From positions 328,042,001 through 328,106,000 of the forward strand of contig NW_027362768.1 in assembly GCF_046119375.1 (NCBI RefSeq): a DNA stretch of 64,000 nucleotides, in the 5' to 3' direction. Positions within the stretch are counted from its first letter, which is position 1. Every line of letters begins with the position of its first letter. Positions 1-64,000 of this stretch are shown here, piece by piece. Below the pieces are notes generated by a model. It was not told the origin of the DNA and did not search any database. It saw only the letters and a list, made by a program, of their open reading frames with translations. The position numbers and the translations under genes were made by a program. Source of the stretch: Phyllobates terribilis (lineage: Eukaryota).

Positions 1-1314
1 TAGCGATCTCGTTATGTGTGACAGGTAGCAACGATCAGGCCCCTGCTGTGAGATCGCTGATTGTTACAAAGCTTCCTGGACCATTCCTGGGTCGTTGCGC
101 TCCCGCTGGGCAGGGTGCATCGCTGTATTTGACACCTTGTCAACGACCTCGCTAGCGATTCAGAACGGAGACACGTAGAGGTGCATAAATTGGACTTTTC
201 TGCGTTCATCGTCCCCGATTGGTGGTCGCTACTGCGTCCTTGTTTTTTCAGATCCCACCAGCGTTCTCCGGCTGTGACTCCACTTTGAACAAATCAGACA
301 TCTTTAGCGAAGTAGGTATTGTTTGGGGTCTCAAATGAGTTTCCATTTTTAATTCATTTATAGGACATCTACCAATTATCTGCTATCATTGCTCTTCAGG
401 GAGTGAGGGCTTGGCTTCAATAGCGATCTCGTTATGTGTGACGGGGCACCAGGACCGTTAAAATACTGGCAGCAGTTGTCGCGGCAGGTCTTCGCATCGT
501 GGGTGTTTCTGCCATGTCCCACTGGTTGAAGGCCTGCAATTGCAGGATCGTTTGCACGCTATTCACAGAGCTCCACTTCCCCATTGGCTCGGTCCAGAGT
601 CCACAAAGCCAGGCGGACAGTACGTAATTGCATCACGTCGACGAAGAAAGTTTTGAAGCGTGCAACAGGCCAAAAGAACAGAGTCTATTGATTTCAGCTT
701 CATGTTAATTGGCGTATGAAAAACTCTGAAGCGGTTGGCCACGACAGCGTGTCAGAAAACGTGCTGTGTGGGTGTGTGTGCACGAGACCCCTAAAATATC
801 TGCCCATGCAAAAGCATATATATATACAGATAGAAGCCAAGCCCTCCCTCCCTGAAGAGCAATGATAGCAGATAATTGGTAGATGTCCTATAAATGAATT
901 AAAAATGGAAACTCATTTAAGACCCCAAACAATACCTACTTCGCTAAAGATGTGTAATTTGTTCAAAGTGGAGTCACAGCCGGAGAACGCTGGTGGGATC
1001 TGAAAAAACAAGGACGCAGTAGCGACCACCAATCGGGGACGATGAACGCAGAAAAGTCCAATTTATGCACCTCTACGTGTCTCAGTTCTGAATCGCTAGC
1101 GAGGTCGTTGACAAGGTGTCAAATACAGCGATGCACCCTGCCCAGCGGGAGCGCAACGACCCAGGAATGGTCCAGGAAGCTTTGTAACGATCAGCGATCT
1201 CACAGCAGGGGCCTGATCGTTGCTACCTGTCAGACATAACGAGATTGCTATTGCGTCACCAAAACGTGACTCATCAGCGATCTCGCTAGCGATCTCGTTA
1301 TGTGTGACGGGGCC
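1..1314. mobile_element. PIF/Harbinger-derived non-autonomous fold-back element (left end lies before the window)
   Basis: 1-418 is the reverse complement of 833-1250 with a few substitutions; right terminus ...GTGTGACGGGGCC at about 1314 followed by TTTA; the spacer holds a transposase relic. Confidence 0.8.
443..745 (-). pseudogene. C-terminal fragment of a Harbinger (HARBI1-like DDE) transposase with frameshift and stop
   Basis: Manual translation: VANRFRVFHTPINMKLKSIDSVLLACCTLQNFLRRRDAITYCPPGFVDS / DRANGEVELCE*RANDPAIAGLQPVGHGRNTHDAKTCRDNCCQYFNGPGA; resembles the RF...ACCxLHNFL region and C-terminal RD...YF motif of Harbinger transposases (recognised from memory). Confidence 0.75.
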
Positions 1315-1490
1315 TTTACTTGCAGGACCCCTCACCCTCCACAAAAACAAACAAACAAAAAAAAACACTTCTGGAAATGGTCAAATCAACCATTACGTCT
1401 AGTACCAGACTTGTACTACTTTTTCTCTACAGAGGACTTTTCAGCAGTCTCATTATCATCAGAGACTGTGTGCTCCTAACAGGTAACTCC

Positions 1491-1741
1491 CCTATATACA
1501 TTAGATAATACAAGATCCACCATTCACAATAGGTGATATCACAGCTCACCTCCTCCTGTACAATGACTGATAACACCTCTATATACAGTAGATAACACAG
1601 GATCCACTATTCACAATAGGTGATATCACAGCTCACCTCCTCCTGTACAATGACTGATAACACCTCTATATACAGTAGATAACACAGGATCCACTATTCA
1701 CAATAGGTGATGTCACAGCTCACCTCCTCCTGTACAATGAC
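1491..1741. repeat. 87-bp minisatellite, about 3 copies
   Basis: Unit TACAATGACTGATAACACCTCTATATACAGTAGATAACACAGGATCCACTATTCACAATAGGTGATATCACAGCTCACCTCCTCCTG; a related degenerate piece lies near 6235-6270. Confidence 0.9.
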
Positions 1742-2224
1742 CTCTGCCCAGATTAGAAGATAATCATTACATACTTTGGCTCAGACTTTTCTTAGCTGTA
1801 GTATTTGTTGCTGCCAATTTACATGTGGCTTTCCAGAAAGTATAGGAAATGGAAGTCGAACATAAATCTTTGTTTCCAGTATGAAAATGACAAAATGTAA
1901 GTTTGTTTTTTTTCTTTTTGAGTAGATTACAATATGAAAAAAAAAAAAAAAAAAATCGGCACAACTAATTTGCCTCTTCAAAAGCACTGATCTATGTATG
2001 ATAGTAACTGGATTATGTAGACTATACTATGAGAAAATATCCCAAACGCACAATCATCATTGGTCAAGGGACTAGAGTCTAGCATCCCCACATAAGAAAC
2101 CGCAAAATCAAGCAATGCAGTACTCCTAACAGCATGCACAAAACAGGAAAAAAATGCATGTCGGGGCAGTGTTCCACTTTAGCTTACAAGTGGTGATGCT
2201 TACCATGGATTAAGTGGAGCACTG

Positions 2225-2261
2225 CCCCGACGTGCGTTTCGCATGTAGCTTTCTCAAGGGG
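2225..2261 (-). ncRNA. Minimal type I hammerhead ribozyme motif, U3-A8 core variant
   Basis: Minus strand CCCC-UUGAGAA-A-GC-UACAU-GC-GAAA-C-GCAC-GUC-GGGG: 4-bp stem I, 2-bp stem II, 2-bp stem III, GUC cleavage triplet. Confidence 0.65.
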
Positions 2262-2420
2262 AGCTGATTGTGTCCTATCTGGTATTTATGATGTGTCCAC
2301 AGATGCCAAATTAGGAGCGCGCATGAGCGCTGTTGCTCCCGCCATTGCGATGCGCTGCTCCTAATTTGGCATCTGTGGACACATCATAAATACCAAATAG
2401 GACATAATCAGCCGACACCT

Positions 2421-2457
2421 CCCCTTGAGAAAGCTACATGCGAAACGCTTATCGGGG
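2421..2457 (+). ncRNA. Second copy of the minimal hammerhead, stem III damaged
   Basis: CCCC-UUGAGAA-A-GC-UACAU-GC-GAAA-C-GCUU-AUC-GGGG; G16.2 to A breaks the C15.2 pair. Confidence 0.55.
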
Positions 2458-4168
2458 CAGTGCCGACGCCTCCCCTCATCATGGGTATGCATCACCACTT
2501 GTAAGCTAGTCTCCTGTTTCACTTTGTGTTTATGGCCACTGCACACGGTGATTAGAAACTGGCTGCATAGGTCTAGTATGTACTATACACTGCTTCATAC
2601 CTTGGATTTATTTGGTGACTATCCTGACATTGTTGCAGTGTATGGTAATTATTTAAAAAAATGAATGTTTCTAATATAGTTTTTAATTCTGGTGGTTTAT
2701 GGTTACTCCAATTTCTAGTTTGTGCATAATCCAGTTACTATAGATACCATAATGCCAGTATACAAGGAGCAGATATCGTCTCCTCCAACTCACTTTTTGA
2801 CAGAGTACAGTCCTGTGTCTCACCAGACCATTCAGACGCTGTCCGTCACATCCTCCTCCTGCCTCCATGCTAGTAGAGACTTGACCTCTGAATCTGCTCC
2901 TATTTCACAAGTTGTACATTTAGGAGTTTTCAGGTTTAAAACTGGTTGAAATCACACTTTTTTCTGCACAAAACATTTTTGGGGTTTTTGGTGTTCTTAC
3001 ACCAGTCCCAGCTTCAAACGGTGGTAGATACTTGTTCTACAGACCATAATAAAGTGATTACAGTCCAGGTAAATCTGTCTTTGGTAGTGTGGGAGAAAAC
3101 TATTGCATAGGGAGAGGACATAGACGCTCCATGCAGGTGTTGTCCATGCCATCCCCCTTTGATGATTCTTGCCTTATGTTCTGAGGATGCGGATACAGGG
3201 GGATGTGCTACTGTCCAGTGCCTCTAGGTTATTGGGAATCACATACTGGGGGTATTTTGCATCTGCGTCTTTTGTTTGCGTAGGGCTCTTTCCTACATCC
3301 ATGATCATTGATCTGATCAGATTACAATGCATGGACCGGCCGTGCATCTCCCGAGCCAGAGTGTGACTGCTTCATAGATTTCAATGAGGCCGTCACGCTC
3401 AGGGTTGGGAGACGCACGGCCGGTCTGTGCATTGTAATTGAGATCGGATATATGAAATAGCCCTTACAGCGACCACGCGGCATATGCATGATTGGCTGCA
3501 GTGGTCACAAGCTTTAGTGGTGCCGTCACTGCTGCAGCCTGGGGAGCAGGGGACTTGGTAAAGCCCAACATTGATGGGAGTTCAGAACTAAAAAATGCAA
3601 TTGTTTTTTTTTTCCTCTCTCTAGACTGAAAAAAAATGTGTAGTTAAGAGTGGATGCGATTTCATAAAAAAACCACCATTGGTTGTAATGTGATATTGCA
3701 CCCAGGTTCTAATAGATACGACCATCCGCCTCTGTTGTATATTTTGAAGAACTCCGCTATAGATTGCAGTTAGCGCTCCACTACTATCATGTTTTTTTTT
3801 TTTTTTTACCAGAAACAGCGCCACTCTTGTCTATGAGTTGTGTCTGGTATTACAGCTGTGGCACATTCATGTAAGCATGGCTAAGCTGCACTACCAGACA
3901 CAGCCAGGCCTGGTGCGGTTTTTCAAAATTAATTTCTGAATGTTTTTTCTATTAACCATCCCTCTCACCTCATACTGAATTTCTAGAAGGTTCGTATCAG
4001 GCCATTAGATCTTAAGTTAAGAAGCTAAAATATGCAAATTGTCTCTTCAGAGAGGAAGAGGATTTGAGCTCTAGCGCCATCGATTGGAAGCAGCGATCCT
4101 ACAAGTCAAGATTGACCTTTTAATGAGCCTTGTTATAGGACTTGGGGGAAAAAAAAAGTCAGACCAGA

Positions 4169-4229
4169 ATCTCAATTTGCAGACATGATGTTTTGGGGTA
4201 TTGCCCCTCGTCAGTGCAAAGTGTGAGAT
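4169..4229 (-). ncRNA. Type I hammerhead ribozyme copy with probably inactivating G12A
   Basis: Minus strand AUCUCA-CAC-UUUGCA-CUGACGA-GGGG-CAAUA-CCCC-AAAA-CA-UCA-UGUC-UGCAAA-U-UGAGAU; the GAAA box reads AAAA. Confidence 0.7.
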
Positions 4230-4275
4230 CTGGTTTGGCTTACCCCTTAGATCCCAGTCTTAGCCTCTCACCCAG

Positions 4276-4336
4276 ATCTCATACATTGCACTGACGAGGG
4301 GCGACACCCTGAAACACAGTGTCTGCAAATTGAGAT
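4276..4336 (+). ncRNA. Extended type I hammerhead ribozyme with intact catalytic core
   Basis: AUCUCA-UACA-UUGCA-CUGACGA(4291-4297)-GGGG-CGACA-CCCU-GAAA(4311-4314)-CA-CAG-UGUC(cleavage after 4323)-UGCAA-AU-UGAGAU; stems I, II and III all pair and stem I has an internal loop. Confidence 0.8.
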
Positions 4337-5131
4337 TCTAGTTTGGCTTTTTTCCGAAGTCATATTACAAGGGTCGACATTGACTTGTAGGATTGCTGCT
4401 TCCAATAGGTGGCACCAGAATTCCAATCCTCTTCCTCTCTGAAGAGACAATTTGCATATTTAATTTCCCAGAGGAGCATGCAATACTGGCGTGTCAGACA
4501 TGGCATGTCGCTCTGCATAAGGAGAAAACGTACCCCTTAGAGCCAAGTAAAGAAGCTGAAATTCTCATTTAAGACAAGGCGTGTGATCTTGGATTCTTAA
4601 AGAGTAACCGTTTGTTTTAATTTTTCATAAATCAATAGTTCACATGAAAATAAACTTATTTATCATATCAGAGAAATCTGCTTCTTTCCCATCATTCAAT
4701 AATACATTCAGGTGTAAAAAACAGTACTCAGTGAAGATAGATTTTTCCAATGACTGAGATTGGTGATGACAGTTGGTGTTTTTAAAATTCTATGGAGGAG
4801 GCGGAGCCAGAGGCAGACCAGTTCTCCATAGAATTTTATGAGTACTAACTGTCATCTATCTTAGTAATGGGGAAAAAATATCTGTATTTACTGAAGACAG
4901 GTTTTACCTGTGAATTGGGAATGAAAAATCATTACTAGAAGAGAAAGGAGCAGATTTCTGCTATATAATTTATAATTAGGGGTAAAAAAAGATCAACTCC
5001 ACCTCTCATCTCCATCCAAGATCACGTTATTACCAAGCCTCCGGCACTAAGACCGGTCAAAGATCTACAACATTAGAGAAAATGCCACTGATATGCTTCA
5101 ATGCTAATTTTTTTTTTTCTATTTCATTAAG

Positions 5132-5343
5132 GAACATCTACATTTGCGATACCGGCCCCCCCACCGCCTCCTCCACTATTCGCGCCTGTTCCTCCTCCAA
5201 GTAAAGATGTGCCAAGTGACTTGGCCGTGCCCTCTGTGAACGGTACAGATCGTGGTGCCCTACTCCACTCCATCCAGAGCTTCAAGAAAGGAGGGCTGAA
5301 GAAAGCGGTGACGGCTGACCACAGCGCCCCCCGGATCAGCTGA
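5132..5343 (+). CDS. PXK: PXK (PX domain-containing kinase-like protein, MONaKA) last coding exon: proline-rich stretch plus WH2 domain
   Basis: Polypyrimidine tract and AG at 5130-5131; phase-1 translation (G)TSTFAIPAPPPPPPLFAPVPPPSKDVPSDLAVPSVNGTDRGALLHSIQSFKKGGLKKAVTADHSAPRIS* matches the vertebrate PXK C-terminus; syntenic with PDHB. Confidence 0.92.
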
Positions 5344-7886
5344 GTGTGAATGTCACCACTTATCGCTGAATAGCAAGTTTTCGGTAAAAAGAACACCTTA
5401 CGTTTTAAAGGAAGGTTAATGGTAGGAAAGTAGAGGCCCTGACTCTCCTAGTAAACATGCCTTGCAGACGAGACACCATAGATAAAAATATATACCTGTA
5501 AATTGAGGACTGGTTGTGGGTTGTGCTGCCGTCCAGCTCTTCACATAGGGAGTCCTCACCATCCTGCAAGAAATGGACCCAGCGCAGGGACCCTCAGCGG
5601 CAGCTTCAGCCATACCTTTATACCAGTAATGAAAGCAGAAGAACATTTGGGGACTTTTTCCTGCACTTTTTAAAAAAGGTGGATTTGGGCAAGACTTAAA
5701 ATTAGAGTTTCATTTTCCTCCCCTGACCCAGATGCACCAGGCAAGATGGGGTCCAGCACCTATCCAGCGCTTCTGGCATAGTCTGCGGATACTCCAGAAA
5801 TGTCTATGATGGGAATACTCCTTTAAAAGGAATATTTCATCACAAAGTACAATATTCTCCCTGACCTATTAGACTCCTAGGCCCCTGATTCACTGGCGTA
5901 GCACACGAATAAGAAGCATCAAATTCATTAAGACGTGCATTCCCCTTAATAAATTCGGTGCGTCTCATCAGTAGCGTGTGCCATGCCAGAAAGGTTGCTC
6001 CAACCAGGGACCGGAGTAACATTTCTAGCATAAGCAACGTCACTGCGATTCATTAATTTGACTGGTGAGCACAGCCACGTACTGACTCCTCACCAAAACT
6101 GGCGCGTACATGGCGACAGTCGCACATTTTTTGCGACTTCTCAGTGATTGATGAATCGGGGCCTTAGTTCCTTCAAGGAACAACAGTCTCATTATCACAG
6201 ACAGAATTATAAAACATTACCTTCAGATACATTAGCCACCATTCACAATAGGCGACGTCACAGCTCACCTCTTCCCCCTCCCTTCATAATTACTTTGGAC
6301 AGTCAGTACAGTCTATTGCTACTAGTGTCCAATGCCAAGTTTTGGGGTTTTTTTACATTAAAAATGAGCTGTGATTTGAAAAATTTTAAATAAAAATCGA
6401 TTTAAATCTGTTTTTAACAGTTGGTCATTTTCTGATGACTTTTTTTTGCACCTAGTGCACAGCCTCCTATCTGTAGGGCCGCCTTTTCCACACCCGCTTG
6501 TTATATGGGCATCACTCTCCTTCTGTGAGTGACCCATTTACCCCCAGCCCTGGGAAATGTGTTGGGGGGGCAACTTATCTTATACGATAAGGAGGATCTG
6601 TAGATCTAGAACATAACACATTCCACCTGGCGGCGTGATTTATCAATTTAGCAGTTAATATTTCCATTAGGACGGTCACATGTGTTTACAGTGTTCATTA
6701 TATTACCAAAATCCGTTACATGATCTGGGCAGGGGAGAAGATGGAAGGTACAACCGGCGAAGAATCATCTTGTTTTTTTTTTTGCACTTTAATAAATCTG
6801 TTTTAAGAGGGATCTAGTGTATGATTATCGGGCTCAGTAATACAATGTATATTCAGTCATATTTTTATTAAAAATAATAAACCCAAACTTTGGTCTCGTG
6901 TGAGTTTCCTTGATCTTAATTGGAATTACCCCGTTGACTTATCGCCATCATTATCTGTACATTTTAGCCTCCTCACCAAAGAATCAGAATAGAGAACAAA
7001 CCAATTTGTTAACCAATTCATGAGGTTTTTTTTTCCTTCTAATTTTGTTTAAATTTACTTAGGATTTGTTTTCCTATTTTTATTTACACACTATGTTCCC
7101 CATAAGGTCTTAAAAGACCTTTTGAAGGGTATTTTTTTAATTTTTTATTATTTCACCTGTAACTGGGGCTGGTATATTATCCCCAGTTACAGGAAATTTT
7201 TGTTTCCTTGCTACAGAGGTGAGAGGATCTCTCAAGAACCAGCATCTCCTGCTCCCCCTTTACACCCAACAATCACCGAGTCCAGAAGAGGAAGCACTGT
7301 CAGTGCTTAATAACCTGTATACACAAAAGCTGGTTCACAGCTGTGTATACTGAGATGGAGAAGGTAAACATGGTAATAATACGGCATGAAAACGTGCCCT
7401 GAACCTGTCCGGAGCCTCAGCTGCTGCAGAACCCAGTGCCACAGCAGTTTACAGATTAAGTGTGGCATTGCAGCTCAGCGGTACTGAAGTGGCGGCACTA
7501 CCACATGTATACTAAAAAACAGTTGACAATATTTGGAAGAAAGCAGCCATGTTTTACCAATCCTGGCCAAATCTTGTAATTTCTTTGTTAATCATTGTGG
7601 GGTAGGCTCAATAGAAATTAACAAAATCAGAAATGGAGGAGAAAAAAAAAAAAAAACAGAACCCACCCCAAAACTAAATAAATTCCAGATTTTATTTGTA
7701 TACAAAGCAACATTGTACATGTTCTCATAGTCACAGCGTGTGGACCTCTGAGTTCATACAGACGTATGGGTTATTTCTAATAAATATTGTCTGTGCTGTA
7801 ACATGTCTCCCATATATGATGAACTTGGTGGAGTGTCTTAAAGTGACTGCATATGCTAAGACATCTAGTACAGATTATCCAGTGTC

Positions 7887-8086
7887 TTGAAGGGTTGGCC
7901 TACGCCGATCTCTTCCCTCTCAGTAGTCACATCCCCACTTACTAGGTGGGACGTCTGTGTGATCGCCAGGTATCGTGCCCGGATCCTAGTCTAATGAACA
8001 GGACAGGTGCACGATACCTGCTGATAGTGCAGAAGTCATTGGCACTACCTGATGCAGAGGTGAGTGGCGCTGGCCAACCCCTTTAA
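7887..8086. mobile_element. Kolobok/T2-type palindromic MITE in the probable PDHB 3' UTR
   Basis: TTGAAGGGTTGGCC...GGCCAACCCCTTTAA termini with a TTAA-type target. Confidence 0.6.
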
Positions 8087-8224
8087 GTCACTTCCCCCCC
8101 AAACATAAAATATATTTGCACGTTTAAAAAAAAAAAAAAAAGTACCCAGAAGACAATATGGAGGTACTGATGCTAGACCCATGGATTAGACATGTTACCT
8201 CTTTGCTGTAAGATGCCCGGATAC

Positions 8225-8373
8225 CTAAATAACATTAAGGGTCTTTTTAACAGCAAATATGATGTCCTTCACTTGTGGTATGCAGTTATCTTCTAATATC
8301 TTGGCATAGGGCATGGGAACATCCGCACCGGTGACACGGAATACGGGAGCATCCAGGTAATTGAACGCAGGTC
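8225..8373 (-). CDS. PDHB: PDHB exon 10 (last)
   Basis: (G)[48 protein letters not shown]; AG acceptor at 8374-8375. Confidence 0.96.
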
Positions 8374-9347
8374 CTGTGGGAGACAAAAAAAAAATAATTA
8401 TCCATGTATTCCTAAATGTATGGTGCCGAGATGTACATAGATGTGTCTATAAGACAATCCCTGACACCCTTCAGAGAGACCATCTTGTAGATACCTTCTT
8501 AAAGGACTTGTCCTAAGGGGGTTTAACACTATCAACTTGACACCAGCACCCCTATCATGCACATGGGATACTATAATGAGCATCTCCCTTAACCAGCTCT
8601 ATCTGGTGACAAAGTCCTTTTAAAGGATGAAAAAAGCTTAAAAAAAAAAAAATGGAGTTCAATGTCTTGTAAAAAATCCCCGAGTGTCCCTGATTCAGAT
8701 ACTTTTTTCTGTTTTGCACTGCATCGCTCCATTGCAGAGATTTTCACATTTGTTGGTTTTGGAGCTCAGTATGTGAAATCTCCGCTTGTAGACCAACAGG
8801 ACATTTCTTCATCTCTGGAGGCGTCTGCTTTCACCCCTCCCTCCCAAGACTGCTAGATCAGTTGCAGAGTTGTGATTGGCAGTGTCTGAGAAAGCGGTGA
8901 AAAAGCACACCCTGAGAAAAGTCTCTGAAGCAAAAGCCACAACCAGTGATTTCACATACTGCGCTCTAAAAGCAACAAATGTGAATATCCCAGCAAAGGA
9001 GCGATGCATCGCAAAACGGAAAAAAGCATCAGAATTATGGGAGCTCAGGGATTTTTTTTTTTTTTTTTACAAGGTATTTAACTGAAAATGTTTAGCTAGT
9101 TACAGATCCTCTCTAAAGAGGGGGTAAGAATTCTCCATTTTGGGGAGCTACTCAGTATTAGAAAGTTCCCTCTACAACAACCTGCTGTTTAGACCCCAGC
9201 AATAAACAGTTATCGGATTATTTTTCCAGGAGCGCCACCTCAGGCAAAATGAAGCATTACACGGCTCCCTGTCAGCAACAGATATGATTTGTAGGTGCGG
9301 TTTCCTTCACAGACAAATAAAAATCTCTAACAACATGGGTTCCTTAC

Positions 9348-9489
9348 CTTCCATGATCTTCGCGCAGATTTCCGCTCCAACTCCAAATTGTGGCCAGCCG
9401 CCTTCTACAGTCACTAGATGGTTTGTCTTCACAACGCTGGCTTCGATGGTTTCAGTGTCCATTGGCCGGATGGTGCGCAAATTGATAAC
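9348..9489 (-). CDS. PDHB: PDHB exon 9
   Basis: 142 nt, [47 protein letters not shown]; AG/GT flanks. Confidence 0.97.
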
Positions 9490-9733
9490 CTTTATAAAAA
9501 CACGTGAGTTTAATCCGTTGACAATTTGAAAATACACGATTGTTATAGGGAACCTGACAGGACGATTGTACTAAAGAAAATAATAGTCATGTTGTAAGGC
9601 TCATAGAACAACAATGAAATAGATAGCCCTCTTGTAGTAAAATGGTTTTTTTTGTGATTCTGACTACATCTCAGTGTGCTGTGGTTCCTGTATGGTCCAC
9701 AGTCGGATGATAGCTGATAACTCCCAACATCTA

Positions 9734-10359
9734 AAGGCCCCGTCACACTAAGCGATGCAGCAGCGATCCCGACAACGATACGACCTGTCAGGGATCGTTG
9801 CTGCATCGCTAATACATCGCTGGTGAGCTGTCAAACAGGCAGGCTCACCAGCGATGAGGGGAGCAGCGACATCGTGGAAAGAATCGTTCCACGATGTCCT
9901 GCTCCCGTTACCAGCCTGCTGCAAGCAGGAGCAGGCTGGTAACTATGGTAAACATCGGGTTACTAAGTGCGCGTGTGCCCCTAGTAACCCGCTGTTTACC
10001 ATGGATACCACTCTGCTACCGTGCGCTGGAGCCTCCGCTCACAGTAGCAGAGTGGTATCTATGGTAAACAGCGGGTTACTAAGTGCGCGCGTGCCCCTAG
10101 TAACCCGATGTTTACCATGGTTACCAGCCTGATCGTTGGTCCCGCTGGTCACACACAACGATGTGTGCTGGCCAGCGGGAGGCCAACGACCAAAAAATGG
10201 TCCAGGACACTTTGCAACGATCAGCGACCTCACAGCAGGGGCCTGATCGTTGCAAAGTGTCACACATAGCGACATCGCTGGTGAGGTCGCTGGTGAGTCA
10301 CCAAAACCGTGACACAGCAGCGATCTCGCTAGCGATATCGCTTAGTGTGACGGGGCCTT
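9734..10359. mobile_element. Palindromic Harbinger-family MITE (same terminus as the 1-1314 element)
   Basis: AAGGCCCCGTCACACTAAGCGAT...ATCGCTTAGTGTGACGGGGCCTT, TA on both sides, nested internal inverted repeats. Confidence 0.85.
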
Positions 10360-10388
10360 TACTCTGACCTGACATTACAATTGATCAT

Positions 10389-11484
10389 TGCATTCATGTA
10401 CTGCCGGTGTTTCTGGCGCTGCATTCATGTACTGCCAGTGTTTCTGGCGCTGCATTCATGTACTGCCAGTGTTTCTGGCGCTGCATTCATGTACTGCCAG
10501 TGTTTCTGGCGCTGCATTCATGTACTGCCAGTGTTTCTGGCGCTGCATTCATGTACTGCCAGTGTTTCTGGCGCTGCATTCATGTACTGCCAGTGTTTCT
10601 GGCGCTGCATTCATGTACTGCCAGTGTTTCTGGCGCTGCATTCATGTACTGCCAGTGTTTCTGGCGCTGCATTCATGTACTGCCAGTGTTTCTGGCGCTG
10701 CATTCATGTACTGCCAGTGTTTCTGGCGCTGCATTCATGTACTGCCAGTGTTTCTGGCGCTGCATTCATGTACTGCCAGTGTTTCTGGCGCTGCATTCAT
10801 GTACTGCCAGTGTTTCTGGCGCTGCATTCATGTACTGCCAGTGTTTCTGGCGCTGCATTCATGTACTGCCAGTGTTTCTGGCGCTGCATTCATGTACTGC
10901 CAGTGTTTCTGGCGCTGCATTCATGTACTGCCAGTGTTTCTGGCGCTGCATTCATGTACTGCCAGTGTTTCTGGCGCTGCATTCATGTACTGCCAGTGTT
11001 TCTGGCGCTGCATTCATGTACTGCCAGTGTTTCTGGCGCTGCATTCATGTACTGCCAGTGTTTCTGGCGCTGCATTCATGTACTGCCAGTGTTTCTGGCG
11101 CTGCATTCATGTACTGCCAGTGTTTCTGGCGCTGCATTCATGTACTGCCAGTGTTTCTGGCGCTGCATTCATGTACTGCCAGTGTTTCTGGCGCTGCATT
11201 CATGTACTGCCAGTGTTTCTGGCGCTGCATTCATGTACTGCCAGTGTTTCTGGCGCTGCATTCATGTACTGCCAGTGTTTCTGGCGCTGCATTCATGTAC
11301 TGCCAGTGTTTCTGGCGCTGCATTCATGTACTGCCAGTGTTTCTGGCGCTGCATTCATGTACTGCCAGTGTTTCTGGCGCTGCATTCATGTACTGCCAGT
11401 GTTTCTGGCGCTGCATTCATGTACTGCCAGTGTTTCTGGCGCTGCATTCATGTACTGCCAGTGTTTCTGGCGCTGCATTCATGT
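10389..11484. repeat. 31-bp tandem array, about 35 near-identical copies
   Basis: Unit TGCATTCATGTACTGCCAGTGTTTCTGGCGC; produces the 31-aa-periodic ORFs in all three + frames. Confidence 0.97.
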
Positions 11485-11990
11485 AGCAATCCATAACGTG
11501 TTTCATGGCTGCGTTAAAACTTAAAGTGTCAAAACTTAGAGATTATGAGGAGAATTTGGAGTGTTTATTTTTATTTTAGAAGAACTCTCCAAATCATACT
11601 CAAAATGTGGTTTTGGTGATGTATTAATGCACTGATGGGGGCTCTGGTCATGTATTCATGCAACCACCCCTTTTAAAAAAAATTTGCAGCCCTTGGGAAT
11701 AGTGCAGTGTGGACCTTGGACCAAAAAAAATGTTGTGTAGCCCTGTTCTAAGGCCTATACAGCCAGACCACTAGCTTTGTAAAATTGTCATGACAATTTT
11801 AAGCGTGTTAACTTGGAAGCAGCTGGGTAGCAGTTACAACATATGGACGGCAGGGAGTACTCTTAAAACAGTCAAAGTGAAATTAATAGTGGGATAAAGT
11901 CATATCTACATAAGTGATATTCCTTGGAGAACTTTAGAGCACATTATTATAATATATACAATTACCAATCGTCATGATTAAACCATTTAC

Positions 11991-12082
11991 CTCGCAATCG
12001 ATTCCCTCCTTGGACAGCACGTTGGCAGCCTCTAAACAATGTCCCACAGATCGTGAATGGGAGACTAGAGTAATCTGATTAC
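11991..12082 (-). CDS. PDHB: PDHB exon 8
   Basis: 92 nt, (G)[30 protein letters not shown]; AG/GT flanks. Confidence 0.96.
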
Positions 12083-12741
12083 CTGTATGGGGAAAGAGGA
12101 GTAAGGTTACTCATTATACATGTTCATAAAACCTAAACCGCAAAAGTCTAAATGAGGGAAGAGTCAGAAATATTACTTTGTGTTGGGACAATCAAAATAG
12201 TATCTGAAGTCTAAAGGCAGAAAAGATCGAAACGGAGCTCCACATGAGCCATATCCATCTGCTCCTCTGTAAGGCCACGGCTCCACTATCAGTATTTTTT
12301 CTCAGGAGTGGGAGCCAAAACCAGGTGAGGAACAATCAGAGAAAAAGTATAATAGAAACAAGTCACTAATTCTGCATTTATCACCCACTCCTGGTTTTGG
12401 CTCCCACTCCTGAGAAAAAAATACTGATCCGATAGTGGGGCCGTGACCTTAAGGTCCTCATACACGTTAGATAAGTCGACTAAACCCGGCGTTTTCAGTG
12501 GGATTATCTGACCAGAGAAGGATCCAACTGTTTGAGTTTCAACACTTGATCCTCTTATTCGGCGGTGAGATAAGCAGCTGCCAGAGGAACTTGGCAGCGG
12601 CTGTCTCATAGATGACACAAATGCTCAGTCGATCCAGGCATTCCTGTGTATGGGGGTCTCAGGGGAGACAGCTGATGTGTATGGACCGCTTTAGTTTTTC
12701 ATGAACATAAGGTAAAGACATGAAACACAATATGATCTTAC

Positions 12742-12852
12742 CTTGTCGCTCTATCTTTGCCTTTCCAATAGGAATAACAAAGTCTTTAGACTGAACTTCA
12801 TCAGATAGTTCAAAGGGGACGCCGTACATCAGCTCGTTCTCCAGTACAACCA
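12742..12852 (-). CDS. PDHB: PDHB exon 7
   Basis: 111 nt, (V)[36 protein letters not shown]; AG/GT flanks. Confidence 0.96.
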
Positions 12853-12928
12853 CTGAAAGTTATAGGAACGGGTCAGCATGGAAACAATACAAAACAGCAG
12901 AATAATGGCAGATTGTTAGAAAACTCGC

Positions 12929-13214
12929 CTGGGTTATTATCTCGGATGGCAGCTTTCATAAGACCTCTAGCGTCCTCAGCGTTCCAGGGGCTCACCACCT
13001 TCAGTCCAGGGCAGTGTCCGTACCAGGCCGCAAAGCATTGGGAGTGCTGGGCCGCGACACCAGCCGATGCGCCATTGGGCCCCCGGAACACGATGGGGAC
13101 AGGCACCAGGCCCGCCGACATGTAATAGGTCTTAGCAGCAGAGTTAATGACTTGATCGATGGCTTGCATGGAGAAGTTGAAAGTCATGAACTCACAGATT
13201 GGCCTCAACCCGGC
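12929..13214 (-). CDS. PDHB: PDHB exon 6 (GC donor at its 3' end)
   Basis: 286 nt, [35 protein letters not shown]...AAIRDNNP; donor reads CAG/GCGAGT. Confidence 0.96.
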
Positions 13215-13293
13215 CTGTTATACATAGAATATTAATTATATATACACATACACGGTCATGTACAGTATGTTGGCACAAAGGTCATCCACTTAC

Positions 13294-13329
13294 CATAGCA
13301 GCACCAACAGCAATCCCAGCAAATCCCAT
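13294..13329 (-). CDS. PDHB: PDHB exon 5
   Basis: 36 nt, MGFAGIAVGAAM; AG and GTAAGT flanks. Confidence 0.95.
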
Positions 13330-14565
13330 CTAAACATGGTGAAAAAAAATTATACATTTTATCAGCCCTTTTCAATCAATCAATCTTAACACAACACATT
13401 AAGGACAAAAATTGTTTTTAGAACAAGAGAAATCATTAAAATATTATTATCGTCATAATCATCAGGCAGAGAAGAGTAGGATCTGCATTTACCTGTCCTT
13501 TCACCCAAAACCAGAGTAAAAGCACAGTCTTGCTCCTCTTATGCCCCCTCAACCAATTGACCCATAAAAGGATATTCCAATTTATTTATTTTTTCTCCCC
13601 TTCTTCCAAGAGCCATAACTTTTTTATTTTTCTGTCAATATACCCACCTGAGGGCTTGTTTTCTTGAGGGACGAGTTGTACTTTTGTATGACACCATTTA
13701 TTTTTATTATCATGTGATGCACTGGAGAGCGGGGAAAAAACTCCAAGTGCGTTGAAATTGCAAAAAAAAAAAAAAAGTGCAATTTCACAATAGTTTCTTT
13801 TCTTCTTATTTATTTACAATGTTCACTATACGGTAAAACAGACCTGGCAATAGGGTTCTCCAGGTCAGTACGAGTACGCAGATACCAAACATTGTGTTTT
13901 ATTTCCCCCCATTTAATTAATTGGTTAAAAAAAAAAAACACACCTATTGGAAATTTATGAAAAAAAAATAATTTTTGTTCATAATTTCCAAGATTTGTAA
14001 TGTTTTTGTTTTTTTGGGATCTGTGGATGGGTAAAGGCCTATTTTTGGTGCCCTGAGCTGACATTTTTTATTGGTACCATTTTGGGGTAGATAAGAGGTT
14101 TTGATTGCCTCACAGAGGTCAAATATGTCCAAGAACGGGCCCTGATTTTCTCTAAAAATTGTCACTCAATTCCTATTGGCCGGTTCCTTCTATCAGCACT
14201 ATAGGAGCTGGAACGTCCTTTCCCCTCACTTCCCAGCATGCACTGCACTTGCCATTATCCAATATCTTGCATTCCCTAAACTCAAAGCCCACCTCTCCTC
14301 AGTATGCAGTTCAACAGGTCAGGAGAGCAGGAGCAGAGGCACAAAGCCCCGACCCTCCCTCTCCCTGTAATCCTGGCGTCTCTGCTGCTAGAGACGGATT
14401 ACACTTGACAGCAGGTTACACAATAGGGAGACACTTATCGACCAGCACAATGTGATTTGCTTAAACTGAAAACATCACTTTGGGTCTTTGCACATCATAA
14501 GGGCGTACGTTTATAGAAATGACAGGCACCATCAAGTCTCCGGAGTGCACACGTTAAAAGTGTAA

Positions 14566-15529
14566 GGCTATGTGCCCACGATGCAGAAATGCTCCGGATT
14601 TTTCCTGAGCGTTTCTGCATCTCCCTGGCAGAAAAAACGCATGTGGATTGTACATGTGGATTGTACATGAGTTTTTCATGCCAGGGACATGTGGATGTGA
14701 AGCGTTCTTCACTTGCATTTCCACTTGCGGGTTGACAAGCGCTTTCCAAGCGATTTTAGCATCACTTGGAAAGTGCTTGACAACTTGGTCACACTATATA
14801 AATCCATGCAAACGGCATATATAGTGTGACCGAGAGAATGTCAAAAAATAAAAAATAAATCTATACTTACCTTCCGATGGCCCCCGCAGTCTTGCTTCAC
14901 CGTCCCGGCTGCCGGCAGATCGCGTTACACTGAAGGACCTGCTGACGTCAGCGTCGCGTGACCCGTCACATGACTATGACGTCAGCGCAGGTCCTTCAGT
15001 TCATCGCGAACTGCCGGCATGCGAGGAGGAGCACATCGGAGGCCGCCAGAAGGTAAGTATATATTTATTTATTTATTTATTTTTTTTTACAGTTTTCTAT
15101 GGTACCCGAGTCCGGAGGAGAGTCTCCTCTTCTCTAGACCTGGGTACCATCCGCACATTGGAACGCATGGATTGCGCATCTACATATACAGTGATGCGTA
15201 ATCCATGCGGTTTAATGCAAGTCAATGGCGGCGAAAACGCAGCACTTCCGCAAAATAATTTGGTAGTGCTGCGTTTTTTTCCGCAATGATAATCCTCAGC
15301 GGACATTTCCGCAGCATGTGCACAGCACATGCGGATCATCATTTGGGGACATGGCAGGCCTTCTACCAAGCGTTTTTTAAGCGTTTCTACAGCGTTTTTG
15401 CAGCTGCGGAAAAGCTTAAAAAACGCATCGTGGGCACACAGCCCAGTTGGCTCACACGTAACTTTATGTAAATGTGGATAATTCTTGCAGAAAATATCTG
15501 CAACTAACCTGCCGAATGTGAACATACCC
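14566..15529. mobile_element. Harbinger-type non-autonomous element with internal hairpins
   Basis: TAA-GGCTATGTGCCCAC...GTGAACATACCC-TTA termini; internal hairpin ACTGAAGGACCTG...CAGGTCCTTCAGT at about 14929-15000. Confidence 0.65.
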
Positions 15530-15779
15530 TTATAGGAGGTTCATTAAAGTAAATCTTTACTCCAGGCAATATTAGGGTATATTCTCACACACACTAGATT
15601 TGTGTTTGCAGCAATTTCAGTCTTGCGTCTGGAAACTTAAGACAATTCCACGCAAATCAGAAGTTTCCTATAAATGCAGGTACATTCTTAATGATAATTC
15701 ATCGAGCACTTATATTTTTGGGGTTCAGAGACAACCAATGTCTGATGACATTGCTTCCATCGTCATAGAAGCCGCATAC

Positions 15780-15842
15780 CTCCGATATAGGGGTGTCCAT
15801 GATCCTTTTATCGCCGTACTTTTTCCAAAGACCTCTGCTGAT
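15780..15842 (-). CDS. PDHB: PDHB exon 4
   Basis: 63 nt, [21 protein letters not shown]; AG/GT flanks. Confidence 0.96.
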
Positions 15843-16701
15843 CTGAAAAACAGATATGGGAGAAACAGTCAGAAACGGACGAAGCAGCATGACAACAAGA
15901 CAAGAGCCGGCTTCATGGCTCCTAGTCTATAGGAGAGTTTGTCGTGTCACACCGGTCCATAACCAATGATTTGTTGGGCATCCCCCAACATTGTGAAATG
16001 GCCTCAATCTTTACGCATGGTCACAAAGACCCATCCACCACACACACCAACATAGACAAATCTTCAATAGTTTCCTTCCCTACTTTTTCTTAGATCTCTG
16101 CAGTGTGCTGTTCTTCTGTTATACCTCCTGATCATAGTGTCCAAAAATACTGAGGACACTAAGAATTGTGTTGGCCGGGCAAAAATAATATTTCTCCATG
16201 GTCTTGGAGATGTAAAAAAAAAAAAAATTTATTTTAGGTACCTTTCTGCAAGTCATCTTTTAGTGTGTGTGCGTAATGTAAAATTACATACATACATATT
16301 CAGAGGAACATATGAAACATTGTCCGTTTTCAGATCTGAATTTCTATTATTGGCAACTCAAATAAAATAAGAACAAAAAAAAAAAAAAAGGTAACAATAA
16401 TAATATATTTTAAGAAGGCCCAACTCAGTTTCCCAAGTAATCTTTGACACTGCCCTGCCAATCTCTTTATACATACCCATTGAGTTCTGTGGACAAGTCT
16501 CAACCTCAAAAAAAATTAAATAGGGTATGTGACTTCTCGGGAGAGGAGTGCTGCTTAGGATGCAACATCGTACTCCAAAATTGCATTATGCTTGATATGT
16601 GTAGAAAAATGCACATGTGAACTAACGTTTTCGCTTAAATGGCTCCTTGTGCTATCCATTTTGCACACGGACAGACACAAATTGAACACGTGGTGGTCTT
16701 A

Positions 16702-17198
16702 GGGCTCTTTCAAACGTCAGTATCTCTGATACAAGTGGTGTCCATTTCCCTACGTACTGGAGACACTGACACACGCAAACCCATTCAAATGAATGGCTCT
16801 GTGTTCACCTCAGTGTGTTTCTACGGACCGTGTGTCCGTGTGCTCCACACGGAGACAAGTCCATTTTTTTTGTGGATACACGGTCCACAAAACATATCAC
16901 ACGGATGACATCCGTGTGTCTTCAGTGTGACATGGACCAGCGCCTGGGAATCAGCGCTACAGTTGTTCCCAAGTGCCGGGTACTGAACACTGCCCTCATC
17001 ATGGTTCCCTGCCGGCGCTGCGGTCAGCACCAGCAGGGATCAATGATGAAGGCAGTGTTCAGGAACAGCGCTACCTATAGCGCTGTTTGCCAGGCGCTGT
17101 TAAGTATGATCCTGATGCGGCACACGGTTGCCACACACTCGGACATACGGGACACACATATCTCCGGCACCAGAAATATGCGGACGTGTGAAACCGGC
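16702..17198. mobile_element. Harbinger-type palindromic MITE
   Basis: GGGCTCTTTCAAACGTC...GACGTGTGAAACCGGCC flanked by TTA/TTA; self-complementary interior. Confidence 0.6.
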
Positions 17199-17380
17199 CT
17201 TATATTGTGTAGGTCCTCCTTGAGCAGCCAGTTCCGCGCTGACCAAATGAGGCAAGGAGTCCACAAAACCTCTATAGGTCTCCTGTTGTATCTGGCACCG
17301 AGATGTCAGCAGCAGATTCTTTAAAATGACTGTTCAAACCAATCACAGGAACTCAGTGCACCCTTGGTGTGGCCGAGCAG

Positions 17381-17679
17381 CAGGGCTGTGGAGTCAGTAA
17401 GCCAAACCTCCGACTCCTCAATTTCCATGACTCCGACTCCCTCATACATGGCTCATGTTTAAGTGATAAATCTACTGTAGCACAGATTAATCTCAGCTAA
17501 AATCTCTAGACCCTTAGATCAGAAATAGGACATTTCATAACTTTCCCAAATTCTTACGAAAAAATATTCCCCACAAACTGCATTGAACTACTGTACTCAA
17601 TTTATTATATATTTTAGGAGTCGGTCCATTTTATACCGACTCCACCAAAATGGGCTCCAGCTCCGACTCCACAGCCCTG
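17381..17679. mobile_element. hAT-family MITE
   Basis: TIR CAGGGCTGTGGAGTC...GACTCCACAGCCCTG; 8-bp TSD CCGAGCAG/CCGAGTAG (7 of 8). Confidence 0.85.
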
Positions 17680-18302
17680 CCGAGTAGTTCAGTGCACCTT
17701 CCCACCTACTTGTTTTCCATCCATCTCTGCCTCCCTCTCCCTTGACTGACAGCTCTGGCTTTGCAATGAGGAAGGACATAGATGGAAAACAGGTAGGTGG
17801 GACGATGCACCGAGCTTTGCAATTTGGCTAATCACTGCCTCAAACGCCTGTGCTTGATTTCGTACAGTCAATTGGTGCTGACAGACTCCCTGTTCAAGTT
17901 GCAAAGTTGGGACTCCAAGAATAGGACTTACAAGACAATCAGTCAGGAGTAGTCGTGACCTAGAGACTACGTCATCCTCCAATAAAAGATTGTCAGCCTT
18001 CATCACACCACAGAAGTGCAGCCTGTTCACACTGAAAGCGTTGGACTCTGAATCTGCTGCTGGCTTGTAGAAGTCAATATGTCTCAATAACATTGTGTGT
18101 TAGTTATAAGGAGACATATCCTCATACAATATGGTACACATCGATTCACAGGACCCAGTACATCACCACCTTGGTGATCTGTGGCCGCTCACATATGAGA
18201 CACAAGGCAACGATGAACCGTCGATGTCAGAAGGAAGGAGACGATTCTCAGGGCTCCCATCCAGCAGTCAGAGATTACGGACTTGACCACTGCACTGGGT
18301 CA

Positions 18303-18458
<156 letters not shown>

Positions 18459-18799
18459 CTACAACAGCAAGAAAAAATAAATAAATTAAAAAAAAAAATG
18501 AATGGTGATTTACTGAGCACCAAAACACTGATACAAGCCTTACACCGGGCACCACTTTGTGCCTCGTGTGACATTCTGCATGATCTAGTGGAGCGCGGGC
18601 AAAACATCATGGGAAAGAGGAGCGGTGGAGACTCACAACTGTGCTCCAAAACTACACCGAAACCCATCACACCCAGATCGGCTGCAGATTTTCCACACTG
18701 CGTTTTTTTGTAGCTTTATCTTAATGCATTTTTTCTTGCCCAAAAAACAATGTAGTCAGATTTTACATGAAAGATATATATTTTTTTTGCTTTGGTGGC

Positions 18800-20260
18800 T
18801 TTCTTTTGGGTCATAAAGTTTGATGGTGGAACCAGTCGTACGGCCATTTCTCCAAAGTGTCCCAGGAGCTGTTTTCCAACATCACAACTCCAGGCTACAT
18901 GTTCCTCGTGCTACTGTGAGCAGCCTGTCTGGCCTAAATGTAAATATGCTACCATGGTCTGCAGCCTCTCCAGACTTGTCTCCCATCACAAAGTCAATAG
19001 AAGCACCTTCTTTTAGATACATGTGCACACAATCAGAAATTTTGTAGGATTCTAATCAGGTGTGTGAGTAACCAATTATACCAAAAACGTGATAATTGTC
19101 ATTTTCATATGTAGGCTCCAAAACATTAAAGGGAAACAGAAACAGCTGTGATGGAGGCATAAAACTGGATGAACCTCTGATGAGGTTGTGGAAAAGTTTC
19201 ACGTCACAGACTGAGCACAGCAACAAGACACTAGGAAGTTATACTTCATCAAGGTAAAGATTTCAAAGCAGACTGAGTGCTCAACGAACGTGCTCGGATA
19301 AGGTGTTATCAGAGCACGCTCCGCTGCCGAGTAGCTTCGGAGTGCTCGAATACTATGAGTTGCCGCAGCTGGTAAACAGCCGCAACACATGCAGGGATAA
19401 CCTGTTTGTTAGGCAATCCATGCATGTGGTGCAGCTGTCTAACAACTGAAGACTCGAACATAGTATTCGAGCACGCAAAAGACACTGTTAGCACCCGAAC
19501 GTGCAAGGATAACACCTTATCCGAGCATGTTCGCTCAACACTATTCTTTGACCCTTTTTGAAAAGGCACCAAGAAATGGGCAACGTTGAGGACTGAAGAC
19601 ACAGTGGTCGGCCAAGGAAACTTAGTGCAGCAACTGAAAAACACATCATGCTTACATCCTATATGTCCAGCAGTACCATCGGCTCAGAACTGGAAGCAAC
19701 ACCAGTGGGACCCGGCTACACCAATCTTCAGAGGAGAAGTTTGACCAGAAATGGTCTTCATGCAGTGGTGAAACTGGAGTCCAATGGGCCCTGGCACAAA
19801 ATTTGAACCTAGGCTCCCAACATGCAAGTTGGTCAGATGTATGGGCCCTTGTAGCGTCCTAGATCCTATAAAGACATAGGTGTTTGCTCCCCATGTAATA
19901 ATCTCCCTGATCCTGACCCCTTCTGGGCCCCATACAGTAACACCCCATACCTGTTTTGCAGCTCTTCTCCAACACATTTAAAAAATAAAGGATTCTTCTC
20001 ACCTTCCTCTACTCCAATGACGTGCGGTATCTTCTACCACACTGCCATGCGCAGCCTATGACGGGCACGCCAACGTCACCTGCTGGCCTCTAATTGGCCT
20101 GCAGCGTGTATGGCAGTGCAGGGAGCCGGAGAGTGCGTCCTCAGATTAATGGTGCCCTCAATGCTGAGAAATACAGGCAGATACTTATCCATCATGGGCT
20201 ACCATAAGGAAGGCGCCTGATTGGCTGCAAATTTATCCTGCAGTAGGACAACGAACGTCA
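18800..20260 (+). mobile_element. Cluster of decayed Tc1/mariner transposase fragments, interrupted by a palindromic MITE (about 19270-19542)
   Basis: 18820-19047 reads VVRPFLQSVPGAVFQHHNSRLHV...LPWSAASPDLSPI (decayed DDE region); about 20150-20260 resembles INGxLNAEKYRQILIHH...FILQ; N-terminal-like DNA at 19100-19770. Confidence 0.6.
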
Positions 20261-21314
20261 TTGCCGTTGGGCGCGTGATCACTGGCTCCCATCAGTCCTC
20301 CACCACACGATAGTGAAAACCTGATGGGTTATCGAGGCAGCTGGGGCCTGATGAAGGCCCCAATAACTGACATCTTGGTACTCCTAGGCAGCACAGCCAC
20401 AGGCAGGCCTCCATAGGGGAGGAGTGATTTCACCATATCCTGCAATGCTGTTGAATGGCAGCAGATAATATAAGCAATCAAATCGCAGTTCAAGTACCCG
20501 AGGGGAATAAGAAAAGAAAAAACAAGAAGAAAAACATTCTGAATTATAAAAAAAGATTACCGTACCTTCTCAAAAATTAAAAAAATAAAATAAATAAAGT
20601 ATTTTAGTATAGTCATGTCCAAGAGTCCAATGAAAAATGTAGTCCGTACGTTAAAGTGAAGAAAAAAAACAAAAAACACAAGTCTGAACGCCAGAATTTT
20701 TATTTTTTTGATTTGCCGCATTTCCAAATAAAAAATTAAAACCGCATATATGCTCCAAAAGGGTATCAATAAAAACATCAGCTCATAGCGCAAAACAACA
20801 AGCTCTCACCCAGTTTTGTTGCTGAAAAAAAAAAAAAAATAAATAAAAAAAATACGGGTTTCAGAAAATAGCGACACAAAATTAACAAATTTCAAAGTTT
20901 TTTAAAAAAAAACTACACAAGTTTGGTAACGCCACGCTCACCCCGACCTGGAGAATCTGGATTCACAGTCAAGGTCACCGCTGCACAGGAAATAAGAAAC
21001 GGCACTCGGGGAAATAATAAAACACCCAGGTATGACGAGGTGCTGGATGAGACATTCAACTGGCGGGTAATGTATCCTGAATCAACTGGACGAATTTAGC
21101 ACACAGCACTTTGTCTCTGGGACAAGGGAGTATAAAGGACTTTTGTATCAGCGATTATATGGTATTTTCATTTTTCTGAGTTTATATTGGATAAATGAAG
21201 CACACAGGCCTTTCTTTCTCTCTGGGTCAGGGAAGAACTCAGCACTTTTTTGTTACTGACCATTTGGGAAATTAAACTTGGCCATTTATTCTAATTAATT
21301 GTGTGCTGGTATAA

Positions 21315-21575
21315 CAGCTCGGTGGCTCAGTAGTTAGCACTGTAGCCTTGCAGCACTGGGGTCCTGGGTTCAAATCCCACCAAGGACAACATCTGCAAGG
21401 AGTCTGTATGTTCTCCCCGTGTTTGCGTGGGGTACCTCTGGGTTCTCTGGTTTCCTCCCACACTCCAAACACATACTGATAGGGAATGTAGATTGTGAGC
21501 CCCAATGGGGACAGTGATGATAATGTATGTAAAGCGCTGTGGAATTAATGGCGCTATATAAGTGAGTAAAATAAA
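21315..21575 (+). mobile_element. tRNA-derived SINE (V-SINE-like)
   Basis: A box GGTGGCTCAGTAGTTAGC (21321), B box GGTTCAAATCC, central GGTTTCCTCCCACA, tail ...GTAAAGCGCTG...GCGCTATATAAGT and A-rich end. Confidence 0.8.
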
Positions 21576-22100
21576 CAAATAACAGAATAGTAGACAGTTG
21601 GTTTATATGCTGCTATCATGGATTACTACAATAATTGTCACCATTTGATCCACTTTAGAAGTAATTAAAGACGCTGCGTGTGACAATACCATCTACAGAT
21701 ATATTTATATTAAGTCTCAGAGCAATACCCTAATTACAGTCTATTTCCTTGTACTACAACAGTCTTAGTTGTGTTACCGTATTATTGTTTTTTGATTTAT
21801 TACTAGATTTGCTTCTGTAGACACTGCAGTTCCAGTTGTGTGCTTTGCGTAATACAGTGTTAACTATTATATGGGATACATTCCCCACCACCTTACATGG
21901 TATCTTGGGATTGCTGTATATTGATATATCTGTTTATTTATCTGTCAGATTTTAAAGGCATCTGTGCAATATAGATCTATACTAAGGGTGAGGGGGCAAT
22001 ACTGAAGGGGCTACACTGGGGGGCAGCACGCACACGGACATACAGGATCCACAGTCACACCTGCACCAGTCACTGTCAGTCAGGGCAGGGGGCTCCTCAC

Positions 22101-22160
22101 CTGGAGGGCGGCGGGGGAGCTCCTGTGGAATTCTCTCCTTAGGATCACGGCTACATGGCT
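22101..22160 (-). CDS. PDHB: PDHB exon 2 (mitochondrial transit peptide)
   Basis: 60 nt, SHVAVILRREFHRSSPAALQ; CAG acceptor and GTGAG donor. Confidence 0.9.
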
Positions 22161-22227
22161 CTGTGGAGACACGGAGAGCGTTAATACCCGTCACACCCAG
22201 CCCCCCACATCCCTGCTCCCTCCTCAC

Positions 22228-22263
22228 CTTCCCCTCACAGAGTAGTCTCCTCAGCGCCGCCAT
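22228..22263 (-). CDS. PDHB: PDHB exon 1 (start codon)
   Basis: AAG-ATG-GCG context, MAALRRLLCEGK, donor GTGAGG; total CDS 1083 nt keeps frame to the stop at 8225. Confidence 0.9.
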
Positions 22264-22289
22264 CTTTCCTCTGCCCTCTGACAAGACGT

Positions 22290-22520
22290 CGCCCTTCGCC
22301 TGAGACCTCCAATCAGAGCACGGTAATGACCGTCTCTTCGTCAGGTGACCACATTAGACCAATCAGAAGTCAGAAAGGGTACAACGCCTCTATCGTGCCT
22401 TCGCTTTAGTTATGGGGGCGTGGAGAAAAGAAATGGTTGCCATGCAGCGTCCAATCACAGCGCAGGAATAGAAAAAAAAAAAGTGTACGGGAAGCAAAGA
22501 GGAGCATTTGTATCATTCTC
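22290..22520. promoter_or_regulatory. PDHB promoter with three CCAAT boxes, possibly bidirectional with KCTD6
   Basis: CCAATC at 22309, 22359 and 22451 in a locally CpG-richer segment just upstream of the PDHB ATG. Confidence 0.6.
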
Positions 22521-22646
22521 CCGGATCTGTAGGAGGAGTCGCAGTCTGGCACACAGGCCTCGGATTTACTCCTGTACACACCGGGGAGATCGCAGAGCTG
22601 AGGATCTCCCTGCTGGGATCACACCACCCCCGGCAGACAGCATCAG
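22520..22646 (+). other. Candidate non-coding first exon of KCTD6 (5' boundary approximate)
   Basis: Strong donor CAG/GTGAGG at 22646/22647, facing away from PDHB; no upstream acceptor seen. Confidence 0.4.
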
Positions 22647-22899
22647 GTGAGGGCGGGGATGTGAGGCCTGGGTGGCAGGCGGGATGGGCTCCGATCGTCT
22701 CTTTCTATCATTGTGGCTGCAGACTGTCACCTCCTAGTGGAGACACATCTGCCTGTTATACATCATCTCACCATAATCCAGATGATGCTTCCGATCGTTA
22801 TGATCGTACCGATCTGCAAGATTATTTTTGTACAATGGCTATATATATATATATATATCTGCTGCACATAGAGCAGCGATCTGATCTGTCCTCCTGGAA

Positions 22900-23288
22900 T
22901 ACACTGTACCCCAGAGCGGCACTCACTAATCTGCTGGTGCAGTCGCTGTGTACATACATTACATTATTGATCCTGAGTTACATCCTGTATTATACTCCAG
23001 AGCTGCACTCACTATTCTGCTGGTGCAGTCACTGTGTACATACATTACATTATTGATCCTGAGTTACATCCTGTATTATACTCCAGAGCTGCACTCACTA
23101 TTCTGCTGGTGCAGTCACTGTGTACATACATTACATTATTGATCCTGAGTTACATCCTGTATTATACTCCAGAGCTGCACTCACTATTCTGCTGGTGCAG
23201 TCACTGTGTGCATACATTACATTACTGATCCTGTATTATACTCCAGAGCTGCACTCACTATTCTGCTGGTGCAGTCACTGTGTACATA
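22900..23288. repeat. 86-bp minisatellite, left part (split by CR1)
   Basis: Unit ...TACATACATTACATTATTGATCCTGAGTTACATCCTGTATTATACTCCAGAGCTGCACTCACTATTCTGCTGGTGCAGTCACTGTG; period 86 (22951 to 23037). Confidence 0.92.
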
Positions 23289-25947
23289 CATAGAATCATA
23301 GAATGGTAGAGTTGGAAGGGACCTCCTGGGTCATCTGGTCCAACCCCCTGCTCAAAGCAGGATTCACTAGATCATCTCAGACAGATGTCTGTCCAGCCTC
23401 TGTTTGAAGACGTCCATTGAAGGGGAACTCACCACCTCTCGTGGCAGCCTGTGCCACTCATTAATCACCCTAACTGTCAAAAAGTTTTTTCTAATATCTA
23501 ATCTGTGTCTCCTCCCATTCAGTTTCATCCCATTGCTTCTAGTCTTTCCTTGTGCAAATGAGAATAAAGATGATCCTTCTACAATGTGACAGCCCTTGAC
23601 ATATTTGTAGACAGCTATTAAGTCTCCTCTCAGTCTTCTTTTTTGCAAGCTAAACATTCCCAAATCCTGCAACCGTTCCTCATAGGACATGGTTTGCAGA
23701 CCAGTCACCATTCTGGTCGCTCTTCTCTGAACTTGCTCCAGTTTGTCTATGTCTTTTTTAAAATGTGGTGCCCAAAACTGTACACAGTATTCCAGATGAG
23801 GTCTGACCAAAGAGGAGTAAAGACCGATAATGACTTCACGTGATCTAGACTGTATGCTTCTGTTAATACATCCCAGAATTGTATTTGCCTTTTTTGCTGC
23901 TGCATCACACTGTTGACTCATGTTCAGTCTATGATCTATTAGTATACCTAAGTCTTTTTCACATGTACTGTTGCTTAGCTCTATTCCTCCCATTCTGTAT
24001 ATGCTTTTTTCATTTTTATTGCCCAGATGTAGTACTTTGCATTTTTCCCTGTTAAAAACCATTCTGTTGGTTGCTGCCCACTGCTCCAGTTTATTTAGGT
24101 CTTTTTGAATCCTCTCTCTCTCTTCTCTAGTATTAGCTATCCCTCTTAGCTTTGTATCATCAGCAAATTTAATCAGTTTACCCTCAATTCCTTCATCTAA
24201 ATCATTGATAAAGATGTTGAACAATACAGGTCCCAGGACGGAGCCCTGTGGTACCCCACTTGAGACATTCATCCAGCTGGATGTGAAGCCATTTACAACC
24301 ACCCTTTGAGTCCGATCACTAAGCCAGTTATGAATCCACCTAACAGTTGCCTGGTCCATTGCATACTTGGTCATTTTTTCAATAAGGATGGTGTGAGATA
24401 CTTTGTCAAATGCTTTGCTGAAGTCAAGATATACTATATCTACAGCATTTCCCTGATCCACCCAGTCAGTGATTCTGTCATAGAAGGAAATTAAGTTAGT
24501 CTGACATGACTTGTTAGTTACAAACCCATGCTGACTCTGGTTAATCACTTCATTCTTATCCATGTACTTACATACATGTTGTTTAATAATTTGTTCAAAG
24601 ATCTTTCCTGGTATAGAAGTCAGACTCACCGGCCTATAGTTCCCTGGGTCCACCTTCTTCCCCTTTTTGAAGATAGGAACAACATTTGCTCTTCTCCAGT
24701 CTTCTGGGACTTCTCCTGTTCTCCAAGAATTTTCAAAGATTATGGAGAGTGGTTCTAAAATTTCTTCTACGATCTCCTTCAGTACTCTGGGGTGTAATTC
24801 ATCTGGACCTGGAGACTTGAACTCATTTATGTTAGCTAAATATTCCCTCACAATCTTTCTGTTTACAGATAACTTGGATTCCTCTATTCCTTTAAAAGGA
24901 CAGTGAAGATCAGTTGATGTTACATTTTCTTTCTGAGAGAAAACAGATGCAAAATAGGAATTAAAAAGTTCGGCCTTCTCAACATCCTCTCTTACCATTT
25001 CTCCATTTTCATCCTGTAAAAATCCTATAGCATCTTTGACTTTTCTTTTACTTTTGACATACCCCCAAAATCCTTTTTTATTGCTTTTGACATCTCTTGC
25101 AAGCCTTAATTCATTGTCAGCTTTAGCTAACCTGATACGTGCCCTGCAGGATCTGCAGACTGCATTATAATCTTCTTTAGATATGCCTCCCTCTTTCCAT
25201 TTAATAAACATTTCTTTCTTTCTTTTTAGCATGTGTTTAAGTTCTGTGTTCACCCATCCTGGTTTCCTTAAATGCTTCCCATTCTTCCTACTTTTCGGGA
25301 TTGTTAACGATTGTGCTTTGAGAATCTCATTTTTAAAAATTTCCCATCCTTCCTGGACATTTTTGTCCTTAAGGACATCCAGCCATTGGATCCCTCCTAT
25401 TCTCTTTCTGAGTCTCTTAAAATCTGCCTTTCTAAAATCTAACCTTGAAGTTTGAGTCTTCACATGTCTTCCTCCTCTAGTTATCCAAAATTCTATAATA
25501 GCATGATCGCTGCCTCCTAGGGTCCCAGCCACCTTTACCTCCTCAACCATTTCCTCCCTGTTTATAAGAATTAGATCCAAAGTAGCAGATCCCCTTGTTT
25601 TCTCCCCTACCTTTTGGAAGATAAAGTTGTCAGCAAGAGAGGATAAGAATTTGCTTGACCTGTTAGTTTTACTTGAGAGAGATTCCCAACAAATGTCTGG
25701 ATAGTTGAAATCTCCCATGACCACTACGTCATATTTTTTGGAGAACTTGGTCATTTGATGCATAAAGAGTTCATCCATATCTTCAGCTTGCCCAGGTGGC
25801 CTGTAGTAAATGCCTACAATGGTGTCCTTTCCATTGTTCTCTCCTTGTATTCTTACCCAAACAGTTTCCACAGAACTCCTAGTCTCTGAAGCTTCAATCT
25901 CTGTGCAGATATACGCTTTTCTAACATACAATGCAACACCTCCTCCT
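23289..25947 (-). mobile_element. CR1-clade LINE, 5'-truncated, young
   Basis: 3' end ...ATTCTATGATTCTATG (CR1 octamer tail) at about 23289; breaks off just upstream of GGGVALYV in the endonuclease domain. Confidence 0.95.
23367..25931 (-). CDS. CR1 ORF2: apurinic endonuclease (N-terminally truncated) plus reverse transcriptase
   Basis: 854 uninterrupted codons with GDFNYPDI, SDH, GNYRPVSLT, DFSKAFD, GVPQGSVLGP and FADD motifs. Confidence 0.93.
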   Translation of the reverse strand: MYVRKAYICTEIEASETRSSVETVWVRIQGENNGKDTIVGIYYRPPGQAEDMDELFMHQMTKFSKKYDVVVMGDFNYPDICWESLSSKTNRSSKFLSSLADNFIFQKVGEKTRGSATLDLILINREEMVEEVKVAGTLGGSDHAIIEFWITRGGRHVKTQTSRLDFRKADFKRLRKRIGGIQWLDVLKDKNVQEGWEIFKNEILKAQSLTIPKSRKNGKHLRKPGWVNTELKHMLKRKKEMFIKWKEGGISKEDYNAVCRSCRARIRLAKADNELRLARDVKSNKKGFWGYVKSKRKVKDAIGFLQDENGEMVREDVEKAELFNSYFASVFSQKENVTSTDLHCPFKGIEESKLSVNRKIVREYLANINEFKSPGPDELHPRVLKEIVEEILEPLSIIFENSWRTGEVPEDWRRANVVPIFKKGKKVDPGNYRPVSLTSIPGKIFEQIIKQHVCKYMDKNEVINQSQHGFVTNKSCQTNLISFYDRITDWVDQGNAVDIVYLDFSKAFDKVSHTILIEKMTKYAMDQATVRWIHNWLSDRTQRVVVNGFTSSWMNVSSGVPQGSVLGPVLFNIFINDLDEGIEGKLIKFADDTKLRGIANTREERERIQKDLNKLEQWAATNRMVFNREKCKVLHLGNKNEKSIYRMGGIELSNSTCEKDLGILIDHRLNMSQQCDAAAKKANTILGCINRSIQSRSREVIIGLYSSLVRPHLEYCVQFWAPHFKKDIDKLEQVQRRATRMVTGLQTMSYEERLQDLGMFSLQKRRLRGDLIAVYKYVKGCHIVEGSSLFSFAQGKTRSNGMKLNGRRHRLDIRKNFLTVRVINEWHRLPREVVSSPSMDVFKQRLDRHLSEMI

Positions 25948-26481
25948 CATTACTGATTACATTACTGATCCTGTATTATACTGTATTATACTTCAGAGCT
26001 GCACTCCCTATTCTGCTGGTGCAGTCACTGTGTACATACATTACATTACTGATCCTGAGTTACATCCTGTATTATACTGCAGAGCTGCACTCACTATTCT
26101 GCTGGTGCAGTCACTGTGTACATACATTACATTACTGATCCTGTATTATACCCCAGAGCTGCACTCACTATTCTGCTGGTGCAGTCACTGTGTACATACA
26201 TTACATTACTGATCATGTATTATACTCCAGAGCTGCACTCACTATTCTGCTGGTGCAGTCACTGTATTCATACATTACATTACTGATCCTGTATTATACT
26301 CCAGAGCTGCACTCACTATTCTGCTGGTGCAGTCACTGTGTACATACATTACGTTACTGATCCTGACTTACATCCCGTATTATACTCCAGAGCTGCGCTC
26401 ACTATTCTGCTAATGCAGTCACTGTGTACATACGTTACTGATCCTGAATTACATGCTGTATTATACTCCAGAGCTGCACTC
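25948..26481. repeat. 86-bp minisatellite, right part (with shorter variant units)
   Basis: The same unit resumes directly after the CR1 5' junction. Confidence 0.92.
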
Positions 26482-27110
26482 ATGGTCGGTATATAGTGTA
26501 GTTTTATCTGCTCAGATTTGGCTTCATCTCACAACACTGAACATAACACATACCCGGGTGGCGCCGCCGTCTTCTCATCAATTATGAATGATGTCGCTGA
26601 GCTCATCCACTATAAACATTCACCTGCAGGAAGAAATTCTCACTGTGTGATGTACTGTGCCGTATACAAGCGCCATGTTGATGTCCTAACAGGAGCTCTC
26701 TGATTTGGCCATTTTGTTCAGCAACTTTGGCCAGATCGCTACATGGTGCTGCTACATCGCAGCCTAATGCAAAAAAACAGGGCTGGGGGGAGGTGTCACA
26801 TTGCAATCATGAGAACCAAGTTGCAAAAAAGTCCCCCATTCAAACTTGTTTCCTAATGTTGGTAGATCCTCCTGTGTCCTAGTTGATCCATCAGCAATCT
26901 ACATTTTCCTGCACATCCACATGTGAATAATTGACTGGAGCATCTGGTTGCCCATGCGACCTGCTGCACAATTTGAGGGATTTTAGAAATCTATATTTTC
27001 TCTTTTTCTTGTTCACATGGTTTTTATTTTCCAGTCTGTGGCAGCTGATTCATCCAGTGGGCCTTGTTATAAAGTCGCAACATTTTAGCACAAATGTACA
27101 GCAGTACCCA

Positions 27111-27146
<36 letters not shown>

Positions 27147-27408
27147 TTTTTTTATTTTTTTATGCACAGTGGATTTTTTTTTCCATCAAAGGCATTTTTT
27201 TTGCGGCAAAAAAAAAAGTTAAAGATCAAAATGAAAGCGCATTTTTGATATTGCCTAAAATTCATGAACCACATGTCGAATTTGGCGCAAATAAAGGCTA
27301 CAAGTACCACAAGGCAAGAATGAAAAGTCATTTGTGAAAAATCAGGCCAAGACTACAATGGAAAAATGGCCTCATCTCAAGAATTTCTTCAATTTGAAAA
27401 ATGTTTTC

Positions 27409-27773
27409 TTAAAGGGGTTCTCCACTCAAAAGATCCTCTGTTCAGATATAACTTTTTTTAATCTGGTATAAATGCCGCTGTTCTCCTGAATCCGGCGATG
27501 TTTTTCTTTTGTTCCTGCGCCTCTCTGTTGCTGAGATATGGCCTCTTCTTTCCCACATGTAAATCTAGTATTAGCCAAGTGGGGGTGATGAATTGATGAC
27601 CACGCCCACTTGATTAAAAAGACAAAATTGATATAGAATGAAGAAAGGGCCATATCTCAGGAACGCAGGGGCGCAGGAACAAAAGAAAAACCTTGCCGGA
27701 TTCAGGAGAACAGCGCCATTTACACAAGATAGCAAAAATACATATTTATGACAAATGATAGGTTCCTCTTTAA
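27409..27773. mobile_element. Kolobok/T2-type MITE
   Basis: TTAAAGGGGTTC...GGTTCCTCTTTAA with internal inverted arms; related partial copy at about 39180-39320. Confidence 0.65.
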
Positions 27774-29163
27774 CTCAGTGATACGAAGAGACCGCACCTA
27801 TGGGGTTTTCAGAGCGTGAAATGGATGACTGCTGAGCTAGAAGGGTTGTGCTCCTGCCGGCAGAGATGTCCGTGGTCTGTACCTCTCGCTCCATCACATC
27901 CGTCTTTTATTCCAGGTTTCGATCCCTCTGTGATATCTGAATCGACACGTTCTTTCGGACGAGGACTGATGCGCTGGACGTTGTGAGAAAACCCTACAAA
28001 TAATCACTGAGGTCCGTGATCCTTTCTTTATGTTTTTATTATCTTTTGCTTGTTTTACTTTCTTCTTTTATCTTTTGTGTTTCTGGTGTTTTATGTCTCC
28101 AATGACTCTCCAGATATTGCAAACTGAGTTGTTGCCAACGATGGAGCGCCAGAGCCATTCCTCCTCCATACTTTACACTGCAGGTCTGCTTGTTCAGACT
28201 CGCTGCTGCATAACAGCACAGAAAATCAAGTGAATGGAAAACTGATTTCTATTACTCCAGTGACTACAAGTATAAACGAACATTGAAATACAATTGCTAG
28301 ACGTATTGTGGGGTATACGTTCCTCCTTAAAGGATATGGACACTTTTGGAATTTTTTTTTTTTACTATAATGCATGTATTTTTGGCTAAAAATCATGTTT
28401 GCAATTGGGTTTCATTACAAATTTTGCACTGTTGCTCCATAGCCTCTGTGTTACAGAATGAGTTAATGGAGAATCTTTCAGTGAGCTCATGCTGACGGGC
28501 GTGGATCTCGGTCCAAGCATGAACCGCCAGGCCCGGACTGGTCACGAGTCTACCGACTCGAGCGAGACAGCCTCATAGAAATATATGAAGCTGTCTTGCT
28601 CGGGTTAGGAGACCCACGGCCAGGAAGTGCATTGCCGTATGTGCCCGGACTTAGATCCGCAGACTTAGAATGAGCTCACTGAAGGATCCTCCATTAACTC
28701 ATTCAGCAGCCAGCAATAGACTGTGTTGAATGGAAGATTGCCTGAGCCCTTACAGAGAGTTTATAACTCTTATCTTCCATCTTCTGAGCTCCTTTCTGCT
28801 GATTGATGTCTACAGGAAGGTTGAGCTGGACTATTGTGGTTATGAATCAGCTGAGAGAAGCCCAGAAGAAGGAAGATAAGAGTTATAAACTCTCTTATAA
28901 GAACAAGCTCACTGAAGGATTCTTAGTTAACTCATTCTGCAATCAGCAGTAGACATTGCAAAAAAAAATGTTTTTTTTTTCTTGACAAAAATACAACCAT
29001 CTCCTCCTGTGTCAAAGGTGTCTACAGCTTTTAAGACTGTAATGAGTCTAATCTAATGTAGAAATCCTTTTGATGTGTTTTGAAGGCGCAGGACCCGGAT
29101 CGGTGTATGCATTCCTCAGCATTCAAGCGTCGGGTTCATTCCAATCATCAGTCATTTGATCAA

Positions 29164-29190
29164 ATGGATAATGGAGACTGGGGGTACATG
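29164..29190 (+). CDS. KCTD6: KCTD6 first coding exon part (MDNGDWGYM)
   Basis: Matches the conserved KCTD6 N-terminus; acceptor at 29118-29119, donor GTGCGG at 29191. Confidence 0.92.
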
Positions 29191-29527
29191 GTGCGGAACG
29201 AAGTAAGTGAAGACTTTTCTCGATCTTCTTGGCAGGTTTCTGGGCAGGCGACGCACATTAGAGGAAAGTCAGACAAATGGGTTGAGTTTGATCATATAAT
29301 GTGCATGATGGTGTCCCGATTCTTCCCCAATGGCAAATCCCAGGGGGTTAAAAAAAAAAAAAAAAGATTGGGCATGTTGGTTTTTGATATGCCCAATTCT
29401 TTTTTTTATTTTATTTTTTCACGGGATATAAGTCTCCTCCAGACACTTTTTTTTATTCTTCTCACTGAGAGCACCAGGTTGACCATCCATGTTTATAAAG
29501 AGGGGGTCATGATGTCTTATACTGTCA

Positions 29528-30086
29528 CTAAAGGGTTTCCCAGGTTTCTGATATTACTGGTCTGTGCTTAGGAGGGGTCATCCATATTCGTGGGGGTTTG
29601 GCACTTGGCAGCCGCAAATGTTTGCAGCTTCCACAGCTCTGTACCTTGTGTAATGGTAATATTCGGGTACCGTAGCTCAGCTCGCATTCACTTCAATAGG
29701 AGCTGAGCTACAGTACCAGAAAAGGGTCCCTGCACTGTGTATGGAGCTGTGGGGTCCCGGCTCCATACAGTGGGTTCATCTGATGGCGCCGAGTGTCGGA
29801 TCCCTACTGATCTGATCAGTAAAGTTTGTGCAAGGTCCATCGGAGACATCAGTATTTTGAGGTCACTGGATGGGACCCCTGAGATCAGCCTCCTTCCTCC
29901 CGGCATCTGTGGCTCTTCTCTTGATTAGCCGTCCTGGCACAACATCACGCCGCAATGGTGACGTCGCGCCAGGCTGGCTAGTCAATAGAAGAGCCGCGGA
30001 TGCCAGGAGATAGGAGGCGATTCTCACCGTTGGATCTTGTCCCGCGAATCGATTTGCACCAACTCCAGTCTTGGAAACCCCTTTAA
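29528..30086. mobile_element. Kolobok/T2-type MITE in the KCTD6 coding intron
   Basis: CTAAAGGGTTTCCCA...TTGGAAACCCCTTTAA termini. Confidence 0.6.
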
Positions 30087-30135
30087 TAAGTTTTTATCGC
30101 TGTGTCCCTTTAAATAACGTCAGTTTTTCTCTTAG

Positions 30136-30822
30136 ATGACGGATCCTGTGACGCTGAATGTCGGGGGCCACGTGTACACCACCTCGCTCTCCACCCTGAC
30201 CCGTTATCCGGATTCCATGTTGGGCGCGATGTTCCGCGGCGACTTCCCCACTGCCAGAGACTCCCAGGGCAACTACTTTATCGACCGCGACGGATCTCTT
30301 TTCCGGTACATCCTGAATTTCCTCCGGACGTCGGAGCTCACTCTGCCCGTAGACTTCAAAGAGTTCGATCTGCTGCGGAAAGAAGCCGATTTCTTCCAGG
30401 TCGAACCCTTAATACAATGCCTCAACGACCCCAAACCTTTGTATCCCACGGACACTTTCGAAGAAGTGGTGGAACTGTCGAGCACGAGGAAACTATCCAA
30501 GTATTCTAACCCGGTGGCCGTGATCATCACCCAGCTGACGATCACCACCAAGGTGCACGCCTTACTGGAGGGCATCGCCAACCATTTCACTAAGTGGAAC
30601 AAGCACATGATGGACACTCGGGATTGCCAAGTCTCTTTTACTTTCGGGCCGTGCGACTACCACCAGGAGGTCTCCCTTAGGGTCCACCTGATGGAGTATA
30701 TCACAAAGCAAGGCTTCACGATCCGGAACACCCGGGTGCATCACATGAGCGAGCGGGCCAATGAGAACACCGTGGAGCACAACTGGACTTTTTGCAGACT
30801 AGCGAGGAAGACGGATGACTGA
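30136..30822 (+). CDS. KCTD6: KCTD6 main coding exon (BTB/T1 domain, Cullin3 adaptor)
   Basis: TTAG acceptor then MTDPVTLNVGG...FIDRDG...NWTFCRLARKTDD*; 9 + 228 = 237 aa. Confidence 0.97.
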   Translation: MTDPVTLNVGGHVYTTSLSTLTRYPDSMLGAMFRGDFPTARDSQGNYFIDRDGSLFRYILNFLRTSELTLPVDFKEFDLLRKEADFFQVEPLIQCLNDPKPLYPTDTFEEVVELSSTRKLSKYSNPVAVIITQLTITTKVHALLEGIANHFTKWNKHMMDTRDCQVSFTFGPCDYHQEVSLRVHLMEYITKQGFTIRNTRVHHMSERANENTVEHNWTFCRLARKTDD

Positions 30823-32970
30823 TGCGGGCGTCCCGATGACCCGCACATCCTTATTTATTAACTGGATCACCCCGCTAACGAGACTCCTCCATCGTCCCCT
30901 TCCCCAGCACGTATGCATGTGCCTAGACATGGAGCAACGTCCCTGCTCCCACCCCGAAATGCACATTACCCTCCGCCATCCCCCCAGTATTGATATATGG
31001 ACACTCGCGTACAAGAGGCCGACAATTAGTGCTGGAACTTCAGGGAGAATCTGAAGTTTCGTCCTTTATGATCAAATTTTCGTGGAAGGTCAAAAATTTG
31101 ACCTTGAGAACAAATCGCGGGAGAGACTTTGAGGAGAAGACACTGGCGGTGTATCTTGTAAGACATGGCTAGAAATCTTCTAATGTGACATTCGCATCAT
31201 CCGCCAATCACGTCCGACACGATCCTAATCGTTGGCCTGTGCCGCCATATTGGTTTCATCAGTTATTTTGGAATTACGCCCAGGCAGATAAAGGCGCCAA
31301 GGAATTCCCTGATGGGTTTGCACAAGTTGGCCATAGGCGGGCGGATAATTTTGCCCATCCAACCAATAATTTTGGGGCAATCACGGCCACCAACGTCTTT
31401 GGTTGGTTGGGACCAATTGTAATGTATTAGAACATTCCAATGTTGGAAAGTTTATGGTTAGTGGTAAAACTTTGCATCTGCAGCCGCCATTAATGAAATT
31501 GGTTCTCTTCCCAGTTCAGATCCATCAGGTGATGGACATCGGTGACACCTAATGGACCCCACTGACTTATAATAAGGTTTGTTGGGGTCCGATGAGGTTT
31601 TAGAAGTTCCTCCAACGCAGAGGTGAACAAAGGCCATAGCATGGAGTCAAAATGGATCAAGAATGGGATTGTATCCTGTAAGGACAGAGCAGGATCCTTC
31701 CCAAAGCTGTAAGACAGATTTCTCTGGGTTGTCCAGGACCAAATGCAGTCTTGGCTTTTTGCTTATGGTCTTATAAATGTGCTAAGTCTGACCTAAGACC
31801 TTCATCCCCTCCCCGTCTGTTCATGTGATGAGATATTCGGGTTACGTGGATCAATAGGGAAAACATCGGGATAGAGAAATGGAAACGTAATGGCAGGTGA
31901 GGCGTCGCTTGTGCTGAGATACTTTAAATCATAAATGTATAAAAATTGCAAAGTTCTTATAAAAGTAAGTAACTTTGCTCTTTTACTTGTTCTTAAAAAT
32001 CCTCTCTCTTCTCAGGAAAGGAAGGATTTTTAATTTTATAGTTTACCGGCCACCGCTGCAGTCTATCAGAAGTGGCGATTTCCTAGCCACCTGACACTTA
32101 CAAGCTCGGTAGCAAAGAGGCTGGATGGCATCGGAAACTGCAAGTGCAGCGCTCGCCTGTATCTGTCAGTGCCATAGTGGATCGGTAGGGCGCACGTTCC
32201 GCCGCTGCTCCATTCAGACTCCACCAGAAACCGCGTGGTACCCCTTTTATCCGGCAGTGGATCTCCGTTATTTCAGCACTTAGTACATGAAATAGGGGTT
32301 GAGATGTGGAACAAAATTGTTACGTTCACCGCCCCGGCGGTGATCACCAATACTCATCCTGAAAGTCGGGAAGGTTTTCTGTCCGGTGCTGTCCGCACAT
32401 ATGTCAGTATTAGTGTACAGGTCTCGTAGCCGAATCTATGCAAGTGACCAAACCCCACTTTATTCTCCTATTAGACCTCTTTGTTTTCCTAGATAGACTG
32501 CTGACAAATGGTGGCATAATTTGTAAATCTGGTTAATTATGAAATAGTAATGTATTGCCTGCCTAAGATATTCTAATAAAAGAGACGCCTGTTCAAGGTC
32601 ATAGTCTGGATCGTCTGCTTAATAGATGCCGATTCTGGCGGGACCGTAGGCTCGGCGCGGACCCCCCTGGTAGTTGGCGCTGGCTCCAGAAACAGTAAAT
32701 GAACCATCCAGGTGTCACAGGTCTGTTGAATCTAGTGATTGTCTGCAGTGCTGGGGTGACTGGAACAGCACGTCTGGTGATATGCTGTTTCACTCATTTG
32801 ACCACTGCAGCCAATCAGGTTTCTGCAGCCCAGTGACATCCGAATGGTTCAGTCATTGCTTCTGGAGCCAGCGCCATCTACCAGAAAAGCGTGTACTAGA
32901 TCCGCGGACAGGGGGATGAGGATGCCTCCGCTTGTCATCTCATAACAGTCCACAATTTATTAGACTTACT

Positions 32971-35900
32971 TTAACCCCTTTACTCCCGAGGGTGGTTTGC
33001 ATGTTTAATGACCAGGCCAATTTTTACAATTCTGACCACTGTCACTTTATGAGATAATTACTCTGGAACGCTTCAACGGATCTCACTGATTCTGAGACAG
33101 TTTTTTCGTGACATATTGTACTTCATGATTGTGGTAAAATTTCTTCGATATGACTTACGTTTATTTGTGGAAAAAAACGGAAATTTGGTGAAAATTTAGC
33201 AATTTTCAAAATTTGAATTTTTATGCCCTTAAATCAGAGAGATATGTCACACAAAATACTTAATAAATAACATTTCCCACATGTCTACTTTACATCAGCA
33301 CAATTTTGGAACCCCAATTTTTTTTTATTAGGGAGCTATAAGGGTTAAAAGTTGACCAACAATTTCTCATTTTTCCAACAAAATTTACAAAACCATTTTT
33401 TTAGGAACCACATCACATTTGAAGTCACTTTGAGGTGTCTATATGACAGAAAATACCCAAAAGTGACACTATTCTAAAAACTGCACCCCTCAAGGTGCTA
33501 AAAACCACATTCAAGAACTTTATTAACCCTTCAGGTGCTTCACAGGAATTTTTGGAATGTGGAAGAAAAAAATGAACGTTTAACTTTTTTCACAAAAATG
33601 TTACTTTAGACCCAATTTTTTTTTTTTCACGGGGGTAACAGGAAAAAATGGACACCAAAATTTGTTGTGCAATTTCCCCTGGGCACGCAGATACCCCATA
33701 TGTGGGGGAAAACCACTGTTTGGGCGCACGGCAGGGCTCGGAAAGGAAGGAGCGCCATTTGACTTTTTGATTGTAAAATTTGCTTGAATAATTAGCGGAC
33801 GCTATATTGCATTTGGAGAGCTCCTGATGTGCCTAAACAGTGGAAACCACCCACAAGTGACACCATTTTGGAAACTAGACCCCTCAGCGAACTTATCTAG
33901 ATGTGTAGTGAACACCTTGAACCCCCAGGTGCTTCACAGAAGTTTATAACATTGAGCCGTAAAAATAAAATTTTTACATTTTTCCCACAAAAATGTTTTT
34001 CAGCCCCCAATTTTTCATTTTCATAAGGGTAACAGGAGAAATTGCACCATGCAATTTGTTGTGCAATTTCTCCTGAGCACGCTGATACCCCATATGTGTG
34101 GGAAAACCACTGCTTGGGCGCACGGCAGGGTTCGGAAGGGAAGGAGCACTGTGTGACTTTTGAATGTAAAATTTGCTTGAATAATTAGCAAACACCATGT
34201 CACGTTTGGAGAGCCCCTGATGTACCTAAACAGTGGAAACCCCCCACAAGTGACACCATTTTGGAAACTAGACCCCTCAGGGAACTTATCTAGATGTGTG
34301 GTGAACACCCTGAACCCCAAAGTCCTTTACAGAAGTTTATAACATGGAGCCGTGAAAATAAAAAAATCAATCTTTTTCCATAAAAATGATGTTTTAGCCC
34401 CAATTTTTTTATTTTCACAAGGGTAAGAGGAGAAAATGGACCCCAAAAACTTTTGTGCAATTTCTCCGGAGTACGCCAATACCCCATATGTGAGGAAAAT
34501 ACAGTGTTTGGGCGCACGGCAGAGTTCAGAAGGGAAGGAGCACTGTGTGACTTTTTGAACGCAAAATTGGCTGGAATCGAGAGCGGACGCCATGTCGTGT
34601 TTGGAGAGCCCCTGATGCGCCTTAACAGTGGAAACCCCCCACAAGTGACCCCATTTTGGAAACTACACCCCTCAAGGATTTTATCAAGGGGTATAGTGGA
34701 CATTTTGAACCCAGAGGTACGACACAGAATTTGATGACAACTTATTCAATATGATGACCTAATGTTATTAGTCTTGAGCGCAAGTGCTCGCTACTTGAGT
34801 TTGCATCGGGTACTCCGGTATGCACCATGTATCATGTGTGCTCGAGTGACATGCTCGAGTCCCCGCCCGCATGTTTCACGGTTATTAGACACCCAAAAAA
34901 AAACATGCGGGGATGGCTCGTGCATGGCAGGCAATCCCCGCGAGGTTTTTTTGGCCGCGAAGCATATGGGGCGGAGACTCGAGTACCCGCGATACTCCGT
35001 GCATACCCGAGCACCCGATGCAAACTCAAGTAGCGAGCACTTGCGTTCAACACTAGTCGCCATATCGTAATATTTTATTTATTTATTTATTTTTTTTTAT
35101 ACTTTTGAAAAAAATCCTAACCCCCAACCCTAACACAACCCTAACCCGAGAGTTTATATTTTACGCCGTTCCTAGTGTGGTATAAGTAATTAGACGACTT
35201 TATTCTTCGAGTGCGACTACAGAGATACCAGAATCATATGGGGTTTTTAAGATTGACAGCTGTTACACACTAAATTTTTAGATTATGTACTTTGACTCCG
35301 AATGGTCTCAACGAACAACAAAATTATTGTTGTTTCATCTAATTAATAGGGACATCTATGATCAGCCAGCATGGTTATTTAATAATTTTCTGCAACGATC
35401 ATATATAGGTTTTCTGTTTTATCATTATCTCTGTCAGAAGTATGGTTGACACTCAAGTGGTCTATGTGTACTCCCCTTAACCCCCTCCTCTCCCTCCGCC
35501 TATTCCTTACCTTGTGTTATTGTATCGGTACGTGATATATAAATATAATGACATAATAAGCATCCCATCTTTTAGGGTTGAATCCTATCTATATGTGCAG
35601 GCTGTTTTTTTTTAAAGTATTATCTACACGCATCTTTGACTCTAACATTCATTCACTATGTGGTTAATCTTTAACTGTGGACTGTGACCCCTGTGGTATA
35701 TATTCATACAGCGGGCCTCAGTGATTGCCATAAGTATGGGCACATACCCTGGTATTGATAGGTGGCTGCTGCGCAGAGCTCTCACTCTGGTTGTGAACTC
35801 AGCGCACGCGTTGTAGCTAGCGTTCAGACGTGATAACCGTCCATTCAATGGACTTGGTCAGCTGGTTTCGTGATGAACGCAGGACACCTGATATCTATCT

Positions 35901-37828
35901 GGAGTGAAGACGCGGCTGCTGCTTGATCTCCGATATCCGTACCGGGGCCCGCGCCTGCGCAGTCCGCACCTCAGACCTCTGGTGGATGTAGGCCTAATAG
36001 ACACGCGTGCTGCACTAGGAGAGGACAACTTTTCTTGATTGTACCGATGGAGGTGTTTACCTCCAGATTAGGGACGTAAGCGTGGATCAATCATGTTTGA
36101 TGTTTTGGAGTTGTGTTCCCGCCTGGTAATTGTCTTGCTAAATGCATCAAATGATTAAACATATCCACATGACAGTAGTAGGTGGTATGCTGAGATGAAT
36201 GAGGGGATTTGAGAACCATTTTATATGTTTCCAAACGTCTTCTCTACCGGGAATCTTTTGGATCTACAGTAGACTAATAATATCTATTAGGTGTACTGCT
36301 AGTGGTTTATCTTGCCATTGTGATCCATGACTGTTATATGAGGATAGGTCTTTTGAGAGACCTCCTGCTTTTGGGTCTCTCCTTAGTCTGCATGTTGTCT
36401 TGTTAGACGTTATAGCCTATTGCTTATTGTTTTGAGCATCTATTTACATTGACAGCATTTGATCATTTTTCCAACATCATTTTTGGGTCTATTTCTGCGT
36501 CATATAGTAATTGTTGTGTGCCTCTAGGCAATAATTTATTGATATCTATTAAAGGTCATCTTTTAACGGGTTTTTTCTTTGATGTGAGACTAGTTTTTGC
36601 ATCGCCATATTTTGAGAGCTATAATTTTTCCATATTTTGGTCGACAGTCATGTGACGGCTCGTTTTTTGCGGGATGACTTGACGTTGTTATTGGTGCCAT
36701 TTTCAGGCACGTGACATTTTTTGATCGCTTTCTATTCCGATTTTTGGGAGGCAGAATAAACAAAAACCAACAATTCAGGAATTGTTTTTTTTTTTACATT
36801 TTTTTTTATGCCATTCTGCGTGTGGTAAAATTGATAAGGCAGCTTTATTCTTCGGGTCAGTACGTTTACAGCGGTACCACATTTATATTGTTTTTCTAGG
36901 TTTTGCGCTTTTACATAATAAAAGCAATTTTATAGAAAAAATTTATTTTTTTGCATCGCTTTATTCTGAGAGCTATAACTTTTATTTTTCGGCTGATGGA
37001 GCTGTATGTCAGCTTGTTTTTTGCGGGACAAGATGACGTTTTCAGCGGTACCATTTTTATTTATAGTCGTCTTTTTGATCGCGTGTTATTCCATTTTTGG
37101 TTTGGCGGTATGATGATAAAGCATTGTTTTTTGCTTCGTTTTTTATTTTTTTTACCGTGTTCACTGAAGGGGTTAACTAGTGGGACAGTTTTATAGGTCA
37201 GGTCGTTCCGGACTTGGCGATACCAAATATGTGTACTTTTATTGTTTTTGTTTTTTTCATAATAATATTTATTGATGGGTACAGTATATTTTTATTTTTG
37301 GTGGATTATTATTATTATTATTTTTTTTTTTCACTTTCTGACATTTTTTTACTTTGTCCCACTATGGGACTTTCACTTTTCTTATTCTGATCGCCTACAT
37401 AGCACAGGAATGGAGCACCATCCCTGTGCCATGCAGGCTGTCAGCGCAGCACAAGGAGAAGATAGTTTGGTCATGCACTGCGCATGACCAAAATATCTTC
37501 CAGCTGTCTGGTGACCCGGATGTTGTCATGACGACATCGGGTCGTCATGGCAACATCCGGGAAGCCGCAGCAGACAGCGCTGGAGGCCGGAAGAGGAGGT
37601 GAGTATCATGATCACCTCCCCTTGCCACCGCAATGCTGCGATCGACTTCGACCGCTCCCTGCACATTGTCACAGCTGACGCCCGGTGCTATCAGCTGACA
37701 CGCGGCGGCGATTGCACCTGCACAGCCTGTGTGCGGGCGCAATCGCAAACACGTACTAATACGCATCAGGCTCTTAAAGCCCAGGGCGCAGATACGTATT
37801 AATACGTCTTGGGCTTTAAAGGGGTTAA
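32971..37828. mobile_element. Large composite TTAA-flanked non-autonomous element (piggyBac-like ends) with nested insertions
   Basis: TTAA-CCCCTTTA at 32971 and TAAAGGGG-TTAA at 37828; internal 394-bp subrepeats; nested palindromic MITE at 34769-35055. Confidence 0.55.
33330..34720 (+). repeat. 394-bp internal tandem subrepeat, about 3.5 diverged copies
   Basis: ATACCCCATATGTG recurs at 33691, 34085 and 34479. Confidence 0.85.
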
Positions 37829-38491
37829 AAAGTGGGGATGGTAAAGAAATAACCTAGTAAATCCTCCACTACTTCTTTGGTGGTCCCACAAGTCTTTGTT
37901 GACTTGTCCTGCAGCTTCTGTGACTTCTGCAGCCAATAACTGATGTTAAAGTGTACAGTACAAGACCGCTGAGAACAGTGATTGGCTGCAGCGGTCATCC
38001 CTGCAGGACAAGTCAGCATGGTCTAGCAAGAGCGGCACTAGCCTGACCAGATCTATCTCTGAAGATGGGCATAAACCTGTAATCTTTTTTATTTTTAGCA
38101 TTGTACAATATTTTATTTCCTTTTATACATTTGCACATGAGGTCGCAGTCGACATTCAGGACAGGTTATTATGTTTAGTTTTCACATTATATTTTCCTTC
38201 CTTCCTGTACACGACGCTGCGGGACAACTGTGATATGTGGCACAAAGAGGGCCGTTTGGGGTTTCCCAAGACCCAAGTCCAGATGAATTCATTTTTGGCT
38301 TCCAGACATTGGCCGACGCCAGCAGAGACGAGGTTTCTCCTCCACCCTCATGTATTGTAATATAAAAGGTATCCCTGAGATGTATTTAAGCTGCTAGTAC
38401 TATTGGCTGGTAAAAACTGCAAACCTAAAAAAATGTTTTAAAAAAAAAATCACTTTTATGCAGCCTCTGGGGTCTTGTAGGAACGTCCTCT

Positions 38492-38554
38492 TCATAACTT
38501 GGATGGATTGCTTTGCAGGTGTGGCTTCAGGTAGGTCTCAAACACTGGATTCAC
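38492..38554 (-). CDS. ACOX2: ACOX2 last coding exon with PTS1
   Basis: 63 nt, VNPVFETYLKPHLQSNPSKL*; CAG acceptor; AATAAA on the minus strand at 38112-38117. Confidence 0.93.
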   Translation of the reverse strand: MNPVFETYLKPHLQSNPSKL

Positions 38555-39909
38555 CTGCGAGAAAACGGGGGGGAAAAAAGTGTGAGGCCAGGTTCACACA
38601 TAGCAAAAGAAAATCTGTGGATTTTGATGCAAATTTGCATTAAAATCAGCTTTGATGCCACAGCAAAATCTGCCATGTTGTATTTGGGCTGCTGGTGTCT
38701 CCTGCAGAGAGCACATGTAACCCCTGCCGTTCTGCTCACTAAAGGGTGTCTCTAATGCAGCTGGTAACTTTTTATATATTTTTAAATAAATATCTTGTGG
38801 CATAAGTAAGTTGGAAAAACTCATTAAAGGGTCAGACACTAACTTCTAGATGCATGTGACGCACAAAGACGTCTTTTTTCCTACCGATTCACATACTTTT
38901 CCCATCAGGAAGCATTGTCTGGCCTAAGACTGTATTCACACACTGTCCTTTTTTCCTGAAATTTTTGTTTTGAAAGTTGTAGCAAATAGTGCCAAGAAGA
39001 AAAAAAAAAAACATCGCAGCCTCAACATGAGAACGCAGCCTAAGGTTTCCCAAGTCAACTGAAAATCTACACAAGCAGAGTCAGACCTTTGATATGGGCA
39101 GTTATCCAAGTGGGCATGGCTTTTTGATCCTCTGTGGGTGTGTTCCTTATGACCACTCCCAGTTGGTAAAAAAAAATAAACCAACTAGAGTTTTCTCTAT
39201 ATCTCAGGAACAGAGAGGAGCAGGAACAAAAGAAAGATATCGCCGGATTCAGGAGAACAGCGGCATTTACACCAGATAATAAAATTACGTATTTATGGCA
39301 CTTGGCAGGTCCTCTTTAAAGGGTGTGACAAAGTCACTGGCAAAGTACTGGAGGGGAAATATGTAGCAGTGAGATTAATAGCTGCAGTAGTTATACATCG
39401 GAAAAAGGTTCCAGCACACGAGTGAGTTAATCAGCCATCTTAGCGCTAGGGTCATTAAACACCTGTAGAAAGGGAAGAACACTGAGAATAAAATCACAGC
39501 CTTTCAGAGCATTTGGTGTGGGAAGGGCCTGGATTCACAAGCTCTGGAGCTGTGGTGTCCATGTTAAGGAAAGCTAAACCTTGGGTTGTTTTGTTCCTGA
39601 AGCAGGTGGTTACCCATAGCAACAAGGACTGTGCCATACCTTATGTTTTGTTTCTCCTGTTAGGCCAGGAAGGCCGTGTTTATTTTGCTAACATTGCTGT
39701 GGTTTATGCAGTGCTCTTAATAAACCACAGAAGATTTAAAGAGACAGTGCTCCTGTGCACCTCTGTGTGCAACCAAGTGAGCCGATCTACCACAAGGCAT
39801 ATGATATAAACATGTCATCTGTGCTGCCACAGGATGACTACCGATGCTGAGGACGATAGCGTCTGTGTCACCTTTCCCGACGTAGGCCAGGAATGTCAGT
39901 AGCCATCAC

Positions 39910-40042
39910 CTTTTTGTTCTCTGGGTTTTTCTGCACCCACTCCAGCAGGTTATGGTACACATTTCCGTCATAGGTCCCGATAGCCGATAACAACTGGTCA
40001 TCTGTGAAATCAAACGCATCGACAAGTAGAACGGCGTCTTTC
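39910..40042 (-). CDS. ACOX2: ACOX2 coding exon 13 of 14
   Basis: 133 nt, (R)KDAVLLVDAFDFTDDQLLSAIGTYDGNVYHNLLEWVQKNPENKK. Confidence 0.95.
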
Positions 40043-40129
40043 CTGCAGATAAAAAAAGGAAAAAAGTTTTACATTGAAGCAAAGTTTCAAAATCCCAGAA
40101 CTAATCTATGCACCAACTACTTTGCTCAC

Positions 40130-40347
40130 CGCCGCTCAGCCAGCAGCCCCAGGTAAGCAGTCGTGGCCATGTCCAGCTGTTTCCCCGATAGGTAGCCATA
40201 TTGGAGGAAGTCCCCAGCACTTGTGACTATCCCATGCAACGCATACAGGTCACACAGCCGCGTCAGGACGGCCTTAATCTCAGGATGATCGGAGACAGAA
40301 TTCAGAGCCGAGATGAAAATCTTCACGGTCAACAGATGTGAATGCGC
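40130..40347 (-). CDS. ACOX2: ACOX2 coding exon 12 of 14
   Basis: 218 nt, AHSHLLTVKIFISALNSVSDHPEIKAVLTRLCDLYALHGI...LLAER. Confidence 0.95.
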
Positions 40348-40653
40348 CTAAAAAGACAGACGACAGCATCTGAGGTTTTGCATTCCTTAGGGGATCACTT
40401 ATTGACTGTGACTTGCATCGGTTGACATGAGGAGGAAATTTTATCCCAAAGTGGAGCAGCAGGTCAGAAGCTCGACCACCACTCCTGGAAAAAAGCTCTC
40501 GGCAGTCAGAGAACAGATGGAGCAGTGGTCAACCATGCGCATGGCTGCTCCATCCTAACAGGGATATAAGCAAGAAATGTATTTTCCCGTAGGGATTTTT
40601 CTCCTGCCTCCCAACGTCGATTAGACAGGCAATAAATGTGAGCAAATACTTAC

Positions 40654-40759
40654 TATTGAGGTTTTCACAAGCTCCACGGAGGTGTTGTTCCACGCCACAT
40701 ATTGCTCAGACCCCAACTGCACCAGGCTCTGCATTTTTTTTGCTGCAGATGAGATGAGA
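40654..40759 (-). CDS. ACOX2: ACOX2 coding exon 11 of 14
   Basis: 106 nt, (S)LISSAAKKMQSLVQLGSEQYVAWNNTSVELVKTSI; donor GTAAGT. Confidence 0.93.
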
Positions 40760-40809
40760 CTGAAAAATATAATATAACATATATATAAAATATAATATAA
40801 TTACATATA

Positions 40810-42383
40810 CACTACTCAAAAAAATAAAGGGAACACTTAAACAACAGAATATAACTCCAAGTAAATCAAACTTCTGTGAAATCAAACTTAGGAAGCAACA
40901 CTGATTGACAATCAATTTCACATGCTGTTGTGCAAATGGAATAGATAATAGATGGAAATTATTGGCAATTATCAAGACACCCTCAATAAAGGAATGGTTC
41001 TGCAGGTGTGGACCACAGACCACATCTCAGTACCAATGCTTTCTGGCTGATGTTTTGGTCACTTTTCAATGTTGGTTGTGCTTTCACACTTGTGGTAGCA
41101 TGAGACGGACTCTACAACCCACAGAAGTTGCTCAGGTAGTGCAGCTCAGCCAGGATGGCACATCAATGCGAGCTGTGGCAAGAAGGTTTGCTGTGTCTGT
41201 CAGCGTAGTGTCCAGAGGCTGGAGGCGCTACCAGGAGACAGGCCAGTACACCAGGAGACGTGGAGGGGGCTGTAGGAGGGCAACAACCCAGCAGCAGGAC
41301 CGCTACCTCCGCCTTTGTGCAAGGAGGAACAAGAGGAGCACTGCCAGAGCCCTGCAAAATTACTTCCAGCAGGCCACAAATGTGCATGTGTCTGCACAAA
41401 CGGTTAGAAACCGACTCCATGAGGGTGGTATGAGGGCCCGATGTCCACAGATGGGGTTTGTGCTCACAGCCCAACACCGTGCAGGACGCTTTGCATTTGC
41501 CGCAGAACACCAGGATTGGCAAAGTCGCCACTGGCGCCCTGTGCTCTTCACAGATGAAAGCAGGTTCACACTGAGCACATGGGACAGACGTGACAGAGTC
41601 TGGAGACGCCGTGAAGAGTGATCTGCTGCCTGCAACATCCTTCAGCATCACCGGTTTGGCAGTGGGTCAGTAATGGTGTGGGGTGGCATTTCTTTGGAGG
41701 GCCGCACAGCCCTCTATGTGCTCGCCAGAGGTAGCCTGACTGCCATTAGGTACCGAGATGAGATCCTCAGACCCCTTGTGAGACCATATGCTGGTGCGAT
41801 TGGCCCTGGGTTCCTCCTAATGCAGGACAATGCCAGACCTCATGTGGCTGGAGTGTGTCAGCAGTTCCTGCTAGATGAAGGCATTGAAGCTATGGACTGG
41901 CCCGCCCGTTCCCCAGACCTGAATCCGATTGAGCACATCTGGGACATCATGTCTCGCTCCATCCACCAACGTCACGCTGCACCACAGACTGTCCAGGAGT
42001 TGGCGGATGCTTTAGTTCAGGTCTGGGAGGAGATCCCACAGGAGACCATCCACAACCTCATCAGGAGCATGCCCAGGCGTTGTAGGGAGGTCATACAGGC
42101 ACGTGGAGGCCACACACAATACTGAGCCTCATTTTGACTTGTTTTAAGGACATTACATCAAAGTTGGATCAGCCTGTAGTGTGTTTTTCCACTTTAATTT
42201 TGGGAGTGACTCCAAATCCAGGCCTCCATTGGTTAATAAATTTGATTTCCATTGATGATTTTTGTGTGATTTTGTTGTCAGCACATTCAACTTTATACAG
42301 AACAAAGTATTCAATGAGAATATTTCATTCATTCAGATCTAGGATGTGTTATTTGAGTGTTCCCTTTATTTTTTTGAGCAGTG
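40810..42383 (+). mobile_element. Full-length Tc1-like DNA transposon (DD34E)
   Basis: TA-CACTACTCAAAAAAATAAAGGGAACAC...GTGTTCCCTTTATTTTTTTGAGCAGTG-TA. Confidence 0.95.
41100..42125 (+). pseudogene. Tc1 transposase with a single in-frame TGA at 41619-41621
   Basis: ORFs 40905-41621 and 41673-42125 share a frame; TDESRF, QDNARPH and DLNPIEH, with 34 residues between the second D and E. Confidence 0.9.
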
Positions 42384-42455
42384 TATTTCACAACAGCACA
42401 TCCGCCACATCAGTGTGCGGCACTAATATTAATGGCGAGTGATGGTTGTCTATTT

Positions 42456-42570
42456 TGAAAGAGAACCGATCGTCCAAAAACGGAACTTGAAGTCGCCGGG
42501 ACGTGATGCCAAATCCTTATCCAGTCCCGGCGACTTCAAATTCCCTTTTTGGACAATTGTTTCTCTTTCA
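42456..42570. repeat. Short hairpin / miniature inverted repeat
   Basis: GAAAGAGAA...CCAAAAACGGAACTTGAAGTCGCCGGGAC pairs with GTCCCGGCGACTTCAAATTCCCTTTTTGG...TTCTCTTTC. Confidence 0.75.
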
Positions 42571-43283
42571 GAACAGTTGTCTCATAAATAACATTATCAC
42601 CTATTTACGGTATAAGTGTACAGGTCTGGCTGCGGAGAATCCCCGAGAATCAGGGGGGACAAAGTTCTCTATGTGCATAGAATGAAATCTGAGCATGTGC
42701 GACCCTTGTATAGACAGTAAATGGAGCAATAGTAGCATGTGCTCCATTGAAGCTGGGAATATTGGGACCCCCGTTTTTGTGATTGGTGGGAATTAGGGGC
42801 GTACATAGAAATCATGAGGCCCCATAGCAGAAATTCTAATTGGGCGATGGCATCGGGCCCCCCAGATCATGGGCTTCATAACATCCTCATGGCCTTCCAG
42901 CATTGGTGGTACACCACTGGTGGAAATACCAGCAGTCAGACCCCCAGTGATCATACACTTACGTTCTATATGTTTTGCGGATTACTCCTTTAAGTAGGCA
43001 TTGCTCCAATTCCCTATGTTTGGAGAGAGTACGCCGGTCCCCCTCACCACCATTACCTCCTGATTATCCTGAATATTTTGGGTTTCCCCATCTTTTAACC
43101 TCCAATTCTTGCTGGAAAGTAAACTTCCTATGTCAGGGTGGTTGTATAGTCCACAATGAGACCCTCTTGTAATTTTGTTTTTAGTTAAACTAGGAAAGGA
43201 TTTTTTTCCTAAAAAAAAAATGAATCTTGGAAGTTAAAACTTTCTTAAAAAGTTAGTAAACTCCTGTGACATCTTTTGTTTAC

Positions 43284-43445
43284 CTGTACGCCCTGTACTC
43301 GTACGCCTTCGAGTACACCTCTGGATTCAGGAAGTCATTGGGCGTCCTCGCCTGGCAGCCGCCGGCAGGTGGAGAGGAGAGATAGGCTGTGCTGGTTGGT
43401 AATGGTGTCCCTGATTGGGCGCCAGCAAAACATTTAACCAAAAAT
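43284..43445 (-). CDS. ACOX2: ACOX2 coding exon 10 of 14
   Basis: 162 nt, (R)FLVKCFAGAQSGTPLPTSTAYLSSPPAGGCQARTPNDFLNPEVYSKAYEYRAY. Confidence 0.92.
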
Positions 43446-43524
43446 CTAGAAGAAAAACAAAGTGAAAAATTAAAAAATAAATAAGAATAACTTGCTAATA
43501 TCAGATCTTGTTACATGGAGTCAC

Positions 43525-43715
43525 CTTGCCACCTGCAAGTGCAGGACGGTATTCTCCCCTTCGTAAGTACACGAGGCGGTAACTTTGGTGTAGAGGCTGG
43601 GTATACCGCTGTACAGGGAGTAGCCGTGGCCGCCACATGCTTTGCGGCAAACTTCTACGCCATTGGAACACATCTCGGTTGCGAAAGCCTTCATTCCGGC
43701 TGCGAGAGCATGGAG
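43525..43715 (-). CDS. ACOX2: ACOX2 coding exon 9 of 14
   Basis: 191 nt, [63 protein letters not shown]; CGGHGY and TYEGEN acyl-CoA oxidase motifs. Confidence 0.97.
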
Positions 43716-44148
43716 CTAAAAGTAAGGAAAGAACATAAGTGTGTTATACAGTCTAGAAGACATCTTCATAGAGTCATGTCAGGAGAACCGGGGGACCAGG
43801 ACCCGAGAGGGGCACCGGCAAAAGGAGCTCAGACGCCCAAAGATCCCAAAGCCAAGGTGCTCTTCCTATTTTATTATTCATGTCCCAGTTCACGGACCAC
43901 CATCGCATGTCGCGATACTCAAAATGAGAGGGGAGCAAAAATATTTGCTCTACCCTGGTACAGCGTCCTTCATGGCAGCTGGACCAGGACAGTTTGAAGA
44001 CCGCCCGGGTCCTGCCGCCACAAAGTATTCCAGACATGGACATTTATGATCACGCAACTTCCGGCTTGCAGTGCGCATGTATATATCAGATGTTTATTCC
44101 CATTCTCTTGCCAAAAATACAAGATTTGGACAATAACCATCATAGTAC

Positions 44149-44311
44149 CTCAGGAAGCAAGCTGAAGTTCTCCTTCCGGATCTCGCCGTACACATCGTTG
44201 TAAAATTTAGCCACATATTTGGCTGTAAAATGGACGGAATAACAAGTTGCCACCAGGGGTAAAAGTTTTTGTTGCTGAGTTTGGTAGTCAAGGATTTTTG
44301 GTTCTCTGTCC
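44149..44311 (-). CDS. ACOX2: ACOX2 coding exon 8 of 14
   Basis: 163 nt, (G)DREPKILDYQTQQQKLLPLVATCYSVHF...NFSLLPE. Confidence 0.96.
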
Positions 44312-44415
44312 CTAGGGGAAAATAAATAAATATCAGAAAAATTAGAGGAAAAAAAAACGAAAAAGAAAACCATTCCATTACAGGAAAAGCTTTATTTATT
44401 CTCCATTTAAAGAAC

Positions 44416-45018
44416 ACATGTCAAACTCTGGCCCGTGGGCTAAATCTGCCCTGCAGGGTGGTCTTATTTGACCCGAGATACCAGAACCATCACCCCTATG
44501 TGGGGGCCATTATTCTGTATGGAGTACTATGTGGGGCCCATTATTCTGTATGGAGGACTATGTGGGGCCCATTATACTGTATGGAGGACTATGTGGGTCC
44601 CATTATACTGTATGGAGGACTATGTGGGGCCCATTATACTGTATGGAGGACTATGTGGGGCCCATTATTCTGTATGGAGGACTATGTGGGGCCCATTATT
44701 CTGTATGGAGGACTATGTGGGGCCCATTATACTGTATAGAGAACTATGTGGGGCCCATTATTCTGTATGGAGGACTATGTGGGGCCATTATTCTGTATGG
44801 AGGACTATGTGGGGCCATTATTCTGTATGGAGGACTGTGTGGGGCCCATTATTCTGTATGGAGGACTATGTGGGGCCCATTATACTGTATGGAGGACTGT
44901 GTGGGGCCCATTATTCTGTATGGAGGACTGTGTGGGGCCAATTATTCTGTACAGACGACTATGTGGGGCCATTATTTCTCATTTGAATTTTGGCCCTCTG
45001 TGTGTTTGAGTTTGACAT
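44416..45018. mobile_element. hAT-like MITE containing a 30/31-bp minisatellite (about 44497-44975, roughly 15 copies)
   Basis: ATGTCAAACTC...GAGTTTGACAT termini; unit GTGGGGCCCATTATTCTGTATGGAGGACTAT. Confidence 0.75.
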
Positions 45019-45459
45019 CTTTAATTTTAACGAAATGTGTCATCAGATAATGACCCATTGTTAAAAATCCTCTCATGGCCTATGAATTACCCAGGCATCC
45101 CATTCATTTCAGTTAAAACTAGGTTATTACTTATGTCCCCTGTGGAGGCGCTGCAGGGAAATTGTACACTTCACACACACATTACAGCAGATCATTATCA
45201 GAAAGTAGACAACCCCTTTAAGCAAATGCTGGCATTATGGAGCATAAACGACAACCAAGGATGAGTGATGTCACCAAGTGAACCTATGATGTCACTAGAA
45301 TTTGACATCATAGGGAATAATATACCAGGAATAATATGCTGTTTCCTAAGTAGATTACATTTTTAATTCAGATGTTGGAAAAAAATTTGGGTGACAACAG
45401 TTATGGTGGGTGTTATGCGGTTTTATTAGTTATCCCCCCTAAAAAATGTGAGTTCTTAT

Positions 45460-45804
45460 TTAAGGGGGTATTCTCATCTCCATTATCCTATCCCAATATG
45501 TAGTAGATGTAACAATAATAATATTAGCAAGTACCTCCAATTAGAAATGTAGTATAGTTCTTCTGATTCGCTATTTAGCTTTCCCCATGTGCAGGGCATT
45601 GTAGTAGCTTAAGTATCCATGGTTACGATCACTCATATAGTGACAGTTAGCAGTTAGTGGTCGTATCCGAAGCTACTGCAATGCCCTGCACATGTGGTAA
45701 GCAACATAGTGAATCAGAAGAACTATACTACATTTCTAATTGGAGGTATTTGCTAATATTACTAAACCTACTACATATTATTGGAGATGGGAATACCCAT
45801 TTAA
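45460..45804. mobile_element. Kolobok/T2-type palindromic MITE
   Basis: TTAA-GGGGGTATTCTCATCTCC...GGAGATGGGAATACCCAT-TTAA; arms pair along most of the length. Confidence 0.75.
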
Positions 45805-45894
45805 TGACTGAATAAAAGTTTTAAAAAAGTTGACGACTCCAAACACATAGGGTCCTGGAGACATATAGATGGCGGACAGTGTTGGCAGACATAC

Positions 45895-46067
45895 CCCGGC
45901 TTTAACTCCGATTGACGTCTGACAGCCGAGTACCGGACGGAAATGGTACAGGCCTTCTTCAGCGCCTCCAGCACCTCGTCCTGCAGCATGCTGACTCGCA
46001 CCGCAATCATGGTGAAATAGTTTATCTTGTCAGATCCACTTTTAACATAGGAGCCATCGGGTAGAAC
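45895..46067 (-). CDS. ACOX2: ACOX2 coding exon 7 of 14
   Basis: 173 nt, [57 protein letters not shown]. Confidence 0.96.
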
Positions 46068-46820
46068 CTGGTACCAAGGAGGAAATCCACATGAAATATC
46101 AATACTGTACAGTAAATAGCAAATATACCGGCAGCCACCCCGACCTTCTGTTCTCTAAGGTCTTTTAGAGTTTGTTCACACATGGAGGATTTTCTGTCCC
46201 CTCGAGCATGTACATGTTGCAATATCTCTCCTGTAAGCACAGGACGTACTTGTGATCTTTACCAGCTCTCATAATGTGACACGCAGAAGCTTAAAACAAA
46301 TGTGTGACATTAGTAGAAACTGTCAGCAAGGAGGGGAACCGGACAGGCAGTTTCCTTGTGACATCTTAGGAAGCAAACGCCAGCATAATGATTCACGTAG
46401 ACGGTCTTGTGAGTCTAAACCATGTTCAGACATTGTATCTTCAGCAATGTCAATTCAAACTAGATTCCCAAGCGGTTGGAAGGCAATGGCACCATAGATC
46501 TCCCACAGCTGGCACGCCGACGTCAGCTACAGGCGAGGATGCCGGGCCACGACCTGGGAGCTGGGAAAGACAAGTCGTTTTTTTCTTCTTTTATGCGCTA
46601 GAAAACAGAGGTAGAACGAGTACATATACACCAGGAAGGAGGCGGGCATATATACCAGGACGGACCCCAAGATGGAGGGGGTGGTAATATATACCAGGAT
46701 GGTAGACATATATACCAGGACACAACCTAGGATGTGGGGGCGGGGGGATATATACCAGGATGGTAATTAGTAACACATACAGTATATGCCAGGATGGAAC
46801 CCAGGATGGGAGAGGGCATA

Positions 46821-48089
46821 TGACTCGCCCCCTGGGCCGTGGGGCACTCGGAGCCGGGCAATAGGGAGACGCTGGGGGGTAGTAGTGGCGACCCGGTCCC
46901 GTGGCTCAGGGTGGTCAGACCAGTGGTAGTCTGCTATGTGCTGTAGGTAATGTCCGACTACGCCACCCGTGGATTGCGGCTATTACGAACCGCCGCTGCA
47001 AGGCAGACCGCTGAGGCTGATGGTGTATGCAGCTGAGGTAGTATAACTCCCCACGGGAAGCATGCAGCCCCAGGGCAGTGTAGTGGATGGTGGGGGTGAT
47101 GGTGCAGGGTGTCCCAGTACCGTTAGTGCTGGCGAATCAAAGAGCACAAAGACAACGTGTTGCAGTCCAGGGTCTTTACTCACAGTTCGTATATTCCCAG
47201 TCACTTCTGTCAGCAATGACCGCCCGAGCCGTGCTCTGTCCACCAGGTGAGGGGCTCGGTCAACCCCCAGGCAGTTCAGGAATATGGCACAGGACCCCCT
47301 TCTATTCCTTTCTCTGGCCTGCCCCACCAGTGACCAACTTTTGGCCAGCTACCGCGGATCTGCGCGGGTAAACGTGGGCCCCTTTGCCCTCTGTCCTATA
47401 TGGTGCCTTCCTAGCAGGTTTGGTGAGGTGTCGCACCAATAAATGATCACGACCTCCTGTATTTGGCTGAGGGTAGTTTCTCCTCCACCAACTTGGGATC
47501 CGGTACCCTTAATCTGCCTGACCCTTCACCCGGTATTCTCATGGGCTCTTAGGGTCTCTTCTACCTTCTTGTTCCTGAGCCCTTCTGTTTCTCGGCCACT
47601 TATTTCCCTTTCCGGTTCCTTCTCTTCTCCTCTGTTCCTTCTCCTCTCAGGCCCCGGCCTTTTCTCTAGGCCTGCCTCTGAGCAGAGCTCCTACAGAGCC
47701 TCTGCTCCCTGTCTTCTCTTTTGCGTTCTCCACCGAACAGATTGAACCTAGATCTAAGATGGTGCCCACCTTTTATACTTCCCTCTAGAACATGTGCCCA
47801 GGTGACCAGCAACCAATGAGCTCCTACCTACGCTCAGGAACCGTCCCCTCCTGCTCCTACATCACCGGGTTTTCCTCCCCCCCTCCCCACTCCAGCCAGG
47901 GACATGGTCTGTTGTGCTTGCATTACTGTATAAATGGGAGCACCGTTGAGCTGTCCCTCGGAAATGGGGTGTGTGTGATGCATGCAGCTACCTGAGCCCT
48001 GGTCCATACTCCATCCTTACCGTAGGGAATATCACACCTCTGGCAGAGGTGCAATACCCCTGTAGCGGCCGAACCCTCGGGGCGCTACA
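46821..48089 (-). mobile_element. Solo LTR (probably Ty3/Gypsy), 4-bp TSD CATA
   Basis: TG...CA ends (TGACTCGCCCC...GGGGCGCTACA); CATA at 46817-46820 and 48090-48093; strand follows an inferred LTR polarity. Confidence 0.75.
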
Positions 48090-48159
48090 CATATATACCA
48101 GGATTGTAATTAGTAAGACCTATATACCAAGACGGAACCCAGGACGGGGGGGAGGCATA

Positions 48160-49443
48160 TGTCGCGCCCCTGCGGGTTCAGTCACCACAGAGGTACTGCA
48201 TCTCACCCAGAGGTGTGGTATCTCACTCTCAGGTAAGAATAGAGTGCTTCCCGGGACCCTAACACCTGCATCCAACACTACACTACTCCAGACCGGCAGG
48301 AGGGGCAAGATGCGCTGCTCCTCTGCTGAGCCCTGTCCCTGGCTGGAGTGGGGGGGGAATCAAAGTAAGGGGAACCATGTAGTGGGTGTGGGTGGAGGAA
48401 GTAGTTCAGGGGAGCTCAGTAAGAAGCGATATAAAAGAGAGGGTGGAACATTCTAGGAGGTGAGTCTGAGTCTGAGGAGATTGAGCCAGAGGAAGAGTTG
48501 GGAGCAGGAGCTCTGCAGAAGCTCTGCTCAGGGAACTGCGGGCCTGAGTGAGGAGGCCCAGGAGGAGAGGAGGAAGGAATGGGAGCAGAGGGAAGGCTGC
48601 AGGAGTGAAGAAGGGATCCCAGGGGTACGGGCAGTGCTGGAGGCCACCCGTACGCCCAGAATCTGCCAGGCGGTGGAGGGATCGAGCCGCAGAGGGGACC
48701 GGCCCCTTAACTAGTGAGAGTTACAAAGTTCAACTAGAAGCCGGAGGCTTCTGTACTTTCAGGGTGCAGTTGCCACATCCGCACTCAAGTCGCCAAAAAG
48801 GTAACCACATAGGATCCAGGGAACTCCAAGTTGCCCAGAAAGATCCGAGGATACCGGCTTGGGACACTGTTTGCGAGGCGCAGGGCAAGAAGGGTGAGAG
48901 CCAGCGCAGGAAGACGGCTGAGAAGGGCATATAGGACGGGGTCCTGTCAGGCACTCTTGAAATACCTGAGGGATTACTGAACCCCAGCCTGGTGAACGCA
49001 GCGCGACGTGGGAAGTTATGATCTGCAGTTGTAACCAGGAGCAAAGTGAGAACTGTGAGTAAATCCGGAAGGCTGCACCCCACTGTCTCTGTGAATTATT
49101 ACTGCTGCGCCATCACCCCCTGCACTACATTGCACCACAACCGCTACCTCAACATTTACAACATCCACACTGCCCTGGAGCTAAGCTCTACCTGTGGAGA
49201 GTTGAACCAACTCTGCTGCATTAACAACAGCTCCAGAGGACCTGCTCCGCAGCGGCGGCTCCCTTTAGTCTCATACCACAGGTGGCGTCACGAACATTAA
49301 AAGAAGTTTAAATCCCCTTTATTAAATCATTCCCCTTTTCATTGACTGCCCTGGGTCACGGAACGGGTCACTGCCACTGTGACATCCCCAGCCCCAACGA
49401 CCGGCCCGGCTACCGAGTACCCCATGGCCCAAGGGGTGAGTCA
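48160..49443 (+). mobile_element. Related solo LTR in opposite orientation, 4-bp TSD CATA
   Basis: TGTCGCGCCCC...GGGGTGAGTCA; CATA at 48156-48159 and 49444-49447; both ends homologous to the neighbouring copy. Confidence 0.78.
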
Positions 49444-50318
49444 CATATATACCACAATGCTAATTAGTAAGGCATATATACCAGGACAAAACCCAGGATG
49501 GTAATTGGTAAGACATATATACTAGGATGGCACCCAGGATGGGGGGGGGGAATATATACCAAGATGGTAATTGGTAAGACATACCTGTATATACCAGGAC
49601 GAACCCAGGATGGAGGGAGGACATATATACCAGGACAGTACCCAGGATGGAGGGTGGACATATATACCAGGATGGTAATTGGTAGGACATACCTGTATAT
49701 ACCAGGACGGAACCCAGGATGGAGGGGGGACATATATACCAGGACAGAACTCAGGATGAAGGGGGGGAATATATACCAGGATGGAACCCAAGATGGAAGG
49801 GGGACATATAGACCAGGATGGGAGACATATAGACCAGGAAAGAACCCATGATGGGGGCATATACACCTAAAAAGGGCCCATGATGGGAAACATTACTATA
49901 TAATTGGGTTGCGACACGTATGTTCCTATAGGATTCAGAATGCTACAAAAGGCTCATATATCTGACCAACATGCAAGGGGGATGGAGGGGAGCACCTCAG
50001 GTCAAAATTTTTCACCAGGGCTCATCGGACTCTAGTTACGCCACTGGTGAAGGACCTCTGGTCACATGACTACGATATCACCAAAGGTCCTTCTAACCTC
50101 CACAATTGCACCTATAATGCAGCACTGACTTGTTATGGCTAGGGGCTCTTTTGGTGATGTGGGCCCTGGGCAATTTCCCAGTTTATTCTCACTTCCACCT
50201 AACGCTGGCCTTCACTGTAGCTGCTATTTAATATTATTTGGGCTCTGTGGTGGTACAGAATCTGGTGAATGATATTGTGCCTTCTTGACTTACAGACATG
50301 ACAGACTAGCCGCTGTAC

Positions 50319-50434
50319 CTGCGAGTATCTGCTCAACATGTTTTCCCTCGGGACTCGAATATTCCTCATGATCAGGTAGCCATTGTCAATATGCTCAAAG
50401 GACATCTTAGGCCCAATGTCCCCAACAGTTATTC
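50319..50434 (-). CDS. ACOX2: ACOX2 coding exon 6 of 14
   Basis: 116 nt, (G)ITVGDIGPKMSFEHIDNGYLIMRNIRVPRENMLSRYSQ. Confidence 0.97.
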
Positions 50435-51996
50435 CTGGAAAAAAGGAAACAAGACCTGTCCTGGTGATAGTGCTGAATCAATTGTTCTTCTGCAAGTATT
50501 ATTATTACCACTAACAAAAACTTTAAAAACATTTAAAGGATTTATTACTCTTATTGGGATAGAGATGCATGCATTTAAGTAAAAAAAAAAAAATATATAT
50601 ATATTTAGCTTAAAAAAAATTTCAGTTAGGTCTATTATTGGCTGCAGAATGAGTTAACTGAGAATTTGTTAGAGAGCTATTTCTGACAGGAAAGATAGAA
50701 CTCTTCCGTCTTGGCTCCGCTTAGCTGATTTGTCAAACTCATGAAAGTTGAGCTGAACCTTGGGGTCATTAAATCAGCTGAAGGGTGTTCAGAAGAAGGG
50801 AGGTCAGGATGAACTCACTGATTGAGACTCAGTTAACTCATTCTGCAGCCAGAGACTATAAAAGGTTAATTTTTTTTTAAATGAAAGCCAGATGCATTTA
50901 AGAAGAAAAAAAAAGTAATTACCGCTGAAGGGGTCTTAAAGGTTTGTTGGCTCAAAGGTGGCCAATTTACTTTATTTCTACTGCTCCTTTGGAGTATTCC
51001 ACCCTTTCCCCTTCAAATACATCATACAGTTCCAGAGATATGGGTCTTTTTAAGGTCATTACCAAGGGGGCGTGGCTCCCAGATTATCTGGGGCGTATCT
51101 TTAGGTTGCTCTCTATAAACACCCCGCAAGCCACACCCCCTTCATATAGATCATAAATAACTAAACACTAAATAAAGTGGCCCAAATCGTATGGAGAATT
51201 TAAAGAAAAATAAAATACTCAGGGGAGCAGTGGGAATTAAGTCATAAATAATAATAAAAACATTTTTAATATATATATTTATTTATATATCCTTCCAGTG
51301 GATTTTGGGTTAAAAGTGTAGATCTTTTGCCTAGGATCCTCATTTTCTGACCAGAGTGTCTACAAAGAGCATCTCTGACTTTGGAGGTCCTGTGCACACA
51401 CAACCCATTGATTTGAATAGACACTGTGTAATACCTTATTTCCCCTGTGGGGGTGTAGTAGAGAGAATGAAAGCTTCCTGCTAGGTTTCATTCCCCATAT
51501 ATTACAGTAATGTCCTAGGAGGCGACACTAGGAGTCCACATAGTAAATGGAATCCGTCAGCATGTCTTTCCCGTTTAATCTGAGAGCTGCATAATATAGG
51601 GCAAGAGAACCTGATTACAGGGATGTATCACTTATTAGGCTGTGTGCTTTAGTTTTAATACAATCAGTGTTTTATCAGCAGAAGATTATCACTACATAAC
51701 TATGTGTCAAGTGCAGGACAGTCAAACTAACTTGTTTAACCCCGCCCCCACAACTGATTGGTAGCTTGCTGATAATGTACACAGGAAGCAGCCAATCAGG
51801 AGTGTGGGCGGAGTTATACACAGCTCAGCAGTCTGAGAACTGCTACATCTAATTATAGGATTCTAGCAAAACTGCACCAAGCAGTCCACTAAGTGACACA
51901 TCGCTGGAATCAAGAACTCAGCCCCTACATCATGCTGCTCTCAGATTACATGCTGACAGATTCCCTTTAAATGGTCTACTAAACTCAGGATGTTAC

Positions 51997-52116
51997 CTGG
52001 GAGTGGAGAATGGTCCTTAAGACTTCTAACCTGGACTATGAACGGATGCATGCCGTACTTCTTCTCATTGCTGTAAAGTTGGGCGAGGACCACGGCATGA
52101 GTGCTGGTTTTTCCTA
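51997..52116 (-). CDS. ACOX2: ACOX2 coding exon 5 of 14
   Basis: 120 nt, (L)GKTSTHAVVLAQLYSNEKKYGMHPFIVQVRSLKDHSPLP. Confidence 0.96.
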
Positions 52117-52219
52117 CTGTACATATGAAAAATACAGAATTTTTTTTTTTGTTCCCGAAAATATAAAAAAAATAAATAAATAAAAAATTGAGAAGTTACT
52201 AATTAAAGATATGACGTAC

Positions 52220-52327
52220 AATCTCCGGGCCACCATTTTGTGGCGCTTATCTGCGGAGTGTCTATGATGAATTCCTGGGTGCTAGGGTCATACGTGGCTG
52301 TGGTTTCTAAACCCCGCAGATATGTCC
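52220..52327 (-). CDS. ACOX2: ACOX2 coding exon 4 of 14
   Basis: 108 nt, (G)[35 protein letters not shown]; KWWPG FAD-binding motif. Confidence 0.97.
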
Positions 52328-53797
52328 CTGCAAATACAGAACATAAATGGTTAAAATTTGCTTTGAGTTGATGGCTTCTTACCTCCAGTGATTGCCTTCC
52401 CTGGCAATTATCATTAACATTTTGTTGTTCTCTGGATCAATTATTAACTTTTAAAGAGAAACCGTCTTCTTTGTTTTTATTTAAAAAATCAATAGTCCAC
52501 ATGAGAATAAGAAACTTTGTAATATATCTTATTAGAGAAATCTTCTTCTTTCTCCTCCTGGACTGGAATTAATCAGTAAAGTCTGTACTCAGGGAGGACA
52601 AATTGTCACACATTGCTGAGAAAGGAGATTGCAGTTGGCTTTTTGAAGATTCTATAGAGTGGGAGGAGCTAAGGACATTCTACATTCTATGTTTATTAAA
52701 GTTAATTATTTTTCTACCGGGATAAGGTTTTTTATTGTGCAAAAAGGGCCACAATACAGTACAACCCATCAAGAGGTAGTGTAAAGTTTCCAAAGATGTA
52801 CCAAATTCATTGTCCAGCATGAGCCACTGATAAATTTGTTGCATTTTTGAGATGTGTATCGTCTCACCAGGGTGGTATAAATGTGTATACTTGTGTCCGC
52901 ATCAGTATAATACTGTATCTGTTCCAAATAGACTTGCTCATCCGCAGTAATGTTATTTGACCACAAGATGTCGCTGTTGCCTAACCATTGCTGAAAGACT
53001 GTGAGATGCATGCAAAATGTCAGAGGTGGGGCTACAATCGGAGGGATGTGAAATACAGGAAGAAGAAGTGCGGCCATGTTAAGGGGCTGTAACTATTGAG
53101 AACAGGGAGAGGATGTGCTGGAGGGGAATCTAACAACATCCTCTCATGGAAGCATCCCACCGAGACCAGAGCAGTGGCAGATCGGAGCTGATCGTGTCCA
53201 TGACCACAACCTGTCCAGATGTGAGGAGATTTCTGCCAGGAACGCTGCACGCACCTCATTACATTCTGGTGCCAAAATACTCAAGGCTGAGATAGAGGCT
53301 GTAGTTAGATAGATAGGCATATTGACTGTTTCAGGCCACGTTTATTTCCAAAATCAGCATCTGGAACTTCAGGATTTGCTGCCACGTTTCCTGTTTGTTC
53401 TGTAATTAGGAATCCTAATCCACACGTATGTGCCGACGCGGCACGCAATGGACTTCACACCACACTTAAACTTCTTTTTGTTTCAGGAGAGAGTTTCTGT
53501 GGAACATTATAGTACGGGACAATTGTTCAACTTCGATAGACTTTGTTCACGGCTAAATAGCCGACATAGTTGGTTAATTTTTAGGGTATTTACAATATAG
53601 TTGAGGACGGATTATTCCTCTGAGTTCATTGAAGACACATTGGGATGGGAGCGAGATATTTGGTTGGGGGATAGAGGTAATTGATTGTAAGATTGTAAAC
53701 TGCTGTGCTGTACCGCAGGTGCGTGTGTACATTACACTCAAATAATTGTCCCAGTTCCCAGGGTGTTAATAGGTAACAGGTGGCCGGTTTAGACAGG

Positions 53798-54363
53798 TGT
53801 CACGCAAGGTGTGGGAAAGACTTAGTGTAGCACAGAGGGAAGAGGGAAAGGGAGCCCAGACACTAGGGAAAGGGGGGAGTGGAGACCTACTAGTCTGGTC
53901 TAGTGTCACCCTGTCTCAACTACCGTCCCTATATTGGCTCTTCACCAATCGTGGCACGAGTGCGTCGCCCTGACTTTCCCTGCCGTATGGCTAAGGTTAG
54001 GGAAGGAAAGAGATGAGCACTAGTGGATCTCCACTAAACTCTATAGACAACAAGGGTAGACAAACAGGGGGAATTGCTTAGGTTTAGACAACGTCAGACA
54101 AATGCGCACACGGCCTCAAGCTCCAGAGAGGATGAAGTACTGCTCTTGCTAAAGCCTCACAAGTAGTAATGAATATCGCCGGCACGTCCCTCTCAGACAC
54201 ATCAGGTATTTATACACCCAGACCAGGGAGCTAATTAGCCAGAGGGAGGTAGCCGCTGGGTCCTAGAGGCAGCCTCTAAGAAGATGTCTGTAATGCCAAA
54301 CGTAGAGATCTCCTGCAACCAACTGCAGGGCGACTGTCTGTCACCTCTGACACACCCGTGACA
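53798..54363. mobile_element. Solo LTR, 566 bp, 5-bp TSD ACAGG
   Basis: TGTCACG...CGTGACA termini; ACAGG at 53793-53797 and 54364-54368. Confidence 0.85.
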
Positions 54364-55072
54364 ACAGGCATGCCAGTAGACAGAGTTATAGAAAATATAG
54401 TAGGTACAAATTGTTTGGGCGCTGCGTTGTACAGCACAAGAGTCGCAGCTTCCTGGCTGAATGTCTGTATAATGTTTTGAATGTTTTCTATTTTCTGGTT
54501 TAGTCATTCACATAACTAAGTAAAATAATTACGGTGAGTGACCTGCGTAGGAGTTGGTTTTCTCGCGCGTGACTTCGTTATATCCTGAAGAACACTTTAC
54601 ACATTTTAAAACTTTTTAATCTAAATTTACATAAATCTAAGCAGTGAATAGGATTAGTGCCCAGTGATTTCTATATCTAATGTGTGCGTTATGTATCACT
54701 TTAAAGCAGCTATATCACCAGATTTTACATTACAAATATTAATAAATTGATCAGTTAGCCCTGATGAGGCTGGTGTAGTTATATTGTAAATCCACGGCAG
54801 AATGGCATATCCAAAGCTTAAACTCAATCTCCCTCCAGCTGCCGAGATATCACCCTGTTCAGTACATGCTGAAGCTGCTAAGAGACTTAATACATTTGGA
54901 CTCCTGAACGTTCTCACTCTTCAGCAGAATTAATAAATCTTAATACGAGGATTATACAGCCATTTTGACATGGATTTTCACAATAAGGTCACCAGCCTCC
55001 TCAGGTCCAAGTTATCAATATAATAATGTATGAACAGATACATTTAAAAGTTACAGACATTCATGAACTTAC

Positions 55073-55224
55073 CATGTCCCAGTTCAGTCTGTGCATAGGT
55101 TCCAATAATTTTATAACTACTTGCAAGAGGCAGCCACTTGGAAATTTGCTCATCTGTGCCCAGGGCATTGATAGTTTTTATGAAAACATTGTGAATATTA
55201 AGACCTGTTTCTCCTCCCAGCGCT
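55073..55224 (-). CDS. ACOX2: ACOX2 coding exon 3 of 14
   Basis: 152 nt, (R)ALGGETGLNIHNVFIKTINALGTDEQISKWLPLASSYKIIGTYAQTELGH. Confidence 0.97.
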
Positions 55225-56130
55225 CTGTAATCGTGAAAAAAAATAAAGTCTCACAAGGCTGGAATATCAAGAGTTAACTCGCACTAACAATGATCCATAG
55301 TGGTGTCACTATTGGAAAGTTGTACTTTCTTGTATAGATTGGCACAGTCCTCGAATGGTCAATGAAGCCTTTTATCTCCCGTTCCTGACCAGGCACATTT
55401 CTTTTTTCCCCCGTACATGCGGTTTATTTTTTCTCGTTCAGATTTTCAAATAAATGCCTTTAGCAATACACGGGACTACGTTTTTATGTTACCATTATAC
55501 TGTCTTTTTAATTTGTCAGTGGAAAAAGTGTTTTTCTCCTTTTTTTATGACCACAAAAAATATATTTGAAAATGGGTTCCCCTTTCTATGACAATTATTT
55601 TTATATAATATCAAACATTTTTTTAACCCCCTCCCCCCAATGGGAGTGAGACTAGTAACAGTAATTTACATTGGCTTTTTATGTAATTAGTTTTAATTCT
55701 ATACATTTTGCCCCCCATATGTTCTTAAAATACCTTTTGGGGGCATTTTAACACTTAAAAATATATATTTATCTAATTTCCCCTGTAACTGGGGCTGGTA
55801 GATTAGCCCAGGAACAGTGGAAATGCAATATTTTGTTTGAGCTCAGGGATTGCAGCAAATTTTGCGATTGGGTTCGTGTTTTTTTATCCTGTTCATGTTT
55901 TCCACAGTGATCATTTGATCGCTGAGCACATTGAGCGCAATATAGCCTCAAAATAAGAGGACAGAAGCGATTAATAATTGCTTTTGTCTTTTCCTTAGGG
56001 TGCATGGTAGGCAGCCAAAGACCCAACCTTGTTCCAGACACTGGCTGGAAAGTTCCGCCCTTGAGTACATTGGTGGATGCCCATTATGCCGCCCCTTTAT
56101 CAATCATATATAAGGATCTTGATAAATAAC

Positions 56131-56293
56131 CTGTATATATAGGCAATCTCTCGTCCGTTTTCGTTCCATCCCATTTCCTTCATCTTTCGCTTAATGTGGA
56201 AACTGTTCTTGACGGCTCCTTCATATCTCTCTGTGCGGGTCTTGAAATACAGGAATTCTCGGCTGAAGACAGGGTCCTTGTGAATGATGCTAA
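56131..56293 (-). CDS. ACOX2: ACOX2 coding exon 2 of 14
   Basis: 163 nt, (V)SIIHKDPVFSREFLYFKTRTERYEGAVKNSFHIKRKMKEMGWNENGREIAYIY. Confidence 0.95.
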
Positions 56294-56524
56294 CTAAGTA
56301 AATTAGAATGGATATGTGTAACTATTATAATGTGAAATAATGAAGGAATTAAAATAAAAATTGCATAAACTTTGCTTCTAACCTCTGCTCCCCCCCACAG
56401 TGTATTTCCTTGCCTATTGACTGCATAGTTATCAAAATGTACTCATTTGGAGTACAGATGATGGCAGTGAACAGCACTGACAGCAGAAAACAGGAGGAGA
56501 AAGGTGCTGACCCATCACTGCCAT

Positions 56525-57008
56525 CATCTGTACTACAAGTTAGCATATTGTGATATCAGTGCAGCTAAAGGCAAGGAAGTCGCCTAGGAGGGAGGTGGGG
56601 GGAAGCAGGGGTTAGAAGCCACTTGAGGTTTGTCTTTTTTTACAGGAAAGAAGACAGAGCCTCCTACTAAAGTTATTTACAACGTTTTATAACTTTTGAA
56701 GCTGGGCAAAATTATTTAAAAAAAAAATATGAACGTTTAGTTACTCTTTAAAGCAGGGGGAGACATAATCTGTACTCCAAATTAGTACAGTATATTGTGA
56801 TATCAGTGCAGCTAAAGGCAAGGAAGTAGCCTAGGAGGGAGATGGGGGGAAGCAGGGGTTAGAAGCGACTTGAGTTTTTTTTTTTTTTACAGGAATGAAG
56901 ACAAAGCCCCCTACTAAAGTTATTTACAAAGTTTTATAACTTTCTAAGCTGGACAAGATTATTGAAAAACAGTGAAAGTTTAGTTACTTTTTAAAGCAGA
57001 GGCGGACA
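56525..57008. repeat. Local tandem duplication, about 245-bp period, 2 copies
   Basis: ATATTGTGATATCAGTGCAGCTAAAGGCAAGGAAG at 56545 and 56792. Confidence 0.85.
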
Positions 57009-58234
57009 TATTGCCGGAGCTGGAAGGGGACCGCCGGCACCATCGACTATTTCAGCTGTATCACCAGCATCCTAAGGGGGCGCAATATTATTTTAACCTA
57101 CCATAATGTGTTCTGGCCTGTGTTTTATTAACAATATTATTAATGATAATTTTATTTATTTTAGTAGGGGTTTGACTCAATTTCAGGAATATTCTAATCT
57201 TAGGCTAAAAACTGTGGAGCTCCCGACACTTTGTATGCGGTGTTGTTGCATTGTGTTCGGAGCAGTGACGCATGTGGTCATTTTTGGTGCAGGTTACTCC
57301 AGATTGATGGACTTCAGCACGGAGTCGCGCTTGCTTTGACTCTTCGAGCTTCAGCTTTACAACACATTTATAGCCTGTAGTTCAGAAACCTCTGATAATC
57401 ATTTAGCTTTCAGGTGACTGACTCGCTTTATTACACGGCTGGAGGCGACGCTGCAGGTTAAACCGTCAGCCTACTGTATGTAAAACCTTAGAAGGCACAA
57501 GCACATGCATTTTATCTGACAATCAGATATACTATATTTACAAAAAATTGGAAAAAAAATGCATGAGAAAAAATAAAAATATTGTGTTTTTAAATGCAGA
57601 ATTCAAACATTCCTATACAACAACAACAACAACAACAAAGCACATAAAAATGACGCCACTTAAGATTTTCATCAATGGGTCATCATTGTTAAAGTCCTGG
57701 ACAACTCCTTTAACTAAACACACAGCTTTGTAGATGATATAGCCATTAAAAAAGGGCATTAGTCACCCTCCCCAGGTCCAGCACTTAGTCCCAGTCAGCA
57801 GCTCTGAGCGGCATGTGCTGTCAACATGGCTGTGGAGCTCACCGAGTGGCAGAGACCAGGGGCAGCAGCAGAGACTCAGTGCCAGACCTGGGCACGGTGA
57901 GTAAAGCACTAGGTTATTTTATCCCCCTTTTAACAAATTGCAGCCAAATTTGTGTGTGTGTGCTTTTTTTTCAGAAATGCACGAAAAAGGGCAATGCCAG
58001 AGAAGCAGCGTAACCTTCAGATTTAGGGTCTCCATTGAAATGTAGGTGTAAAATTTGCATTTTCGTGTAAATTTTGCACAAAAAAAACATCTTGTGGATA
58101 AGAATAAGTAAAGCTTTGCCAATACCGTAAAATGCTGTGGATTTAACGTGCGCAAAATTTGCACCGAATATTCAACATATGAACCGAGCTGATAACTGCA
58201 AAGTCCAGGACCGGTGTCCTGAAGAAGCTCTTAC

Positions 58235-58379
58235 CTACTGCTCTTCTGACGCGCGTTTCCTCCGCTCCTTCATCCAGAATGTTAGTGAGGGTCTCCACAT
58301 TGAAGGAAGGGCTTTCCCTCTCACTGGCAAGGTCAGGGTTGACGTCTTTCCCAGCTGAGTTCACTTTCCACCAGGCCAT
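58235..58379 (-). CDS. ACOX2: ACOX2 first coding exon
   Basis: 145 nt, MAWWKVNSAGKDVNPDLASERESPSFNVETLTNILDEGAEETRVRRAV, donor GTAAG; total CDS 2013 nt in frame to SKL*. Confidence 0.93.
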
Positions 58380-58454
58380 TGTGTACTGGGAGCTGGGGCG
58401 CCTTGCACTGGTTGCTGTGACTGTTGTGGATTGTGACTTTGTACAGGCAGGACT

Positions 58455-58462
58455 CTTATAAC
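58455..58462 (-). promoter_or_regulatory. Candidate TATA-like box of ACOX2
   Basis: GTTATAAG about 80 nt upstream of the ATG, no obvious acceptor in between. Confidence 0.3.
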
Positions 58463-59201
58463 AGGGCAGGGGTGAGGAGGAGCAGGATCAGATCAGCCGG
58501 GAATTAAAGGCAGAGATCACAAATAGCTAAAAGGAACCGTCCTGTGTTAGTGGGAAGGCAGGAGGCGTTCCCATACAAGCAGCACCATTCTCCAGAGTGT
58601 AGGACGGAAGGCGTTCTTAACTCTTTTCTAACCAGACGTGCAAGTTCAAGTTCAAAGTTTCAAGAAATATAATATCTACTGTAGCTACGGCTAGGGATGA
58701 GCGGACCCCTGGAAGTTTGGGTTCTGGCACCCGACCCAAACTTTATTCCAAACTTTATTTTCTCTCTTCTTGTTATTTAATACGTGTTAGAAAAAGTATC
58801 TTGTCAATTCTTTTGAGCATTTTTTGTGTGTAACTTGTTGTAAAATGCGCTGGTTTTTCTTTTTTTTTTTTAGAGTGAATTTTTTTGGGTGAGGTTTTGG
58901 CAGAGGAAACACAACAACAATTCACCCTATTGCTTCACTCCATGTTATTAAAAATGAATAAAAAAATCATGCAGAAAAACATGGAAAGATAAAAAAGCAT
59001 TAAACAGTTTTAACATTTTTTATGTTTTTACAAAACAGAATAAAAAAAACCCATATGACTATTAGGCTAAGTTCATACGAGAATGTAAAAAAATCGTCTG
59101 AATTTCATCCAGAAAACGCAGACGTTTTTTTTTCTCATTTTCCATCCATGTGGCATCCGTTTTTATACCTCAGCTGGGAGAATAGTTATTTTGATGATCT
59201 A

Positions 59202-60827
<1,626 letters not shown>

Positions 60828-60919
60828 CACATGCACTAAGATCTAAAGAGATGAACTGGAATGTAAGTTGTGTGCATGTAGCATGTAAACGCATGTTCAC
60901 ACTGGCCACTAAACAGACA

Positions 60920-61400
60920 AAACCCAAGATAAAAACATAATAAACAAATACCCTGCAGTACGTAAATAAATAGCGATAGTGAATAAAAATAACATAGCGG
61001 ACTTAGTTAACATTGTTTTGATCAAAAGAACGTAAAAGCCATCACACAACATCAAGGTGACCCTATTTGGAATGGTTCTAACCTCTAGCATTAAAAACTT
61101 ACCATTTGTCAAGTGATGTAAATGTTAAAAAGGGCTTAGAAGAACTGAGACCTGGCTAATGGACACCCGGTCCTTTGGTCCTTCTCAGCCTTTATTGACA
61201 TTTACATCACTTGACGAATCGTAAGGTTTTAATACTAGCGGTTAGGACCGTCACGAATAGGGTCACTTTGACGTGGTGTGATGGCTTTTACGTTGTTTTG
61301 ATCAAAATTATTTTAACTAAGTACCCGATGTTATTTTCATACCCTGCAGTAAATAAATAGCAATAGTGTATTTGCATATTATGTTTTTATCTTGGGTTTT
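60920..61400. mobile_element. AT-rich imperfect palindromic MITE-like element
   Basis: AAAACCCAAGATAAAAACATAAT pairs with ATTATGTTTTTATCTTGGGTTTT; AACGTAAAAGCCATCACAC pairs with GTGTGATGGCTTTTACGTT. Confidence 0.65.
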
Positions 61401-62919
61401 GTATGTACTAAAATCTGACTGGACTGATTGCCAGGTCCAAATGTGATTGCTTTCAGCTTTTTCCTGCTGATGATTTAAGTTTGCCATTCCTGCTTGTATC
61501 CATGTGTCTTTATTCACTTCTTTAGGGTTTACAATGTATTGCTGTTCTTTAGTAACATATTCTATGGCCAGGAGATCTTCATACCTAGCAGTCTCTTTTT
61601 TTAATAAAGGAAATGATAGACTTAATGCCCCCACGTAGATAAGACTTCAGAGTATCGCATACATTTGTGAAAATAAGGCCTCGTGCTGACCACCATATTT
61701 TCTGTCCGAGTGTGATTCGATCACTGGATCACACTTGGACTAAAGTCATTCTATGGGGCCGTGCACATGTCTGATTTTTTCCTCGTCTCTCTGAGGAAAA
61801 AATGGCATCATGCTCGATTTTCATCTGATATTTGGATTGCACGTGGCCATGCAAGTCAATGAGTGTGTGTAAAAAAATCGGACTGCACTCTGATGACATC
61901 TGAGTGCAGTCTGATTTTCACAGACTGATGGAATGGAGAAGATGGAGACATTTTTCTTTTCCATCCTCTCCTCATCCGATAAAATCATATCACACTATGT
62001 TCATACTTTGATTAAACTATGATCAGCATAATCGGCCCAATTCTGTCATATGGGAGAAAACATGGTGGTGTGACCCTGGACTAAAGATAACTGATCAGGT
62101 ATACGGTCTTGTCCTCCAATCAGCTTTAGCCAAAAAGGATGCCCCTCTTCGCTTTTATTTGTGCCTCTGGAAGAGATCTGTCTATACATAATGGTGAGTG
62201 GTCTGATATGCCCCCTGTGGCCATAAAATATATCCATAATGGGCACATGGCTGTTCCCAGAGCATATTCAATACGCCATTAGAGGAGAGGCACAAGAATG
62301 TCCTATCTCATGGCTGACTCACCCTCCAAAGATCAACCCAACCCACCTCGTCAACGAATCTCCTAAAAGAGGTAACACCTCTCGGATCGCCTCAAGCTAT
62401 GCAAATTGTATTAATAAAACCTAATTGCAAGAATGATTTTTAGCCCCAAATACACGAATTTGAGTAAAAAAAATGCCCATATCCTTTAAAATCATATAAA
62501 AATGAAGAGTAAAAGTTAAAGACTGCACGTTGAGGGTTAATTTTTTTCTGTTTTCGTAATACAGATTGTACTATGAAAACAGACAATACTTGTCACAGCA
62601 TGTACAGGTATGTGGAAAGATCACATTCTCTGCTTTTATTTGTAACTAAATTGAAAGTTGTTTTTTTGTATTCAGACAACTTTCTGATGTTCTTTTCTCT
62701 GTAGATTTATTCGTGAGGACGCCGACGATCTGATGACCAAACGGTTGATTGTAGGTGGTAATGTTAAAAAGGTTCAATCAGAACCAAAACAACGTAACTA
62801 AAGGGCAAAGATGCAAAAAGTGAACCGGTGCACTCCGGGATAAATCTGGAATAAATTCTAACTAGGGTGACAGAAGCAGGGCTGGCGTCAGCACCTGGCG
62901 TACCTGGGCAAGTGCCTGG

Positions 62920-63250
62920 GCCCTGGACCATCAGAGGGGCCCACTTGCTGTTGGGGCTCGTGCCGCTCCCCCTGCTTGATTGCTGGCACTGCTTGATTGC
63001 TGGCACTTCACCAGACATGGCCGAGCGCAATGCGGCTGTGTCTGCTAGTAATGACACGGCAGGGTCGGCACTGCGCTTTTAATTTTGCTTGTGTGTCGCC
63101 CTGTCTCGTCATTGCTAGCAGACACAGCCGCACAGCGCACTGCACGCGACCATGTCTGAAGTGCCAGCAATCAAACACCACCAGAGGTCCTGCACAGATG
63201 CGGAGGGAGCAGCCAGGGACCCGACAGCGAATGGGCCTCCCTGATGGTCC
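62920..63250. repeat. GC-rich inverted repeat (MITE interior)
   Basis: TGGACCATCAG/CTGATGGTCCA, TTGATTGCTGGCACTTCA/TGAAGTGCCAGCAATCAA and GCGGCTGTGTCTGCTAG/CTAGCAGACACAGCCGC. Confidence 0.7.
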
Positions 63251-63384
63251 AGGGCCCCATGTCTGTGACATGCCGACGGCCCTGCACAGCCACATGGCAG
63301 AGGAGCTGGACTGGACACAGACCGGGGATAGGTGAGTGAGGCTTGTTGCCAGCTTCCCCAATACCCATATTAAAAATATTTCTA

Positions 63385-63598
63385 ATGTGTGTGTGTGTGT
63401 GTGTGTAAGATGTAAATGTCAGTGTGTTCAAATATATACGTATGCCTGTATGTGTGCGTATCTGTGTATGTGTGTATCTGCGTATTGTATGTGTGTGTAT
63501 CTGTGTACCATGTGCATGTGTGTATGTGTCTGCATGTGTGCACATGTCTGCGTACTGTGTGTGTGCATGTCTGCGTAGTGTATATGTGTGTTTATGTC
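63385..63598. repeat. (TG)n-derived low-complexity tract
   Basis: Direct inspection. Confidence 0.9.
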
Positions 63599-64000
63599 TG
63601 TCACGTGCCCCCTGGGCCGTGGGGTACTCGGTAGCCGGGTCGGTCGATGCTGGGGATGTCACGGTGGCAGTGACCCGGTCCGTGACCCAGGGCGGTCAAT
63701 TAAAGGGGAAATGAAGTAAAGGGGAATAAAATTTCTTATATACATAATGTTGGAGACGCCACCTGTAGTATGTGGCTATATGGAGCCACCGCTGCGGTGC
63801 AGATCCTCTGGAGTTGGTGGTGACGCAGCTGAGTTGGTTCAGCTCTCCACAGGTAGAGCTTAGCTCCAGGGCAGGATGTAGTAACACTAAGAGGTAGCTG
63901 TGAATGGTGCAGTGTAATGCAGGTGATGGCGCAGATAATAGTTCTAGGACACAGTGGGGTGCAGTCTTCAGATTTACTCACAGTTGTCAGACTCCAAGTT
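63599..64000 (-). mobile_element. Third copy of the LTR family seen at 46821-49443, running off the window
   Basis: 63599-64000 is the reverse complement of about 49030-49443 (e.g. GGTAGAGCTTAGCTCCAGGGCAG versus CTGCCCTGGAGCTAAGCTCTACC). Confidence 0.8.

Follow-up and report, generated by a model that had tools for sequence, protein, structure and literature searches.

Penelope-like elements (PLEs) of the Neptune EN+ type are the closest described relatives of the element considered here. In the parts of two reports that deal with their structure (PMC8557442, PMC3846280), these elements encode a single ORF with a reverse transcriptase (RT) and, at its C-terminus, a GIY-YIG domain, along with a Cys-rich linker that marks both Neptune and Nematis, and they carry tandem or inverted pseudo-LTRs (pLTRs), a 5′-truncated inverted copy, a one-sided extension and a pLTR hammerhead. 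As typical of PLEs in general, the two reports name inverted 5′-truncated copies, tails on one side and junctions that are palindromic. The minimal PLE hammerheads presented by Cervera and de la Pena in 2014, as far as the sections on these motifs go, are type I ribozymes with an extra nucleotide between A9 and G10.1, a G10.1-C11.1 pair, a palindromic helix III and, in some cases, a U3-A8 core (PMC4209133). The same source mentions opposite-strand hammerhead pairs 100-700 bp apart and gives approximately 1,300 U3-A8 matches in Schistosoma. Another comparison is provided by PAc, a Poseidon element of the green anole, where a pLTR hammerhead is described as lying beside the start codon (Frangieh et al. 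2024, PMC11167929). Finally, non-LTR retrozymes are portrayed as non-coding, PLE-related sequences with type I hammerheads, arranged as head-to-tail tandem monomers whose hammerheads are mostly canonical (PMC7229834; bioRxiv 10.64898/2026.07.22.740005).

The window analyzed here, a 64,000-nt stretch of the Phyllobates terribilis genome, contains a fold-back element that is best read, with a probability of roughly 80%, as two truncated Neptune-type PLE pLTRs joined head to head, likely through one old insertion, each with the U3-A8 minimal hammerhead of its family and each hammerhead now likely inactive. The window copy and its family share the pLTR and ORF features of Neptune elements listed above; unlike those elements, the copy itself lacks both an ORF and a direct target duplication, and its one-sided extension measures ~120 nt, compared with the tails of 30-40 bp given in PMC8557442. 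All of the hammerhead traits taken above from PMC4209133 recur here, the palindromic helix III at the level of the family, where it is 8 nt long (ACGCGCGU). Stem II has 2 bp, as opposed to 3-8 bp in the examples listed in that source, where the listed U3-A8 rows are from Schistosoma and the listed vertebrate rows are C3-G8. As in PAc, the hammerhead neighbors a start codon; PAc belongs to a different clade, however, and in the window’s family the predicted start ATG stands some 25-50 nt downstream of the hammerhead, with a predicted intron donor behind it.

A sequence-only reading of this DNA had placed two hammerhead motifs at 2225-2261 on the minus strand and 2421-2457 on the plus strand, and both are indeed found there. 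Each begins with CCCC of stem I, the core UUGAGAA and an extra A, continues with GC, UACAU, GC and GAAA, and ends with UC and GGGG; ahead of that UC stands CGCACG in the minus copy (read from 2261 to 2225) and CGCUUA in the plus copy (2421 to 2457). Both contain all elements of the type I core (a 3-8 pair, G5, A6, A9, G12, A13, A14, A15.1-U16.1 and H17), together with a 4-bp stem I, a 2-bp stem II and an intact GAAA. In the minus copy, the proposed layout of stem I, core, extra A, GAAA and GUC site holds, with the predicted cut between 2229 and 2228 and a stem III that reads ACGCACGU. The 2-bp stem III assigned to this copy is present in the sequence, although in a monomer it would close a 2-nt loop that is disallowed by the folding model. 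Stem III of the plus copy (ACGCUUAU) is broken, as had been claimed, by a C15.2 x A16.2 mismatch, and the triplet is AUC. A strict descriptor matched the minus copy and nothing else in the window; when the local sequence was shuffled by dinucleotides, a single match arose in 3 of 200 cases. The prediction that standard searches would miss the U3-A8 form was also correct: neither an Rfam scan of window positions 1-8000 with E allowed up to 10 nor one of the whole window at the gathering score reported a hammerhead.

The fold-back is real, but the limits first given for it, 2181..2508, are too narrow, for family homology extends from ~2029 to 2727. The inverted repeat itself occupies 2180-2508 (80% over 348 columns, spacer counted), and homology to the family follows 2350-2727 on the plus strand, 2353 to 2180 on the minus strand and 2145 to 2029 on the minus strand. 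The right arm (2350-2727, plus strand; 67-74% to family loci over ~420 columns) is a 5′-truncated pLTR reading rightward; it has a TATA-like CATAAATA at 2385-2392, predicted from the family pattern to be a promoter, and at 2481-2489 an ATG followed by GTATG, which by alignment is a decayed form of the family’s donor GTAAG. The left arm (2180-2353, minus strand; 72-76% to family loci) is a 5′-truncated pLTR reading leftward, in which the family pattern predicts a promoter at a TATA-like CATAAATA (2283-2290) and a start codon with an intron donor at an ATG followed by GTAAG (2199-2206). The arms meet head to head at 2350-2353, where ATGC is common to both, and the left arm has 29 more upstream bases. 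Further left, on the minus strand, lies a distal extension or tail of the pLTR family (2029-2145; 81.6% over 125 columns to locus L148). In four relatives (L148, L144, L142 and L139) this piece is colinear with the right arm and picks up approximately where the right arm stops; thus the distal extension is carried by the left arm and missing from the right. The distal end of the pLTR family is visible in the family alignment. Between the tail and the left arm, at the site of a ~200-nt left-arm deletion, is a 28-nt filler (2152-2179, plus strand) that is an inverted copy of 2212-2239 (25/28 identical) and likely represents a templated repair patch.

At the outer edges of the element, a 17-mer at 2001-2017 (minus strand) has an inverted partner at the right junction (2725-2741, plus strand), and a search for the exact pattern located it nowhere else in the genome; it might be a hairpin that already stood at the target or, alternatively, a patch templated during repair. 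No direct target duplication was found at the locus, the longest direct match between the flanks being 6 nt and out of place. Contigs of two other DNA runs (X2 and X6, from one study) overlap across both arms and the center junction without differences there, no single record spanning the whole, and the fold-back is therefore not an assembly artifact. In two presumed-RNA contig sets, the flanks were covered along with little of the hairpin.

In a search of the 10.6-Gb genome for relatives of the element, 40 candidates were scored and yielded 80 matches; identity reached ~76-81% at the best of the other loci. The proposed Penelope origin was borne out by two loci, L033 and L037, which carry the window’s pLTR together with RT and GIY-YIG remains. 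L033 has two window-type repeats in inverted orientation, one on either side of a broken ORF that contains the RT motifs GTAMG and YIDD, a CxxCxxC linker and a GIY-YIG end, and a 14-bp direct duplication lies outside the inverted pLTR pair; L037 has RT/EN sequence alongside a window-type pLTR, much like L033. Loci L031-L040 were chosen for their neighboring matches and serve as examples rather than as a measure of inversion frequency. A search with the RT piece yielded 42,971 candidates, and many open frames near 1,050 aa occurred among the 150 that were scored. Intact relatives possess one ORF of 1,053-1,055 aa that matches Pfam RVT_1 (E 2.7e-07), with a C-terminus that matches GIY-YIG clusters (Atlas score 0.97; family on 44% of members). 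Pfam on the full ORFs gave no GIY-YIG match, nor did a PDB sequence search; the GIY-YIG call is based on the motif plus the Atlas cluster match. The CCHH motif, whose two cysteines stand between GIY and YIG, reads YLATCPCDLHYVG in L068 and YYATSPCKKIYVG in the decayed L033, and the Zn-finger-like Cys linker between RT and EN reads CYPCGSCVAC in the former and YPCRHCVAC in the latter. The linker would make the clade Neptune-type, a placement drawn from this motif, which Nematis shares, rather than from a tree. For the window’s family, Nematis would be set aside by its host range. A search for a linked PLE ORF had also been suggested, and tblastn gave no match at E 0.01 in the window or the preceding 20 kb, as would be expected of a 5′-truncated copy.

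The predicted promoter and splice signals recur in the family. Among 34 family copies (one copy without an anchor was dropped), 21 have ATG(N0-2)GTRAG downstream of the core and 17 have YATAWA at -55 to -20 from it. TATAWA stands at -50 to -22 in 12 of 30 independent pattern loci, and at -110 to -82 in none of them.

A retrozyme origin, offered earlier alongside a Penelope one, found no support. The window element resembles retrozymes in its type I hammerhead, its lack of coding sequence and its relation to PLEs, whereas its pLTR is of the autonomous type, not a tandem monomer of 200-400 nt, and it forms a single inverted pair with no direct repeat of the element unit in window positions 1-8000. 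A better fit to the retrozyme description than the 2029-2727 element is a neighbor, a second fold-back at 4028-4461, with head-to-head canonical C3-G8 type I hammerheads, of which the plus copy at 4291 has an intact core and the minus copy is without G12. Its building block is a retrozyme-like unit of ~320 nt with 643 exact motif matches; L171 and L183 have the motif in tandem at a spacing of 317-320, and inversion, too, is seen at several of 20 loci.

That U3-A8 is a real compensatory core, as the sequence-only reading supposed, is evident from the genome-wide collection of copies, in which both the 3-8 pair and stem I covary across families. Related hammerhead patterns gave 12 and 366 genome matches, as opposed to 0 in reversed controls. 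The pattern with 366 matches leaves positions 3, 7 and 8 free, and positions 3 and 8 pair in 90 of the first 100 matches listed; by a hand count of these 100, in which copies are related, there were 55 U-A, 35 C-G, 5 U-G, 3 C-A and 2 others at 3-8. Stem I was scored in 30 loci, representing 20 clusters by downstream flank, using parts not fixed by the pattern. Pairs 3 and 4 of the stem each hold in 29 of the 30, with C-G, U-A and A-U swaps, while pairing in shuffles averaged 22.5 and 15.4, and 0 of 2,000 reached the observed value, by a statistic that ignores relatedness. Position 17 was C, U or A in all 30 loci and never G. The variant itself was already in print: U3-A8 has been reported as a natural, active covariation (PMC3088659), and the relevant portions of two papers from 2011 and 2014 used descriptors that admit it (PMC3088659, PMC4209133). 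An extra nucleotide between A9 and G10.1 had likewise been published for PLE hammerheads, in the motif descriptions of PMC4209133.

The best relatives of the window copy are 79% identical to it, in keeping with decay. Within the window’s family, the core keeps the majority letter at a rate of 0.88-0.91, only a little above the 0.83 of the downstream flank, and stem III, rich in CpG and subject to CpG decay, at a rate of 0.76. These rates were scored in 17 of 28 copies found by their tails, the other 11 having been dropped by eye for lack of an alignable hammerhead region. Judged from sequence, this profile is one of apparently neutral decay from a functional master.

A young U3-A8 family offers clearer versions of the same layout. 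In L116 and L120, inverted hammerheads flank an RT ORF with arms 98.5% alike, and L117 has a partial ORF. L118 (1182-2170) is a near-perfect, 900-bp pure fold-back with one arm extended and a 14-bp target duplication; its cores are 13 nt apart, the inversion lying within the 5′ flank of the hammerhead, and it is a clean model of the window’s fold-back layout. Target duplications of 12-14 bp were found in L033, L116 and L118, and none was clear in L034. A separate arrangement was observed in L119, a stretch that has no RT match and in which an array repeats head to tail every ~2.74 kb and includes four U3-A8 hammerheads, their palindromes intact; in this layout, cis dimers could form.

The two window hammerheads had also been proposed to act as a functional ribozyme pair, and it could be imagined that they still work together at the locus, cleaving as a dimer or being kept by the host. 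Both cores, both GAAA sequences and both copies of stem I are intact, and the divergent TATA-like boxes could yield two RNAs that meet in trans. The probability of such a working pair is nonetheless very small. The motifs lie on opposite strands, which excludes a cis dimer at this locus, and this opposite-strand pairing arises from the usual inverted-pLTR layout and is not a ribozyme device; RNAs from the predicted promoter of each arm would carry one hammerhead each and need a partner in trans. A read-through RNA would bury both motifs in a predicted hairpin of -244 to -247 kcal/mol, where the probability of stem I is near 0 on both strands. The palindromic helix III through which dimers form is present in the family and lost in both window copies, with stem III self-duplexes of -13.3 kcal/mol for the intact ACGCGCGU and -3.1 and -2.1 for the window’s ACGCACGU and ACGCUUAU, respectively. 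In monomer folds, which say nothing about ribozymes of the dimer type, the hammerhead is not the minimum-energy structure (z of 0.17 to -1.8). Even intact PLE hammerheads are weak cleavers, minimal ones being described as giving no cleavage as monomers and weak cleavage as dimers (in the assays of PMC4209133), and one as requiring its protein (in the account of PMC11167929). Survival of the cores, moreover, equals the decay rate of the family. By these predictions, both window hammerheads have likely been inactivated by decay.

The layout at first suggests a palindromic DNA-transposon MITE with TIRs at 2180 and 2508, a TA site and a chance hammerhead-like motif, since the terminal inverted repeat is near-perfect over 25 bp and TA is present at both ends. 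This idea was tried and refuted, because copies do not share the apparent termini and homology runs past them, continuing beyond 2508 to 2727 and resuming at 2145-2029. The 28 other loci listed are single arms that extend beyond the 2508-type boundary, without the 2180/2508 termini; the window repeat also flanks a PLE RT and the hammerhead motif covaries, leaving a MITE with next to no credibility. Considerably less far-fetched, though still improbable, is the insertion of one pLTR followed by the later addition of a second arm through DNA repair or replication fold-back, with the hammerhead pair as a by-product. The lack of a direct target duplication, the unique inverted flank 17-mer, the templated 28-nt patch and a left tail piece that begins ~11 nt before the right-arm end would all be in keeping with it, as would the changes common to the arms: over 124 scored columns, both arms keep the family majority in 105, depart from it together in 6 and have 7 and 5 private changes, several of the private ones lying where the alignment is poor. 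The six shared changes could stem from conversion or duplication after decay, and an inverted unique 17-mer without a direct duplication also fits a later DNA-level rearrangement. These features together suggest that later repair or conversion touched the locus. On the other side, other insertions of this and a sister family (L033, L116 and L118) also form inverted pairs in which one arm is extended and direct duplications are present, and insertion alone can therefore give the layout. DNA searches for an empty paralogous site with the flanks matched only the window locus, a result that does not imply rarity.

Head-to-head insertion of two truncated pLTRs thus remains the preferred account, and its steps may be envisioned as follows. 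The parent pLTR is predicted to have had the order TATA, hammerhead, ATG and intron donor, which would put the ribozyme at the 5′ end of the transcript, and, extrapolating from published PLE hammerheads, the parent hammerhead would cleave only as a dimer through its self-complementary ACGCGCGU. The inverted layout was likely made by the element’s own RT/GIY-YIG protein. It is conceivable that both target strands were primed at two start sites, giving one arm with the extension and one without. The in vitro section of the Poseidon work describes an anole protein that cuts and extends both target strands, with two RNA start sites delimiting the tail (PMC11167929), and two-strand priming of that type would produce two outward-facing arms, one of them extended. 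Alternatively, the fold-back may have self-primed at the ATGC microhomology, and self-priming at a palindromic junction is put forward as a proposal in the discussion of such junctions in PMC3846280. Repair at a later time likely cost the left arm ~200 nt, with the 28-nt inverted patch as its trace.

Several other features of the window were observed in passing. Palindromic repeats at 1-1250, 3305-3455 and 4656-4975 are probably MITEs, the first having 421-nt arms that are 98% complementary, and an 87-nt repeat occurs three times in tandem at 1479-1741, with a further piece at 6227. An 859-aa frame at 23367-25946 (minus strand) with AP endonuclease and RT domains belongs to a non-LTR retrotransposon unrelated to the fold-back. 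A frame at 30136-30822 (plus strand) with a BTB_2 (BTB/POZ) domain is probably a host exon, and a fragment of a Tc1-type transposase lies at 40905-41621 (plus strand).

Intact Neptune-type elements of this genome for the most part have C rather than U at core position 4. Among 19 loci fetched by RT match, C occupies this position (CCGANGA) in eight whose RT frames measure 759-1,064 aa, U in two whose frames are shorter and A in one, while eight show no motif; the C4 elements with long open RT frames are L066, L067, L068, L069, L070, L073, L078 and L079. Genome-wide, the C4 pattern had 766 matches versus 366 for U4, and the first 100 of the 766, counted by hand, comprised 89 with C-G, 6 with U-A and 5 unpaired at 3-8. 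In the window’s family, no C was found at position 4 in 17 copies. Some U4 copies of the C3-G8 class may represent CpG decay of C4, and in a viroid U4C is a known variant, slow yet viable (PMC3088659). As a tentative proposal that we consider rather doubtful, the Neptune-type elements of this genome may hold an undescribed natural series of cores: U3-U4-A8 in the window’s family, U3-C4-A8, C3-U4-G8 and, in most intact elements, C3-C4-G8, a series in which the 8-nt palindrome, stem I and the pairing of 3 with 8 persist while the normally conserved U4 is lost. In a limited look at the literature, neither U3-A8 nor C4 hammerheads were found reported for the Neptune elements of amphibians, and a paper by Lunse, Weinberg and Breaker on PLE hammerhead dimers (RNA Biol) may already describe such variants.

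Taken by itself, the locus is one decayed insertion of a known class of retrotransposon, whose U3-A8 core, extra A and opposite-strand motifs in inverted pLTRs are all in print, and it is of use as a compact example of a PLE insertion that yields fold-backs and as a case of a hammerhead form that Rfam misses. The larger value lies in the family survey, as the young elements of this genome offer U3-A8 and C4 variants for a side-by-side assay of what the hammerhead does in PLEs. If the core series is true, it would be a ready variant set for testing that role, and selection on the motif would be for a dimeric cleavage that is slow or protein-assisted, or else for the making of dimers as such.

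Follow-up and report, generated by a model that had tools for sequence, protein, structure and literature searches.

Penelope-type retroelements typically leave a 5'-truncated copy in inverted orientation, with a tail at one end only (PMC8557442, PMC3846280). In the Neptune-type EN+ elements described in the same papers, a head-to-head 5'-truncated inversion beside the 5' end is accompanied by a tail of 30-40 bp at one end, a target-site duplication and a hammerhead ribozyme in the pseudo-LTR. In vitro work on Poseidon from the green anole showed cleavage and extension of both strands of the target, with two internal start sites of reverse transcription defining the tail and no need for ribozyme cleavage in insertion; the ribozymes of Penelope elements can also be protein-assisted (PMC11167929). 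Pairs of minimal hammerheads on opposite strands, about 100-700 bp apart, have been reported as probably truncated Penelope copies, and a single minimal motif gave no detectable cleavage (Cervera and de la Pena 2014, PMC4209133). Animal non-LTR retrozymes and newt satellite 2 are non-coding units of about 330 nt found in tandem and dispersed copies, and their type I hammerhead has a 6-bp helix I, a 4-bp helix II and a weak helix III (PMC7229834, bioRxiv 10.64898/2026.07.22.740005). Efficient cleavage by the ribozymes of amphibian retrozymes needs a dimer (PMC7229834). Retrozymes, which are often intronic, have been argued to be non-autonomous Penelope derivatives (bioRxiv 10.64898/2026.07.22.740005).

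We analysed a stretch of 64,000 nt from Phyllobates terribilis (the window), which contains two fold-backs, elements A and B, upstream of an exon encoding a WH2 domain. Our comparison with sister copies leads us to conclude that A and B are real, ordinary insertions of kinds already known. The features of the locus are as follows.

2029..2156, minus strand: outer part of the inverted arm of A, the 3' end of a family-A pseudo-LTR with tail (distal 3' end); 65-82% match to family copies.
2152..2179, plus strand: short re-inverted filler in A (3' piece of the ribozyme region), replacing about 250 nt missing from the left arm; inverted repeat I10, direct repeat D14 and a gap in the map to family copies.
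2180..2353, minus strand: inner part of the inverted arm of A, which holds a minimal U3-A8 hammerhead antisense to the host gene; its core is at 2257-2251 and its cleavage is predicted near 2229; core scan and family map.
2350..2727, plus strand: direct arm of A, running to the proximal 3' end, with a U3-A8 hammerhead at 2421-2457 whose stem III palindrome is broken; family map and folding.
4014..4031, plus strand: left copy of the B target-site duplication (18 bp, 2 mismatches, overlapping the element end by a few bases); duplication test.
4028..4241, minus strand: inverted 5'-truncated arm of B, unit positions 34-241, with a hammerhead carrying G12A, antisense to the host gene; family map.
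4240..4548, plus strand: direct arm of B, just over one 328-nt unit, with three internal deletions; family map.
4276..4336, plus strand: type I hammerhead of B on the sense strand of the host gene, with intact core boxes and G10.1-U11.1; cleavage is predicted after 4323, and the ribozyme is predicted to be buried in the fold-back; core scan and folding.
4545..4562, plus strand: right copy of the B target-site duplication; duplication test.
5132..5343, plus strand: last coding exon of the host gene (proline-rich stretch and WH2); acceptor AG at 5130-5131, contigs of four runs beginning at 5130 or 5132.

The inverted repeat of A is formed by arms 2180-2318 and 2357-2508, whose pieces are 92-96% complementary, and that of B by arms 4028-4233 and 4272-4461 (85-87% complementary); the central gap is 38 nt in both. 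Every arm carries one hammerhead-type motif reading outward. The two elements show no significant similarity (best blastn E 0.43), and their core types differ, being C3-G8 in B and U3-A8 in A, where A9 is followed by an additional base. Comparison of repeats, cores and blastn matches thus bore out the layout described in the original prediction: an unpaired centre, an outward-reading ribozyme on each side and complementary arms, with different sequences and core types. The full extents, about 2029-2727 for A and 4028-4548 for B, are larger than the fold-backs of that prediction, and asymmetric. The arms of A overlap by 4 nt at 2350-2353, its filler being a re-inverted piece of 28 nt, and those of B are joined over about 2 shared nt. 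No further copies of either element were found in the window.

Two of the four hammerhead motifs, B right (plus strand) and A left (minus strand), passed the core scan. Damaging changes were found in three of the four; the left motif of B carries G12A, and the stem III palindrome of the right motif of A is broken (CGCTTA). The copy at 4276-4336 had been called core-intact and sense to PXK. It does lie on the sense strand with its core boxes kept, but it has G10.1-U11.1 where its family has G-C, and stem III was still not predicted when the motif was folded alone. A G-U pair at this position would be expected to weaken a hammerhead. The Rfam scan of the window returned 14 matches at E<=1, with no hammerhead family among them and weak hairpin matches only. 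A "double hammerhead" denotes two copies on the same strand. Each element here has one ribozyme per strand, a transcript across A or B containing one ribozyme and its antisense, and no pair of same-strand ribozymes with matching stems, as an active double hammerhead would require, was found in A or B. A mixed A-B ribozyme dimer is impossible, since stem I of A is incompatible with that of B.

Element A is likely the truncated 3' end of a Neptune-type Penelope retroelement. A genome search gave 68 candidates for its family, which is smaller and more diverged than that of B. Sister copies extend beyond the ribozyme in both directions, and their 3' ends fall into two clusters about 120 nt apart; in the window copy, the far site (2029) terminates the left arm and the near site (about 2727) the right. 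At locus L092, RT motifs are followed by a CxxCxxC linker, GIY-YIG-like motifs and then a family-A ribozyme. The L092 frame contains GTAMG and YIDD, which we take to be RT motifs, and matched Pfam RVT_1 with E 2.6e-4, under the curated cut-off. The GIY-YIG-like and CCHH-like motifs in L092 and L113 were recognised by eye, and Pfam gave no GIY-YIG match. Open frames of more than 1,000 aa related to that of L092 are present in the genome, and, of the other loci matching this frame, three of the best six lie within 0.1-2.6 kb of family-A ribozymes. At L104 the ribozyme follows the frame in the same orientation, and both L092 and L104 carry the hammerhead in the 3' pseudo-LTR. L092 too is an inverted insertion: a truncated copy lies in reverse orientation on its 5' side, and its target-site duplication measures 14 bp; a duplication of 12 bp was found in L091, both duplications being recognised by eye. 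L091 was rejected as a full-length element for lack of RT motifs.

Family A thus has in common with EN+ Penelope-like elements an attached RT frame, a hammerhead in the 3' pseudo-LTR and an inverted 5'-truncated copy with a one-sided tail and a duplication. The CxxCxxC in its frame is compatible with the Cx2-5CxxC linker that lies between RT and endonuclease in the Neptune clade (PMC8557442), and both A and L092 fit the Neptune-type layout of PMC8557442 and PMC3846280. Compared with the units in these papers, A has no coding part left and a further internal rearrangement, while the inversion and tail are kept; the tails here measure about 100-120 nt rather than 30-40 bp. The motifs of A also resemble those of PMC4209133 in their U3-A8 covariation and extra base between positions 9 and 10.1. 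No direct target-site duplication was found in the flanks of A. These flanks hold a 17-bp inverted repeat, and a search for a small hairpin family that would account for it gave 0 matches.

By its sequence, element B is a copy of a non-coding 328-nt non-LTR retrozyme. A genome search gave 7,338 candidates, of which 40 were scored, and 47 loci were mapped (17 picked by palindrome, 28 by tail and 2 arrays). The unit of the family is 328 nt long and circularly permuted, with a canonical type I hammerhead, and the family majority has an intact core, a 6-bp stem I and a 4-bp stem II, resembling the retrozymes of PMC7229834 and bioRxiv 10.64898/2026.07.22.740005 in unit, helices and copy arrangement. 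Head-to-tail tandems occur in arrays L093 and L094, neither of which contains a frame of at least 120 aa, and no autonomous partner of B was found. Exact 18-mer ribozyme matches number 3,999 in the genome, and exact head-to-head pairs with centres of 30-130 nt number 88 (reversed control, 0). Exact words were kept in 6/21 and 8/21 of the tail-picked copies. Extrapolating roughly from exact words, we estimate about 14,000 ribozyme copies and 600 close pairs for the B family alone. Two fold-backs within 2 kb would need no special cause where several such families populate 10.6 Gb.

We then compared the ends of the B-family copies. Their 3' ends cluster at two sites separated by about 100 nt, unit positions 232-247 and 2-18. 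In one set of 26 inverted copies, 12 had both ends at these fixed sites, and all 12 had one end of each kind; the other 14 had at least one end off the fixed sites. The first mapping set added 18 more one-of-each copies, L004 being left out as ambiguous (it maps with two proximal ends, yet its tail continues). Poseidon differs here, as PMC11167929 reports that its start sites do not differ between strands. Target-site duplications were tested at 33 of the 47 loci, 14 being left out with unclear or interrupted ends. A score of at least 10 was reached at 15 of the 33, against 0 of 1056 mismatched pairs. At a score of at least 8, duplications were present in 9/12 one-of-each copies and 0/14 other inverted copies (control, 18/870). 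Duplications were commoner in inverted than in single copies (15/21 versus 3/11, p=0.027), a contrast that was weak in the chromosome-order sample (3/12 versus 2/17).

Arms longer than one unit were found in 14 of 58 cases, so the template is likely a multimer or a circle. A cleaved linear monomer was rejected as the usual template because many arms run through the predicted cut site.

We consider it highly probable that A and B are separate, decayed insertions made by Penelope-type enzymes, joined head to head after twin priming, in an intron that is spliced uncut. The element protein would nick both target strands about 10-18 bp apart, and a separate cDNA would be primed at either nick, the two beginning at different fixed sites on the RNA that lie about 100 nt (B) or about 120 nt (A) from each other. 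Both cDNAs would stop at variable points and join head to head over a few shared bases. The product would be a fold-back that has a one-sided tail and is flanked by a duplicated target site, and a ribozyme would be present on both arms only when both cDNAs run just past it. The literature that we searched, whose coverage is incomplete, held no statement of a twin-priming model for Penelope elements.

The same elements could instead have acquired their mirror image by self-priming, in which the first copy folds back and is recopied, as proposed in PMC3846280. We asked whether the second arm is contained in the first, using 29 one-of-each copies (L124 was left out as complex). One arm lies inside the other in 16, window B included, and several copies (L078, L122, L014) have near-zero loops; A and B are both compatible with such a snap-back. 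In the other 13, by contrast, the second arm is not contained in the first, in 9 of them by at least 25 nt, making a snap-back impossible unless template jumps that could follow it are invoked. A simple snap-back also fails to account for the termination of the second arm at the alternative fixed site, beside the duplication. Together with the multi-unit arms and the extension of both target strands in vitro (PMC11167929), these 13 copies lead us to favour two primings, one per nick, and self-priming appears improbable.

Returning to twin-primed insertion, we next considered whether the layout could represent something else, either a new class of inverted ribozyme-pair elements moving as a unit or a structure kept as a switch for cutting or regulating the host transcript ahead of the WH2 exon. 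The presence of two such structures within 2 kb might suggest a unit, and the 5' ends of tail-picked arms lie just upstream of the ribozyme in 8/39 cases, which was not significant (p=0.066). However, the centres are copy-specific, ranging from 38 to 126 nt in 15 fetched head-to-head pairs (62 nt in window B), and the 5' ends of B-family arms are spread across the whole unit. Inverted copies made up 12/29 loci taken in chromosome order (C1), the other 17 being single; this sample comprised the first 30 ribozyme matches less L145, the same insertion as L144. They made up 12/28 loci picked by tail, from which L061 (the query) and L080 (a repeat of L066) had been dropped, and in which L075 resembles a duplicate of L070. 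In many inverted copies the ribozyme is limited to a single arm or missing from both, and the double-ribozyme layout is confined to the minority of copies whose two arms end a little way upstream of it. The undescribed general class proposed in the original prediction is therefore not supported: the layout has been published, its junctions are copy-specific, and the fold-backs of the sister copies examined are in substance ordinary 5' inversions of Penelope copies. The link that it drew to Penelope pseudo-LTRs copied as inverted fragments was upheld by these sister copies and by PMC8557442 and PMC3846280.

As for a switch, both fold-backs lie within a single intron of 9,673 nt, the last of the host gene. 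The WH2 exon was identified by Pfam PF02205 (E 1.3e-8). Three exon-like stretches precede the window on the same strand, at distances of about 6.4, 5.1 and 4.6 kb, and the last of these joins the WH2 exon in phase across the intron. This places the fold-backs upstream of the acceptor in an intron, as had been expected, with the preceding exon about 4.6 kb before the window. From its peptide motifs and the WH2 match, the host gene is likely PXK. Other short hairpins are also present in the intron.

The sense ribozyme of B, with its core boxes kept, would be the candidate for cutting this transcript. Intact boxes are common in its family, however (30/58 ungapped copies, with G10.1-C11.1 also in 14/58), so the window copy is not special, and each arm of B departs from the family majority at 23 positions. 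Folded alone, the ribozyme has a three-stem fold probability of about 3e-6, at a cost of 7.8 kcal/mol. Equilibrium prediction raises this cost to 59 kcal/mol inside the hairpin and to 45 kcal/mol in nascent RNA with the ribozyme just transcribed. Predicted folding thus supports the suggestion that the long hairpin sequesters the ribozyme: the antisense arm, transcribed first, would pair with the sense ribozyme, and the intron would be spliced out uncut. In four runs the WH2 exon was covered to a depth of 133-167 and locus-specific intron contigs to about 2-16, on both sides of B. None of these runs is recorded as RNA, their RNA nature being deduced from the exon-intron contrast. They are assembled contigs in which RNA ends are invisible, so that the absence of a depth drop at 4323 and the gaps in cover over the core of A are uninformative. 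These depths fit normal splicing of the intron and are compatible with minor cleavage. With the sense ribozymes damaged, that of B buried by about 59 kcal/mol and the exon covered far more deeply than the intron in all four runs, the predicted cutting of the pre-mRNA before the WH2 exon is unlikely.

The hairpin had also been proposed as an ADAR substrate. Nine of 22 listed contig differences were A>G on the host strand. Two lay in the left arm of B (4083 and 4089, run X2), four at 3321-3438 and two at 4765-4856 in non-ribozyme hairpins, and one in the outer arm of A, beside other changes. The X2 contig over 4008-4180 had 10 differences, whereas its flank contig of 503 nt had 1 and a gap. For runs X10, X3 and X11, contigs had 5, 4 and 4 differences, counted but not listed by letter, which probably fall within roughly the final 30 bases ahead of 4051; that of X10 appears to carry the family letter at 4063 and may be another allele or a chimera. 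Over 4028-4051, at least 4 differences from the window were also present in 23 of 94 family windows. A contig over the right arm of A (2404-2571) had 0 differences. The A>G differences hint at editing without proving it, and we regard ADAR editing of B as an even call. The duplex may be edited like other intronic hairpins; such editing, if real, would not be specific to ribozyme hairpins, and there is no sign of a regulatory role. With all 26 A's of the antisense arm edited, the predicted cost of the ribozyme fold would still be 42-64 kcal/mol.

Taken together, the variable centres, damaged motifs, distant ribozyme fold, incompatible stem I sequences and deep exon coverage make a unit-like class or a kept switch very improbable. 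Were the sense ribozyme of B a host-kept, editing-gated switch, with ADAR, a helicase or a Penelope protein opening the hairpin, the last intron would be cut, yielding a form of PXK that lacks the actin-binding WH2 exon; we find this specific version barely credible. Finally, DNA-transposon MITEs or later DNA-level inversions holding ribozyme-like motifs by chance, for which the other short hairpins of the intron and the secondary rearrangement in A at 2152-2179 might speak, can practically be dismissed in view of the variable centres, the asymmetric, variably 5'-truncated arms that often exceed one unit, the flanking 10-18-bp duplications of variable sequence and the attachment of family A to an RT frame.

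Decayed, twin-primed insertions by Penelope-type enzymes hence remain our reading of both fold-backs. The locus itself carries little weight, being two decayed insertions among thousands. Its families extend earlier descriptions in two respects. The Schistosoma pairs are described in the text of PMC4209133 that we draw on with their ends unmapped, whereas ends, junctions and duplications were mapped here in two families. The retrozyme papers (PMC7229834, bioRxiv 10.64898/2026.07.22.740005), in the sections relied on here, argue for a Penelope origin from phylogeny and co-occurrence, whereas the B family bears the Penelope insertion footprint directly. An autonomous-type element (A) and a non-coding retrozyme (B) leave an identical footprint, and because both families share it, the movement of retrozymes by Penelope enzymes is supported. 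The one-end-of-each rule, together with the 13 of 29 copies that exclude a simple snap-back, provides a testable model of how the head-to-head layout arises.

Several inverted repeats in the window lie outside the two ribozyme-bearing fold-backs, elements A and B, and are listed here with one tandem repeat.

1-1313: inverted repeat with 421-nt arms (1-421 and 830-1250, 98% complementary) and a 408-nt spacer
1479-1741: 87-nt tandem repeat, three copies
3321-3438: short non-ribozyme hairpin, 58-nt arms, 83%
4656-4975: nested inverted repeats, pairing 4656-4693 with 4938-4975 and 4765-4797 with 4824-4856
6227-6275: partial fourth copy of the 87-nt repeat, 4.5 kb from the other three
17689-17813, 28769-28880 and 61106-61220: three more hairpins that weakly match microRNA families

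We found differences from A to G, on the host-gene strand of assembled contigs, in two of these hairpins. Within the non-ribozyme repeat at 3321-3438, they fall at 3387, 3395, 3401 and 3416 (contigs of up to three runs), and these four make it a candidate ADAR cluster. The inner pair of the nested, MITE-like repeats carries such differences at 4830 in all four runs and at 4833 in three of the four.

The three distal hairpins are probably MITEs; in an Rfam scan of the window, their microRNA-family matches scored far under the curated scores. With additional terminal pieces accompanying its 421-nt arms, the repeat at 1-1313 resembles a foldback or MITE element of recent origin, truncated by the window start.

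In place of a direct duplication, the flanks of element A, a decayed copy of likely Penelope type, share a 17-bp inverted repeat (2001-2017 and 2725-2741). A search for a small hairpin family with this flank sequence gave 0 matches. Elsewhere in the P. terribilis assembly, related Penelope-type frames are arrayed about 4.5 kb apart, on C4 near 737-738 Mb and on several small contigs, and some are open over >1,000 amino acids.

In another family-B copy, at genomic locus L072:1486-2065, the unit junction holds an internal tandem array of a 28-nt repeat, about seven copies long. The 328-nt family-B unit of element B contains a ATTTGCAT octamer precisely at one 3' end site (4451-4461). Downstream of it, a motif at 4510-4530 resembles a frog snRNA promoter element; newt satellite 2 uses a promoter of the snRNA type.

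What the first reader, a model, noticed from the sequence alone, without database searches (positions are those of the whole stretch)
4030..4460. Palindromic element with two extended type I hammerhead ribozymes, one with an intact core
Seen: the plus copy (4276-4336) has CUGACGA and GAAA boxes, a GUC site at 4321-4323, a 4-bp stem II with pentaloop, a 3-bp stem III, and a stem I of 5 bp + internal loop + 6 bp. The minus copy (4169-4229) has the same fold with G12A. Established: an internal loop in stem I contacting loop II marks hammerheads active at physiological Mg2+; amphibian examples include newt satellite 2 and Penelope-associated motifs, usually arranged in tandem. Inference: an inverted, outward-facing ribozyme pair in a non-coding element is an unusual arrangement and may be a poorly described retrozyme or PLE-derived family.
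Basis: partly seen in the sequence, partly recalled or inferred. Interest (0 to 1): 0.82.

Follow-up and report, generated by a model that had tools for sequence, protein, structure and literature searches.

The report
Decayed head-to-head hammerhead retroelement insertion
The "palindrome" is an old, dead insertion of a small frog retroelement that carries a hammerhead ribozyme and landed as two copies head to head, a layout already described for Penelope-like elements, so it is an ordinary relic.

Summary
A type I descriptor finds the plus copy as the only hit in 64 kb, with none in 300 shuffles. Rfam gives no hammerhead hit, and neither core is canonical: the plus copy has a G10.1-U11.1 wobble and the minus copy has G12A.

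The 434-bp palindrome is not a transposable unit. It is two 5'-truncated copies of a roughly 290-350-nt HHR-bearing repeat, joined head to head with their 3' ends outward. The whole structure (about 4032-4544) is flanked by an 18-bp direct repeat (16/18).

Eleutherodactylus coqui has the same family at non-orthologous sites:
- A shorter inverted pair, truncated before the HHR, has its own 22-bp flanking repeat (18/22).
- A single, non-palindromic copy longer than one unit carries an HHR whose helix I keeps pairing through three double changes.

This rules out a MITE. It matches the published insertion pattern of Penelope-like elements and non-LTR retrozymes: variable 5' truncation, an adjacent inverted copy, copies longer than one unit, and long variable target duplications.

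The arms differ by about 15% (K2P), so the insertion is old. It lies about 3.8 kb downstream of PDHB. No copy-number survey and no link to a PLE ORF was possible. Verdict: new member of a known kind, low interest.

The parts
4014..4031 (.). Left copy of the target-site duplication (AAGTTAAGAAGCTAAAAT). Its last 4 nt overlap the end of the minus copy (microhomology).
   Evidence: It matches 4545-4562 at 16/18. The local alignment extends to 4002-4031 vs 4534-4562. Zero of 2000 shuffled left flanks and 2 of 2000 random genomic 60-mers reach the score.
4028..4243 (-). Inverted (minus-sense) 5'-truncated copy. Its 3' end is at about 4028-4032 and its 5' end at about 4243. It lacks the last ~87 nt of the unit.
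   Evidence: The nhmmer family profile matches 4275-4028(-), E=6e-71. Alignments A1 and A3. TAAGCCAAACCAG upstream of the HHR is shared with E. coqui copy Ec2.
4163..4235 (-). Minus-strand type I hammerhead with G12A. CUGACGA is the complement of 4208-4214, the AAAA box is the complement of 4191-4194, and C17 is the complement of 4182.
   Evidence: The HHR-constrained fold is -22.6 kcal/mol against an MFE of -25.4.
4244..4548 (+). Forward (plus-sense) copy, slightly longer than one unit. Its 5' end is at about 4241-4244 and its 3' end at about 4544-4548.
   Evidence: The nhmmer profile matches 4237-4549(+), E=1.4e-80. CCTCTCAC (4264-4271) and the 3' region are shared with E. coqui copies.
4271..4342 (+). 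Plus-strand type I hammerhead. The core bases are intact, 10.1-11.1 is G-U, and the predicted cleavage site is 4323/4324.
   Evidence: The HHR-constrained fold is -12.4 kcal/mol against an MFE of -19.6, so the monomer fold is not favoured.
4241..4258 (+). Terminal redundancy of the plus copy: TACCCCTTAGATCCCAGT is repeated at 4531-4548 (16/18). The spacing of 290 nt is the inferred unit length.
   Evidence: the repeat finder family D1. The matching 3'-end motif TACCC(C)T is present in Ec1 and Ec2.
4462..4548 (+). 3' region of the plus copy that lies outside the palindrome (CCCAGAGGAGCATGCA ... GCTCTGCATAAGGAG ... TACCCC...).
   Evidence: It is homologous to the 3' regions of the E. coqui copies.
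4545..4562 (.). Right copy of the target-site duplication (AAGTAAAGAAGCTGAAAT).
4028..4461 (.). Read-through RNA would fold into a hairpin with a stem of about 200 bp.
   Evidence: RNA fold -284 kcal/mol, z=-26.6.

Best explanation
This is a relic retro-insertion of a small, non-coding, hammerhead-bearing repeat with a unit of about 290-350 nt. The repeat is of the animal non-LTR retrozyme / Penelope-like-element pLTR kind.

At one staggered break in the target, two cDNA copies of the element RNA were laid down head to head. The plus copy (about 4244-4548) is just over one unit long. The inverted copy (about 4243-4028) is 5'-truncated at a different point and ends 87 nt earlier at its 3' side. 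The 3' ends face outward, the 5' ends meet at about 4243/4244, and the whole is flanked by a target duplication of about 18 bp.

In the family's life cycle the type I hammerhead would cut multimeric transcripts into unit RNAs. It probably acts as a dimer through its short quasi-palindromic helix III. The unit RNAs would then be copied by a PLE-type reverse transcriptase/endonuclease supplied in trans.

Here both ribozymes have decayed, the arms have diverged by about 15%, and the locus is intergenic. It most likely does nothing now, although read-through transcription would give a long hairpin RNA.

Shown: motif anatomy, family homology across two frogs, variable truncation, flanking duplications. 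Inferred: the both-strand priming route, dimeric action, trans-mobilisation by a PLE.
For: - The motif is real and non-random.
- The same family occurs in E. coqui at non-orthologous sites. Ec1 (L002 8324-8695) is an inverted pair truncated before the HHR. Ec2 (L002 about 17097-17524) is a single forward copy with an HHR and about 100 nt of a preceding unit; its repeat spacing is 347.
- Homology between Ec2 and the window covers the HHR plus body: E=1.6e-10 and 2e-5.
- Helix I proximal pairs differ by three double changes that keep pairing: G-C/A-U, U-A/C-G, U-A/G-U.
- Long direct repeats flank both inverted pairs just outside the profile-defined ends: 16/18 here and 18/22 in Ec1, with 0/2000 and 0/1000 shuffles reaching the score.
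- The non-palindromic centre is element sequence that belongs to the longer copy, both here and in Ec1.
- Ec2's HHR aligns end to end with Rfam Hammerhead_HH9 at 14.8 bits, E=0.26.
- Literature. PLE insertions are 5'-truncated, partial tandems, often with an adjacent inverted 5'-truncated copy and variable-length TSDs (PMC8557442). A purified PLE protein cleaves and extends both target strands in vitro (PMC11167929). Opposite-strand PLE hammerhead pairs are reported (PMC4209133). Animal retrozymes have 170-400-nt units and TSDs longer than 4 bp, and the amphibian HHRs act as dimers (PMC7229834). Vertebrate retrozymes derive from PLE pLTRs and are enriched in intergenic regions (bioRxiv 10.64898/2026.07.22.740005).
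Against: - Only three insertions (five copies) from two species were available, so there is no genome-wide census.
- No PLE ORF with a matching pLTR was found. A regex scan found no GIY-YIG or PLE RT motif in the window or in L001/L002.
- No true tandem array of the unit was seen.
- No flanking duplication was found for Ec2.
- PLE hammerheads are usually minimal forms without helix III (PMC6155905), whereas this one is canonical. That fits retrozymes better than PLE pLTRs proper.
- No Rfam hammerhead hit for the window copies.
- The extent of the right-hand duplication is ambiguous: 4534-4548 could be element sequence or target.
Confidence: 0.75

Rival explanations
1. It is a palindromic MITE or foldback DNA transposon that happens to carry a hammerhead in each terminal inverted repeat, moved by a DNA transposase.
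For: There is a near-complete 434-bp palindrome. A possible 3-bp TAA duplication sits at 4026-4028/4461-4463 if the ends are set at 4029 and 4460. A second palindromic relative exists in E. coqui.
Against: - The TAA match carries little information in A/T-rich ends.
- Homology to the E. coqui copies runs 87 nt beyond the palindrome on one side only.
- Ec2 is a single, non-palindromic copy.
- The inner ends of the arms differ between insertions.
- The flanking repeats are 18 and 22 bp long and differ in length.
Confidence: 0.06
2. A single retrozyme copy inserted normally, and a later local inverted duplication (replication or repair error) made the palindrome.
For: The two arms share most of their length. 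Palindromes can arise by fold-back repair.
Against: - The direct repeat flanks the whole two-copy structure.
- An independent insertion in another species has the same head-to-head build with its own flanking repeat.
- The layout is a recurrent, described outcome of PLE insertion (PMC8557442).

A variant cannot be told apart from both-strand priming with these data, and I count it under the best explanation: snap-back self-priming of one cDNA at the time of insertion.
Confidence: 0.1
3. It is a host-domesticated, functional ribozyme or regulatory hairpin, like the conserved intronic HH9/HH10 of amniotes.
For: The hammerhead architecture resembles HH9. The hairpin RNA potential is very strong.
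Against: - Both cores are altered at conserved positions, and G12 is the general base (PMC6155905).
- The arms are 14% different, with a transition and CpG bias typical of neutral decay.
- The site is intergenic, about 3.8 kb past PDHB.
- The relatives in E. coqui are at other sites.
Confidence: 0.03
4. The hammerhead-like motif is a chance resemblance inside an unrelated repeat.
For: There is no Rfam hammerhead hit. The monomer HHR fold is not the MFE.
Against: Zero descriptor hits in 300 shuffles. The same motif, in register, is present in a homologous E. coqui copy with compensatory helix I changes and a full-length weak HH9 alignment.
Confidence: 0.02

Closest known systems
Animal non-LTR retrozymes (Cervera & de la Pena 2020, PMC7229834; Li, Clavereau & Pollet 2026 preprint)
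   Same: It is a small non-coding unit of about 290-350 nt with one canonical type I hammerhead: helix I of 6 bp plus an internal loop, helix II of 4 bp, and a short helix III with a quasi-palindromic loop. Copies are longer than one unit, TSDs are much longer than 4 bp, and the site is intergenic.
   Different: No tandem array was seen. Here it is a head-to-head pair. RNA circles are untested, and both ribozyme cores have decayed.
Penelope-like element insertions (pLTR with HHR, adjacent inverted 5'-truncated copy; PMC8557442, PMC4209133, PMC11167929)
   Same: Variable 5' truncation, inverted copy with 3' ends outward, partial tandem (copies longer than one unit), variable-length TSD, alternative 3' ends, and a hammerhead in the repeated part.
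   Different: There is no RT/GIY-YIG ORF in the element or the window. PLE hammerheads are usually minimal forms without helix III, whereas this one is canonical.
Rfam Hammerhead_HH9 (RF02275) and Hammerhead_1 (RF00163)
   Same: The type I topology matches. The E. coqui relative aligns over the full HH9 model, including the CAAAAA-type loop II and the UAC-type internal loop.
   Different: Scores are far below gathering (14.8 vs 52), and the window copies get no hit at all. HH9 is a conserved single-copy intronic motif, not a dispersed repeat.
Newt satellite 2 / Schistosoma Sm-alpha hammerhead repeats
   Same: Type I hammerhead with a weak helix III that is expected to need a dimer; repeat-borne.
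   Different: Those occur as tandem satellites or SINE-like units. This is one inverted pair of a dispersed family.
L1 twin-priming inversions
   Same: Two cDNAs primed from both sides of one staggered break would give an inverted structure bounded by one TSD.
   Different: L1 inversions place the inverted 5' segment in a different geometry (an inversion within one copy). The enzyme would be a PLE-type RT/GIY-YIG, not L1 ORF2p. This comparison rests on my own knowledge and was not tested.

Membership tests
Hammerhead ribozyme, type I | Conserved core C3 U4 G5 A6 N7 G8 A9 / G12 A13 A14 / A15.1-U16.1 / H17 | tested here: inconclusive
   Plus copy: all present. Minus copy: G12 is A. E. coqui Ec2: 16.1 is A.
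Hammerhead ribozyme, type I | Conserved G10.1-C11.1 pair closing helix II | tested here: not met
   The plus copy has G-U. The minus copy has G-C but carries G12A.
Hammerhead ribozyme, type I | Three helices in type I order, supported by covariation | tested here: met
   Helices I, II and III are present in both arms. Three double changes in helix I between the window and Ec2 keep pairing. Only 3 sequences were compared, so support is modest.
Hammerhead ribozyme, type I | Match to Rfam hammerhead covariance models at gathering score | tested here: not met
   No hit at gathering or at E<=10 for the window. Ec2 scores 14.8 bits against HH9, whose gathering score is 52.
Hammerhead ribozyme, type I | Self-cleavage at the predicted site | not testable with these tools
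   Needs in vitro transcription and end mapping.
Animal non-LTR retrozyme | Non-coding unit of about 170-400 nt with a type I HHR and no LTR/PBS/PPT | tested here: met
   The unit is 290 nt (redundancy 4241/4531) or 347 nt in Ec2. ORFs are at most 60 aa, and the 60-aa ORF has no meaningful protein relative.
Animal non-LTR retrozyme | Tandem (multimeric) genomic arrangement | tested here: inconclusive
   Only copies of just over one unit were seen (plus copy about 1.06 units, Ec2 about 1.2-1.3 units). No array was found in the DNA available.
Animal non-LTR retrozyme | TSD longer than the 4 bp of plant LTR retrozymes | tested here: met
   18 bp (16/18) here and 22 bp (18/22) in Ec1.
Animal non-LTR retrozyme | Expressed as linear and circular unit-length RNAs | not testable with these tools
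   No RNA data for this species.
Penelope-like element | ORF with PLE-type RT and GIY-YIG endonuclease | tested here: not met
   None in the element. A regex scan found no GIY-YIG or PLE RT motif in the window, L001 or L002. The only RT is a CR1 LINE. So this is at most a non-autonomous or truncated derivative.
Penelope-like element | Insertion architecture: 5' truncation, partial tandem, adjacent inverted 5'-truncated copy, variable TSD | tested here: met
   compared with PMC8557442.
Penelope-like element | Optional 30-40-bp 'tail' at one end | tested here: inconclusive
   The 3' ends differ between copies: the minus copy ends at 4028-4032 and the plus copy runs 87 nt further. Ec1's arms also differ. 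The extra stretch is longer than the described tail.
MITE / foldback DNA transposon | Terminal inverted repeats on every copy, flanked by a short TSD of fixed length | tested here: not met
   Ec2 has one arm only. The flanking repeats are 18 and 22 bp. The TAA candidate is uninformative.

The most novel reading that the evidence does not exclude
The family is an undescribed, abundant retrozyme lineage of hyloid frogs with an HH9-like canonical hammerhead: three insertions were found in about 110 kb sampled from two species. Under this reading its TSD-bounded head-to-head pairs, with different 5' and 3' end points in the two copies, are genomic footprints of the both-strand cleavage-and-extension activity so far seen only in vitro for a PLE protein. 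Such pairs would also be a steady source of long hairpin RNA.
Probability: 0.3. Interest if true: 0.45.

Novelty: new member of a known kind. Interest (0 to 1): 0.28.

Why it matters
It matters little on its own, since it is a dead copy of a known kind of element. It does have three modest uses:
- It is a worked example showing that an apparent "palindromic ribozyme element" can be an insertion artefact of PLE-type retrotransposition.
- It shows that canonical hammerhead repeats in frogs can escape the Rfam models.
- TSD-bounded inverted pairs like this could be mined genome-wide to test how PLE enzymes prime on both target strands.

Tried and rejected
- Rfam at gathering score and at E<=10 gave no hammerhead hit for the window. 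The only strong hit, SSRC8_2 at E=4.4e-6, is an artefact of the long hairpin.
- Exact-pattern scans for the HHR core and for the terminal 24-mer found nothing in viral, metagenome or genome contigs. Those collections are not eukaryotic.
- I searched the element's 60-aa ORF against protein representatives to find translated copies. Only two irrelevant hits came back.
- Paper and supplement searches for the core string found nothing relevant.
- I tried to harvest frog DNA through TE proteins. The CR1 ORF returned bird, turtle and lizard hits, and the Tc1 ORF returned fish hits.
- The KCTD6 route gave DNA only for E. coqui and Leptodactylus fuscus. Dendrobates, Hyla, Gastrophryne and the bullfrog genome assemblies (its only DNA was short Logan transcript contigs, L004-L007) were too large to fetch, and the X. 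tropicalis product was not on record.
- L. fuscus has no copy of the family.
- I tried to use the window as the empty site for Ec1. The alignment fades at L002 8310, just before the insertion, and cannot be picked up on the other side.
- The TAA, TTAA and TA duplications at the palindrome ends were rejected as uninformative.
- The count of structure pairs was not used. MAFFT puts Ec2 one column out of register in helices II and III, so pairs were counted by script instead.
- The species was not identified. KCTD6 is 226/228 identical to Dendrobates tinctorius, and coding DNA is about 85% identical to E. coqui, so it is a hyloid frog.
Full report
**1. Observation**

The region 4028-4461 is a near-palindrome. 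Arms 4028-4120/4369-4461 are 87% complementary and arms 4152-4233/4272-4353 are 85% complementary. Self reverse-complement blastn gives 77% over 454 columns, and there is no other copy in the window.

The plus strand carries a type I hammerhead exactly as described: CUGACGA at 4291-4297, helix II GGGG/CCCU with a CGACA loop, GAAA at 4311-4314, helix III ACA/UGU with a CAG loop, and GUC at 4321-4323. Helix I is UUGCA/UGCAA followed by an internal loop and a distal stem. The minus strand has the same build, with CCCC followed by AAAA, i.e. G12A.

A descriptor for type I hammerheads (core boxes, three helices, H17) finds only the plus copy in both strands of the 64 kb, and nothing in 300 dinucleotide-preserving shuffles. 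The motif is therefore not a chance match.

There are three qualifications:
- Rfam gives no hammerhead hit at gathering score or at E<=10.
- The plus copy has a G-U wobble where hammerheads conserve G10.1-C11.1. The minus copy lacks G12, the general base of the reaction (PMC6155905).
- As a monomer, the hammerhead fold is less stable than alternative folds: -12.4 vs -19.6 kcal/mol for the plus copy and -22.6 vs -25.4 for the minus copy.

The two core changes sit on the two bases of one CpG. They are the two outcomes expected from deamination on either strand if both arms started alike. This is an inference. Seven of the 18 transitions between the arms are in CpG context.

**2. What the palindrome really is**

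The window comes from a hyloid frog. Its KCTD6 exon (30136-30822) is 226/228 identical to Dendrobates tinctorius, and the gene order is PDHB(-)/KCTD6(+)/ACOX2(-).

The KCTD6 loci of Eleutherodactylus coqui (L001, L002) turned out to hold two relatives of the element at non-orthologous positions.

Ec1 (L002 8324-8695) is also an inverted pair. Its arms match only the outer part of ours (91% over 46 nt) and stop before the hammerhead.

Ec2 (L002 about 17097-17524) is a single forward copy with no inverted partner. It contains a hammerhead (CUGAUGA, GGGG/CCCU, GAAA), followed by the body and the 3' region. Upstream it carries about 100 nt that repeat the 3' region, with a spacing of 347.

A profile built from the five copies gives these extents:
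- window plus copy: 4237-4549
- window minus copy: 4275-4028
- Ec1: 8333-8518(-) and 8512-8696(+)
- Ec2: 17149-17524

Three consequences follow:
- The plus copy here runs 87 nt beyond the palindrome on the right. This stretch contains CCCAGAGGAGCATGCA, GCTCTGCATAAGGAG and TACCCC, all shared with the E. coqui 3' regions.
- The non-palindromic centre is element sequence. CCTCTCAC (4264-4271) belongs to the plus copy, and TAAGCCAAACCAG (complement of about 4231-4243) belongs to the minus copy. Both are shared with Ec2. The 14-nt centre of Ec1 likewise belongs to its plus copy.
- The plus copy begins with TACCCCTTAGATCCCAGT (4241-4258) and ends with the same motif at 4531-4548 (16/18, spacing 290). 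It is therefore slightly longer than one unit, as expected from a tandem or circular template.

**3. Flanking duplications**

Immediately left of the minus copy lies AAGTTAAGAAGCTAAAAT (4014-4031). Immediately right of the plus copy lies AAGTAAAGAAGCTGAAAT (4545-4562), a 16/18 match. The alignment extends to 4002-4031 vs 4534-4562. No shuffled left flank out of 2000, and 2 of 2000 random genomic 60-mers, reach its score.

Ec1 is flanked in the same way by a 22-bp repeat (18/22; 0 of 1000 shuffles) that abuts the profile-defined ends. No duplication was found for Ec2.

One ambiguity remains. Positions 4534-4548 resemble the left flank (12/16) and the element's own junction motif (16/18). The simplest reading, which is an inference, is that the nicked target annealed to a similar stretch of the template RNA. 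The left side would then keep the target's version, and the right side would carry the element's version.

**4. Mechanism**

These are the published marks of Penelope-like element insertions and of the animal non-LTR retrozymes now thought to derive from PLE pLTRs:
- variable 5' truncation
- different 3' end points
- copies longer than one unit
- long duplications of differing length
- an optional inverted partner with 3' ends outward

The supporting literature is as follows:
- PMC8557442 describes the adjacent inverted 5'-truncated copy and the variable TSD.
- PMC4209133 reports PLE hammerheads 100-700 bp apart on opposite strands.
- PMC11167929 shows a purified PLE protein cutting and extending both target strands and starting reverse transcription at internal sites.
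- PMC7229834 gives the 170-400-nt units, the TSDs longer than 4 bp and the dimer-dependent amphibian hammerheads.
- The 2026 preprint links vertebrate retrozymes to PLE pLTRs and to intergenic sites.

The most likely history is one insertion event in which cDNAs were primed from both sides of a staggered break, or one cDNA snapped back on itself. The data cannot separate these two routes.

The hammerhead was under selection in the family. Between the window copies and Ec2, three of the six proximal helix I pairs changed on both sides and still pair. The long distal helix I is fully paired in Ec2. With only three sequences this is suggestive, not proof.

Helix III plus its loop is quasi-palindromic in both arms. 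The self-duplex energies are -8.4 and -5.2 kcal/mol, and the loops differ by a C-G to U-A exchange. This fits dimeric action.

Ec2's motif aligns over the whole Rfam HH9 model, though weakly (14.8 bits, E=0.26).

**5. Present state**

The arms are 164/190 identical (K2P 0.154, 18 transitions and 8 transversions, plus indels), so the insertion is old.

PDHB exons lie on the minus strand from 15833 down to 8303. I located them with short peptides recalled from memory, most of which matched exactly. The element is therefore about 3.8 kb downstream of the last coding exon and is intergenic.

A read-through transcript would fold into one hairpin with a stem of about 200 bp (-284 kcal/mol, z=-26.6). 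That fold would bury both ribozymes. It could feed small-RNA pathways, but this is untested.

**6. Rivals**

- A MITE is excluded by the single-arm copy, the one-sided extension and the long unequal duplications.
- A later local duplication is unlikely, because the duplication bounds the whole pair and Ec1 repeats the pattern independently.
- Domestication is unlikely given the core damage and neutral-looking decay.
- Chance is excluded by the shuffles and by the homologous motif in another species.

**7. Limits**

No eukaryotic genome search was available, so copy number, the share of tandem versus inverted copies and the autonomous partner are unknown. No PLE ORF motif was found in the window or the loci. 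The family name in Repbase or Dfam, if there is one, could not be checked.

**Verdict:** The arrangement is the known one and the copy is dead.

Noticed in passing
L002:8324-8695 and L002:17097-17524 (also L001 about 8474-8697 and 19330-19764): Two copies of the same hammerhead-repeat family lie within 25 kb of the E. coqui PDHB-KCTD6-ACOX2 locus. One is an inverted pair without the HHR and one is a single copy with it. Together with the window copy, that is 3 insertions in about 110 kb, which hints at a very abundant family.
   Followed up: yes
window 3900-4600 (hit 4150-4353, minus strand): Rfam SSRC8_2 (a Streptococcus sRNA) hits the palindrome at E=4.4e-6 in the small-region search. This is a false positive driven only by the long hairpin.
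   Followed up: partly
window 10389-11485: A 31-bp unit is repeated 35 times at 99% identity inside a PDHB intron. It creates spurious ORFs of 359-378 aa in all three plus frames.
   Followed up: no
window 23367-25931 (-), with 22907-23291 and 25981-26482: A CR1-type LINE has an uninterrupted 854-aa ORF (endonuclease plus RT). Its best matches are 75-80% identical (tegu lizard proteins and a Logan contig). Tandem arrays of the same 74/86-bp unit sit on both sides of it.
   Followed up: partly
window 40905-41621 (+): A Tc1-like transposase N-terminal fragment is 84-90% identical at the protein level to Tc1 transposases of cyprinid and salmonid fishes. Only one of the 120 listed hits is named as a frog protein (Leptobrachium). 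This is compatible with the fish-frog Tc1 sharing that I recall from the literature.
   Followed up: no
window 33584-34712 and 44496-44976: Further tandem arrays: a 394-bp unit repeated 2.9 times (83% matches) and a 31-bp unit repeated 15.6 times (94% matches).
   Followed up: no
window 4259-4275 compared with the PAc template RNA printed in PMC11167929 (Methods): The stretch just upstream of the hammerhead (CCTCTCACCCAGA) resembles CCTCTCTCACCCTAGA in the pLTR of the Anolis Poseidon PLE, upstream of its hammerhead. The match is short and low in complexity, so it may be chance.
   Followed up: no
window 3839-3902: A small hairpin with 19-nt arms (89% complementary) and a 26-nt loop lies about 130 bp left of the insertion. 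It looks like part of another short repeat.
   Followed up: no
window 8303-15833 (-), 18346-18466, 22099-22659, 29074-29201, 30136-30822: Gene content of the window: PDHB on the minus strand and KCTD6 on the plus strand, arranged head to head as in Dendrobates, Hyla, Eleutherodactylus, Leptodactylus and Gastrophryne.
   Followed up: partly
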